A DNA stretch of 64,000 nt from Selaginella moellendorffii. Taxonomy: Eukaryota > Plantae > Lycopodiophyta. The stretch lies in the NCBI RefSeq assembly GCF_000143415.4, contig NW_003314368.1, forward strand, positions 20,792 to 84,791. The letters run 5' to 3'. The notes beneath the pieces are model-generated. The model did no database searches, was not told where the DNA came from, and saw only the letters and a list, made by a program, of their open reading frames with translations. The position numbers and the translations under genes were made by a program. This document shows, piece by piece, positions 1 to 64,000 of the stretch. Each line of letters begins with the position of its first letter. The first letter of the stretch is position 1.

Positions 1-918
1 TTTTGGGCCTTTTACCCCAAGGAGGGAAGGGCCGGGGCCCCGGGGCGATTTGGAACATTCTTGGAGCACCCAGCTTCCCAATCCCGGGATTACCCCCCAA
101 AAGGGACCCAAAGGGGTTTTGGTGTTTTTTGGCCATCCCGGGGCCCTAACGGGGGGATTGGGGTCTTCCCCCAATTACCAGGGAAGGGAATTGGGGTTTA
201 GCCCCAACCCGGCCCCAGAACAAGGCCGGCCCCCCAAGGGGGAGTTAGATTATCCCTCGGGTTGTTGGCCCATGTTCGCCCTCCCCCTTTTCCTTATTAT
301 ACTTTGGGAACCCCCAAATTCCCCCCCCCCCCCCCCCCCTTGAGGAACACACGCTTTGGGCTTTCACCCCAAGCCTCCCTTAGTATCAGGAGTTAGTCTC
401 TGAGACAAGCTCGAAACTTACTAAATATGGAATGTCCTTAGATTGCGAATTTGGACACGGGATGAACACCATTGTGTTCAGGCCGATCTCTACATTCCGT
501 AGATATGCCAAATGAGCAAATCTGGACACTTTCCATAAATAGCATTTAGGACCGAAATGAGACTAACACAAAGGGCATGATAGCGAGGGTGTTTGGCAGA
601 CACGGTAAGCTATCATCTAGCAATATTGAGGGACCAATCTTAATACGCGAGGGTTTTTGTCAAGCCAGTGCAAGACAGAGCAAAAGAGAACTAAAAAGCC
701 GGGCTGAGTATGCTCAGCTAAATAGACACTTAGGAATTCCTTCCTTATGCTCATCCGGCCAAGTACAGATGCAAAGTCCAGTTTACTAACACTTGAACAA
801 GAGGGACTAATAAAGGGTCCAGCAATACTGACCTCTTGCCATCGTGGCAGTAAGGTAAGAGTGTCCGTAAGGACTAGCCGACAGGTAACTTTCGATACCC
901 AAAGTCACATTCGCGACA
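1..918 (-). mobile_element. LTR of the main chromovirus family, reverse orientation, truncated by window edge
   Basis: The reverse complement begins TGTCGCGAATGTGACTT at 918 and matches the LTRs at 41491 and 59640. Bases 1-340 beyond the poly-C run look error-rich. Confidence 0.9.
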
Positions 919-1654
919 ATTAGTTAGTTCCTTGTTGGTGAGGGCTAGAGGGTGTTTGAGTCTTAATGTCTTTTGATGTAGAGGAGAGGTAATTTCATCA
1001 CTTATTTAAGTTAGTGTGTTTCCCATATAATATGCTTTCTATTAACTTTCAGAGTTGTTTTCTTAACTTTCAGAGTTGTTTGCTAGACTTAGGTATGCAT
1101 CAACAAGGACATTGATTTTCCTTAAGGGGGGGAGAGTGTCGTGAATATGACTTCAAGTATCGAAAGATACTTGTCCACTTATTGCCACGATGGCAGGAGG
1201 TCAGTATTGCTAGTTCCTTTTATAGTCTCCCTCCAAGCTAGTTGAGAAACTGGTTATTGTGTGTGCACTTGACCAAATGAGTATAAGGATGGAATTCCTA
1301 AATACTATTAGTTAAACATACTTGATTTGGTTAGAGAAACTCATTTATTGACTTGCACTTGTTAGTGGTAGGAACCCTCTTGATATTGACTCTAGTCCCT
1401 TAATATCATTACATGGTAACTTATTGTGTCTGCCAAACACCTTCATTATCATGCTTTATATGTTGGTTCCGCTTCAAATCCATATGCTATTTATGGTAAG
1501 TATTTAGATCTACCCAAGAGGCATATTTATGGAATGTAGAGAGTGTCCTGAACTCTATAGTGTTGTTCCTGCTCCCTCATTTGCAATTTAGTGTTATTCC
1601 ATATTTAATAAGTTTTCACATTTGTCCTAGAGACTAACTCTTGGTGCTAAGGGA

Positions 1655-4198
1655 TATAGTTACAAACATGAATATGAAACATGAACATGAGCCTTAGATT
1701 TCAGGAACCTGACCATAGAACATGATCATGGCTCACAATAGCTCATGAATATTCTAGTGAATATTCTAAGAATATTCTATTTTTTAAATTTTAGGAATAT
1801 GCTACTTTTTATTATACTCAAACATCTTACAAATCATCATTATCTTCAACCTCACAATCTTCGACATCATTTCCATCTTCCTCTTCCTCTCTTGACTCAA
1901 ACTCGTCTTCCAGATGAGGAACTATCTCTAGTACTTTGTAGCCCACAAATTTGTCATAGTCATGGTCATATTTCCAGGTTAATAACTTGCTATTGCAAGC
2001 CACGAAACTAGAGCTATTATTCTGTCCACAGTATATTCCTCTTCTTTGAAGACACATATTCAAAAGTGCTGAACAATCTTTCCACCAAGGATGACGAGCA
2101 TGCCTAACTTAAAACTCAAATGGCCAACCTTTTGAAGAGCTGGAATTTCATAACCATAGTCCTCCCACCAACATACAACTCCCTTCTTAGTGCAATTAGC
2201 TTTAGCATCAATCAAGTTGAAAATGCCTCCTATCCTCCTATAAATTAAAAGCTCATCCCGTATCATGTCCCTCTCATTGAATGTAAACATGGCCAATAGA
2301 TAAACATTCCAATCCTTCATAACTTCTTTATTGGCATGCTTTTCATGTTCTTGAAACTCGGGGTCTAGCATATATGCCACTGAGTGCATGAGCAAGTGAT
2401 ACTCATGCCACCGGTTAGACATGATTTGATAAAGTTCCATGTACTTGCCATAATCCGACTCTCCTTCCTCTAAACTTGCATCCAACTTGTTCATACACTC
2501 ATATATTTTTCTATTCATAGGTATATCATTGTCTACAAGACAAAGTAGCAGCATAACATCCTTGGACACCTCTAACATGTCCTTAACCTGTTCCCAAAAA
2601 TGGTAATAAAAAACGATTTCATAACTATTTTTGCCTACTCTTATCTTCGACTCAAGCTTTGTTCTGTACGTAGGGCATACAAACATCTGTTGTAGAGCTT
2701 CTCGGAGCTCCACTAACCTCTCCATCATAATAAAGTTGTAGCCAAACCTCATATCACAATAGCATAGCATTCGCTTGTGAGTAAACTTTACTAGCAATGC
2801 CACCATATGAGAGTGGTTCCTGACAAAGCTCACCAAAGCCTTTCTTCACTCCAGAAGTGTTACTATCCATGGAAGTTCACTGAAGTCTTTCAAGGCATTG
2901 TTCAAGCAATGGGCAAAACATGTTGCCTATTGAATCTTTGGGTACCTCTGTTTCAAAATTACTGCTCTATTCACATTTTCCCCATCCATTACAACCATGA
3001 CAATATTCTTTACACCCATAATGCTAATGCCTTCTTCCCAACAACACAAAGTATTCTTAGTTGTTTTTCCTATTGAGGAAATATCAATAACCTTCAAAAA
3101 TGTTACCCATCCTTAACTATATGTCACAAGCCCCATGATATGTTGATTCCTCCTATTTACCCACTAGTCTGTGCATATGGTTACACCCCTCTGCTCCCAC
3201 TACTTCTTCATGGATGCCATCTCAACATTAATGAATCCCTTCTCTTTCAACAAAAGCTTCTCTTGAAGATCATCATATTTTAGTGGTGCATAAGCACACC
3301 ATACCTAGAAACTTCTTGGATCATGTTGAGGAAATAAGGGGACCGAGTCTTCAAAAATGGAATGTGTTAGAAACCTTCCAATTGCCACATCAACTCAACT
3401 CTTCCGCTCTGGATCCATCAAATCTACAATATAGACTTGGCTTTGCTTGCTAAACAACGAGGAAAAGCAGCCACTTCCACTCGTCTGGGAAGATACCACT
3501 AGTATTGAAAGTTTTACATTTGGTCGTTTCTTCCCCCGCCTTTCTCAGAGTCAATAATCTTTTGCATGTTAACCAGCTTTGCCTTCTTGTTACCTAGGTT
3601 AAGGGGGCAACTCACAATATCCTACTGCTTGGGCCTTCTTCCCAACATATGAGCTTGCACATGATCAACACCATTGAGCTTGTTCACCATTTTCATGACC
3701 ACAATTTGTGGCCATGCCCCCTGCTCTCAAGCACATTTACCTCATCCCACCACCATGAAGAAGGATGCTTTTGCCCTTGCTTGATTGCTGTGCCATGCTT
3801 GGCAGTAGCAAGGCAAATGAAGTGCCTCTCAATCTGTGGCAAAGGGAGCAACAGAGGAGGCTGTGACATGGCTAGAATCAACAATGGCAGCAGTGGCTGT
3901 GGCTCTGCCAAAATCAGTAGTGGCAACAATGGCTGTGGCACTGCCAGAATTGGCCATGGCAGCGGCTATGAACAAGATCGAGAGCTTGGAGGAAATACCC
4001 TAAATTGTTGTGTGTGCCCTAAGAGTTTAAATCATGTTGTGAACATGGGCCATGATCCTAGCAACCATGTCCAGGATCACGGCCCGTGTTCATAGTAGTA
4101 TACTCTATTCATGAACATGGCTGTGGGAACACAAACCATGGCCGTGTTCATGAAACATGGTGAACACGACTAGGATCTCGGCCATATTCATAACTATG
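1655..4198 (-). mobile_element. hAT DNA transposon (defective)
   Basis: 8-bp TSD CTAAGGGA (1647-1654, 4199-4206). Imperfect TIRs TATAGTTACAAACATG / CATATTCATAACTATG. Subterminal CATGAAC-type repeats and a transposase relic inside. Confidence 0.9.
1827..3650 (-). pseudogene. hAT transposase pseudogene
   Basis: ORF 2060-2836 has hAT motifs (RF...LMHSVAYMLDPEF, WWEDYGYEIPALQK of the dimerisation domain). Frameshifts and stops elsewhere. Confidence 0.85.
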
Positions 4199-4599
4199 CT
4201 AAGGGAGGCTAGGGGTGAAAGCCCAAAGTGTGTGTTCCTTAGGGGGGGTGGCATATGGGGAGTTCCAAATGTATAGTAGGGACAGTGGGTGGAATGCATA
4301 TTTGACCACCTGAAATATTAGTTTAACTTTTGCTAGGCTGTGTCGCTCTTTGTTTTGTGTTCGGCTTGGGTCTAAACCTAAGCTCCATGTTGCTCTAGTT
4401 AGTGAGGTACCCTCCTCCTTACGTTATTCCACCAGTATGCCAAAATTGTGCTAAACACCATCTAATACCATTTTGCATGTAAGTGCTAAATACAAGAAGT
4501 TGGTGCTCATAAGATTAAGAGTGTACTACACCCTTGTTTCATAGCATAATGGGTTTGGAGTTCGTTTCCAAATTCATGTGCATTACAAAGGTGTAAACA

Positions 4600-6700
4600 A
4601 TAGCCATTGCTTCTTTTTCCACATCCACATACTTCTTCTCAGTCTCAAAATATGCTGTAATCATAGGAGTGTCCTCATCCTCAAATAAAGATGCTCAGGA
4701 CACCACATCTAACAAACTTGTCTCTAGCAAGTCAGGCAAGAATGCTACTATCAAACTCAGAGCTATTGTCCCTTGCTCTCTCTACTTCTGATGCTCTGAG
4801 CATGTGACCTCTAATGCAAGAACTAAAGCCAAGTATTCTGCTAGTGAGGGGAGATCCTCCACTAAAATTGAGTCAAAGTCTAGGGCTGAATCTTCAATGC
4901 AATACACTTAGATCAATATCGGGGGCTCCACAATAGGAAATTCTGAATTCAAAGAGCTATAACTTGCAACACATCAAATTGGCTTGATTCTTTTTGCCAG
5001 CTATTTGGCTGGATGTTACCCTTTATCTCCAAAAAATAGCATGACAAAATATGCTTAGAGTTGTGAGCTACAGCCATTTTAGTGGGAAGATGCTAGCTAT
5101 GTGGGACCTTAGGCAGTTGCTGAAGAGAATTAAATTCAGTTGCATCTTGTGAAAGACAAATTTAGTCTAGAGTGACTATATCATTAAGCTCTATAAGAGA
5201 GAGTTGGTCCCACATATGAAACAAGTCAAGAAGCCCATCTTCAATTGGGCTAAAAAGCTGAATGTGGAAACTAACACTTTATAAGCCCCATCGTCAAATA
5301 AAGAGAGCATGGCTAAAGGTGTGGCCTTACTCTCAAATAAAGAGAGTGAGGCTGAGAGATACCTAGAGCTGTCTGATTTACCTCCATCCATGTCAATTCC
5401 ATTGCATAAGAAAGCATCCATCACATAAATGGTCAACTCCATTGCCAACTTAGGGAAAATTTCTGTGAGCTTAGGAGGAAAGTGCAGTGTGGAGGCCATC
5501 TTAGCCTAAGCCTTTTGGGCATGCTAAGAAGAGCTTTACTATGGTTGTTGAGAAAGGTGCCATTATGGATTCCATCGCTAATTTCCATCTTGCCTTCTAC
5601 GCTATCAATGGTGAAATGGGTTGCGACTTGCCATAAGTGATTGAGGATGATAGAGTCCAAAGAGGATGTCCAAGATGCTGGTAGTCAACCATGAGGAAAT
5701 CTACCTCAGAAATAACACCCTACATTGAGACCTTGACACCACAACAAATGCCTGCTGAAAGAACAATATGATTGGCAAAGGTCTTGAGCATGATGGAGGA
5801 GCTCTCAGTGATCTATAGCTGTGTTAAAAAGGCAGCTTCGAGAGAGATAATGTTACTCTCGAAACTGGAGTCAACCAAAGTATCCATCTTGCAAGAGGAA
5901 GTACCAATTTGCACTGTGACAAAGAAAGGACCAAGATCTCCACCATATCTTGTCATGTCGACAATGTGCACCTTTTGAGGAGTCCTACTAAGGGTGCTCT
6001 ATAGTGTTTTTGACCATGCAAATTCCTCCAAACATTGGCTGAATCGAGGGATAACGCACAACATTTCTTGGAGTGAAAAAGTGACAGGAGTGTCAACTAG
6101 CTATTGAAGAACTGACTCTAGAACATAAATAGCTGTTGGTGAGATCCCAAGAGGAGAGGAGAGTAGTGACTTGAAGGGAGCTTACAAGCCACTTGCTGTA
6201 TCACTGGATTTGGTGCAAATAGAGATTCACTCTCAACCAATGTCAGGGGATCCACAATAGGCTGAGCGGCTCCCTTCTTCTTTGCATGGAGTTGAGTGGT
6301 TGCAATTTGCTACTGCTGTCTATATAGTTCCTTAGCTACCAAAATTGTGTTGACCAATGAGGCTGGTGCTTTGTCTTTGTTTGATGAAGGGGTTGCCTCG
6401 ATTGCTTGTTGCTCCAACTGCTCCTGGTATGTCTCTGAACCATGAAATGGTGCGGAGTTGTTAGCAAAGGGACGTTGCTAGACACATTGAGAAGGAGGAG
6501 GCTGAAGCTCTGAGTGAAGTTTAAGGTAACATTATATGTTGTGTATGTTCATTTTGTAGTGAGTGCACCAATAGGACTTGAATTGGCATTCCCAAGTTGC
6601 AGCAGCCTCTTTCTTGGACTCCACAAGAAAGATGAGGAATATTCTAGGAATTGGAATATTCTCTCTCTCACTCTCACACTCTCTATGTGGCCACACCCTA
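4600..6700 (-). pseudogene. Decayed retroelement gag/aspartic protease relic
   Basis: The minus strand at about 5830-5940 reads GPFFVTVQIGTSSCKMDTLVDSSFESNIIS, retropepsin-like (LVDSG motif). Boundaries approximate. Confidence 0.5.
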
Positions 6701-6754
6701 ATAGTGTTTAATAAATTTTTGATAATAATTGCATAACCCCAAGAACACCTTGGT

Positions 6755-8372
6755 TGTTCTTATTCTTGGATTGCTTAGACCTTCTTAGGGTCCACTTTGA
6801 ACCCATATTTGCTCATAACATGCCTGAGAAACTTTACCTCTTGTTAAGCAAAGTCACATTTGCTTTTTTTAGCATAAACCTTATGTTTCTTTAGTTTCTC
6901 AAACACCTTCATCAAGTGTTTGGCATACTCTTCCAACTTCTCTCTATAGATTAGGATGTCGTCAATATAGACAAATATGAAGTAATCTAGATAGGGTATA
7001 TATATGTAATTCATCAACACTAAGAACATTGCTAGCATATTGCATAGCCTAAAGAGTGTTATTAGGAACTCATACCTCGTATAATAAGTTGTTTTCTTGA
7101 CATTTTCCTTTACTACCTTAATTTGGTAGTATCCTAACCTTAAGTCAATTCTCAAAAAGTATTTTGCCTTTCCCAACTGATTGAACAAATCATCAATCTT
7201 TGGTAAAGGGTATTTGTTCTTTTTTGTATATTTGTTGGGCAACCGATAATCTATACACATGTGTATAGAGCCATCTTTCTTTTTCATAAATAACACTAAT
7301 GCCTCATATAGTGACTTGCTCAACTTAATATACTTTTTATCAACTAACTCCTCAAGTTAGCATTTGAGTTCCTTGAGTTCCTTTTCTTTTAACTAATAAA
7401 AGGGATGAACCACTATTTTAGCACCCTAGACCAACTCAATCTTATGTTTTATCAGTCATGTAAGGGGTAACCCTATTAGTAATTAATTTGGCATGGTATC
7501 TCGAAATTGGTATAACACTTACTAAATCATTGAAGGCACTTTCTCTGTTCCTATCTTTTTGTCATTCCTCATTAAGAGTAAGCACAAAAATGCTACTTTA
7601 GTTTCTTTGATAAATGGTCCTCTCAAAGTCACTAGATTCAAACATAAGTTTTTAGCCTTAAGTTGCCCTACCTTTAGATCCTAAGCCTTTACTTTGGATT
7701 GTTTTCCTTGAGCATTCGCTAATACCACCAGATTTCTACTTTATTCATGCAAAGCTACCATAAATTAATGTCCAAACAATGAAATCCATGTCCTTACTTC
7801 AAATTTTGTTTGTCAATCAATTCTTTAGTTACCTTGAACAATTCTATAATCTTTAATTCTCCCAGCTACTACACCATTAATTCGGCTTGTTGAACTATGT
7901 CTACAGCCACAAAATTATCCAAAGCACCCATGTCAATAAAGATTTTAATAAAACTACCTTTGAGCTTCCCTCAAAGGGATATAGATATCACAAACGACTC
8001 TTTACCAAAGTTGCTCATGTAATTAGGAACTTTGAGTTAGGGACTAAATTATATACCTCAATTTGGACTTCTCATAACTTAATAGTCATATTAACTTTAG
8101 CCTTTTTTGGGTAGAGATATTCTCTCAAGAAGTGTCTCACTTCACTACAATTGAAGTATATGTTATTCATTATGTTGCTAGCAAATTTGGTTTTCTTATC
8201 GTTGGGTTTATCCCTCTTCATCTGACTCCCCTATATATTTACCCTCTAGCCACTAGATCTACTTTTTTTAAATCTTGAGGATTCATTTTTAAAGAAACTC
8301 GCTACCTTAGCTATCTCCTAGCAATCTACTTATATCCTTCACTAGAACTGAAGAAAAGGCTTTGATACTAAA
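6755..8372 (-). mobile_element. Decayed Ty3/gypsy gag-pol fragment with RT
   Basis: ORF 6844-7323 has RT motifs (KKKDGSIHMCIDYR, YPLPKIDDLF, VYIDDILI). A degenerate Met-PBS (TAGTATCAAAGC on the minus strand) lies at about 8359-8370. Confidence 0.85.
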
Positions 8373-8826
8373 TTATACGCAATAAATTTCCACTTGCCAA
8401 TTTGTTAATTTACTTCATTTATCCAACCACCTTTGCCTTGGCCTTAGCAAATTTCCCTTGCTAAAGTTTTTGCTTATTGTATCAACTTCGACTTAATTTT
8501 ATTTAGGTTTAACTACTTACTACATGAGCAACAGAGTGTTAACTAACTCTTCAATTCTCAAACTGTCTCCCAATCCCCCTCCCCAGGTTAAATTGGACTT
8601 GAGGTTCAATAACACCCTCCATAAGCATAAGTAACCAAGCATACTAAGCCTTTAGGTTCTTAACATTCCATGGTATGCAAGGTTTAACCATGGGATGGCA
8701 TGGAGAGCTTCTTTCACAACATTTTTGCACGACCAAATGAAGAGAAGTTGGTGAGCATAGCTCAAGAACTCAATCAGGTAAAGGGAATCTTTTGCACTAT
8801 GCAGGCTCACAAACTCCCAACACCAA

Positions 8827-9440
8827 ACACTTGCTAAGAATCTTTTGAGTTGGCGCAGTAGTACCAACTCAATAATGCCCGCCTCACCAAAGAAAACATG
8901 GAGTTCAAGGCCTGGCTTCAAGTGCTTAAGATTGCCATTAAGAACTACACTCACGACAAGCTTGAGAACTACAAAGAAGAACTAGAGGCTAACAACACAA
9001 CTGCCACTACCACCATAATGGAAGCTTGAGTCACAGGAGCTACCCAACATTAGTCATCGGAGAGTAGAGAGGTACATGCATTTTGCATTGTAATTTTTGC
9101 AAAGGCACTTCCTAAGTTAGGAATTTAGACCAAGAGAAATCCTAATCTCAATTTCTAACTTAGGAAATGCCTTTGCAAAAATCACGATGCAAAATGCATA
9201 TACCTCTATTCTCCAACGACTAAAGTTGAGCAGCTCCTGTGGCTCAAGCTTCTATTATGGTGGTAGTGGCAGTTATGTTGTTAGCCTCTAGTTCTTCCTC
9301 GTAGTCTGTTGCGAGTGTAGTTCTTAATGACAGTCTCAAGCAATTGAAGCCAGGTCTTGAGCTCCATGTTTTGTTTGGTGAGGCAAGCATTATCGAGTTG
9401 GTACTGCTGCGCTAACTTGAAAGATTCTCGGCAGGTATGT
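8827..9440. repeat. Long inverted repeat, arms about 300 bp, loop about 15-20 nt
   Basis: 8827-9129 is the reverse complement of 9145-9440, with scattered transitions (e.g. TTTTGCAAAGGCACTTCCTAAGTTAG / CTAACTTAGGAAATGCCTTTGCAAAA). Confidence 0.9.
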
Positions 9441-9619
9441 ATTTTTACTCCCCCACTTCCATCCCAAAGGGAAGCCTTAAACCCTTAGGAAAAAGTGAAG
9501 ACTAATGAGGCCCATGCATTCAAATGGGACACCATTTTATATGAGTTGGGAGTATTGTAATCAATTTCCTTTCTGAGAGTGAGAGTTGTTCTTGAGCACT
9601 TTCTCGGGTAGGTTTTCAC

Positions 9620-9810
9620 CATATTAGTATTCAAATTTGGTCTCAAACTCAATTTTGGACTTGACCTCAAACTCAGTTTTGGACTCGACTTTAAAATCGA
9701 TCTCAGACCCAATCTTGGATCTCGGACTCAACTTCAAACTCAGTGTCACACTTGGTTTCAAACTTAGTCTTAGAGTTGATCTTGAAGTCAATTTTAAACT
9801 CAATTTCATC
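9620..9810 (-). repeat. Decayed hexamer-based GAGTCC/GAGACC repeat of the second LTR family
   Basis: 6/12-bp periodicity. Ends in GAATACTAAT..GGTGAAA like 52296-52325. Confidence 0.6.
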
Positions 9811-12800
9811 CAATGAACTCTTTTTGTTCCGATTATGATTTCAAGAATCCTTTAACTTATGACACTTTGGGAAATTATTTCCTTACAACCATAATTTTGA
9901 GCCCTACTTGATAGGAGACAAAGGCTTATATGATGACACCATTCATAAGTAAGTCTTATGATAAAAGTCCTTTCTACAACTTCTTACTTTCATTTTCTAG
10001 AGTTATCATTGTCCTTTTTTAGTAAAAAAGAATACAATAAAAACACCATTGAGCTCATGTTTTTGGGAGTAGTGTTTTGGACTCTCAAAGCAGATTTTTA
10101 GGTGTCTTTACTCTTGACTAAAAACAAAGCCAGCATTTCTACTAAATGTTGTAAAAGTATGATATGTTTACATAATCTTCTAATAGATCTTAGAGATGTA
10201 AACACAAATGAAAAACTTCGGCACTTGAATGCAAGATGAGGTGAAGATAAAAGAATGGAGAGCACATCAAATATAGAGATCCAAAATGTGCTTCTGCTTA
10301 GCTAGAAGATTTGATTTTCACACTTACTAGAACTGAAGTATGAAACACTATAGTGTCATATCTTTGTAGTAATTTAAAGATCTAAATAATAACATAGTGT
10401 ATTTTTTTGATATCCCACCTTTATTTCAATTATAATAATTTGTATTTTATTAAGATAGTTGTATATGCAAATCAAATTTAACATATTTTCTTATATAAGA
10501 TATTTATGTTTTAAGTCTGAATAAAATTTATATAAACTAACTTAAGATATGTATTTTGTAAATATTTTTTAAGTTAAGTATTAATAAGGAAAACTATATT
10601 TTATTTTATTTATAAAACTCTCTCAAACTTTGAAAAAAAAAACTTTATTCTAAAAAGTTTTAAAATTATAACTTTGCCTCTGTGAAGTTTTGAAATTTAT
10701 AAAATACCCTTACTCAACTCTTCAACACCCCTCAACTAAAATAATCTAAAATATTTTACTTATTTTCATATAATTAAGTAAAAATTGTATTTAATTAAAT
10801 TAAATAAAAAACTAAAATAAATTGGTTATATAACTGTATTGTCAAATAAAATCAGGGTAGTTAGAAGGTTTGAAAGCCATAAGCACCACAAAAGAAGAAA
10901 AAAATCTTTACCTTTCAAAATTCAAGTCTATCGATTGTAGAAATTAAATAAGGGAAACAAATTAGTAGCAAAAATAACAATCTTTTGGTATAGATTTTTT
11001 ATTTTTTTTATATTTATTGTCTTTATCTCATCCTTTATAGATTCCATAAGGACAAAAAATATAAGGATCTTTTAGAAAGAATGATAACATATCAGAGTGG
11101 AATTTATTAGAAAACTAAGAGATGAGTTATAGGATAACAATTGAGTGTGTTATCATTTCAAATTCTTGAGGAGTGTTTTGCAAAATTCTCACTAAAAATG
11201 ACTTAAATTCTATTTTTAAAAAGATATTGAATAAGTATTATCACAACAATAGCTTACATGAACAAAATGAAAGAAAGATGGGAAAAAGAATTTTTCCCAC
11301 CTTGGAACTTCCATAAACAAAGGTGAACTTATAGCTCTATAAATCCTTAATCTAATAATTATTTGATATTTTTTCTATTACATAAAAATGAAGTTAAATA
11401 TTTTAATGATAATTTTAATTATATGAAGACATTCAAATCAACTTTATAAAATAAAAAATTAAACATTTTAACACAAATTTTGGAAATAAAGCTGCATTGA
11501 ATTAAAGTGTGAGCAGAAATAGGAATAAAATAATGAAAATTGAACTTTATAAATAAATATAATTGAATAACAATTCTTAAATTTAATAAATATAATATAT
11601 AAATAAATTATTTTTAATAAGAAGTTTATATATGGCAAGTGCTTTATGCTCATAGACTTAGGGAAAAACTGGAAAATAAATTATAAAAATCCAGTTTGAA
11701 ATAATTTTTGATTCCTTATGTTGAACTAAAGAGTGTTCTTTCCTTGCTATTTTAGCTTCTCATGTTAGTTGAAAAATGGATTTCACAGTCATTATAAAAG
11801 TCTCTAGTAAATTATCCCATTAGAGAGAGAGAGAGCAAGGATCATCATCCTATAAAGATGAAGTACCAAAAACTAATAAAGTGTGAAGTACCAAAAACTA
11901 AAGATAAAGAGAACATGAACTATAAATACTTGACAATTTTCCATTGAAATTGGACCATTAAATAAACTATAAGCCCAAATATTACTATTTACCTCCATTT
12001 CTTTCCTTAACAAAGCCCCTGAAAGAGACAATTTCATTGCAGCTCTCACATTTTGTGCATGGGGAATATAAAGTGTATATAACATATGTATTGCCTTTTA
12101 ATAATATGTATGCACCCTTTTGACACAACCATAATGATGTCATGCAAGTACAAGAATGCAATCTAATACAGTTTCTTTTTGTTTTATTTCATTAGGGTTT
12201 TGAAAGCAACAATAATGCTTGGGTTTCTTGATCACACTTTTAGCAACTCGATCAAGGAAACACTTCTCTCTTCCTCTTTGCATACAAACAATCATAGGAG
12301 GTGTGTTGAGTGTGTTGGGCAATCGTGGGAGGTGCATTGGGTGCTTTGGGAAATTGCAGGAGGTGCATTGTGTGAGCAATAATGAGTGACAACAAGCAAT
12401 GTAGGTGATCATGGTTTTTGCCTTGGCATTGGCAAAGGTGCTAAAATTCAATTTGGGTTGATTATGCATCTTGAGGAAAATTTAACAGAGGCCATTGAAG
12501 AATGAGCCTTCCTTGATGTGGCTTTTTGGGAGTTTATTTTTAATTAAGTCATTGCAAAATTCAAGGAGTTTATTAACAAGAATGTTCCCCAGATGGTTAT
12601 GACTAATTGCTTAAGCATGGGTTGGGATAATGTTTTGCCCTTGCAAGAGGAAGCATTGACACAAAAAAAGCTCCATAAGGCTACAATAAATAAGGAGAAA
12701 GCATTATAAAAATTACAGCATAATTGAGCTCTCAAGTTCTTAGGTGAATGTTTTGAAGTGATGCACATAATGACACACTTATATGGGGTATGCTATATAA

Positions 12801-13490
12801 AGTTTTTATTGTCACTACTCATCATCTCTCATACTAATATCAATAGGTCTCCTTGAAAACTAAGTATAGGGGTTTTGTCCCTATTCAAAGGTTTGTGTAC
12901 TTCATCTATTACCAATTCTTGGGATGTCAAATGTTTGTCAAAAATGAGATGCAAGACATTGGCAGGCCAATAATACAAGTGCTCAAAGCTACATTGAGCC
13001 AAGTTCTTTTTTCTTCAAATAAATACAACAAGGTATTATAGTTTTCAAACTTCTTGCTATGCTCAAAGGCATGTCCTAATACTATATATAGTTGATGTTC
13101 TCATATTTTGTATCTTTTTGTCAAAATTGCAAGTCAAGAGTAAAATCATAGTGCTTTTATTGCATGCAATATGTAACAAATACTTCATTTTTTAGAGGGA
13201 TCTGCACTTTTATACTCCTTTCACTTGGAATGATATGGATTCCAAGCTAGAGATATCCTAAGTCAATAGAGAATGAGTGAGTGGCTTAGAAGATACATCC
13301 CACTTCTATCGGCTATTAAGATAGGGCCAAAGTACCATGAGATGTTGGAAGTGGCAAAGTGCATCACATTCTCTTTCCTGAGTCTAAGATTGTGGCAAGG
13401 GCATTGCAATATCATTGACAATATATCTAAACTGTGACTTGCAACTTGATCTTCTTTCATAGTAAAGTGGCACTGACATTCACAACAAAG

Positions 13491-13580
13491 TGTAAATTTC
13501 TAAACATAAACTTTTTGGAAGGTCACTTAACCTAGAAACACTTATCTTCAAGACCCTTAACCAGAAAAAACGGGTGTAAT
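13491..13580 (-). mobile_element. Degenerate Cassandra LTR fragment
   Basis: TGTAAA...GGAAGGTCACTTAACC...AAGACCCTTAACC...GGGTG resembles the LTR at 43318. Confidence 0.5.
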
Positions 13581-15467
13581 GAGTTTTTTATTTAATAGTA
13601 TAATTGAGATATTGCATACTTTTTATGAAGCAGTATAGCACTTGCAACTCCTTCATGTAAACAACAAAAAAAAAAACTTGAGAGAAATAATCTATTAAAG
13701 TTCAAATTGAGGGGTGTGCTCCTCAATTATACAATCTAGAAGCACTATAAGGATGCAAAGTAATTCAATTACACACTCTAGTATGCTATCAAGAATTGCA
13801 TAGTTTTTAGAGAGTGTTGAGAGAGAAGAAATCTATAGCTTGAGTGAGGTAGTATAAGTAGCAACATGTTTTGACAAAGCTTACATGACAATGTTTTTGT
13901 GCAGACTAAATATAAAGTGTAAGTAAATTTATATTATGAATATTCTGAATACACAGATATGCATGTGTCCCTTTCCTTGATAGTTTGGGGGGATGTTGTA
14001 ATAAACTCCAAATAACTCATCTGTGAGTATATAGTGTAATACCATTTTCTAATCAAAATAAGAACTTCCAACATTGTTTTTAAATTTTTGGTTTTAAATG
14101 CAATATCAAGAAGTTGTATGTATTTTTGGAACATAAAAGCTGCAACTCAATCTCCAACATATATACATATTGTCCATGTGTAAGGGGGTGGGGTTTTTGA
14201 ACACGACACTGTTTTGCAATTCAATGACTTTCAATGTTGGCAGTGGTATTAAACTAGAGAATCTTAAATTAGGAGTATATAAGTGCAATGTAGCTTATGC
14301 TTGTTTGGTTGGAACTTTCAAGTGGGCACATGTGTAGGACAGTAGCTATGCCTCTGTGTGACCGTGCACACCATGCATAACATAGTCTTGAAGTATCATG
14401 CCACATTGCACCATATCTCCCTTCATAAGTGGTCAATTCACTAAGAACACACACAATAAGACACTGTTAAGAACTTGGATGATGTGATATAAAATGTTGA
14501 AGGGTATGAAACTAGGGCATGTGATTTCAATCTTTGTTTTGTCCTTGTCCTTTCCTTTTCCTTCCCACTTGTGTCTTCATTCCTCATAATGGAGCATTGA
14601 TATCCCTCACAATGATTGGGGATCTTAACAAACACACACATTCTCAAAGAGGCCCTTTTACCTAGTCTTACATTGATGAACCATATAGAAAATAATTTCA
14701 CTTATACATTCATTAGATCTAGTTTGATCTTGTTAAACTTCCTTGCCCAATCACAACACATACGTTTTGGCCTCCCATGCTTCACAATGGCTCTGCATAG
14801 TAGTTGGCTCTTTCTTGTTCATTGCAATAAACATGCTTGTGAGTACCTATATGGTAAGAAAACAGAACTATAACCAAGGGAATCATATATGTTGAACTAG
14901 TAGATAATGCCTTATAAATAAAGTCCCGAAGGCTCTAACTTATAGTACACTACACAAACTAGTGATAATTGTTTCATACAAAGAAAAAGGGATGGAATTT
15001 ATTATCAATACACCATAACTCCATTGTTGTCTCAACATTTTGGATGTGAGGAATTGGCCTGAGTCTCTAGTGTCAAACTCACTCAGAACAAATACCTGTC
15101 AATACAACTCTTAGGATGGCACGGCTTACTCAATGGCCTGCATCAGAAATTTCCCAAGTCATGAAGTTCTTTTATTATGGGAGAATTCAGCAAAGAAGTG
15201 ACTCTACCTCTTGCACACTCTTCATGGAATATACACCTTTCCAGGTTATAGATTTCAAGTAGCAATGCAAGTGGCTCCATTCCACCTGTTTGCAAGATCA
15301 CTCATCTAGTAACAATTTTGCAGTGATCCATGCAATATTCTTTGTATTTGCTAGAAGAATATCAAGAACTAGTATAACCATTCCCAAAGTATATGCTAAA
15401 CTAGTTATAATTTTATTTTATAGGAAGTGTTAAAATTTGAAAAACCACATTAGCAGGCTTGCTGTGC

Positions 15468-16060
15468 TCGAGAAAGTTCACAAGAGAGAATGGCAATGTG
15501 ATGATCATTTGCATGCCATGTTGATGTATGCATCCACTGGATTAATGACCAGCCCTGAAAACTTCACTGCAGTTTAGCAGCTCTTTGGTTTCTGGGGTGG
15601 ATCCCCCCAAGCGGTGTATGCTCTGGACGGGTTGTGCTAGTTCCAGGCATCTTTGCTTGAGGTCAGGAAGGGCTTGGACATCATTGGAGCTTTGAGACAA
15701 GACCTAGAACACTTCAGCTATATCTTCCATCCCGAGCCTTTGGAACTGGAGTATAACCATGGTTTGTGTGTCTGCACACGTAAAGAAGGCACTGGGATAA
15801 ATGCCTAGGTTTAGCCATATGAAGATCAGATGGATTACATCAAGGATAACTAGAACAATGGAAGTTTGCATTCCTCATGGCATCACGAGAGGCACTCTTT
15901 GAAAGATCAAGGATATACTACATGGCTAAGGATTGTTCAGGCTCACCAGATTCTTGCAGTGATGCTAGTGATGTTGCAGATAACCTGGAGAGCCAGGCAC
16001 GATGCACTGCTGCAACATGTCCAAAGACAAATTTTGAGAGGAACATTTGATTTGTGTTCT
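15468..16060 (+). pseudogene. Decayed, internally deleted inverted copy of the Crinkler-like gene
   Basis: Nucleotide match to the 20565-22181 gene (RENGN..MIICMP, LFGFWGGSPQAV, RARHDALLQHVQ) with stops and deletions. Confidence 0.85.
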
Positions 16061-17036
16061 AGATGAGATTGTTAAGAAATGTGATGAAAAGTAAAATTTT
16101 TAGTAGATGTCTTCTCCAATTGTTCACAATGAACCATATTCATCATATTCTAGTGGATACCAAGGGAAACCCAAGTCCTTTGGTGTTAGGATAGTTTCTG
16201 AACTTCCATAGAGGTGAACACATTGTCAAAGCTCCCATTTATGTTGCATAGCTTTCTTAAATTTACAATTGTTTATCAAAAAAAAACCTGATGGAGTTTC
16301 ATTTGGGGCCACTAATGTTTTTTTTAATGCCGTCCACATAAAGAAAACACACAATAAAACTGTTAAAATCAACTCCCATGCAACATAACACTTTACTCTT
16401 CCATATGATTTTATCCTTGATCATCTCCAATGGTATTAAGTCAATGATCTCTACATCCATCACAAGGAAGTGGACTATAATTTCTTCCCAGCTCTAATGC
16501 CTTCAAAAAAAGATTGAAGTAAAGCAATCAGAAAATATTATTTTACCTTGTGAGCTCCCTAAATGCTATTTCTGACACTTCAGATGCATTTGTTTGCCTT
16601 CTTTCCATCAAGTATGCAATCATGTCCATTAGATGAGGCCAAGTTATATAATGTTGCACCATACAAGCATCTAAAAACAGGAACAATGATCTCTTCCTAT
16701 CTCGATTCTTGATCAATAAAATCCTGCTTTAGAACCTCCTACATACTTAATATCGAGGAAGATATGAAAAACATTCTTACTTCAAACTTAAGAATGTTTT
16801 TGCTATCCTTAGCCAATGTCTCTAAGAGCTTTTCTTGGGAAAACAATGCTATGTTAAGCTGGCCAACGAAAATAGAATGTACGGAGCTCACCATGGATGT
16901 AGTAAGCTGAATTACTCAATGCAATAGAGAATAGAACATAGAGATCACCTGGATATAAGACTCCCAGTTCATCCTAGGAATAATCACATCTAGTGAAGAA
17001 GAGCAGCTTGACAGACACCTGCTGTTGAAATCCACC

Positions 17037-19053
17037 TTAGTCAAAACAAATAAGTTTTTGAAACAAATATTGTACCTTTATCCACTTCTTTGCTTGTCCT
17101 CGAGGATCAATCCAAAGCGACCACCTCTTGTTAAAGATGCTGTTGTCTATAGAAAACCCGTCATTCAGTATCAAGTCTACAGGATTGCCCAGAACTGTGA
17201 TCAGCTTGAAGGTCCTACAACAAGGGATGTCCTTTTCCTTGCACATCTTTAGCCAGGTATCAAGTAGTCTCTCCCAATAAGCTAGCTTCACAGCTCCAAA
17301 GTAAGCAGCCTACTATTGCTAATCTTGCTTAGTCTTCGCCTTTGTTGACTATCTAAATTTTGCTTGGTCTTCGCCTTGGACATCTCCAGCATGAAGAATA
17401 AAATCATGAGGAGTAAAATCACGCCTCTCACCTTCCGACAGTCTTGAACGTCCGATTCTAGCTGCACCTTATTAGTTTCCATCAGGTCAAGCTGTTTCTG
17501 AATCTTTCCGAGTTTCTCTATGTGCCTCAACATTTCCTTCTTTGCTATTTGAAACTCATCCGTGGCTTCTTGTAGCTTCGTCCGCTTTGGTGCAACAACC
17601 TGTATGAAAGAGAAGCAATGAGAAAAGAAGCTTGCAAATGTGATCCTTGACGAAACTTGGCCACTTTATCGTAGCTTCCGTTGCTCACCATATCTCATAA
17701 ATTATTACCTTATTTTTGTCATACTCATTCAGTGATGGAAGTTTGGTCGTAACTGCAAGTGTCTGTTGAGCAAGACCTCAATAGTCCTCGATTTTCTTTC
17801 CCGGTCAGATATTCTCCTTGACTTAACCTGTCAAAGTCTTCTTAGTTCAGTATGTAAAAGTAAAAGTACATGGACTCTTACCTGCAAGCAACAGGCTATG
17901 TTCACATACGCCGGTGGATCTTTGACTTCTGTAATATTTGTGAGTGTCCAACGCACAGAGAGCAGCTTCCAGTATTGGGAGAGCCTAGCAATCGCGATGG
18001 ATACTTACCACAGTAAGCTCTGATTCACAAGTTCCTTCGGCGTCCTTCTGATCTCTGAAGACGAAAACAGTAGCATTATCACCTTCAGACTTCTTCCTGC
18101 AACGTTCATTCACTCAACACAAAGGAAAAAGGAAGCAAGAAAGACAGAGAAAAGAGACAAACCTTCAGGTCCTCTATCCATTCCATAGAGCTGCTCATTT
18201 GTATCTGGAACAGCATATAACTCGCCATGGACGTGGCCAGTTTAGTGAGAGATTGGCGGCCTACTCCTTCCACTCCTACTAGCAAAGCATTTCCATAAGG
18301 TTGTCACTGATGTGCTGGGCAGCATACGCGAAAAGAACCAAGTCAAGAGGATTTCTTGTTTGAGAGTTGAACTCAGCGAGTTGCTCCTCCATAATTGATG
18401 CATCATATATTTCTTCATACCTGTGAAAGAGTTGCTTAACCGGAATGCGGAATGCCAACAAAGATTGCAATGCATACATACCTCTTCGGAAAGTTTGTCG
18501 TATCCATTTCGCCAAACATTACGTTTCGGATGGAATCGGCATCATCATAGCCAAAAACGTAGTCGCATTTGAGCTGCAAACGAGACTCAATCCTGTTTTG
18601 AACGTACTTGCGGTTCTCGTCACAGATTAGCCACTCTGGTGGCGTAGGCAGTTGCTCCTTATGTTGGATAGGACGATAAATGTCGATCGTCGCAAGAACA
18701 AGAAGGTTCAAAATGCCACTTAGCATGAAGCACGCTGCTAGAAAGTAAAATGAGACAACTTACAGCATCTCCTGGATATAAGACTCCCATTTCGTCCCAA
18801 GAAGAGCATCTAGCAAAGGAAGTACCTGAAAAGAAGTGGTCTAGTTGTGTCAGTGTTGCAGAACTACAATAGACATCACCTGAATCTAAGAGTTTCCGGA
18901 AAGGATCTCGTGGCCTTCTTTCCATGGAATTAGATATCCGTTCTCAAATCCGAAAACTTGCAGGAAAACTCACCCCGAGCACCGGAAAGAGCTGGAACAA
19001 CGTCAGCGTTGTTCTGGAGGGTCTCGATATCTCGATTCGTCACTCCTTCCATT
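17037..19053 (-). CDS. Putative multi-exon gene of unknown function, partly coiled-coil; exact model uncertain
   Basis: A series of short minus-strand ORFs separated by GT..AG introns, with exonic base composition and a divergent telobox promoter. A single consistent reading frame could not be fixed by eye. Confidence 0.4.
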
Positions 19054-19230
19054 CTTTTTCGCGAAAGATTGATGTGCATTGCGCCGGAGAGAAGTGGTGC
19101 TCGACAAGTAAAGCCCTAAACCCATGAACCGTTTGGAGGGAACCTTTTTGTGTTTAAATTAAATTATCCGCAAAGTTAATAAAGTAGCTATTAATTATGA
19201 ACAATCTAGGTTTTGAGAAATTAGTGTGCT

Positions 19231-20317
19231 ATGGACACGAAGGCGGAGAGGGCTTTGGCGTGGAAGAAGAGGATGGCTTTGATGATGGAGAGGGAGAAAG
19301 CGCTGGGTGCGCTGCAGAACATCTACGTATGCGATCGCCTGGCCCAAGATCTCATCAATCATCCGCAGACGCAGGAATTGGGCGCCTGGGCGGACAAGAA
19401 GAAATCATCGACCGCCCTCTACTGCCTCGGCAATCACAAACTGGGCAGGCAGGAGGAGATGCTGGGATGGGGGATCTGGGAAGCAATGTGTGGGTCCAAT
19501 GCCATAACCCGCAAGGCTCCATACTTTCTTCGCGCTCTTGGATTTGGGGAAGAGGAGCTGGGCGACGAGGAGCTGCTGGATGCGATGGAAGTGTTCATGC
19601 ACGCGTCTTGCCTCACCACTCTTCCCGACGGGCCGTGCTTTAGCACCAGCGTTGTGTTTGTGACGGGGAGCCAGCGTTTCTACCAAGCTCTGGCGCGGGA
19701 CGAAAACTCTTGGAGGAAGATGAGCCTGCTCATCACTTACGAGCTCCACGTCTGTGCTTCGCCTTACAGTGCAAACGATCGGGTCTGGCCCATTCTTCCC
19801 GACCACACCGAGCCCGTGGAGCAGTGTATCATACCCGGTGCCAAACGAAGCAAGAAGATCCCGGAGTAAAGCTTTCCAATCTCTCTTCTTCTTTTTTCAT
19901 GCGTTTTTATGTTTTTCTCAGGTTTGGAACTCCCTTTCGTGTTCCCTGTCCGACCATCAGCCAACTCTACAGTGGCGAATACAGTCGATTTCCATGGTAA
20001 GCGTTTTTCAGTCGATTTCATGGCAAGTTTTTTCCACCACCTTCTCACAGGCTTCATGAGCTGCTGGATGTTTACGGCCAGGCCAAGCTTGATCTTCCTG
20101 CAGAAGCTGCTTTTCATAGAGTAAGAGTTTCTGGCTTTGCTACACTTTCTAGAGCCCTGGAAACTCAAAGCTCTGTGTGTTTTTGTAGGAATACCCGGCA
20201 TACGTCGCCAAGCTCGAGCAAAGTTCTTCTTCCTGTGATCAGCGACTTTTGAACAAGCTCTTGAAGATCCAGAAATTGAATCCAGGCGGCGTTGAGGCTG
20301 GATGTGCTACCACTTGA
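19231..20317 (+). CDS. Four-exon protein of unknown function (about 300 aa)
   Basis: Exons 19231-19865, 19922-19996, 20051-20120 and 20189-20317 splice in frame through GT-AG introns and end ...GGVEAGCATT*. Confidence 0.7.
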
Positions 20318-20564
20318 TTTCCGAGCGGACAAGGTATGGATTGATCGATCTAGAGAACCTCCTCTTCTTCCCCCTTTTGTACTTTGGTAGGCGCGAAGAA
20401 TGCTAGTATATACTGGTATAATGGCTTAAGGTTCTTCTAAGAAATCTCGTCCAGTGGACTCACTTGATCAAGCGATCTTTTAAAAACATAATGCGATATT
20501 ACAGGCGAGTGCGATCTCTAACAAAATATAGTATTAGAATTTATTTTAAAATGAAAAATTAACA

Positions 20565-22181
20565 TTACTTTTTGCAAACTTTTATGGGTACTCTTTCAAG
20601 CTTTGAAAATTGCAAGAACCGCAAAATTAGAAGAGGAAAATCGGCTGGAATCCCCACAACGCTCACTTGGCACGGCCATTCCATCTGCACCTGTCCCCAC
20701 ACCAGCCTCTGCATTGGATACTCGTCAAACATCTCGTTCGGAACCAAATACACGAATCGAGTGTTCCTCCCAAACTTCACCACTGCATCTTGGACGTGCT
20801 GCAGCAGCGCATCGTGCCTAGCTCTCCGGGTTATCCGAAACATCACCGCAGATCCATCAAGAAGCACTCCCACCGCATCGTAGCAAGAATTTGGCGAGCC
20901 TGGACAATCCTCGGCCACGAAGTATCCCGACTTCCCCGCGATGATATCTCCAGCCTTCCGGAAGAGCACAACGTTGCCACCAAAGTCGAAACTCTCCAAG
21001 CCAGCCACAGCACCCGGATCCAATCGCCTGGAACGAAACTGGAGCTTCTTCACATCTCGCGACGCCAGGAGGCAATGCACGAGGTACGCAAACTTCCGGC
21101 CGACAATAGCAGCGTTGTCCGAGATGAGCTTGTTGTCCTTGATGTAATCCATCTGATCTTCATACGGCTCAACCTCGGGACCGATCCCCAGCGTCTTCTC
21201 TACGTGCGGGGACGCACAAACCACGGTTGCCACCTTGTACTCCGGATCCAAAGGCTCGAGATGGAAGATATGGCTGAAACGTTCCGGGTCTCGTCTCAAA
21301 GCTCCAGCGATGTCCAAACGCTTTTCCTTCCTGGCCTCGAGCAAAGCAGCCTGGAAGTGGCACAACCAGTCCGGATCATCGGCTCTGTCCAGCACCGCTC
21401 GAGGGGATCCACCCCAGAAACCAAACAGCTGCTCGACCGCGGTGAAATCTCCGGGGCTGTTCAGCAATCCAGCGGAGGCGTACAGCAGCGCGAGCTCGCA
21501 GACGTCCCACGGCGGCATGCAAACGATCATCGCGTTGCCATTCTCTCTCACGAACTTCCTTGAATACTTGACTTCGTCCCAGCCGGAGGAGAAGAGGATC
21601 GCGTGGCTGAAGGCGTGCTGCGGTCGAAGGAGAGGAGCATTGCAAAGATAGACGGTGTCTTGCGTTCGCTGAGAATCGAATGACCCCACGACCCCTTCCA
21701 CAACTTGGCTGCCTCGAAAGAAATAGCTCAAACCGGAAGAACTATCGCAGGATTCTTCCCAGATCACCTGCCTGTTCGCGAAATCCGGATGGATCCTCAG
21801 CTGTGTGAGCAAGTAGTAGCCAAAGGACGTCATTCCCGTGCCTGGCGATCCCCCGATGATCAAGTGATCGATCGGGCTATCACCTCTGCGAGAGTTCACT
21901 CTGCCGGAGAGAATGTCGATCGCCAGAGAGGCGAATTTGCGGTAGACGCTCCGGACTAGCAGCTTGTTTCTCTTGGACTGGAGAAAGGAAACCCCTGGCT
22001 TGAGCGTCACCGTGTCGAGCTCTATGTGGACTCGCTCGAGCTGTGCTTCTGGCGGTGTCGAGACTTTGATCGAAGGCGTGATGGATTCCCTTGGGACAAG
22101 ACACACGCACCGGGTTGTAGTCGCGATCGGGATGGATTCCCAGAAGCGCCTGACGTGCTCCTCCGCGTTCCACCGCTCCAT
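20565..22181 (-). CDS. Intronless Crinkler/RHS-type protein: P-loop NTPase plus C-terminal restriction-endonuclease-like domain
   Basis: 538-aa ORF with LIIGGSPGTGMTSF (Walker A-like), ILFSS, MPPWDVCEL, WGGSPRAV and C-terminal NSCYDAVG..VMFRITRRARH. These are typical CRN/RHS NTPase-REase motifs. Confidence 0.8.
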   Translation of the reverse strand: MERWNAEEHVRRFWESIPIATTTRCVCLVPRESITPSIKVSTPPEAQLERVHIELDTVTLKPGVSFLQSKRNKLLVRSVYRKFASLAIDILSGRVNSRRGDSPIDHLIIGGSPGTGMTSFGYYLLTQLRIHPDFANRQVIWEESCDSSSGLSYFFRGSQVVEGVVGSFDSQRTQDTVYLCNAPLLRPQHAFSHAILFSSGWDEVKYSRKFVRENGNAMIVCMPPWDVCELALLYASAGLLNSPGDFTAVEQLFGFWGGSPRAVLDRADDPDWLCHFQAALLEARKEKRLDIAGALRRDPERFSHIFHLEPLDPEYKVATVVCASPHVEKTLGIGPEVEPYEDQMDYIKDNKLISDNAAIVGRKFAYLVHCLLASRDVKKLQFRSRRLDPGAVAGLESFDFGGNVVLFRKAGDIIAGKSGYFVAEDCPGSPNSCYDAVGVLLDGSAVMFRITRRARHDALLQHVQDAVVKFGRNTRFVYLVPNEMFDEYPMQRLVWGQVQMEWPCQVSVVGIPADFPLLILRFLQFSKLERVPIKVCKK

Positions 22182-22238
22182 CGCCTTAAACCCTACATTT
22201 TGAAGAACCCTAAATCTCTATCTTAGGGTTCTTGGGCA
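22182..22238. promoter_or_regulatory. 57-bp divergent intergenic spacer with telobox-like motifs
   Basis: AAACCCTA, AACCCTAA and TTAGGGTT lie between the two head-to-head ATGs. Confidence 0.55.
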
Positions 22239-23999
22239 ATGCGGGGAGAGGGGGGAGTGCTGGCCATGGCGCTGGCCTCCCGCGGCATCGTCCTGCTCGC
22301 AATGCTGGCCTGGGCGTGGCTTGGATCGCCCTATGATTCCTCGGCAGCATTGGATTTGCCCTGTCTCTCGCGGGATGATCATGGTTTTGATCGAGGGGGG
22401 ATCTCGAATTCTACGCTTCTCAGAAGCGTTGTGTGGGACGGCGTGTACTACTTGCGGATTGCTCGCTGTGGCTACGAGTACGAGCAGATGCACGCGTTCC
22501 AGCCTCTCCTTCCCCTTCTCATGCGTTTTCTCTCCAACACTGGTAAATGCTTACATGATTTTTTTTTCTTTTATTCCATGACTGATGTGTTCTTCCTGTT
22601 CTTCCAGCTTTAAGAGGCTTTGTTCCATTTTTTGGCTATGATGAAACGCTCGCCTTGTCTGGCTATGTCATAAACGTCATGGCTTTTGTATTGGCAGCTC
22701 TCTACTTATATAGGTATGTTTTTATTCTTCCATTCATCTTCTAGTCTTCTGATCGATATTTGTTCTTTCCTTCTTTGCTAGGCTGAGTTTGTACGTTCTA
22801 GAACGAGAGAGAATGGCTTTCCTGTCGACGGCATTTTTCTGCTTTAATCCGGCATCGGTTTTCTACTCATCCTTGTAAGCTGGTAACCTTTCAAGGATTT
22901 ATTGAGATGTTCCAACTAGCAATCGACGTTCGTTTCTGTGACGCAGATATACTGAAAGCTTATTTGCTCTACTATCCTTTGCGGGAATGTGGTATCTCGT
23001 AAGTGGAGCCAGATGGACGTCTGCGATCTTGTTTGGCTTCTCCAGCATTGCGCGTTCGAATGGCATTGTGCATGCGGGATTCTTCTTGTTCCAGTGCCTT
23101 CACTTGGTTTACCACCACAAAGTCTTCCACATGAAAAGGCCGCTGGTGAGAAAGTTGGCTTTTCGTTTCTTTCCCGCGTGCTCGAATTTTGATTGTTTCT
23201 ATCATAAGCTTGCAGGATCTCTCTTTGTCATCATCCAGTGCGGACTTCAAGCTTCCCTTGTGGTAGCACCCTTCGTTGGTTTTCAGGCTTATGGCTACTT
23301 TGAGATGTGTTTCAACGATTCCAAGCAGCAGAGGCCTTGGTGCAGCGCAACCATACCGTACTTGTATGGATTCGTTCAAGATCACTACTGGTAAGATCTG
23401 CTTCTCTTGGCATGGTTTTTATAATTGTCTGCTGTTCCAGGGACGTTGGATTCCTACGGTATTTCCAGCTCAAACAAATCCCGAACTTTCTGTCTGCGTC
23501 GCCGGCACTGCTTCTAGCAAGCTCTGCCATTGTCACATACGCCAGAGCGCAGCCCAAACTGTTTTATTCTCTGGGTCTCGCAGCACCTTCTTGGCAGAAA
23601 AGAAAGGCCGCCCTTCTTCCAGATCACTCAAAACGTAAGCAACACTGTTTTTGGACTTTAATTCTCTCCTAATGTCATCGAATCTGTAGCTCCGAGAGTG
23701 AAGAAAGAAACGACGGGATTTTACGCAGTGGCAAGCGTTCCTTTTGTTTTTGAGCTCTTGGTTATGACCCTTGTTGCATTCTTGGTAATGCACGTCCAGG
23801 TATTCGCTATACTTGTTTTTGTAGCTCCTCAAAACTTGGAATCGGGATTCTGCAGGTGTCGACCCGCTTTCTCTCTTGCAGTCCAGTTATATATTGGTTC
23901 TCGGCATCCTTTCGTAGGCAATGGATTGGATGGTGGGTGTTTCTTTCTTACACCCTGGTTGGAACATTGCTCTTCGTAAATTTCTATCCTTTCACGTAA
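22239..23999 (+). CDS. PIGV: GPI mannosyltransferase 2 (PIG-V/GPI18 family), multi-exon
   Basis: Motifs PYDSSA, VVWDGVYYLRIARCGYEYEQMHAFQPLLP, FCFNPASVFYSSLYTESLF, RSNG, YGFVQDHYW, GFLRYFQLKQIPNFL and the terminus STRFLS..LLFVNFYPFT*. First exons are 22239-22542, 22608-22713, 22782-22874 and 22947-. Confidence 0.93.
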
Positions 24000-24812
24000 T
24001 CTTTCGCGAGTCCACCTCCAAGATTTTCTAATGCATCTCGAAATACCGCAAACGCCAAACGTCAAAAGCTAGGCATTGCTTTCGCTGTCTCCAAGAAATT
24101 TGGTAAGTTGTGTCGGCGAAGTGCAGTCTTTTTTATTGTTTTGTTTTGACAGAACGGATGATATTTCCTGATTTATCGGTGTGTGGCCCTGTATTGAGAT
24201 TGAAGTTGAAAGATTTGAGGGACCAAGAGTGACGTACCTGTTATCATAGTCAATTTCAATGAATGCCACTGAACAGCCTATAGAATAGAGAGACATATTC
24301 AACATAGAATAGAGAGACGTACAACCAGCAAACATATCAGCTCTTTTGATCCTGCAGGGCTAGTGGTACAGTGTTTTTATTTTTTATTTTTCTATTTGTT
24401 TTCTTTTGCTAGATCCCTATAAGAAAGTGGACCGTAAACAAACCAGTTGTCAAGAAAGAAATGTCCACCAGAGTTGATGATGAACAGAGGAGGATTATAT
24501 ATCTACAGTTTAAACTTCCTCCATTCTTGACAAGTTCAGCTAAGTGGCCGACCTTATTGGGTTTTTGTACACCAACTTTTAAAAGGAAGGGTGAAAGAAT
24601 GGCCAGACTTCCCCAAGTAATCATTTGCATCAAATCATTTGCATCTTACGGAGGACAAACTAACTCAGCAGCCCAGTATAAATAAGCCAAGTTCTGGAAG
24701 TCTGCTCACACACACAACACATTCGAACAGCAACTTCACATTCTTGAGGTTTTTTTCAGCATCAAAGTTTCTTACTGAAAAAAATAGAAGCCTCAGTGTT
24801 TTCCTTGCCATC

Positions 24813-26873
24813 ATGCCAGGGATTCCATTGATCTCCCATAGTGACGCTCTTACTTATGGCTTTGAGGAGCTGGCCAGGAATGGTAATGTTGTGCAGGCTG
24901 AGCTCCTCGAGCAGATCTTGGTGCAGAATGCAGATGCTGACTATCTCAAGGAGCACAAGCTGAATGGCTGCACTGATCTGGAGACTTTTAAAGCGCGTCT
25001 CCCGCTTATCACCTATGCAGACATCGAAGGCTACATTCAAAAGATTGCCGATGGCGATCAGTCGCCGGTTCTCTGCCAAAAGCCAGTTGATATGTTCTTC
25101 CTGAGGTAATTTTTTCCTTTTTTTTTCTTAAAAGCTGTGCTGATAGTACACTGTTTCCTAAGCTCTGGGACTGCCAAGGGACGAACAAAGCTCATCCCAG
25201 CGCACTATGACTTCTTTCTCAACACCATTCGATTGTTCCAACTCTCTGGAGCGTTTCGAGGAAGGTACTATAATTGACATGTCAACTGGATTCTCTCACT
25301 CATGAATTCACTCTGAAAAAGTCAGGCACTTCCCACTGAGCTCGAATGCCAAAGTCATGGACATTGTCTACTGTGGCAAACAAACAATGACCAAAGGAGG
25401 AATTCTCACGGGAACCGGAACCACAAACTATTTCCGCAGCGAAGCCTTCAAGCTCAAGCAGCAGTCCACAAAGATGTTCAATTCTAGCCCAAACGAGGTG
25501 ATCTTCTCCTCCAGCCTTCCCCAAGCAACGTACTGCCACCTGCTCTTCGCCCTCCTCGCCGCGGACGACATAGCCGTAATCTCCTCCACCTTCGTCTACA
25601 CAATCGTCGAGGCCTTTCGCTTCCTGGAAAAGACCTGGTCAATCTTGGCCGATTGCATCGAGTCTGGAACACTCCCCGAATGGATCACAGACCATGCAAT
25701 CCAAACCGTGGCCTCGAAGCAGCTCACCCAAGATCATCCCGACCGCGATCGAGGAACTCTAGCAGCCAAGATCCGATTGGAATGCAGCCGTGGCTTCCAG
25801 GGAATCATCCCGAGGCTGTGGAGGAACACGAGCTACGTCCTGTCAATCATGACCGGAACAATGTTGTCCTACTGCGAGGCGATGCGGTTCTACGCAGGGC
25901 CGGGCCTGGCGCTGGTTTGCGGTGACTATGGCGCTTCCGAGAGCTGGATGGGAATCAACATAGATCCTCTCTCGTCCCCGCACAACACCATCTTCACCAT
26001 CGTCCCGGATCTTGCCTACTTTGAGTTCATTCCTCTGGAGCGGCGCAAGTTTTCTAAGATCCAGGAGATCAATGGTCCCGTGGTGCCGCCGAGCTCGCTT
26101 TTCACGGAGGTGGCAGCGCCAGTGAGCATGGCAGACGTCCGTGTGGGTCAAGAATACGAGATCGCCATCACAACTTCGTCCGGTAAATCCTTTTTGATTG
26201 AGTCTCGAATGATAACCAAGTGTATATTGCATGCCTGTACGTGTGAGCAGGGCTGTACAGGTACCGCGTGGGCGACGTTGTACGCATCTGTGGGTTTTAC
26301 CACGACCTGCCGCAGTTCGTGTTCGTCTGCCGCCGGGACGTGCAGCTCAGCATCCACATCGACAAAAACGGCGAGACCGAGCTGGCCGTGGTGATGGAGC
26401 GGTCCGCCGCGGTACTACACGGCACAGGCGTCGGGGTGGCAGAGTATACCGCCCATGCTGACGTGTCGTTCCGCCCGGGACACTACGTTGTGTTTGTGGA
26501 GCTGGACGTGGACGTGGACGTGGACGTGGACTTGGACGTGCCACACGTGAGAAAAGGAAACCAGGGATCTTCAAAGGTGGCACAAGAAAAGCGTGACGAT
26601 TTTGAGAGGGTATTGCAGGAGTGTTGTGATTGCATGGATGGCGCATTTGTGGAGCCCGGTTATGTTGTGTCCCGTGCGGCCAAGACGATTGGACCCCTGG
26701 AGCTTTGCGTAGTGGAGAGGGGAACTTTTCGCAAGTTGGCAGAGAGTGCTCTGGACAAAGGTGCAACGCTGAATCAGTATAAGACCCCACGTTGCATTGC
26801 CGCGCCACACTTGCTAGCCATTCTCCGTGCAGGGATGGTCCGGAGCTTCTATTCGGGAGTGAGGAGAGAGTAA
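24813..26873 (+). CDS. GH3: GH3 acyl acid-amido synthetase
   Basis: Exons 24813-25105, 25163-25264, 25326-26182 and 26251-26873. Motifs SSGTAKGRTK, DYGASE, YFEFIP, GLYRYRVGD, PGHYVVF, IGPLEL and QYKTPRC. TATAAATA at 24677. Confidence 0.95.
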
Positions 26874-27589
26874 GTAGGGTAGTAAATTCCCCCCTTCACT
26901 GGGCCCAAAAACATGCTGAGTCTCATTACTTTCCATGTTTTATTTGTGTTCGGAGAGATTTGAAGATTAAATTATTTTAAATGAATAATATAAAGTTCAT
27001 AAATATCTAGCTGGGTGGAGTATTTATCTATCTTTTTATATGTTATTTTAGCAGAAGCACCAAACAAAGGTGTTGCCGCGACCAACTGAAGGGTTTATGT
27101 TGTCATAGTGAAGCATCAAATAAATGGTGCCATTCAAACAAAAACGGTGTCATGCCTCCTGTTGGGAAATAATGAAAGCATGAGACCACAATGGTGCAAA
27201 TTTGTAATGCAATTTCTTCAAATATTAATACATGAAAGCATGAGACCACAGTGCAATAAATGACTTTTAACACTCTTTTGAAGTTGAAGAAGCTTATGTT
27301 TTCACTATTGCTAATGCTGTTGCAGCAACAACTTCCACATGTTTGAAGCTGTCCAAGCAATAGCGGAAGTTGCTTGGCAATGCATGTAATATTATTAGAA
27401 ATGTAATGGTTTGATGTTTCATGCAATCATACGTTTAACGTGTTCTTTTTCCCGTAGGACGTTTTCCTTTTTTTGACTATGGTACCATATTCATGATATG
27501 GTATTGGCCAATCACAAGACGAGAACAAAAAGTGGCAGGCCGGAATAAAGTATAAAACACCAATCCGGCATGGAATAAGGAAAGAAGCT

Positions 27590-28060
27590 CCATCCAATCC
27601 GGAATAAAATATAATGGCCAAAGCTTTAGCTCCTTGGTGCTCGAGATGTACGTGAGGATTTGCTCATGTGACATATCTCCTTTTCACGTGGGACATTGAT
27701 TAAAGGTGTTTTGATACGCCACCGAGGACCAGTGGGAAGCTCCCCACACTCGAAACGTTTTGCATCTCTTTGCGGGCACCTGGAGGAATGTAAAACATGC
27801 ATTGCATACCACTCGGTCCCAACATGTACATAGTAACAAGAATCTTCCTCAATGAAGTCCACAATATGAGGTGAACTTCTCAGCGCCTCAAAGTGGGATG
27901 AAGCCGCTAGCTGCCATTGAGTCAAGCATATTCTCTTGAACGAGTATACCATTGAATTGTTCTAGCCTGGAATGAACATAAGCCCAAAATGGTTGCCATA
28001 CAAAATAACTTTTGTATGCTTGGAGATGGTAATTGTTACTGTCAATGGCATGCAATTTGT
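27590..28060 (-). pseudogene. Decayed partial duplicate of the gene at 63251-63955
   Basis: Near-colinear match (SSPHIVDFIE, RDAKRFECGELP, SHEQIL.Y.....RAPRS) with deletions and a frameshift. It retains intron sequence. Confidence 0.85.
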
Positions 28061-28779
28061 AAATTGCGTGACAACTGACCACACGACCCATGCACACACC
28101 ACCAGTTGCCAGCAGTCAATTCCCAGCAGTCAATTCCTGATTGGATGTCAGATATACAAGTTATTTATATACATAAATAAGTCTTAGATGGGTCCATAAT
28201 GAGCCATATAACCCATGCATGGTACCACATGCATTGATGACATCCTTCAGTCATCCTCATGTGTTCCAGACCTGGGATGGGTCTTGGGTTAGGGTTAAGA
28301 TGCAAGGAATGTTAGTTGCAATGGCATTTTTGGATGTGAGGGGTTTTGGTAGCTACACTACATGGTGAGCCAATTTATGTCCTATTGTCCTCTTGTTTGT
28401 AGTTTGCTTGAGTCCAAAAACTAGAGTATTGAGGTAAGGTGTTAACAAGCAAAAGAGATTCAGAATGAGTAAGCTTGAATTGTTACATTATATATCTCTA
28501 ACCTATGTGAGATGGTAAGTGAGGAGGCAAACAGCACTTTGTCCTCTTTCAGCTCTGCTTCTGAAAGCAGTTCCAATGTGCAAGAAGTGGTGGAGGACAA
28601 TGTTTTGCCTGTAAGTAGAAATTTCACACTCATATCCGTAATTTCTTAATTTCTCAAGTGTTTGAGATTTTCTTGCGAACAAGAGAATTTGCTAGTCCAA
28701 ATGTATTTACCACTTGGTTACACCTCGATTCTTGGGATAAAAACTAAAAGGTACCTAGCAAATTACTTCTAAATTACAA

Positions 28780-29670
28780 GACTAACATTGTACAAATATA
28801 TGTGCATTGTCATTCCGAATTGGAGAGGTGTATACAAGAGTACCAACAGAGGATTGAATTAAGTTCAAACTTATGTAACTATGAATTATGCTGGCACAAA
28901 CTGGGGTATCATTAACTCCTGGTCTAGTTGTTGAACAGTAGGATATAGATTTAGCTAATAGCAAGTTTGTGAAGCATTGGCAATGCATGATTCAGCAGGG
29001 CTATAGTAGGGGCATCTGTCTAGAATTCAAAGACAGATTTACACTAATGTGGAGCCTTATGTGCTGTGCCATATGTACTGAGTATATTTCATTGCATTTG
29101 TGAAGATTTAAACATTCATTGTGGCAGCATATTGCAAACTTGTATCATATAGATTTTACATTCACATTTTGATATGTGGGGAAACTCATTATACAGTCTC
29201 TTGAGAGCTATCAACCATCAAACAAACGCATGTGATTTTTAACAAATACGCACAAGCTGTATACAGATTTAGCCGGCATAAATGCATTAGGAGTGACAAT
29301 GCTCCTGAACATAATGTGGTAGAGAATGATATGGAACATTTTTTGGGTCCTTAAGGCAAGAGTTTTATTCACAAGACATCAACAAGAAACTAGGTATAAC
29401 TTCAATATTTTGTTGTGCATGTTCATCACCACTAACCTCCCTACCTTGCAGTGCATTGAGCACTTCTGGCGTGAATTGTACAAGTGTATGATGTGGTTAT
29501 ACAAGCACCTAATGGAGGATATTGGCATATGGATATTTCCAATGTATGGAGTTTGCAATGTCATATCTTGCCAAAGATATATCTCATTGAGTCACTATGT
29601 AGAATTTACACAAGGTGCGTTTATATTGGTGTGGTGAGTTCTTTAGGCCATCTCATGTACCAGTGAATTT
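28780..29670 (+). pseudogene. Decayed integrase-core (rve-like DDE) transposase
   Basis: Fragments IQRQIYTNVEPYVLCH, CKLVSYRFYIH, AQAVYRFSRHKCIRSDNAPEHNVV and LQCIEHFWREL follow the RRxYxV-PxxLWHxD / RSDxGxEN / NQRIERxWR pattern in order. Confidence 0.55.
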
Positions 29671-30749
29671 GTTTCAGCTCTTGGAGCACGAGCTTGGGTA
29701 AGCCTTTCATTTGACGATGATATGCATAAACTTTCCCACTTGTAGAATCGTTCAGCCATTATCTTTAAAGGATATAGAAGATATATCATGTTCAATATTT
29801 ATGAATGTTAAAGGTGAAACACTCCCTCAAGTATTACTTCCCTTCTTTTTATCACTCAAAGCATGCTTGATGTCTTAGAAAACTCACAACTACGAGGAAT
29901 TAGGCTTTTCTGATGCATCAACAAGGCCTTAATCTTGATGAGCAATATCTCCTACACTTGGATTTATTTATTAAACATGTAATAGCTGACGTTGAAGGTG
30001 TGGCTCTTCTAGTTTATATTGACACTGCTCTTCCTTCACACTCATAGCAAGCCTTTTGCATTTCCTCTCATCTCCATAGCAAGCCTCACCTCTTTGTTTT
30101 TTATTTTACCACATATAAGAAGTAAGGACATGGTGAGAATACATGGCAGTGGAGGTACTTGGCCCTGGAATAGTGCTAGAAATAATGCTCTATGTGATAA
30201 GCCTCTCAATCTTCCCTTCACCTCCAATCTACAAACCATACATACAAGCTCAATTCTAGTGGTCTTGTTTGGGTATAAGCATGTATAGTTAAACAAATAA
30301 GGGAGGGAACCCTAGGCCAACCTCTCAACCCTTAAGGCATTATGGCCTTAAATCCCACAGGCTATAAAATATTTTCAGAATGTTCTTATGGTTTGTATCA
30401 TTCTTCTCTCCCTCATAACCTAGCCATGGATAGCAACCTTAAGAAGTTAAATGAGCTTCACATGAAGGGAGTTTAAAGGAATACGGCTATGGAGAAAAGA
30501 TGTGCAAATGGCAACACTAATGTTGTGACAAATAGCCACAAAGAAAGAAAGTAATATGGCTTTTTCGCATGACAAGAGTTCTATAACAGTATTGTTATAT
30601 GATTTGAGCCATTTGTTCCATTCTTATTTTCTTATTTCCATGATTATAAGTGGAGGATATAAACCATTGGTGATTCTTTTTGTGCTTATTATGAAGTGAG
30701 TTACATCTTGTTATAAAAGATAGATTCATAATCCTCCCATTCCTTAGGA

Positions 30750-32450
30750 ATGTCATCTAAGTTATAACCAAAACTCGGAAACACTTTCTTTATATCATCT
30801 TTAGTTTCCCATGTAGCTTAATCCATGGAATAACCATTTTATTGAACTAACAACTTCCTAATTGTCTTCCGACGTGATATCACCACTCTTTGAGCAAGAA
30901 TATTGGTTGGACTAGCCTTCTCAACATCAATCCTTGGGACCTAGATGATGGATTGATCCAAGATATCACTAAAGTGCATTCACACTTTAAGCTTTCTCAC
31001 ATGGAACATTGAATGAATCTTTGACCTAGTTGGCAAGTCCAAAGTGTATGCAAGATCCCCTACACGCTATAAAATTGTCTAAGGCCTGAAACACCATAAA
31101 AACAATCTAGCAATGCCACCTCCTTTTAGAAACCATTATGCATCTGATAGATTAAGGAAAACTTTGTCACCAACTTTGTATTCTTGATGACAACAATGCT
31201 CATTAGCTAATCTTTTGTCTCGATCTTGAGCTTATTCATGTTCACCTTTGCCAACTCAAGCTTATCTCGCATATCTCTAAGAAATCACAAGCATGAGGCC
31301 GATTGATGAGTGCTGGTGTGAACTAACTAAAGCAAAGACAAATATTTCTCCCATACTCCCTGTCGATTCAAGTTTCCCATAAAAAACCTCAACATATCTT
31401 CCAACAGATGATTTATGCACTCTATTTGTCCGGGGATGATACAGGCTAATGAGCTTTTGATGATCAACTTTGATCACCTGGGGTCAAACAACCATATACG
31501 TATTTCTCAACATCTAACTTCATCCGAAGCCAAAAAAAATGCCTCTTCACCAACATATACATTCTTAATACCCCCAAATGCCTAACACTTGGCACATTAT
31601 GACACTCAACCAAAATCTATTTAATGAGTTTGTCAATACAAGGAGTTTGTTGGCCTAGAAGATCCTTTTGTCAACTAAAATACTGAAGAGACTAATGATC
31701 TGAGTCTATATGGAAGTCTGATTTATACAAATAATATCACCATTCCTTCACAATAGCAATCATAGCATACAATTCCTCTTGAGTAGGCTAGTTCCACTAT
31801 GTAGCATCAAACTTATGGCTCATGTACGTAAAAGGATGTCTAACTTGAAGTAAGATGGCTCCAATAGCAATGTCACTTGTATTTGTCTCAATCACAAGAG
31901 GCTTCTCAAGATCAAAAATCTTTAATACAAGAGTAGAGATACAACACTACTTCAAACGTTGAAATGCCATTTGACATTTCTCATCCCAACCATGAATAGT
32001 AGCATGTTTTAACATGTTTTAGAAAAGATCAGTCAAGGGAGTTACTATCTCTGAAAATCCTTCACAAATCCAAAAAGAACTCCAACCATACCCATGTTGA
32101 TAAACTCCTCATGTTGACAAACTCATCAATAGATTTTGGTTAAGTGTCATGATGTGCCATGTGTTGGGCATTCAGAGGTACTAAAAATATATAAAAGAGG
32201 CATTTCTTTTGGCCTGGGATGAAGTCAAATGTTGAGAAGTATATATGTGGTTGATTGATTTACTAGGCAATCAAAGTTGATCATCAAAAGCTTGCTAGCC
32301 TCTATCATCCCCAACGTGTATCTTAGAATAAATGGGATAACATCTTGATGGATTTTATCATTGGTTTACCCAAGACCTTTCGAGGAAATGATGTTATTTG
32401 GGTTGTTGTGGATCACTTAACAAAGATAGCTCACTTCTTCAGGACAAGTT
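30750..32450 (-). mobile_element. Decayed gypsy pol (RNaseH-integrase-chromodomain) with an inverted integrase fragment at about 32100-32450
   Basis: Minus-strand relics include LKIFDLEKPLVIET and AYTLDLP..IHSMFHV. A plus-strand fragment reads [36 protein letters not shown]. Confidence 0.75.
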
Positions 32451-34142
32451 AATTATTTTAACAAAATATACAACTATTTAGAATCTAGAGATTAAAGAGC
32501 CAGCCATATTAATTATATAATTGATTGTGAGAGAAATAATTTTGCTGAGATGAATAGGGTTATGAGCAAGAGGCATTTGTAAACTTTTGAGTTTAGACTT
32601 TCTGGAAGGTCACCCAACCCAGTACTATTTAAACCCAAAGATGCTTAATCCCAAATATTATAATACCCTTAACTATTTGGAAAAGAGGGTGCATTTTTAT
32701 TCATGAGCCCTTTCCCTTTATATTTGAACCATTATGGATCATCTCTCAAGTCATTTTGTTTGATTGCTTATAATCCACCATGCTTCCCTACGAGTTCACA
32801 CCCTCATAAACGGAAGTTGAGAGCTGTAACTCTCGCCAAATATTAATCAACATGTGGGAATTACAACAAAATCAAACTTGTGACCGCTTTAATACCAAAT
32901 GCAAGCTTTTGAGTTTGAACTTCCTAGAAGGTCACTTAACTTAATACTATTCAAACCCAAGGACACTTAATCTTAAGTATCTTAAGACTCTTAACCAATT
33001 AAAAAAGGGGGTGCATTTTTATTCATAAACCCTTTCCCTTTATATTTAAACCCTTATGAATTGTCTCTAAAGTCATTCTTTTTAGTTGCTTACAATATCG
33101 ATCAATTATAAGAGTTGTAGTATTGATAACTTATTCTCCCTCTCATCTCTATGCTCTTTTGTAGCACATATAATCATGAGATGAGATTTGGATATACTGT
33201 CACTGTGGATTTTTAGAATCTTGGGGGATAAAATAGCCACTAAGAGCTCTTTCATCAAGCAATTATCCCTTTTTTAGTTGGCTTAAGGGGAGAGAGATAA
33301 GGTGCATTACATGTGGTATTAGAGTAAATGGCATAGGTTTGATTTCCATTGTTTAGTACTTAAAAATATAATATACCCTTGAGTAAGGTATATTCCTACC
33401 TTTAAATTTGAAATTATACATATTGAGCATCCATGTGTATGTCCTTCCTCTTGGTGAAGCATCCATGGATAAAGGTATCCACCGTAGGATTACGGTACGG
33501 GTGGATAATTAGTTGCCTCACATGGAATAGCTAATATACACAATAGAAGCATTGGTAAATTCAATGTGAAAATTGAGCTACTGGTTCCCTTTAGTTTAAT
33601 AGGGGTTGTTAGTCAATAGTCAATGAGGACATTGACATCTCCTCTCTCTCTCTCTCTCTCTCTTTATGCGCGCCTCTCTCTATATGCCTCTGTATGTGTG
33701 TGTGTGTGTTTGATTGTAGAGCATGAAGGGGGGGTGAGTGTAGTGCATATGATCATGGGATGAGATTAAAATACTATCACTATGGATCCTTGGAACATTG
33801 GGGGATAAATGGCGATAAAATAACCACTAAGGGCTTTCTCATCAAGCAATTGATCTTTTTCCAGTTGGTTTAAGGGGGGAGAAATAAAGTGTGCTACATC
33901 TCTTCCCTTCAAAAGAGTTTTTTTCTTTTGTGAAAAGTGAAAGAAATTTAAGCTTTGGAAATGCTGGTTTATTTATGGGTTTTAACTATCAACATTACAA
34001 CTCTCATGATTGATCGGTGCCTTTCGCTTATAACCCCATTCATTTCAATAGTATTATTCCTCTCACAATCAATTATACATATTTTAATATCTTGTGTCCT
34101 TGGAAAGAATACGTCAAATCTTTGTTCATAGTGGATTTGTCC
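32441..34142. mobile_element. Non-autonomous long-TIR (foldback/Mutator-like) element
   Basis: 32511-32577 plus 33095-33130 are the reverse complement of 33984-34080, and the ends read GGACAA...TTGTCC. No TSD recognisable. Confidence 0.5.
32578..33094 (-). mobile_element. Older Cassandra TRIM (LTRs 32578-32772 and 32900-33094)
   Basis: Two degenerate 195-bp LTRs with the 5S-like segment, a PBS remnant and a shortened internal domain. Confidence 0.85.
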
Positions 34143-34494
34143 AATAAATATAGCTTACCATTTACAAAATTAAAGTACTATTAGAAAATTGATGTATCAC
34201 TAAAATCTAGGAAGCAATTGTCATTGAAGAGAATGAGAATCATGACCATTGATTGTGACCATTGATCATGACTATTGATCATGACCTTTAATTTTTAGGG
34301 TTTTATGGCTAGGGTTTGAGCAAAGAGAAAAACACTTGAATTTCACAATATGCTTCAAGCCACTCCTCAATCAAGACACTAGAAAGACACTCCTCAATCA
34401 AGGTATGCCTCTCAATCTCCCTGTCTATTGGTTTTCCATCTCCCCATCTTTTTCTCTTAGCTCACCAACAACTTGCAACTCACAATTACTTCAT

Positions 34495-34952
34495 GCTAGA
34501 ATGATTGGTTCGGTTAGTGAACCAATCTTCTCAACACATCAGGTTCTGGGATTTTTTTTTTTTGTGTTCCCTTAGTGCTGTAAGATTGGTTCAGCAGCAA
34601 ACCAATCTTCTTAGTGCCAATGGAACTGCTCTATTTTTTAATTTTTTTTCCCCTTAGCACTAGAAGATTGGTTTGGTAGCAAATTGATCTTTCTAGTGCC
34701 AAGGGAACTGCTCCTTTTCCTTTTTTTTTTGTTCCCTTGGCATTGGACGATTGGTTTGGCAACAAACTGATCTTCCCAGTGCCAAGGGAACTACTCCTTT
34801 TCTTTTTCTTTTTTGTTCCCTTAGTGCTGGAATATGGGTTTGAGTGCAAACCCATCTTTTCAATGCCAAGGAAATTGCTTCTATTTTTTTCCTTTTGTTC
34901 CTTAGCACTAGAAGATCCATTTAATGGCAAACCGATCTTCCCAGCATTAAGG
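34495..34952. repeat. Tandem array of about 83-bp units, each a ~60-bp hairpin plus T-tract; continues at 42411-42508
   Basis: Consensus GTTCCCTTRGYRCTRGAAGATTGGTTT-N6-AAACCRATCTTCYYAGTGCCAAGGGAAC followed by a pyrimidine tract, six to seven units. Confidence 0.85.
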
Positions 34953-35547
34953 TGTCGCAAATGTGACTTCAGGTATCGAAAAATATTTATCGGCTAGTCC
35001 TTACGGACACTCTTTCCTTACTGCTATGACGGCAGGAGGTCGATACAGTTGGTTCCCTTTATCGTTCCCAATTGAGCTAGTTGAGAAATTGGTCAATGAC
35101 CATACACTTAAATTGGATAAACATAAGGTAGGAACCCTATGTGTTTCTTGCTGAGCATACTCGGCCTAGTTTGAGAAACTCGTGTCATTGACTTGCACTT
35201 GCTAGTATCAAGAACCCCCGCGATATTGAGACTAGTCCCTCAATATTCGCTAGATGATAGCTTACCGTGTTTGCCAAATACCCTCGCTATCACGCCCTTT
35301 GCTCCATGATAGCTTACCGTGTCTGCCAAACACCCTCGCTATCATGCCCTTTGTGTTAGTCTCATTTCGGTCCCAAATGCTATTTATGGAAAGTGTCCAG
35401 ATTTGCTCATTTGGCATATCTATGGAATGTAGAGATCAGCCTGAACACAATGGTGTTCGTCCCGTGTCCAAATTCGCAATCTAGCGCCATTCCATATTTA
35501 ATAAGTTTCGAGCTTGTCCCAGAGACTAACTCCTGATACTAAGGGAG

Positions 35548-35647
35548 NNNNNNNNNNNNNNNNNNNNNNNNNNNNNNNNNNNNNNNNNNNNNNNNNNNNN
35601 NNNNNNNNNNNNNNNNNNNNNNNNNNNNNNNNNNNNNNNNNNNNNNN
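35548..35647. other. Assembly gap (100 N) next to the LTR poly-G run
   Basis: Run of N. Confidence 1.
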
Positions 35648-36184
35648 AAGGGGGGGGGGGGGGGATGTTGGGGGTTCCAAATGTATAGTAGGGATAGTGG
35701 TTGAAATGCATGTCCGACCATTTGAGACATTAGTTTAGCTCCCGCTAGACTGTGTTGCTCCTTGTTCTGCGTTCGGCTTGGGTCTAAGCCCAAACTCCAT
35801 GCTGCTCTAGTCGGTGGAGTACCCTCCTTCTCGCGTTAGGCCACCGGTATGCCTGAATTGTGCTAGACTCCGTCTGACACCATTTTGCGTGCAGGTGTTG
35901 GATACGGGGAGTTGGTGCTCGTGAATTGTACTGGACCCTCATTTCGTAACGCAACGGGCTTGGAGTTCGGCTCTAAATTCATGTGCGCTACATTTGGTAT
36001 CAGAGGAATTGTCTCAGCGATACCTATCCAACTTTTGTCGGTTTTTCTGACTCAAGTTGCATATGCAGAAACTTTTCTAGTAGATCCGAAGTGACCTGTG
36101 TAGGATTAGTTGGATTGCACCATTCGGTAAGAACGTTGTATGCATGTTCAGTTACTGATAGAGGCATGCATGCAGCTAGCGGGA

Positions 36185-39100
36185 TGGTGAAACGGAACCG
36201 TGCTGATGACGCTGAAACCTCTAGACGGGTGAATCGAGAGGAGGAAACTCCTGCTAGAGATGCTGCAGAAGAGGCAGAGACTGAGTCAGAGAGGAAGAGC
36301 CGGATGCTGCGGTGCTGCAGCGTATGGCTTAGGAAGTCGAGATCAAGAATTTGCGAAAGGAGATTCGCAAATTGAAGAAGGAGAACAAGAAGAGGAAGAA
36401 AGAGGCTGAGGCAGCTAAACCAACTGAGCCTAAGCAACTGGACTCCTCTTCGAGTTCTGAGGACGATGAAGTTTTGTAGCTGCCCCCGGTTGCACGAGTT
36501 TCAAAGTTCAAGCCCCCGAAACCACCCAACTTCAGAGGCATGCGGGACTATCAGGTTTTGGAAGACTGGGTCTACAATATGGAAAACTATTTCATAGCGG
36601 CAAATGTAGATGATTGTACGACAGTTGTGTGTGTGCAATCCTTTCTCACTGATCATGCCAAAACTTGGTGGCACCAGGTGTGTGCTGAAAAAGGACAGAC
36701 TAGAAGTTGGACCAAGATGCGGTCTCGTATCCGTAAAGAATACTTGCCGAATGATCTTGGTCTGAGACTTCACGTGGAGCTGCGGCGGTTAAAGCAGCAA
36801 GGGGATCTCATGTATTACGTTAATGCGTTTGCTTAGAAGTGCATTATGATTGCAAATATGAGTGACGAAGATGTTCGGAGTTATTTTCTGGAGGGTTTAA
36901 GTTCACTTTCTTGTAATGAGATTTTGAAGTTTAAGCCAAAGACGTACCTGGAGTGTAAGGAGGCGGCGCAGCAAGTTGTTTTTAGTCACTCGCTCATGGA
37001 ACAATATCAGCAACCGTATGCTAGTAACTCGGATAAGAATAAAAATTCTGGGAATAAACAAGGTGATCGGAAACAGAGGGTGGAAAGTAGGTTTCACCCT
37101 AGAGGCTCACAAGCAACGGTTAACAAAGGTGGTGGTGGTTGGAGACCACCAGCAGCTTCTTTTGGTCCTAGGCCCTCTATTCCTCCTCCTAGTGGGTACA
37201 AACAGCAGCAACCTGCAAAACCTGCTCCTAGCGGAATGGGTAGTGTGGGTCATTGCTTCCATTGTGGAGAGTCGGGATATAGGTCCTCCGAATGTCCCAA
37301 CAAGCATAAGACAAGGTCTCGGGTTAATGTCATGAGGGAAGACGGTGGTGGTGAAGCTGAAGAGGTTGACGAGTTGGTCAATGTAGACTATGAGGAATAA
37401 GAGGTGAGTAACTTTCGTTGCTTTCCTCAAGCTTTTCTTGCAGTTAATGCAAACACTAATCCGTTGATGTATTTTGTAGGCTTTGTCCGTGGACACCGAA
37501 TTTGAGTGATGATTGACACGGGAGCTACGTATAGCGTGATATCTGAAGACTTAGTTAAGTTGTTAGGATTGAATGCTGAGCAAATGTCGCCTATGCACTT
37601 CCGGTTTGCAAAAGGTGGGCAAGTAGCCAGAAAGTTTATGAGTGATGTTCCAATAAAGATATCCAAGTGGAAAGAAATAGTGGACTTGGTAGTGTTGAAG
37701 ATACCAGATTTTCAGATGGTGTTTGGTATGGATTTCTTCAACAAGTATATAAAAGGGGTTTATGGTGCTGGACAAAGTCGTATCACATTGAAGTCCGAGG
37801 GACGACTCGATGTGTCCTTCCAGTTGCAAAAGCGTTCCTCAAAGGACTGGGATGGAAAGTTCCTGACTGCGAGGGCCGCTCAAAAAGTAGCTAAAAGGGG
37901 ATGTCGGACCTTTTGGGTTCAGGTGATGGAAGCTGAGGGTATTGATGACTCAGTTCGAATCGGCAACAGGGTTGATCCTGTACCAAAGAAGATATTGGAG
38001 TTGCTGGTGCAGAATCAGGATATCTTCCCGAAGGATTTGCCACCAGGGCTACCTCCTAGCCGTGAGGTTGATCATCGGATTGAGGTTATTCCAGGTTCTA
38101 AACCACCTACAAAAGCTCCATATCAGTTGAACATCAAGGAGATGGTTGAACTTAACAAGCAACTCACGGAGCTTCTTGACAAAGGTCATATCCGACCAAG
38201 CAAGTCACCTTATGGAGCGCCGGTCCTTTTTGTTATGAAAAAGGATGGAACTATGAGGATGTGTATTGACTATCGGGCACTCAACAAGATCACAGTTAAA
38301 AACAGTTATCCTTTGCCTCGCATTGATGACTTGTTTGACCAACTTTTAAAGGCTAAGTATTTTACGCGACTTGATTTGCGGTCCGGGTATCATCAGATAT
38401 GGGTGGCGGATCAGGATGTGGAGAAGACAACCTTTAAGACTCGGTACAGATCTTATGAGTTCCTTGTCATGCCGTTCGAGTTATGCAATGCTCCGGCAAC
38501 GTTCAGTACTATGATGGATAGAATATTCGGAGATTATCTAGACACATTTGTTGTCCTATATATCGACAATGTTCTAGTCTTCAGCAAAACGTTGGAGGAT
38601 CATTTGAAACACTTGGAGCTGGTGTTTCAAAAGTTGTGCGAACACAAACTGTATGCTAAGGAAAGTAAATGCGCTTTTGGTCAATTGCGCGTAAACTTTC
38701 TCGGACATATAGTTGGTGGTGGCATGATTGAGGTCGATCCAAAGAAGGTGGAAGCGGTGAAGTCTTGGGAAGTCCCGACCATTGTATCAGATGTTCGATC
38801 CTTTCTCGGTTTGGCAGGATACTATCGCAAGTTTGTCCGCAATTTTGCAAGGATTGCTCTTTCGTTGATTGAGTTGACGAAAAGTAGTATTCTGTTTCAT
38901 TGGACACCAGCTTGTCAGCGTGCTTTTGTACGGTTGAAGGAAATCTTGACTACGGTTCCTGTTCTCAAGATCCTAGATCTTGATAAACCCTTCGAAGTGC
39001 ATTGTGATGCGTCTGGCTATGCTATTGGTGCCGTGTTGCAGTAAGATTATGACAAAGCGGTTGGTGTTACGCTAAGGTGACATGGTTGTCCCGTTGCGTT

Positions 39101-40880
39101 CTATTCCAAGAAATTGGATGAGACCCAACAAAGATGGCCAACGCATGAGAAAGAGATGTTTGCTATAGTGTCGGCCTTGGAACACTGGAGACACTACTTG
39201 GGTGGACATACCAAGGTTTATACGGATAGTAACACACTAAACTACTTTGCTATGCAGTCTAAGCTTACGCCGAAGCAGGCTCGTTGGCAAGAGAAGCTTG
39301 CTAGATATGATATTGAAATCATATATAAACCTAGTAAAGACAATGTTGTTCCGGATGTATTGAGTCATCAAGCTCAATTCCGAGCAATATTGACAATCAG
39401 TTCAGACTGGTTGGAGGACGTTTGGGCTTCGTATGGAAGTGATCCATTGGCGAAGGCAATCTTATGCCGTGCGGGGTTGTTGAAGTAGAGCCCTGGTAGC
39501 GAAGCAGCAAAAGTTGCTAGTCGCACTAATGTGAAGCTTCACTTCTCAGTTCGGGATGGGCTTATATTCTATAAGCAAGAAAGATTGTATCTTCCTTCTA
39601 AGGATCTTCAGCAATTATTTCTGCGGGAACATCATGATGTTCCGGCAGCAGGACATGGTGGGAAGCGAAAGACTCTGGCTTCATTGAAAAAGGGATTTTT
39701 CTGGTCTAGTATGGAAAGTGATGTAGCAGATTATGTCCGTTTCTGCCCTATATGCCAGCAATGTAAGCGCAGAACTGAGAAGCAGGCTGGAACGTTGCGG
39801 TGCATTCTAGCACTGGCATGGCCATTTCAGAACGTGACACTTGATTTTGTCACTTGCTTGCCGAAGTCTAAGGGTTATGATACTTTGATGGTGGTTGTGG
39901 ATCGGTTGTCAAAGATTGCACACTTCATTCCAACTGTGGGAACAGTGAATGAGAAACAAGCAGCAAAACTCTTTTTCCATGAAGTAATGCGAGTTCGTGG
40001 TCTTCCCGAAGAGATGATCTCGGATAGGGATTTGAGGTTTATAGGGAAGTTTTGGGGCACACTGTTCCAGTTGTTCGGTACCAAATTGAAGTTTAGTACA
40101 GCTTATCATCCTCAAACTGATGGGCAGACAGAATGCATGAATGCTCAAGTTGAGGATTATCTGCGGTACTATGTCGCGGTGGACCAACGCGACTGGGTTG
40201 AGCATTTGGATACAGCAAAAATATGTTATGACAACACATTTCACAGCGCTATAGGCTGTTCTCCATGGGAGATGCTACAAGGGAATGCTCGTGGGGTTCC
40301 TCAATAGATTGTTGTACCAAAACCAATGACCGAAGTGTTGGTCCCAGCCATTGAGACTTATGCGGAGTAGCTACGCCAAGGTTGGTCTAGAGCTACTGAG
40401 GCGATGGGCAAAGCTCAGGATAGGTATCGACGTGATAAGAATCAGCATCGTCGGGATGTATCCTATCAAGTGGGAGATCATGTGTGGCTATCTTCCCGAA
40501 ACTTGAACATCAAAGGATCTTTATCTCGGAAACTGTTACCGCGATATGTTGGACCCTATTGGGTGTTGGCACAAGTTGGTGATGTATCCTATAAGTTGGA
40601 TCTTCCAGATGAGTTGTCCCATGTACATGATGTGTTTCATGTCAGTTTATTGGCACCATATCGTGTTGATGCTCATCCCCCTCCGGAAGTTGTGAATGGT
40701 GATATCGAGTATGAGGTTGAGGTGATTCTCTTGTCCCACAAAGCTCGTGGTGGTCATTCCAAGGAATATTTAGTTAAGAGGAAAGGTTACCCAACTTGTG
40801 AATCAACTTGGGAACCTCTTAGTAATCTTACCCATGCTCGTGAGCTTGTCACGGAGTATGAGAATCGTAATAAAGACTAG
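36185..40880 (+). pseudogene. gag-pol polyprotein (Gag, zinc knuckle, protease, RT, RNaseH, integrase, chromodomain) with premature stops
   Basis: CFHCGESGYRSSEC, IDTGAT, LYIDNV (catalytic D to N), HCDASG, HHDVPAAGH..CPICQQ, YHPQTDGQTE and EYEVE..YLVKRKGY..STWEP. In-frame stops separate the ORFs. Confidence 0.95.
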
Positions 40881-43317
40881 CTTTTGTAAAAACCTTGTAA
40901 TAAATCTTGTAATTTCATAAAATAATATATTTCTCTAAATCAAAGTGTTGTTTCTATCGTTCGTTTGTCCTTGGGTCAGTTTTGGCAGGCTGACTTCGGC
41001 ACTTCGGTGCATGGGTCCAATCCATAACCATGGGGATAACTATTATAGACTGATCACAAGTCCCCACCTCTCTCTCGTTGACTCATTTTCGAAACGGGGT
41101 GTGGTCGTGTAAACAACTTAATCTGCCAGTTTATAATAGTTGTCTAAATCTTCCCGACAGGGTTGATTTCTTGCTCAGGGGAAGTTGGGCCTCTAGCCTT
41201 CTCCCTATGTCCTTGCAGGTAGGGATGTATCATTCCTTTGTAAGCCGAGTGGTACTTGGAGCAGCAAGGGTGGTTAACTCTATTAGTCATTTCCTTGTCG
41301 GTGACGGCCGGAGGGTGTCTGAGTCTTAGCGTCTTTGGACGTAAAGGAGAGGTCGTTCCCTAACTCATTTAAGTCGGTGTGTTTACCACATAGTGAGCTT
41401 TCCATTAACTTTTGGAGTTGTTTCCTTGACGGTTTGCTAGACTCGGGTATGCATCGATGAGGACGTCGATCTTCCCCAAGGGGGGGAGAGTGTCGCGAAT
41501 GTGACTTCGGGTATCAAAAGATACTTGTCGGCTAGTCCTTACAGACACTCTTTCCTTACTACCATGACGGCAGAAGGTTGGTACAGTTGGTTCCCTTTAT
41601 CGTTCCCAATTGAGCTAGTTGAGAAACTGGTCAATGACCATGCACTTAAATTGAATAAACATAAGGTAGGAACCCTATGTGTTTCTTGTTGAGCAGACTC
41701 GGCCTAGTTTGAGAAACTCGTGTCATTGACTTGCACTTACTAGTATCAAGAACCCCCGCGATATTGAGACTAGTCCCTCAATATTCGCTAGATGATAGCT
41801 TACCGTGTTTGCTAAACACCTTCGCTATCACACCCTTTGTGTTAGTCTCATTTTGGTCCCAAATGCTATTTATGGAAAGTGTCTAGATTAGCTCATTTGG
41901 CATATCTATGGAATGTAGAGATCGGCCTGAACACAATGGTGTTCGCCCCGTGTCCAAATTCACAATCTAAGGATATTCCATATTTAGTAAGTTTCGGACT
42001 TGTCCCAGAGACTAACTCCTGGTACTAAAGGAGGCTTGGGGTGAAAGCCCAAAGCGTGTGTCCCTCAAGGGGGGGGGGGGCACTGTGGGGGGTTCCAAAT
42101 GTATAGTAGGGATAGTGGTTGGAATGCATGTTCGACCACTTGAGATATTAGTTTGGCTCCTGTTGGGTTGTGTCGCTCCTTGTTCTGTGTCTGGCTTGGG
42201 TCTAAGCCCAAACTCCACGCTGCTCTAGTCGGTGGAGTACCCTCCTTCTCGCGTTAGGCCACCGGTATGCCTGAATTGTGCTAGACTCCGTCTGACACCA
42301 TTTTGTGTGCAGGTGCTGGATACGGGGAGCAAGTGCTCGTGGATTGTACTGGACCCTCGTTTTGTAGTGCAACAGACTTGGAGTTCAGCTCCAAATTCAG
42401 GTACGCTACATAAGGGAACTACTTCTTTTTGTGTCTTTCTCATTTTTCTCCTATTTTATGACTAGTGCTAGAAACATTGGTTTGTGGGTGAGCTGATCTT
42501 TCCAAACACCTATTTTTGGCTTTGTTATTGCTTTTTTTTCCTCCCAACTTTTTTCCAATGGTTACTCAAGTGTTTTTGTCATTTTTATGCAAATACATAA
42601 ATCATGCTACAATAAAATAAGCATGCCGGTCAACCTCAATGGACCCGTTCTCTAGGAAAATGACTAGATCGTTGTGCTAGATTCACTAGGGAGACTTCAC
42701 AGGTTCAAGGAGCTGTTTTGGAGGAAGAGCATGGTGGGAGCAGTGGTGTCTAGATCCAAGCAATGGTTGATCTTGATCCAAGTGTCGGCATGCAAGAGCT
42801 AAATGGTTCTAGAGAGTGTGGAAATGAAGAATTTATTTATAGCACAAGAGAAGCTGGTGGTGGTGGCAAAAATGAGTCTCCTGGTGCCTTAGGTGGTGAG
42901 GCAGATCTTGGTGGTGGTGATGGTAGATGTGTTGCTAGTGCCAAAGGTCATAGAAATGAGGTGGTAACTATGCTAGAGGCCAACACTATCTTGAATGAGC
43001 GAGTATGTGAGACTATTGTCTAGGCTCAAGAATGAACTATCAACAAGGTGTTAGGTGAAATGGCTTGGATGGAAAGGATCCCAAAATCTTTAAATTCCAT
43101 TTACTGTCTCAAGTAGAGTCATTAGATGCACTCACCCTATGACCTCAATATGGCTATTTATACCTCTTTCATAGAGGTTGGATTCAAGCACATTGCTGGA
43201 TCATTTATTGTGTCATCATCATTCCTCAGGACAAATTGCATAGATATGGTTACTCACGAGATTGAGCATACTTGGGATTAGAAATGGCAAATGAAATCTC
43301 AAAAGTTTGATACTTTG

Positions 43318-43912
43318 TGTAAGCTCCTGAGTTTGGACTTCCCGGGAGGTCACCCAACCCAGTACTATTCAAACCCAAAGACGCTTAACCCCAAATATCC
43401 CAAGACCCTTAACCGATTGGAAAAGGGGGTGCACTCTTGTTTATGGGCCCTTTCCCTCTATATTTGAACACCAATGGATCATTTCTTGAGTCGTTCCCTT
43501 TGGTTGCTTACAATCCACCATGCTTCCCTGCAAGTTCACGCCCTCGTGAACGGAAGCTGAGAGCCGCAACTCTCCCGAGAGCCTCGCTCTCTTGACACCC
43601 TACCCCTCAGGTCAAGCCCAGCGGGAGCAAACTGGACCAGCCAGATGTCAATCAACATATGGTGCGATTCCCCTAGCCAACCAATAGAGTCAAACCCGAG
43701 ACCCCTCTAATACCAAATGTAAGCTCCTGAGTTTGGACTTCCCGGGAGGTCACCCAACCCAGTACTATTCAAACTCAAAGATGCTTAACCCCAAATATCC
43801 CAAAACCCTTAACCGATTGGAAAAGGGGGTGCACTCTTGTTTATGGGCCCTTTCCCTCTATATTTGAACCCCAATGGATCGTTTCTCGAGTCGTTCCCTT
43901 TGGTTGCTTACA
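43318..43912 (-). mobile_element. Intact Cassandra TRIM with 5S rRNA-derived LTR segment
   Basis: TSD CTTTG. 195-bp LTRs 43318-43512 and 43718-43912 differ at 6 positions by eye. PBS TGGTATTAGAG and PPT GGGAAGCATGGTGGAT on the minus strand. 5S-like GGTTAAGCG..AGTACTGGGTTGGGTGACCTCCCGGGAAGTCC at 43335-43390 and 43735-43790. Confidence 0.95.
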
Positions 43913-44001
43913 CTTTGATAGCATGCCATGAGGAGATATAGGCCTTTGTAGGTTGGATATTCTTCATTATTGATGGAAACCACCAGTGACTAATATTTTG
44001 G

Positions 44002-45120
44002 AGGAGCTCATGTGGTTTTCACCCTTTATCCTATGGTGATTTACCATAGGATAAACATGAAGTAGAACTTAAGCCCTCTATGTGCCACTTGTCACATGCC
44101 ACATACCACATGCCACGTGTCTAAAAGATAGTGGTGTGGAACCCGAGTTTCAAGACCTTGGGCCACAAACCTTTTAAGCATTGAGCTAAGGAGTGAAGGA
44201 ATTAAAGCATGGAGCGACTCTTGAGTGTATAGTACAAAAGCATAGAGCGACTTGAAACAGTGCTAAAGTATTTAACATCCCAATGCCGGACTAGCATGCA
44301 AAATGGAGCTAAATAAAGTTTGGTACTATTTTAGCATACCGGTGGCCTAATGAGAGGATATGGGTACTCTACCAACTAGCATAGTGTGGAACTTGGGCTT
44401 AAAACCCCTTTCTTGAGGATGCATACTTTGGGCTTTCACCCTTAGTCTGTGAGACACAAAATCCCTAGGCCCCAAAGTGGAGTCGGAAAGGGTGCCACGT
44501 GGTAGTGGCTGAAGCGAGAGCCAAACAAGCGTAACACGTTTGGACCAAAAGCTCCGACTTGAAAAGTCAAGAGCGGGAGTGGAACTCCCAAAGAAGTGCT
44601 CGAGGAACGAGCACGAAGCGAGCAAAAAGCGAGGCTCCAAAAAGGGACCCAAAAGGACCAACACATGACACGTGGAAGTGTCCAAGATGGACTCAAGTTG
44701 GAGTCCGAAGTGGAGTCCGAGATGGACTCGAGTTGGAGTCCGAAGTGGAGTCCGAGATGGACTCGAGTTGGAGTCCGAAGTGGAGTCCGAGATGGACCCG
44801 AGTTGGAGTCTGAGGTGGACCCAAGATGGACCCGAAATGGAGTCCGAGATGGAGTCCGAGATGGATCCGAGGTGGAGTCCGAGATGGACCCGAAATGGAG
44901 TCCGAGATGGAGTCCGAGGTGGACCCGAGATGGACCCGAAATGGAGTCCGAGATGGAGTCCGAGATGGACCCGAGATGGAGTCCGAGGTGGACCCGAGAT
45001 GGACCCGAAATGGAGTCTCAGATGGAGTCCGAGGTGGACCCGAGATGGACCCGAAATGGAGTCCGAGATGGAGTCCGAGATGGAGTCTGAGATGGAGTCC
45101 GAAGTCGAGACCGAGACCGG

Positions 45121-45152
<32 letters not shown>

Positions 45153-46791
45153 TCGGGACCGAGAACGAGACCGAGGCCGAGGCCGAGACCGAGCCCGAGC
45201 CCGAGCCCGAGTCTGAGTCCGAGTCCGAGTCCGAGTCCGAGTCCGAGTCCGAGTTCGAGTCTGAGAGGGTGAAAGCCCAAAGCGTTCGTCTCCCAGACCC
45301 TGGGGGGTTTGGTGAGCTCCAAAAGTATAGTAGGGGGAGGACTGCAGTCGAGCCAGTTTGGCCAGGAAAGGCTAGTTTGGCCAGGAAAGGCCAGTTTGGC
45401 CCAGGAAGGCCAGACCCAGTGTTGGGTGATGAGCTGCCCACTGGGAAGTCCAAGACTAGAGTGAACACGGACCGACAAGCGGGGTAGCTTGGTGAAGTGT
45501 TCAAGAGCCGGCTCTAGTTCCCCCGGGAGATCGACTGGCCGATGCTCCCAGTCCAAGTGTGGGTGGCACTACCTACTTGGATACCTGGTGTGGCTCAATG
45601 GAACCCGCTCTAAGCCCATGGCTAGAGCACCCAAGGGCAGAAGGCCAGGAGAGTACCTAGGTGGCTCGCATAAGGCCATGGTGTTCCGAAATGTTGCCCC
45701 AAAATCCCAGACTGTGGAAAGGAAGAGGAGCAGTCCTCTGGGGTAATGACCAAGGACACAGTCGTGTGGTGAGGAAGTCCCAGAGGACTGTGGGACTTAG
45801 TGGTCGGGCCTGTGGGTCTCGATCCAATGGCAGTGTTGGCAAATACGGCCAGGGGCAGAAAGGGACTTAGTGGGGACTGATAGAGGGATATTGGGGAAGG
45901 CTATTCCCCTTGTCGGTGGGCATCCTAAGGATGCTAAGGAGTGGATCTGAGATGACCACTCACGGATGGTTTGCTTAGTCTTGGAGAGCCAAGACTGTGA
46001 TGCAAGTGGTATTGGACTACTAGTGTGGCAAAGGTGATTGGGCATGGCCTTAGCGTAACGGGCTGCTATGTCAGTGGTACCTTTGAGTGTCAGTCATGGG
46101 ATCGGACACGTGAAGCACTTGGACCCAGTGCAAATGTTGAGTGGCATGGATGCCATTCTCGGGGCTAGCAAGTCCCAAGTCCTGGATTGGACTTATGGAG
46201 GTTGTGAATGAGACTCCTCCAAGTGGTCAGAGGTGTGGTTAAGTGACTAAAGTAGAATGGAAAATTTAGTCTCTTACATAGTCATCCTTAGTACCATGAG
46301 TTAGTCTCTAGGACTAACTCAAAACTTATTAAATATGAAATGTCTCTAGATTGTGAATTTGGACATGGAATGAATACCATTGTATTTAGGACAATCTCTA
46401 CATTTCGTAGATATGCTAAATAATTAAATTTAGACACTTTCTATAAATAGCAATTAAGACCAAATAGAACTAATAGAAGGTGCATGATAGTAAGGGTGTT
46501 TAGCAAACACAATAAACTATCATTTAACAAATATTGAGGGACCATTTCAAAGCTAATGACACAAGTTTCTCAAACCAGGCCGAGTATGCTCAGCAAAAAA
46601 CACATAAGGTTCTTATCTTATGTTTATCCGATTTAAGTGCATGGGTATTAACTAGTTTCTCAACTAGCTCAAGTGGAGATTAATAAAGGGTCTAACAATA
46701 CCGACTTCCTGCCATCATAGTAGTTAAGAAAGAATATCCAAAAGGACTAGTCGAGAGGTAACTTTTGATACCCAAAATCACATTTGCAACA
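44002..46791 (-). mobile_element. Older B-type LTR in reverse orientation, internally deleted, interrupted by a solo LTR
   Basis: The reverse complement begins TGTTGCAAATGTGA at 46791. The B-type U5 (G-box cluster, ATCCTATGGT..ACCATAGGAT) is at 44002-44350. Confidence 0.85.
44448..46278 (+). mobile_element. Solo LTR of a second family containing a GAGTCC/GAGATG minisatellite (44690-45265)
   Basis: TG..CA termini and TSD TAGTC. A paralog lies at 51827-53158. Confidence 0.88.
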
Positions 46792-47400
46792 TGTATCTAA
46801 GAAAAGTTCTAGAACAATGATGAGTGACATATTTATATTCTAATGACACTTGTAGAGCCAGAAGATTGAAACCAAGCTATAAGGCTCAACTTGGCATGTC
46901 ACAAGATCAACATATAAGAATCCCTTACTAATAGCCTTTGTTCTCACCAACTATGTTACAAGCTTAATTAGTTTGCTTTCCAATCACATATCTTAGTCCA
47001 TGATATCGAGCACCTTCGATATGTTGGCATGCTCTCTCTCAAGGAAATCCAAATGCTGTATAGTCACGAGGTTATGGAAGCAGTTCAAGCAAAGTTTGTA
47101 GCATGTAAAAACCAAAAGTTGCTTATATAGTATTAGGTGCTTATGAATTTTTTGGTTGTGGTATAGGTAAAGGTATTCTTCTCTTGCATGAACTTGTGTT
47201 TTCTACTTGCAAGTTTTCCTTTTAGCCAATTGTCAAGGTAGAGCAAAACTCATATTTGAAAATTATGCAAGTGATGGATGAGGGGCAAAAGAACCTTGAA
47301 CTACGATAGCTTAAGTAGTGCATTTTGAACTCGAAGAAGTTACTTGCAATTGCAGACATTCAATACAATAGAGATTGGTTGAATTGCATTGTGGAGATAT

Positions 47401-50400
47401 TATCGTGAATGTGACTTCGGGTATCGAAAGTTACCTGTTAACTAGTCTTTTCGGATATTTTTTCCTTACTGCCACAATAGCAGAAAGTCGGCATTGCTAA
47501 ACCCTTTATTAGTCTCTACCTAAGTTAGTTGAGAAACTAATTATCACATGTGCACTTAGACCGGAAGGGCACTAAGGAAGGAAATCCTAAATTGTCATTT
47601 AGTCAAGCATACACAGTGATGAGGAATTCATGTTGTTGGCTTGCACTTGCTAGTGTTAGGAACCCCTGCAATATTGAGCTTGGTCCCTTAATATTCACTA
47701 GATAATAGCTTATTGTTTCTGCCAAACACTATCACTATCATGCACTTTGTATTAGTTCTATTTGGTCTCAATTGCTATTTATGGAAAGTGTCTAGATCAT
47801 ATCTATGGAATGTAAAGATTATTTTAAAAATAATGGTGTTGGTTCCGCATAATCTAAGGACATTCCATATTTAGTAAGTTTTGAGCTTGTCCCAGAGACT
47901 AACTCCTGGTACTAAAGATGGCTAACGGTGAAAGCCCAAAGTGTGCGTTCCTCAGGGGGGGGAGGGGGGGTGGAGGGTTCCAAATGTATAGTAGGGATAG
48001 TGGGTAGGTTGGATATGGCTGACCAACTTGAGGCATAGTCTAGCTCTTACTTGCATGCTTGTCCTTGTTTTATGTCTAGCTTAGGTTTAAGCCCAAGTTC
48101 CATACTATGCTACTTGGTGGAATACTCATATCCTCACATTAGACCACCGATATATTAAAATAGTGCTAAACTCCGTTTGGCTCTGTTTTGCATGCTGGTC
48201 CTTGCATTGGGATATTAGATATTCTATGACTATTCCAAGTCACTCTGTGCTCCTATTCTTTTGCTCCTTTGCTCCTTGGGCTATATGTTTGGGAGTCACT
48301 TCGTGTTTTAGTACCTTTGCTCTTTGGCTCCATGTTTAAGAGTTTGGCATTGTTCTTTCATTCAATGGCCCAAGACCCTAAAACTTGAGTTCCATACCAC
48401 TATCCTTTGGACACATGGCATATGACACGTGGCACATGGAGGGTTTAGGTTCCACTTCATGGTTTCTTATGGTAAATCACCATAGAATAAAAGGTGAAAA
48501 CCACATGCGCTACATTTAGTATTAGAGGATATGTCTCAACAAGTACTATCCAATGAGATTGAGCAACTTGTCTCGTTGTATACACAGAGATGGAAACAAT
48601 GATCTGAGTGGATGCACGTTTGGGTACTAAGACTTCACATTTGTTCCTTAGATATGAATTTGGCTACCTTTTTGTAGCATATTATGTAAACATACTCTTG
48701 GGCTTATAGGATGGATTAAGATATTTTGATTGCACAAGTTTGCGCTTGGGCTCGTGAGTGAGGCATATTAGCAACTCAAGGTTACACTTAGGATTAATGT
48801 TAGCCTATCAGTGGTTCCAAGAGTGGTTCGATGTACTATGGGTAAAAAAAAACCTCCTTTAGGTTTTCTCTAAATGGCAAATAGACTGGTCTGTAATTGT
48901 TTAGCACAACACTAATGGATCCTTCTTAAGCATGATCATAAGTGGATTAATCAAGACTATAGGGATGAGTTTATAGATTCAAGTAATTATTGTTGTGCTT
49001 TTTCATAAACTTTTCTTGGATTAGATTTAAGGCAATACGAATGCAAACTTGAAGTTTAGTCAAAGATGAGATCGAAAAGAGAGTTGTTAAGGACAAAAGA
49101 TCAAATATATAAATCATTTTCTCTTCTTAGAGAGATGATTTGCAACAAGGTTTTAACTCATTTCTTGTGTTCACATCATGCAATTAAGAATCCCTATCTT
49201 GATGTATATTGAGTATGATGGTCTTACCAGTGGTGTTATTGGATAGATATCGATGAAGCGCTAAATCATTTTGTCTACGCTTGCTATTGAAGAATTGGGT
49301 TACAATGCTCAATTCTTTTCCAGGGAACTTTGTTATTGCTTCTTAAGTAGTTTAGTGTTGGATTAGTTTTGAGTTTGATCTGATAGAGAGTGGTATGAGC
49401 TTGTCTATGTTGTGAACAAAGTTGGTGGTATTTGTTGTTGTAAATCTTTATCAGTAGGTATGACATTTATGTTGTATTTTGTCGAATAGAGTTGGCATTT
49501 AATACTCACGTAAACTTTTAAAGTAATAATATGGGCTTGCTTATAGTATTGCTCAATTGATAATCAAGTCATTGTGATATTTATATCATCTCCATGTGAT
49601 AATAAACAATGTATTTACAAAGTTGTTTGGTCAAATGATGATCAACCCCAAAGTGGTTGATAATAAAGCTAGTTTATTTGCACATAGTAACATTATAGTA
49701 GCTTTGACTGGATTCTCAATGGCAATCTATTATGCTAAGCTTAAATTGATATCTAATTTCTTTGAGGGTTTGCTCATTAGGTGTGGAAAAGGGTTATAAC
49801 ATTTATTTGCTATGGCTTATTGGTTTATCTATTAGCATTTAGAGTAGATTGTTGGATGGAGAAGGTGTAAAGTTGAGGCATTAACATTGCTAGCACTTGT
49901 CTTAGTGAAAGCGGCATTATTATGTTGATGTAAGCTCCTAAGTTTGGACTTCCCGGGAGGTCATTCAGCCCAATATTATTCAAACCCAAGGACACTTAAC
50001 CTTAAATATCCCAAGACCCTTAACCAATTGGAAAAAGGGGTGCACTTTTGTTCATGGGCCCTTTCCCTCTATATTTGAACCTCATGGATCGTTTCTCAAA
50101 TCGTTCCCTTTAGTTGCTTACAGTTGAGTGATAAGGAACTTTCCTTAGAGCTTGATTTTCCATGTCATTTTTTTTGTTAGTGTTTTGGCTTCACATTGGA
50201 TCTTGAAAAAGAGTGTTAATGCAATGTGGATATCTAAAGATATGGTCTTTGTGATCAAGTTTTGAATGTTCATTTTGCATTTTGCAAATGTCAATGTTGG
50301 ATATTGGAAATATGGGCATGATGTTCAATGCTTAAACATGTTATTGGGTCATAAAAATTTGTGTTGAGGTGAACCTATGTGAAGTTGTAGGTAGTAAGAA

Positions 50401-51826
50401 GTTAGTTGAGTCTTGAAAGTTTGTATTCTTAGACTGAGAGTCATTCTTTTTTTAAAATGAAAATTTTCCATAAATTTTCTTAGACTTATCCAATGGCTAA
50501 TTTGTTGATCATTTTACTCAAAAACCATTCCGTTTTCGTAAACCAATATAAACTAGTGAAGTTTTGAGTTGACTTTGGTTAACTTAAACCTTAGTAGGTA
50601 GTTTGTATAATGCAACCTGAAAAGGATGTTAACTTTTGAGGTTAAAGCAATTGAGTTGGATAGAGTCTTGAGTTGGTGCAAAAAAGTGGCTGTTGCGCTT
50701 TTCAGAAAGATCACTTTTGTGCCTTTCTTCTGTAGTGTTGTGTTTAGTAGTAGGTTGCACTTTGTATTTTGTTAGACTCTATGAGAGTAGTGAGCTCTCA
50801 TTGATCATGACTTAGTTTTGGTAGTCTTGCGCCTTAGTTGAGTATGGTGATGTCCAACTTAGTTGTTTGAGGTTGAGATGTTAGTACCTATATTATAGCT
50901 TTGTCTATGAGGAAATATGTACCAATATGAGTCCATCTCATAGTCTTCACTTTAGTTTTAATTAAGTGTTGATCATATAAAGCTAGCCTCTTTAAGGCAT
51001 GCTCAGAGCTGTTGGATAGACATATAAATGAGTTTATTGTAGTTGAGTTGGATTCGAGTGGTCATTTAGTCTGTTGGACAAATATGCAACTTAATAACAT
51101 GAGTTTAGTGTTTAAGTCTTGTGAAGGCAAGTTGAAGAGTGATTGTTAGTTGCTTTGCAATTAATAGTTATTTGTAGATTTTGTCAAGGACTTTTAACAC
51201 TTATTTTGCTCAATGATGATTTAGCAATAATAAATTTGTTTTACCGGATGGTGTTGCGGAGGATCATGTTGTTAAATTTATATAGGTTTTTCATATTGGC
51301 ATATCAACTCTACTTTTGTCAATATCATTTAATTGTGTTTAGTCCGTGGTGTTGAATTTCATTGAGTATTGGACGTGGTGAATCACTCCTTAATGATGTA
51401 TTATCTATAATTGAGTATGTTGAAGAATTGATCTTAGATACTAACTAAAGTACCTTTGACTTTGGTTAGCTTAGTTGCTAAAGAGTTTTTAGTGGTGATT
51501 CACTCTTGCTTTCTATTAGCTTTATTATGGTGTTGATAGCATTAAAGTGATGCTTTATCGTTGACATTATTGATGTCAAGATTTAAATGAAATGAGATGT
51601 CTCTCCATAGGATTGATATTGAGTTTCATTAATCTCAATAGAGATAGTGTTAATGATTTAGTTGTAGCTTTGTGTTATTGGCATTCACGCATTTGTTGGA
51701 TTAGCAACTATAATGGTGTTCAAATAAACTGAGTAACAAATTTGAGTTAGTTGTGTTCTAGACGAGATTGTTTAATAGGGTTGAGTTTTAACTTTTCCTT
51801 GAAAAGTGATTTATTTGTGGAATATG
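47401..51826 (+). mobile_element. Older truncated copy (C) of the non-autonomous element
   Basis: LTR 47401-48514 and a degenerate PBS. The internal region is colinear with 54652-57843. Confidence 0.9.
49929..50122 (-). mobile_element. Cassandra solo LTR
   Basis: TG..CA termini and TSD GTTGA. It is absent from the paralogous site in element B (about 56065). Confidence 0.93.
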
Positions 51827-53158
51827 TATGAAACATAAAATCCCTAAACCCCAAAGAGGAGCTAGTAGTGGCCACATAATAGTGGCTGGGGTGAAAGCTA
51901 AATGAGCGTAATATGTTTGAACCAAAAGCTCCGACTTGAAAAGCCGAAAGCAAGAGTGGAACTCCCAACGAAGTGCTTGAGGAACGAGCATGAAGCGAGC
52001 AATAAATGAGTCTCTAAAAAAGGGATACAAGAGGACTAACATATGACACATGGAAGTGTCCAAAATGGACCTGAGATGGAGTCCAAGATGGAGTCTAAAA
52101 TGGACCTGACATGGAGTCCAAGATGGAGTCCGAGATGGACCTGAGATGGAGTCTGAGATGGACTTAAGATTGAATCCGAAATGGATCCGAGATGGAATTT
52201 GAGATGGAGTCTGAGATAGAACCAAGACTGAGACCGAGAATGAGACTGAGTCTGAGTCCAAAACCGAGACCGAGACCGAATGCAAGTCCAAGTCTGAATA
52301 CTAATACAGGCTATTGGGTGAAAGCCCAAACCAATCATCCCTCGGGAAGGGGGGGGGGGGGGGGGGGGGTGTGACTGCAAGGGGTTCCAAAAGTATAGTA
52401 GAGAGAGTGTGGGGGTTGGACCCCAATGGAGCCTGTTTAGCCAAGAAAGGCTAGTGTGACCTAAAAAAGCTATACCCATATATTGGGTGATCATATATCC
52501 ATTGAGAAGACCAAGGTTAAAGTGAATATAGATTGATAGGCAAGGTAGCTTAATGAAGTGTTCAAGAGCTAGCTTTAGTTCCTCTGAAAGATCGAATGGT
52601 CAATGTTTCCAGTCCAAGTGTGGGTGGCACTACCTACTTGGATACCTAGTGTGGCTCAATGGAACCTCACTCTAGCCCCATAGCTAGAGCACCCAAAGGC
52701 AGAAGGTGGGGAGAGTACCCATGAGACTCACATAAGGTTATGGTGTTCCAAAATGTTGTCCTAAAGTCCTAGATTGTGGAAAGGAAAAGGAGCAATCCTT
52801 TGTTGTAATGACCAAGGATACAGTCACATGGTGAGGAAGTCTTAGAGGACAGTGGGACTTAGTGGTCAGGCCTATAGGCCTTCACCCAATGGCATTGTTG
52901 GTGAACATAGCCATAAACAGAAAGGGACTTAGTGGGGACCGAAAAAGGGATATTGGGGAAGGCGACATGTCCCTCATGTCTACGAGCATCCGAAAGATTT
53001 TAAGGAATGGATCTAGGATGATTATGCATGGATGAATGGCCTAGTCTTTGAGAGATAGGATTGTGATGTAAATGAGCATGGCCTTAACGTAATAGGTTAA
53101 TATATTGGTAGTACTTTTGGGTATTGGTCATGAGATTGGACACATGGAGCACTTAGAC
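51827..53158 (+). mobile_element. Truncated, decayed copy of the second-family LTR
   Basis: Colinear with 44448-46120, including the repeat array at 52060-52300. Confidence 0.85.
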
Positions 53159-53506
53159 TGCCAAACACATTCGCTATCATGCCCTATGTGTTAGTTCAGT
53201 TCTTGATCCATATACTATTTATGGTAAGTGTCTAGATCCACTCAAGAGGCATATTTACGGAATGTAGAGAGTGTCCTTAACTCTATGGTGTTGTTCTTGC
53301 TCCCAAATTCATGATCTAGCACCATTTCATATTTAGTAAGTTTTCATGCATATCCTAGAGATTAACTCCTAGTACTAATGGTGGCTAAGAGTGAAAGCCC
53401 AAAGCATGTATTCCTTAAGGAGGGGAGAAGGTGGGGTTTTTGTGGGGGGTTCCAAATGTATAGTAGGGACAATAATTGGAATGCATAGTCGACGGCTGAC
53501 CACCTA

Positions 53507-56500
53507 TGTCGCGAATGTGACTTCGGGTATTGAAAGTTACCTGTCGACCAGTCCTTACGGACACTCTTACCTTACTGCCACGACGGCAGGAGGTCGGTAT
53601 TGCTGGACCCTTTATCAGTCCCTCTTGTGCTAGTGGAGTTAACTAGGCATTTCGAGTGTACTTAGACCGGACGAGCATAAGGACGGAATTTCTACGTGTT
53701 ATTAGCTAAGCATACTTAGCCCGGTAAGGAGTTCCCGTCTCGTTATGTCTTGCACTGGCTAGTGACAAGAACCCTCGCGTATTGAGATTGGTCCCTCAAT
53801 ATCACTAGATGATAGCTTACCGTGTCTGCCAAACACCCTCGCTATCACGCCCTTTGTGTTAGTCTCATTTCGGTCCCAAATGCTATTTATGGAAAGTGTC
53901 TAGATTAGCTTATTTGGCATGTCTACAGAATGTAGAGATCGGCCTGAACACAATAGTGTTCGTCCCGTGTCCAAATTCGCAATCTAAGGACATTCCATAT
54001 TTAGTAAGTTTCGAGCTTGTCCCAGAGACTAACTCCTGGTACTAAGGGAGGCTTGGGGTGAAAGCCCAAAGCGTGTGTTCCTCAAGGGGGGGGGCTATGG
54101 GGGGTTCCAAATGTATAGTAGGGATAGTGGGTAGGTCGGGCATGGCCGACCAACCTGAGGCATAGTCTAGCTTCCGCTTGCGTGCCTGTCCTTTTTCTGC
54201 GTCCGGCTTGGGTCTAAGCCCAAGTTCCATTCCATGCTAGCTGGTGGAGTACCCATATCCTCACGTTAGGCCACCGGTATGCTGAAATAGCGCCAGACTC
54301 CGTTTGGCTCCGTTTTGCGTGCTGGTCTTGGCATTGGGATGTTGGTTGCTCCAGGACTGTTCCAAGTCGCTCCGGGCCCCTGTCCCTTCGCTCCTTGGGC
54401 TGTATGCTCGGGAGTTGCTCCATGGTCCAGTTCCATCACTCCTTGGCTCCACGCTTGGGAGTTTGGCACCGTTCCTTCGTTCAGTGGCCCAAGGCCCTGA
54501 ACCTCAGGTTCCTATGGACACGTGGCATGGACTTGTGGCATGTGACACATGGCATCTGTCACGTGGCACAAAGAGGGTTTAGGTTCCGCTTCGTGGTGTT
54601 ATCCTATGGTAAATCACCATAGGATAAAGGGTCAAAACCACGTGCGCTACATTTGGTATCAGAGGATGAGTCTCGGCGAGTACTATCCAATGAGATTGGG
54701 CAACTAGTCTCGTTGCATACGCAGAGATGAAAACGATGATCCGAGTGGGTACACGTTTGGGTGCAAAGACTTCACAATCGTTCCTTGGGTATGGATTTGG
54801 TTACCTTTCGTTCTAGATTATATGAGCTTGCTCTTGGGCTCATAGGATGGATTTGAGGTGTACCATTTTGCACGAGTTTTCGCTTGGGCTCGTGAGTGAG
54901 GCACATTAGCAACTCGAGGTTACATTTTGAGTTGGCAGGATTAATGTTAGCCTATCGGTGGTTCCATGAGTTGTTCCATGTACCGTGGGTAAAAGCAAAC
55001 CTCCCTGGGTTTGCTATGAGTGGCAAATAGGCTGGTCCGTAGCTGTTTAGCACGGCACTAGTGGATCCTTCCTAGGCATGATTATAAGTGGATCAATCAA
55101 GACTTTAAGGGATTAGTTTATTGGTTCAAATAGTCATGGCCATGCTCTCTTATAAACTTTTCTTCGATTAAACTGAAGGCAGTGCGAAAGCAAGTTTGAG
55201 GTTTGGTCAAAAATGAGACCGAAAAGAGAGTCATCGGGGACGGAGGATCAAATACGTAAATCATTTTCTCTTCTTGGAGAGATGATTTGCAACGAGGTGT
55301 TAACTCATTGCTTGTGTTCACATCATGCAATCAAGAGTCCCTATCTTGATGCATGTTGGAGATGGTGGTTTTACAATAGTGAGTTGTGGGATGGATAGCG
55401 GTGAAGTGCTACACCATTTTGTCTAGGCTTGCTATTGGAAGACTGGGGTTGCAATGCTTAACTCTTTTCCAGGGAACCTTGCTATTGCTCCTTGAGTAGC
55501 TTGGTGTTGGATTAGTGTTGAGTTTGGTCGGAAAGAGAGTGGTATGAGCTTGTCCGTGTTGTGAACAAAAGTTAGTGGTGTTGGTGTTGTAAATCTCTAT
55601 CGATAGGGTGTGGCATTTATGTTGCATTTTGTCGAATCGAGTTAGCACTTGATATTCACACAAACCTTTGCAGTGACATAGGCATTGTTCATAGTGTTGC
55701 TTGATTGATGATCAAGTCATTGTGATTTATATCATATCCATGTGATAATGAGCAATGTGTTTACGAAGTTGCTTGGTTAACGATGATCAACCCCAAAGTG
55801 GTTGATAGTGAAGCTAGTCTACTTGCAAGAAGTAGCATTGTAGTAGCTTTGACTGGATTCTCAATGGTGCTCCATTATGCTAAGCTTAAGTTGGTACGTT
55901 GTGTCCTTGAGGGTTTGCCCATAAGGTGTTGGAAAAAAGATATAGCATTCATTTGCTATAGCTTGTCGAATCCGTTAACACTTGGAGTAAATTGTTGGAT
56001 GGAGAAGATGTGTAGTGGAAGTATTAGCATCGCTAGCACTTGTGTTAGTAAAAGTGGCATTGTTGTTCGAGTGATGAGGAATTTTCCTTAGAGCTTGATT
56101 TTCCATGTCATTTTTTCTTGTTAGTGTTTTAGCTTCACATTGGATCTTGAAGGTGGTTGAAGAAGAGTGTTAGTGCAATGTGGACGTCCGAAGATGTGGT
56201 CTTCGTGATCAAGCTTTAGATGTTCATTTTTGCACTTTGCGGATATCAGTGTTAGATGTCGGAGATATGGGCAAAAAGAGATGTTCAAGGCTTAAGCATA
56301 CTATGGGTCTCGAGAATTTGTGTTGAGGTGAACATATGTGAAGTTGTTAGTAGGAGGAAGTTGGTTGAAGTCTTGAAAGTTTGCATTCCTGGACTGAGAG
56401 CCATTCTTTCTCTGGGATGGAAAATTTTTTTTTTCACAAATTTTCTTAGACTTTTCCAATGGCTGATCTGTTATCACTTTGTTCGAAAACCATTCCGTTT

Positions 56501-59500
56501 TCATAAGCCAATACAAACTAGTGAAGGGGTTGGAGTTGACTTCGGTTGGTTTAGATCTTAGTAGGTAGTTTGTATGATGCAGCCCGAAAGGGATGCTAAC
56601 TTTTGGGGGCTAAAGCAATTGAGTTGGATGGAGTTTGGAGTTGGTGTAGAAAAGTGGCCGTTGTGCTTTTCTAAGAAAGGTGACCCTTGTACCTTTCTTT
56701 TGTAGCGTTATGCTTGGTGGCAGGTTGCACCTTGCATTACGTTAGACTCTATGAGAGTAGTGAGCTCTCACTAATCTTGACTTGGTCTTGGTGGCCCTGC
56801 GCCTTGGCTGAAGATAGTGATGTCCAACTTAGTTGTTTGAGGTTGAGATGTTAGTACCTGTACTATAGCTTTGTCTATGAGGAGGTTGTGTACCAATATG
56901 AGTCCATCTCATGGTCTTCACTTTAGTTTCGACTGAGTGTTGATCATGCATAGCTAGCCTCTTCAAGGCATGCTCAGAGCTATTGACTAGGTGTGCTAGT
57001 GAGCTTATCACAGTTGAGTTGGATTTGAGTGGTCATTTAGTTTGTGCTTATCTATGAACTTTTATCTCATACCTGGGGTATTACATTCATATTGGATGAG
57101 TATATGACTCGATGATATGAGTTGGTGTTTGGGTCTTGTGAACGCAAGTTGAGGAGTGATTGTTAGTTGCTTTGCGACTAGTGATTACTTGTAGACTTCA
57201 TCAACGACAGTTGACACTTGCTTTGCTCGATGATGATTTAGCAGTGATGGGCTTGCTTTACCGGATGGTGTTGCGGAGGATCGTGTCGTTAGACTTGCAT
57301 AGGTTTTCTATGTTAGTATATCGATTCTATCTCTGTCGATATCATTTGGTTACGTTTAGTCCGTGGTGTTGGATTTCATTGAGTCTTGGATGTGGTGATT
57401 CACTCTTTGATGAAATATTATCTGTAACTGAGTATTGCTGAAGGATTGGTCTCGGATACTAAGTATAGTATCTTCGACTTTGGTTAGCTTGGTTGCTGGA
57501 AAGCTTCGAGTGGTGATTCACTCTTGCTTTCTTCTAGCTTTGTCCTGATGTTGATGGCATTGAAGTAATGCCTTGTCATTGATATTGTTGATATTGAGAT
57601 CTGAGTGAAATGAGATATCCTTCCAAGGATTGATATTGAGTTTCATTAGTCTTGATGAATATTGTGTTGATGATTTGGCTATAGCTTTGTGTTATTGGCA
57701 TTTGTGCATTTGCTAGTTAGCAACTGTGTTAACGTTCAAATGAACTGAGTGGCAAGTTGAGTTAGTTGTGTTCTAGACAAGATTATTTAGTAGGGGTTGA
57801 GCTTTGAGCTTTTCCTTGAAAAGTGATTTAGTCATGGACTATGCTAACTCTACAAGTGGGAGAGTTAGTGATCGATGTTGGAATATTTTGAATCCTTATG
57901 GGATTTTAGTTGAAATATATCAATCATTGATGATTCTTCTTGTGCTTGCTATGAAGTGAGTTACGTCTTGCTATAGATGGATTCATGAAGGATCATTTAG
58001 TGATCACTTGTTGAGCATAGCTCCATTGTGCTTAGCTTTTGGATTGATGCAGAAATGCTCTTTATTAGCTTTGGCATTATGAAGTTTGGCTTATGGATGT
58101 GTTGAAGAAGACATTGTGGGTTGCACCATGATTTCTTCTTTAGCATTGAAGTTTGCTTCTATGAGACTCGTGATCATTATTAGGCAAGACTTAGCTATAG
58201 GCTTCTTCGAGCTTTTGGTTCTTTGACTTTTCATACTCATCGTTCCATTTGTCCGGAGTTATTTGGGGAAGGCATTTTTGGCTCTTTAACTTCGATGTTG
58301 AAGTTGGTTTTTGCATCTAGCAATCATTGGTGATGATTGACTATCATCTAGGAAAGTTGATTATCCTTGTCAGAGGTTTTGCTTGATTATCGTTGATCTA
58401 GATTGATTCGCTATTCTTCAGGATGGTGGATTCCTTCTTAGATGATGATTTTGCATCTCTTTATTGATGGGATGATTGATGATCTTTCATGATGGTTAGT
58501 TGTTCTTTTTGATGGCTTATGGCTTTTCGCAATACCACATATTCTTTGTGGTTTGCTCTGGATTGGTCTCTTGGGTTTGAGACGTCAGTAGGATGTTGCT
58601 GACACTTGCTTAGGCAACTTGAGTTCCTTGGTATTGTTGGCTGGGATCTATTCAGATTGGCTTTTATGATAGTTGGCAGGCATGAGTGTTTGTTGGTCTT
58701 ACCACATTCATTCTCTTCTGTTGATTGTTGCTCGAGTTAGTTTTGATAGATTTGGATGTTATTTCCTTTGGGTGATACATTCGCGAGCATTGTGCTTGTT
58801 AGTCAATGATATTTTGTGTTCTTTGAGTTATCTTTCGTAAGTTGTTTGGCATTCTGTCTGCAATCTTTAATAGTTAAACTTTATCATTGAGTTTACTTAA
58901 TGATATACTTGCTATTGAATTTTGTTTGATGGTGAATCCTATGTTTACCAAATATGCTGATCTTGGTGGTTCCTGCACTATAATACTAGTTTATCGGATG
59001 ATAACTTACTTGGAATACATTTGTGTTCTCATCTAAGCTTTATTCACTGATAATTAAATCTTTAAGATATCATTGTTTATGACTTTGATATAGTCCCTAT
59101 CTATTGATCTTTGAGTTTGGGCCAGTATAGGCAGACTGGCTTCGGCACTTCGTGTGCATGTTGAAATCTCTAGTCATGGGGTAACTACTGTCGACTGGTC
59201 ACATAACCCGCCTCTCTGTCGATGTTCCTTATTCTGTGAAAGGGCGTGACCGTGTAAACAACTCTACACTGCCTGTTGACAGTAGCCTATCTAAACCTTA
59301 CCGACGGGTTTGGTTTCTTTGCTCATGAGGGTTGGGGCCTCTGGCTTCTCTCTCTATGTCTCTGCGGGCAGGGCATATCACACTTTTGTAGCTGGGTGAC
59401 ACCCAGAGCAGCAAGGGTGGCTGACTCCGTTAGTCATTTCCTTGTCGGTGACGGCCGGAAGGTGTCTGAGCTGGTAGCGCATCCGCGTTAGACAAAGAGG

Positions 59501-60791
59501 TTCCCCCTAACTCATTTAAGTTGGTGCATTTCTCACATAGTGTGAGTACCGTGAACTTTTTCTGGAGTTGTTTCCTTGGCGGTATTTTAGACTCGAGTAT
59601 GCATCGACGAGGACGTCGATCTTCCCAAGGGGAGGAGAGTGTCGCGAATGTGACTTCGGGTATCGAAAGTTACCTGTCGACCAGTCCTTACGGACACTCT
59701 TACCTTACTGCCACGACGGCAGGAGGTCGGTATTGCTGGACCCTTTATCAGTCCCTCTTGTGCTAGTGGAGTTAACTAGGCATTTCGAGTGTACTTAGAC
59801 CGGACGAGCATAAGGACGGAATTCCTACGTGTTATTAGCTAAGCATACTTAGCCCGGTAAGGAGTTCCCGTCTCGTTATGTCTTGCACTGGCTAGTGACA
59901 AGAACCCTCGCGTATTGAGATTGGTCCCTCAATATCGCTAGATGATAGCTTACCGTGTCTGCCAAACACCCTCGCTGTCACGCCCTTTGTGTTAGTCTCA
60001 TTTCGGTCCCAAATGCTATTTATGGAAAGTGTCTAGATTAGCTTATTTGGCATGTCTACAGAATGTAGAGATCGGCCTGAACACAATAGTGTTCGTCCCG
60101 TGTCCAAATTCGCAATCTAAGGACATTCCATATTTAGTAAGTTTCGAGCTTGTCCCAGAGACTAACTCCTGGTACTAAGGGAGGCTTGGGGTGAAAGCCC
60201 AAAGCGTGTGTTCCTCAAAGGGGGGGGGGGGGGGCTATGGGGGGTTCCAAATGTATAGTAGGGATAGTGGGTAGGTCGGGCATGGCCCACCAACCTGAGG
60301 CATAATCTAACTTCTGCTTGCGTGCCTGTCCTTGTTCTGCATCCGGCTTGGGTCTAAACCCAAGTTCCATTCCATGCTAACTGGGGGAATACCCATATCC
60401 TCCCGTTAGGCCACCAGTATGCTGAAATAACCCCAAAATCCATTTGGCTCCGTTTTGCGTGCTGGTCCTGGCATTGGGATGCTGGTTGCTCCAGGACTGT
60501 TCCAAGTCGCTCCGGGCCCCTGTCCCTTCGCTCCTTGGGCTGTATGCTCGGGAGTTGCTCCGTGGTCCGGTTCCATCACTCCTTGGCTCCACGCTTGGGA
60601 GTTTGGCACCGTTCCTTCGTTCAGTGGCCCAAGGCCCTGAACCTCGGGTTCCTATGGACACGTGGCATGGACTCGTGGCATGTGACACGTGGCATCTGTC
60701 ACGTGGCACAAAGAGGGTTTAGGTTCCGCTTCGTGGTGTTATCCTATGGTAAATCACCATAGGATAAAGGGTCAAAACCACGTGCGCTACA
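53507..60791 (+). mobile_element. Non-autonomous LARD-like LTR retrotransposon (element B), recent
   Basis: TSD ACCTA. Near-identical LTRs 53507-54651 and 59640-60791, PBS TGGTATCAGAG and PPT AAGGGGAGGAGAG. The 5-kb interior has no long ORF. Confidence 0.95.
60657..60708 (+). promoter_or_regulatory. G-box/ABRE cluster in the B-type LTR (also 54518-54569)
   Basis: GACACGTGGC twice, TCACGTGGC and CTCGTGGC within about 50 bp. Confidence 0.55.
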
Positions 60792-61066
60792 ACCTAAAAC
60801 ATTAGTTTGGCTTCCACTAGCTTGTGTCACTCTTTGTTCTATGTCTAACTTGGGTCGAAGCCCAAACTCCATGCTACTCTAATCGATACCCTCCTCCTCA
60901 CGTTAGGCTACTAGTATGCTGAAATTGTGCCAAACACTGTCTAACACTATTTTGTATGCAAGTGTTGGATACGGGGAGCCAATGCTCATAGAATTGAGAG
61001 TGTACTACACCCTCATCTTGTAGTGCAACGGCCTTGAAGTTCAACTCTAAATTCAAGTGTGCTATA

Positions 61067-61460
61067 GTGATGCCTTTTGCAAAAACTCTATAAGGGTTTA
61101 AATATAGAAAAAAAAAGGCCCATAAATAAAAGTGCATCCCATTTTTTAATTAATTGGGATATTTAGGGTTAAGTGTCCTTGGATTTGAGTAGTATTGGGC
61201 TAGGTGACCTCATGGGAAGTTTGAATCAAAGAATTTACATTTGGTATCAGAGGGGTCTTGGGTTTGACTCTATTAGTTAGTTAAGTTGAGAGGAGCAAAT
61301 GCCACTAGTGAAATTGCTAAAAACATTATCGATCTCAAGCCTTTAAATGGAGCTGCATATATCTTTCTCTCAAACATGGGGAACTACACCATATATTGAG
61401 ATTGATATTTGGCAAGTCCAATTTGCCTCCAGTTGGGCTCGACCTAAGGGGTAAGTTGTC
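61067..61460 (+). mobile_element. Partial Cassandra (LTR to 61239, PBS, part of internal domain)
   Basis: 5S-like GGTTAAGTG..GAGTAGTATTGGGCTAGGTGACCTCATGGGAAGT, then TTTACA and TTTGGTATCAGAG. Confidence 0.8.
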
Positions 61461-63250
61461 AACTCAATCATGATATCCCCTATTACCAGAGAAGCCTCGT
61501 GTCCTAGCAAAAATGGACTCTTACATGTGGGTGCTAGTATGAAAAACACTATTCCATGAATTAGGACAAGTCAAAAAAAATGTTGCGTGATGGATATAGA
61601 CACTCCATCATCATAGATGCATAAAGAAAACCACATTGTATTGGGCAACTAATGGGGGATCTCACAAATAAAAGTGTTTCAAGTGTGGAGTATCATCCCA
61701 CTAGAGAAATTCTTCAAATGCTTATGATTCAATAATAGCGTGAGCAAGCAACATTGATCTTGGTTTAAGAAAATAATTGAAAGTACATATTCTCTATATG
61801 TTCTTCTCTCAGACTTCTAACAAGAGCTCTTGCAAAGATGGATGGCAAGTGGATAACAAAAGTCCATAATTTCATTTTAGACTCACCCAAATTTTGTTCA
61901 AGTGAATTAATATGGGTTTGGTGCAATTCACAAAGCCCCTTAAGATAGCCCTCTAGTGGACTGCAGTTGACACTAGCCCCCATCCTTTCAAAGAGTCCTT
62001 GCAACCCATTTTTTTATAATCTTATGTGATTGTTGTAGAATGTTTTTAGATAATTAATACAATTGTCATCTAAGTCTCAAAGCATATGAAAACAGGAATA
62101 TAGAATAAAATAGTTATATAGTTAACAACAAATGGTAAACCAAATATTCTAAAGATCCAGCAAAATACCCTTAGAATTGTTGTTCCACTTCACAAGAGAA
62201 CATATTGGATCCAATTTATGTGTCTAGAACTATGGAATATCCTTCATGGGCATCACTTTAGAGAATCATAAATTGATTAGTCCCCCATAACCATTTTCTT
62301 CATCAAACAATTGTTTGGCAAATAATGGTTTTTGTTTGCCTCGCTAGGAGGTATGGTAGTGCATCCATTTTCTTATGTCACATTAGGAGTATAAGCAAAG
62401 GAGTGGGGATAAGAATAGTGCACTGTAAGAAAAGTTCTATAAAGTCAATAAAGTCATGGGCATTCTTGGAGGAGCTCTAAAAACACTTTAAAACCCACCC
62501 TCAATTATGCCATACCAAGTGAGACACTAGAAATTTATAAATCATAGAACTAACATGAACTTCAACTAAAAAAATTCACTACTTTACAAAGTTATCTTCC
62601 AGCTTCTCTTTCTTTTATTCTATGACATTAATGCTCAATAAAGTCTAGATTCAAAAACTTGAGGTATTTTTCCTTCTTATTTCAAATGCCAAGACAAGTC
62701 TTTTTATCCCCATTAGTCATTTTGAGATTGAGAAGGTTTGAAAGAACTTTGAACATCCCTTTGTTTCATTTTGAAGATAGCTAAATTATTAGAGCGCAAG
62801 AGAAATGAACCTTATACCAAGATTTGAATCTTGCTCATATATTGAATTTGGATTCTATTTTCTCAATGTTTCCTTGAAACTAGAGATCCACTTGGACTAA
62901 AGTGCAACTTCCATCACAATGCAATAAATATAGTAAAAAAATTTCATAACACTCAGGATTTTCAAAAAACTCATCTAAAGAATCTTACATGGGATCATTT
63001 ACAGTGATATCTAGAATGGCATGGATGAATGGGATCATGATCCATAATGTGACCCATGCATGGCCCATTGGTGCATAGGATGGGTACATAAATATGAATG
63101 ATATGGATATTAGATACCAAATATATACCATTCCATGTGAAGAGGTGTGGGCATATTTTACAAAATGTCCAATAGGTATAAACCACGTGGCATAAGCATA
63201 GTAGGTGTCACGCTCCATCTAATCCGGAATAAAATACAATGGCCAAAACT

Positions 63251-63955
63251 TTAGCTCCTTGGTGCTCGAGACGTCACGTACGCGAGGATTTGCTCGTGCG
63301 ACATATCTCCCTTTTCAAGTAGGCCATTGATTAAAGTGTTTTGATACGCCACCGAAGGAGCCCGGGTGGGAAGCTCCCCACACTCGAAACGTTTTGCATC
63401 TCTTTGCGAGCACCTGGAGGAATGTAAAACATGCATTGCATACCACTGTGTAAAACAGAAGCACTTACGTGATTGTGAGAATCGGCGCTCCATTTTTGTC
63501 GCCAAGATATAAGACGCTGCCATACCACGCGTTCTACAACAAAAAACCAATAAAAACCATGCACAGTAACAAGAATCTACCTCAATGAAGTCCACAATAT
63601 GAGGTGAACTTTTCAGCGTCTCAAAGTGGGATGGAGAAACCAAGCCGCTAGCTGCCACTGAGTCGAGCCTGTTCTCTTGAGCGAGTATACCATTGAACTG
63701 TTCTAGCCTGCACACAAAGGAACGAACATCAGCCCAAAATGGATCGGGTAGTTTGCCGGACGTTATTTTGTATGCTCGGAGATGGCAATTGTCGCCATCA
63801 GATGGCACTGGATTCAGGAACGCAACGCCTCCATTGCCCCACGAAAGAGATCTCTCTCGTCCAAAAAATAGTCGATGTGGAGCTGACAGCCAAAAGTCTT
63901 CCAGCGGCGGAGTTTTTTCAAGTAGACCTTGTCCTGGCACTTCAATACCTTCGAC
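63251..63955 (-). CDS. 3' exons of a gene with the domain found C-terminally in plant HDA5-like proteins (GGCT-like); 5' part off window
   Basis: Exons 63955-63762, 63707-63581, 63533-63469 and 63413-63251 give PHRLFFGRERSLSWGNGGVAFL..YKITLEQFNGILAQEN..WYGSVLYLGDKNGAPILTITC..APSVAYQNTLINGLLE. Confidence 0.75.
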   Translation of the reverse strand, partial: VEGIEVPGQGLLEKTPPLEDFWLSAPHRLFFGRERSLSWGNGGVAFLNPVPSDGDNCHLRAYKITSGKLPDPFWADVRSFVCRLEQFNGILAQENRLDSVAASGLVSPSHFETLKSSPHIVDFIEVDSCYCAWFLLVFCCRTRGMAASYILATKMERRFSQSRKCFCFTQWYAMHVLHSSRCSQRDAKRFECGELPTRAPSVAYQNTLINGLLEKGDMSHEQILAYVTSRAPRS

Positions 63956-64000
63956 CTGCGAAGACAATGAGGAACCAGAAATCCAGAAGTAAGAAACACT

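Follow-up and report, generated by a model that had tools for sequence, protein, structure and literature searches.

A covarying 3′ UTR domain shared by a chromovirus and a non-coding LARD-type element is a candidate helper-dependent packaging or trafficking signal

Results

Elements A and B share their 3′ region

The window, a 64,000-nt stretch of Selaginella moellendorffii DNA, contains a coding and a non-coding LTR element, A and B, together with a decayed copy of part of the 3′ UTR that they have in common:

34953..42410, + strand: element A, a Ty3/gypsy chromovirus with target duplication TAAGG
36480-40880, + strand: gag-pol of A, broken into six frames, with a chromodomain at its end
40869..40970, + strand: A/T-rich stretch round the pol stop of A, in which AATAAA occurs twice (40869, 40899) and TGTA three times
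53507..60791, + strand: element B, an intact non-autonomous LARD-type LTR element
53507-54651 and 59640-60791, + strand: LTRs of B, differing from each other at 28 of 1145 positions
54654..54664, + strand: primer-binding site (PBS) of B
54665..59099, + strand: interior of B, non-coding and G/T-rich
919..1136, + strand: a third, decayed copy, covering the UTR's 3′ half, with an LTR (1137-1654) after it

Element A encodes Gag, PR, RT, RH and IN in the order gag-PR-RT-RH-IN, followed by a C-terminal Pfam Chromo domain, and has LTRs (6.8% difference between the two in U3), PBS, polypurine tract (PPT) and target site duplication (TSD), as expected of a Ty3/gypsy chromovirus; none of the 120 protein matches listed exceeded about 60% identity. 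Motif counts in this one copy make the A/T-rich stretch round its pol stop a possible internal poly(A) signal, which is absent in B. Element B is flanked by a 5-bp target duplication (ACCTA) and carries a PBS that we take to be of the tRNA-iMet type. The original prediction described the coding regions of A and B as barely related, but B lacks a coding region (its longest interior ORF has 121 aa), and comparison with the gag-pol of A by blastn and tblastn gave no similarity in its interior. B is thus a high-copy non-coding LARD-type element and no diverged coding element: it is large, has LTRs, PBS and PPT, lacks protein coding, occurs in many copies and has a conserved interior that is about 80% like element C (48465-51826). 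Beyond the leader, of which about 110 nt 3′ of the PBS can be aligned to A, this interior has no relation to A, so that only the 3′ region with the UTR, parts of the LTRs and the short leader are common to both elements, the similarity setting in at most 20 nt from the first helix. On 58700-60800 the B family is covered by 62,264 contigs of run X1, a depth that does not equal copy number and that also extends over the last 400 interior bases of B. That B is non-autonomous, which the original prediction missed, gives the chief pointer to function.

A core of about 300 nt covaries between A and B

The original prediction held that covarying RNA structure of about 1.1 kb runs through the 3′ UTR and U3. 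The arms that it named lie at or adjoining 41040/41129 and 59185/59275 (helix 1), 40974 (GGTCAGT) and 59120 (GGCCAGT), 41052 (GATCAC) and 59197 (GGTCAC), 41245 and 59392 (15-nt hairpins), and 59991 (GTTAGTCTC) and 60158 (GAGACTAAC, long-range arms), while GCTGAG-CATA-CTCGGC is present in the 5′ LTR of A (35150) and differs in its 3′ LTR (41688). What stood of the claim is a core, Domain I, with the following predicted parts:

59119..59417, + strand: Domain I of B, the covarying core of about 300 nt (folding and covariation)
40973..41270, + strand: homologue of Domain I in A (alignment and folding)
59119-59142, + strand: P1 hairpin
59129..59134 (A: 40983-40988), + strand: predicted 5′ strand of a pseudoknot, in the P1 loop
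59185-59195/59275-59285, + strand: long helix closing a multiloop
59197-59202/59246-59251 and 59210-59215/59241-59245, + strand: helices within the multiloop
59252-59259, + strand: GU-GUAA-AC mini-hairpin in the multiloop
59269..59274 (A: 41123-41128), + strand: predicted 3′ strand of the pseudoknot, in the multiloop
59293-59316, 59327-59354, 59355-59377 and 59383-59417 (containing 59392-59406), + strand: further hairpins

For 59119-59417, alifold gave 79 pairs, 11 of them changed on both sides and none broken, at a consensus energy of -76.3 against -52.1±5.9 in the null (0/100 as low). When B was folded alone and A then read against this fold, 11 compensated pairs were found versus 2.8 expected under a null preserving base and CG/CHG context (0/2000 nulls); masking a pair that does not hold in the family left 10 versus 2.8 (0/2000), and the reverse direction gave 8 versus 2.5 (5/2000). 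These counts compare two full copies, with the letters of A taken from a single copy. None of ten B/C control comparisons showed a significant excess of compensation (best 166/2000), and the consensus energy z of the first tile was -4.6 and -5.5 as against +0.7 to -2.8 in 11 control tiles. In X1, all but one of the 11 compensated pairs lack an alternative letter above 8%, and four of five alternative letters with a 10-50% share at paired sites preserve the pair as G·U. An A:U to C:G transversion claimed for helix 1 did not survive this comparison: 59278 is T in 99.4% of the X1 depth and no other letter is listed for 59192, so most family copies have C·U there. Seven of the ten family-level compensations run from G-C in B to A-U in A, the same direction as methylation decay, and the X1 variation is mostly C>T (114 of 345 places) and G>A (98); two compensated transversions are left, at 59300/59309 and in the pseudoknot.

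Two further expectations were not borne out. Local stability is ordinary, the mean 120-nt z-scores of the 3′ regions (-0.77 in B, -0.62 in A) being no lower than those of the B interior (-1.43; 12/36 windows below -2, yet no compensation excess versus C) or of the coding region of A (-0.99). As for action on the sense strand, the minus strand of the core likewise beats the energy null (0/100), and a strand-neutral count of G·U versus A·C (39:33, p=0.56) gave no preference for the sense strand. Overall, the core of about 300 nt is probably a selected RNA fold.

New in this analysis is a predicted pseudoknot between a loop and a downstream strand: the P1 hairpin loop could form 6 bp with a strand 140 nt downstream. 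Chosen post hoc among 17 candidate helices, it is the sole loop helix of at least 5 bp in both copies (nulls 1/400 and 0/400). At its pair 59129/59274, B has A-U where A has U-A, with no major alternative letter in X1 at either position; the 3′ strand has low X1 depth, with 5-28% other letters.

Downstream of the core

The region that follows contains:

59438..59613, + strand: Domain II, predicted 12-bp long-range helix 59438-59449/59602-59613, less well supported than the core
59625..59639, + strand: polypurine tract, predicted within a hairpin
59640..59934, + strand: first part of the putative U3, a hairpin series with a predicted three-way junction (59794-59863), moderately supported
59935..60222, + strand: second part of U3, predicted as a long stem that contains a symmetric AUUU/AUUU loop (60018-60021/60132-60135)

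The Domain II helix encloses a hairpin whose position is kept and whose sequence is not; its nulls were 1/100 for energy and 11/100 for compensations, and in a second test 0/60 for energy and 46/60 for pair types. For the first part of U3 the latter two values were 0/60 and 5/60, and 13 pairs versus 7.8 were changed on both sides (7/500) in ten helices, of which helix 5 was typed out of register and lowers the totals. The out-of-sample test gave no compensation excess in U3 (2 vs 2.0, 2 vs 1.4, 1 vs 0.45, 0 vs 0.35). Selection on an RNA fold is thus weakly indicated for the next 500 nt or so beyond the core, and not for the whole 1.1 kb. The block 59935-60222 is 93% identical between A and B and nearly identical among A3, B3 and E, so it carries no covariation information; there, A3 and B3 show 0 transversions in 249 versus 31 in 302 (Fisher p 4e-9), and the differences of D3 and G from B3 number 21 and 37. 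This pattern suggests a recent exchange between the A and B lineages. One long-range helix of 10 bp (59241-59250/59977-59986) seemed to have two compensations, but was discarded since most of the X1 depth has other letters at 59977 and 59981.

Searches for relatives, known motifs and transcripts

The impression that the fold belongs to no recognised family agrees with Rfam 15, which gave no match at the gathering threshold. The best sub-threshold matches were c4-a1b1 (23 of 46.7 bits, E 0.004, half the gathering score, in A only), taken as chance, and toga_FSE (21-22 of 40 bits). A resemblance of the GAAA hairpin near 60190 to group II intron domain V had no Rfam support and was set aside. No Rfam ribozyme or xrRNA matched up to E=10, and CUGANGA, the hammerhead core motif, is absent from both strands of the A and B 3′ regions. 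B is also no TRIMp3 element (Cassandra, Helenus, Ajax), with no ARAGORN hit, no Rfam 5S or tRNA match and a length of 7.3 kb. No internal loop with at least 4 U per side was found in A, B or D; one with 2-3 U per side is shared (60018/60132, without shuffle control). No 5′-3′ complementarity of at least 9 nt is common to A and B.

DNA patterns found no outside homologues in viral or metagenome contigs, eight viral matches to the P1-hairpin pattern being chance (unrelated flanks; seven of eight without the downstream partner word within 200 nt). Protein scans gave no viral loci and 80 + 29 distant ones, and at all 109 of these blastn and nhmmer found no UTR or LTR similarity; when covariance model R1 was run on 95 of the 109 and on the window, only its two training copies scored. 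Phages gave no blastn match. Among RNA reads (about 12% of each run, no control gene), X22 had 0 and X23 had 1 on 58700-60800, and X24 had 0 on 59110-59420.

Discussion

We read the 3′ UTR domain of about 300 nt, with its covarying helices and predicted loop-to-junction pseudoknot, as a cis mark for recognition by helper proteins and for packaging (probability roughly 0.45). By analogy with the MusD transport element (MTE), it is likely a helper-dependent packaging or trafficking signal acting in cis on genomic RNA; that its job is the selection or packaging of genomic RNA in particular stands at slightly less than even odds. Domain I would fold on the sense RNA, and A-type proteins would mobilise the RNA of B. 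If A and B RNAs co-occupied one particle, a template switch would explain the transversion-free U3 block. Some A transcripts may end at the AATAAA cluster upstream of the domain, which would then sit only on genomic RNA. Of the roles originally proposed, packaging or export fits the anatomy best, whereas a known ribozyme found no backing in Rfam or in the hammerhead motif. Against packaging specifically, the present data do not separate it from export or stability, and the packaging signals known from Ty1 and Ty3 are found mostly at the 5′ end. MiniTy3 requires 426 nt from the 5′ end along with 73 nt from the 3′ end (PMC11381356).

In a less likely reading, host factors recognise the domain as a signal for nuclear export or stability, comparable to MTE, the IAP RTE or the Evade ENE, that the coding and the non-coding element would both need; the position between pol and polypurine tract would suit this. 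MTE also has long-range tertiary pairings (PMC5767303), the mobility of an Arabidopsis LTR element is raised by an ENE in its 3′ UTR (PMC12501189), a recent review describes RNA export of plant LTR elements as having had no direct study (PMC12786077), and A and B have the AUUU/AUUU loop in common. Yet U-rich loops of the size given above are missing, the same review describes plants as using TREX and not the NXF1 route of MTE and RTE, and the domain would be lost from translated RNA if A had a poly(A) site upstream of it. It is unlikely that the pairings are unselected as RNA and arose from methylation (C>T/G>A) at symmetric sites, arm correction in reverse transcription and capture of the 3′ end of A by B through recombination. 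The preponderance of transitions, the minus-strand result, the ordinary stability and the clear module swaps between lineages would all agree with this, but the context-matched null predicts 2.8 pairs where 10-11 are observed, control regions of similar decay show no excess, and the two compensated transversions persist. Moreover, the C·U mismatch, which persists, and the G·U pairs speak against arm correction, and A's LTRs are too similar in U3 for many private double hits.

Rather improbable is a domain that organises reverse transcription (polypurine tract access, strand transfer or end-to-end genome pairing) instead of packaging: both elements require such steps and the domain abuts the tract, which is predicted to be paired as in Ty3 (PMC11381356), but the part with the best support is 210-510 nt upstream of it and shared 5′-3′ complementarity is lacking. 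A self-cleaving ribozyme or exoribonuclease-blocking fold that releases a 3′ subgenomic RNA is the least probable reading. The compact fold with its loop-junction pseudoknot and conserved GUAA tetraloop at the 5′ edge of the shared region might suggest one, and non-autonomous plant LTR elements with ribozymes, the retrozymes, are known (PMC4918200); against it stand the negative motif searches and the fact that cleavage within genomic RNA would cut the reverse-transcription template, retrozymes having their ribozymes in the LTRs. A broader version is equally as doubtful as an unselected origin: an undescribed tertiary RNA fold active in its own right, as a self-cleaving ribozyme of a new kind, a nuclease-blocking pseudoknot, or a defined Gag or export signal of a plant Ty3/gypsy element. 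Together with a poly(A) site upstream, it would switch between RNA for translation and RNA for packaging, and a genome-filling non-coding parasite would have hijacked it.

Among known systems, MTE sits near the 3′ end and occurs also in the non-coding ETn. It has a kissing loop together with a pseudoknot (PMC5767303), to which the long-range pairing predicted in Domain I would correspond, whereas MTE and IAP RTE belong to mammalian betaretrovirus-like elements that use NXF1 and with which no relation in sequence is expected. The ENE of Evade/Copia93, a plant LTR retrotransposon with a long 3′ UTR, is likewise a structured element within that UTR (PMC12501189); it differs from the Domain I core in that the latter has a predicted pseudoknot and no U-rich loop with at least 4 U per side. 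Retrozymes resemble B as non-autonomous, Ty3/gypsy-dependent plant elements with structured RNA (PMC4918200), but B has no hammerhead, and its LTRs of 1.15 kb and 5-kb interior compare with 350 bp and 600-1000 bp. Non-seed plants are reported to have chromoviruses with group I chromodomains (PMC3350952), such as Tcn1 and Galahad carry, and its Chromo domain would make A a candidate relative of these. B resembles LARDs, non-coding elements that give rise to conserved RNA structures and are taken to rely on trans-complementation (PMC7215508): an LTR element of 7.3 kb, it has a PBS, a PPT and a TSD, lacks coding capacity and occurs in a very large number of copies. What differs is that the window also contains a likely helper whose 3′ region is structured and homologous, and that the structure has been assigned to a defined place and covariation-tested. 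For the question of how helpers transport non-coding plant LTR elements, the A/B pair narrows a candidate signal down to 300 nt and offers, in the predicted pseudoknot, a specific feature that can be tested; the abundance of the B family, with hundreds of genomic copies, should permit a decisive covariation test.

A non-coding element shares its 3' region with a chromovirus

Nested LTR elements fill the window, in which the following features were located (window positions):
34953-42410: element A, a Ty3/gypsy chromovirus, TSD TAAGG
53507-60791: element B, PBS and PPT present, TSD ACCTA
25306-26391: GH3-family gene fragment, a land-plant host marker
4213, 45267, 47926, 52299-52409, 53389, 54055 and 60190: GGGTGAAAGCCC-type sites

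The gag-pol of A is split into six frames with the Chromo domain last, and its 5' LTR carries a 52-bp tandem duplication (35247-35363) and, at its G run, a gap of 100 N (35548-35647). The LTRs of B differ at 28 of 1145 places. B possesses a PBS and a PPT, but its 4.4-kb interior showed no similarity to the genes of A by blastn or tblastn; its sequence thus marks B as a non-autonomous element of the LARD type and not the diverged coding copy originally supposed. The interior (54660-59100) is G/T-rich (37% T, 15% C), and 12 of its 36 windows gave a fold z < -2 on the + strand versus 3 of 27 in the older B-like copy C. The B family is very abundant, with 62,264 contigs of the public run X1 mapped on 2.1 kb of B, and also occurs in run X4, labelled as a second organism. 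Internally, A and B resemble each other in the ~110 nt following the PBS and in the final 540 nt ahead of the 3' LTR (75.5% identity from 59100/40953), where the first helix begins at 59119 (B) and 40973 (A).

B sits inside an older LTR belonging to its own superfamily (53134-53506 and 60792-61064), and the LTR nest comprises at least 8 related copies. LTR copies that are otherwise diverged repeatedly carry, ahead of a G run and a TATA-like motif, the GGGTGAAAGCCC-type hairpin or site; this is probably the promoter block. A separate repeat family contains 12- and 23-bp tandem arrays (44600-45900 and 52017-52963), and a MITE-like inverted repeat (8829-8958 / 9307-9436, 130 bp, 85% complementary) coincides with a fold z of -16 in a 120-nt window near 9080. 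Outside the window, chromovirus-like integrase fragments on 29 contigs from prokaryotic genome assemblies probably represent eukaryotic contamination.

Covariation in the core domain

RNAalifold on A and B (59115-59420) gave 79 pairs; none is broken, and in 11 both partners differ between the two copies. When one copy was fixed and the letters of the other were re-dealt among columns of equal base and CG/CHG context, consensus energy (-76.3 vs -52.1±5.9, 0/100) and compensations (11 vs 6.1, 1/100) exceeded the null, and transversion pairs showed no excess (2 vs 2.2). In a stricter test, a single copy was folded, with Watson-Crick pairs only and both strands averaged, and its pairs were then scored in the other copy: the UTR held 11 compensated pairs vs 2.8 expected (0/2000; reverse direction 8 vs 2.5, 5/2000), ten of the 11 within 59122-59405, and none of ten B/C control comparisons showed an excess. 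Energy z in 280-column tiles was -4.6, -2.6 and -3.5 for three B/A tiles and +0.7 to about -2.7 for 11 control tiles; thermodynamic stability was ordinary throughout the tested UTR and U3. An exhaustive listing of helices common to A and B that carry one or more compensations returned 17 vs 9.4 expected (2/40).

A predicted pseudoknot joins the first-hairpin loop (59129-59134) to an unpaired strand (59269-59274) just 5' of the long helix's 3' arm, with six Watson-Crick pairs in both elements, one of which reads A-U in B against U-A in A. No other loop helix among the 235 unpaired columns reaches 5 bp; a loop helix of that length arose in 4/400 column permutations (compensated, 1/400) and 3/400 re-dealings of substitutions (compensated, 0/400), figures for a helix picked post hoc from two sequences and with low family depth at its 3' strand. 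The multiloop carrying that strand also has a conserved GU-GUAA-AC mini-hairpin. The fold is likely on the sense strand, since the + strand reads GUAA, UUCG and GAAA loops and its consensus is more stable than the minus, but a strand-neutral comparison of G·U with A·C gave 39:33.

Public contigs mapped on 59110-59420 revealed 36 variable places in total. The A:U to C:G transversion pair highlighted in the original prediction is C·U in the family, because 59278 is T in 99.4% of X1 depth and 59192 has no other letter; with this pair masked, 10 compensated pairs vs 2.8 remained (0/2000), none with an alternative letter above 8% in X1. One pair outside the long helix, 59184/59286, is G·U by the family's major letters and A-U in A. 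Of the five alternative letters that reach a 10-50% share at paired positions, four still pair, as G·U, and the fifth disrupts a terminal pair. The letters of A are those of a single copy, in which many private double changes are unlikely because its LTRs are only 6.8% different in U3.

Extent of the structure

The original prediction had described ~1.1 kb of covarying RNA, and every helix arm it quoted is present in the sequence, one U3 hairpin having come from the 5' LTR of A. The stricter test found no compensation excess in U3 (4/4 comparisons). In seven LTR copies of 59640-59945, energy beat the null on the + strand (0/60; minus strand 6/60), and 20 pairs vs 16.2 occurred in two types (5/60); in the fitted structure, one helix of which was entered out of register, both partners had changed in 13 pairs vs 7.8 (7/500), mainly in single decayed copies. 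Early U3 structure is thus moderately supported, best at a predicted three-way junction (59794-59863). At 59935-60222, A and B are 93% identical, differ by transitions only and show no covariation excess over nulls. Given these regional results and the ordinary stability, the defensible extent is a core of ~300 nt, ~500 nt in which further structure is plausible, and ~290 nt without information. The observation is real, smaller than claimed, stripped of its headline transversion and extended by the predicted pseudoknot. A motif around TTTCCTTG is duplicated in both A and B (59434-59452 and 59571-59589); each copy can pair with more than one CAAGG/GAGGA partner, the polypurine tract among them, and alternative folds are possible.

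Possible function

The domain probably belongs among the structured cis elements of LTR retroelements, its fold predicted from two full copies. A non-coding element retains what it requires in cis, and B retains the PBS leader, LTR parts and a 3' UTR whose start lies at the border of this domain. Between the 3' LTRs of A and B, transversions number 0 in 249 late-U3 bases and 31 in 302 early-U3 bases (p 4e-9); late U3 can diverge (21 in D3 and 37 in G, two further LTR copies, vs that of B). At 59935-60184 / 41785-42034 both 3' LTRs and the LTR copy E are near-identical (0-1 transversions in 249; 19-31 in ~300 of flanking U3). These alignments make it likely that the helper and parasite lineages recently exchanged the late-U3 module; the simplest reading would be a template switch, which would require A and B RNAs in one particle, with ectopic gene conversion as the alternative. 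The pol stop region of A (40869-40970) holds two AATAAA and three TGTA motifs upstream of the domain, absent in B, which, if used, would leave A's translated RNA without it. The retained cis parts, the exchange and this cluster favour a candidate genomic-RNA selection or packaging signal (probability roughly 0.45).

An export or stability element, which B might equally retain in cis, is a less probable reading, and unselected pairings are improbable, set beside the compensation excess in the UTR and its lack in the B/C controls. A reverse-transcription scaffold, for a domain lying upstream of the PPT, seems still more doubtful. Least credible is a catalytic or nuclease-blocking RNA.

Comparison with known elements

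Rfam returned no family at threshold, and a tRNA search none. A motif scan showed neither a hammerhead core nor any ENE loop with at least 4 U per side. DNA-pattern, blastn, nhmmer, protein-guided and covariance-model searches of viral, phage and metagenome sequences gave no homologues beyond the host. Published titles and abstract openings, from a search that left most subscription journals outside, contained none on this element family or fold; the family itself may already be catalogued in repeat databases. Further related literature includes PMC3350952, PMC11381356, PMC6765202, PMC10886601 and bioRxiv 10.64898/2026.03.01.708851. The closest in kind are the MusD MTE (PMC5767303; PMC12786077 section 6), the Evade ENE (PMC12501189; PMC7583470), LARDs (PMC7215508) and retrozymes (PMC4918200).
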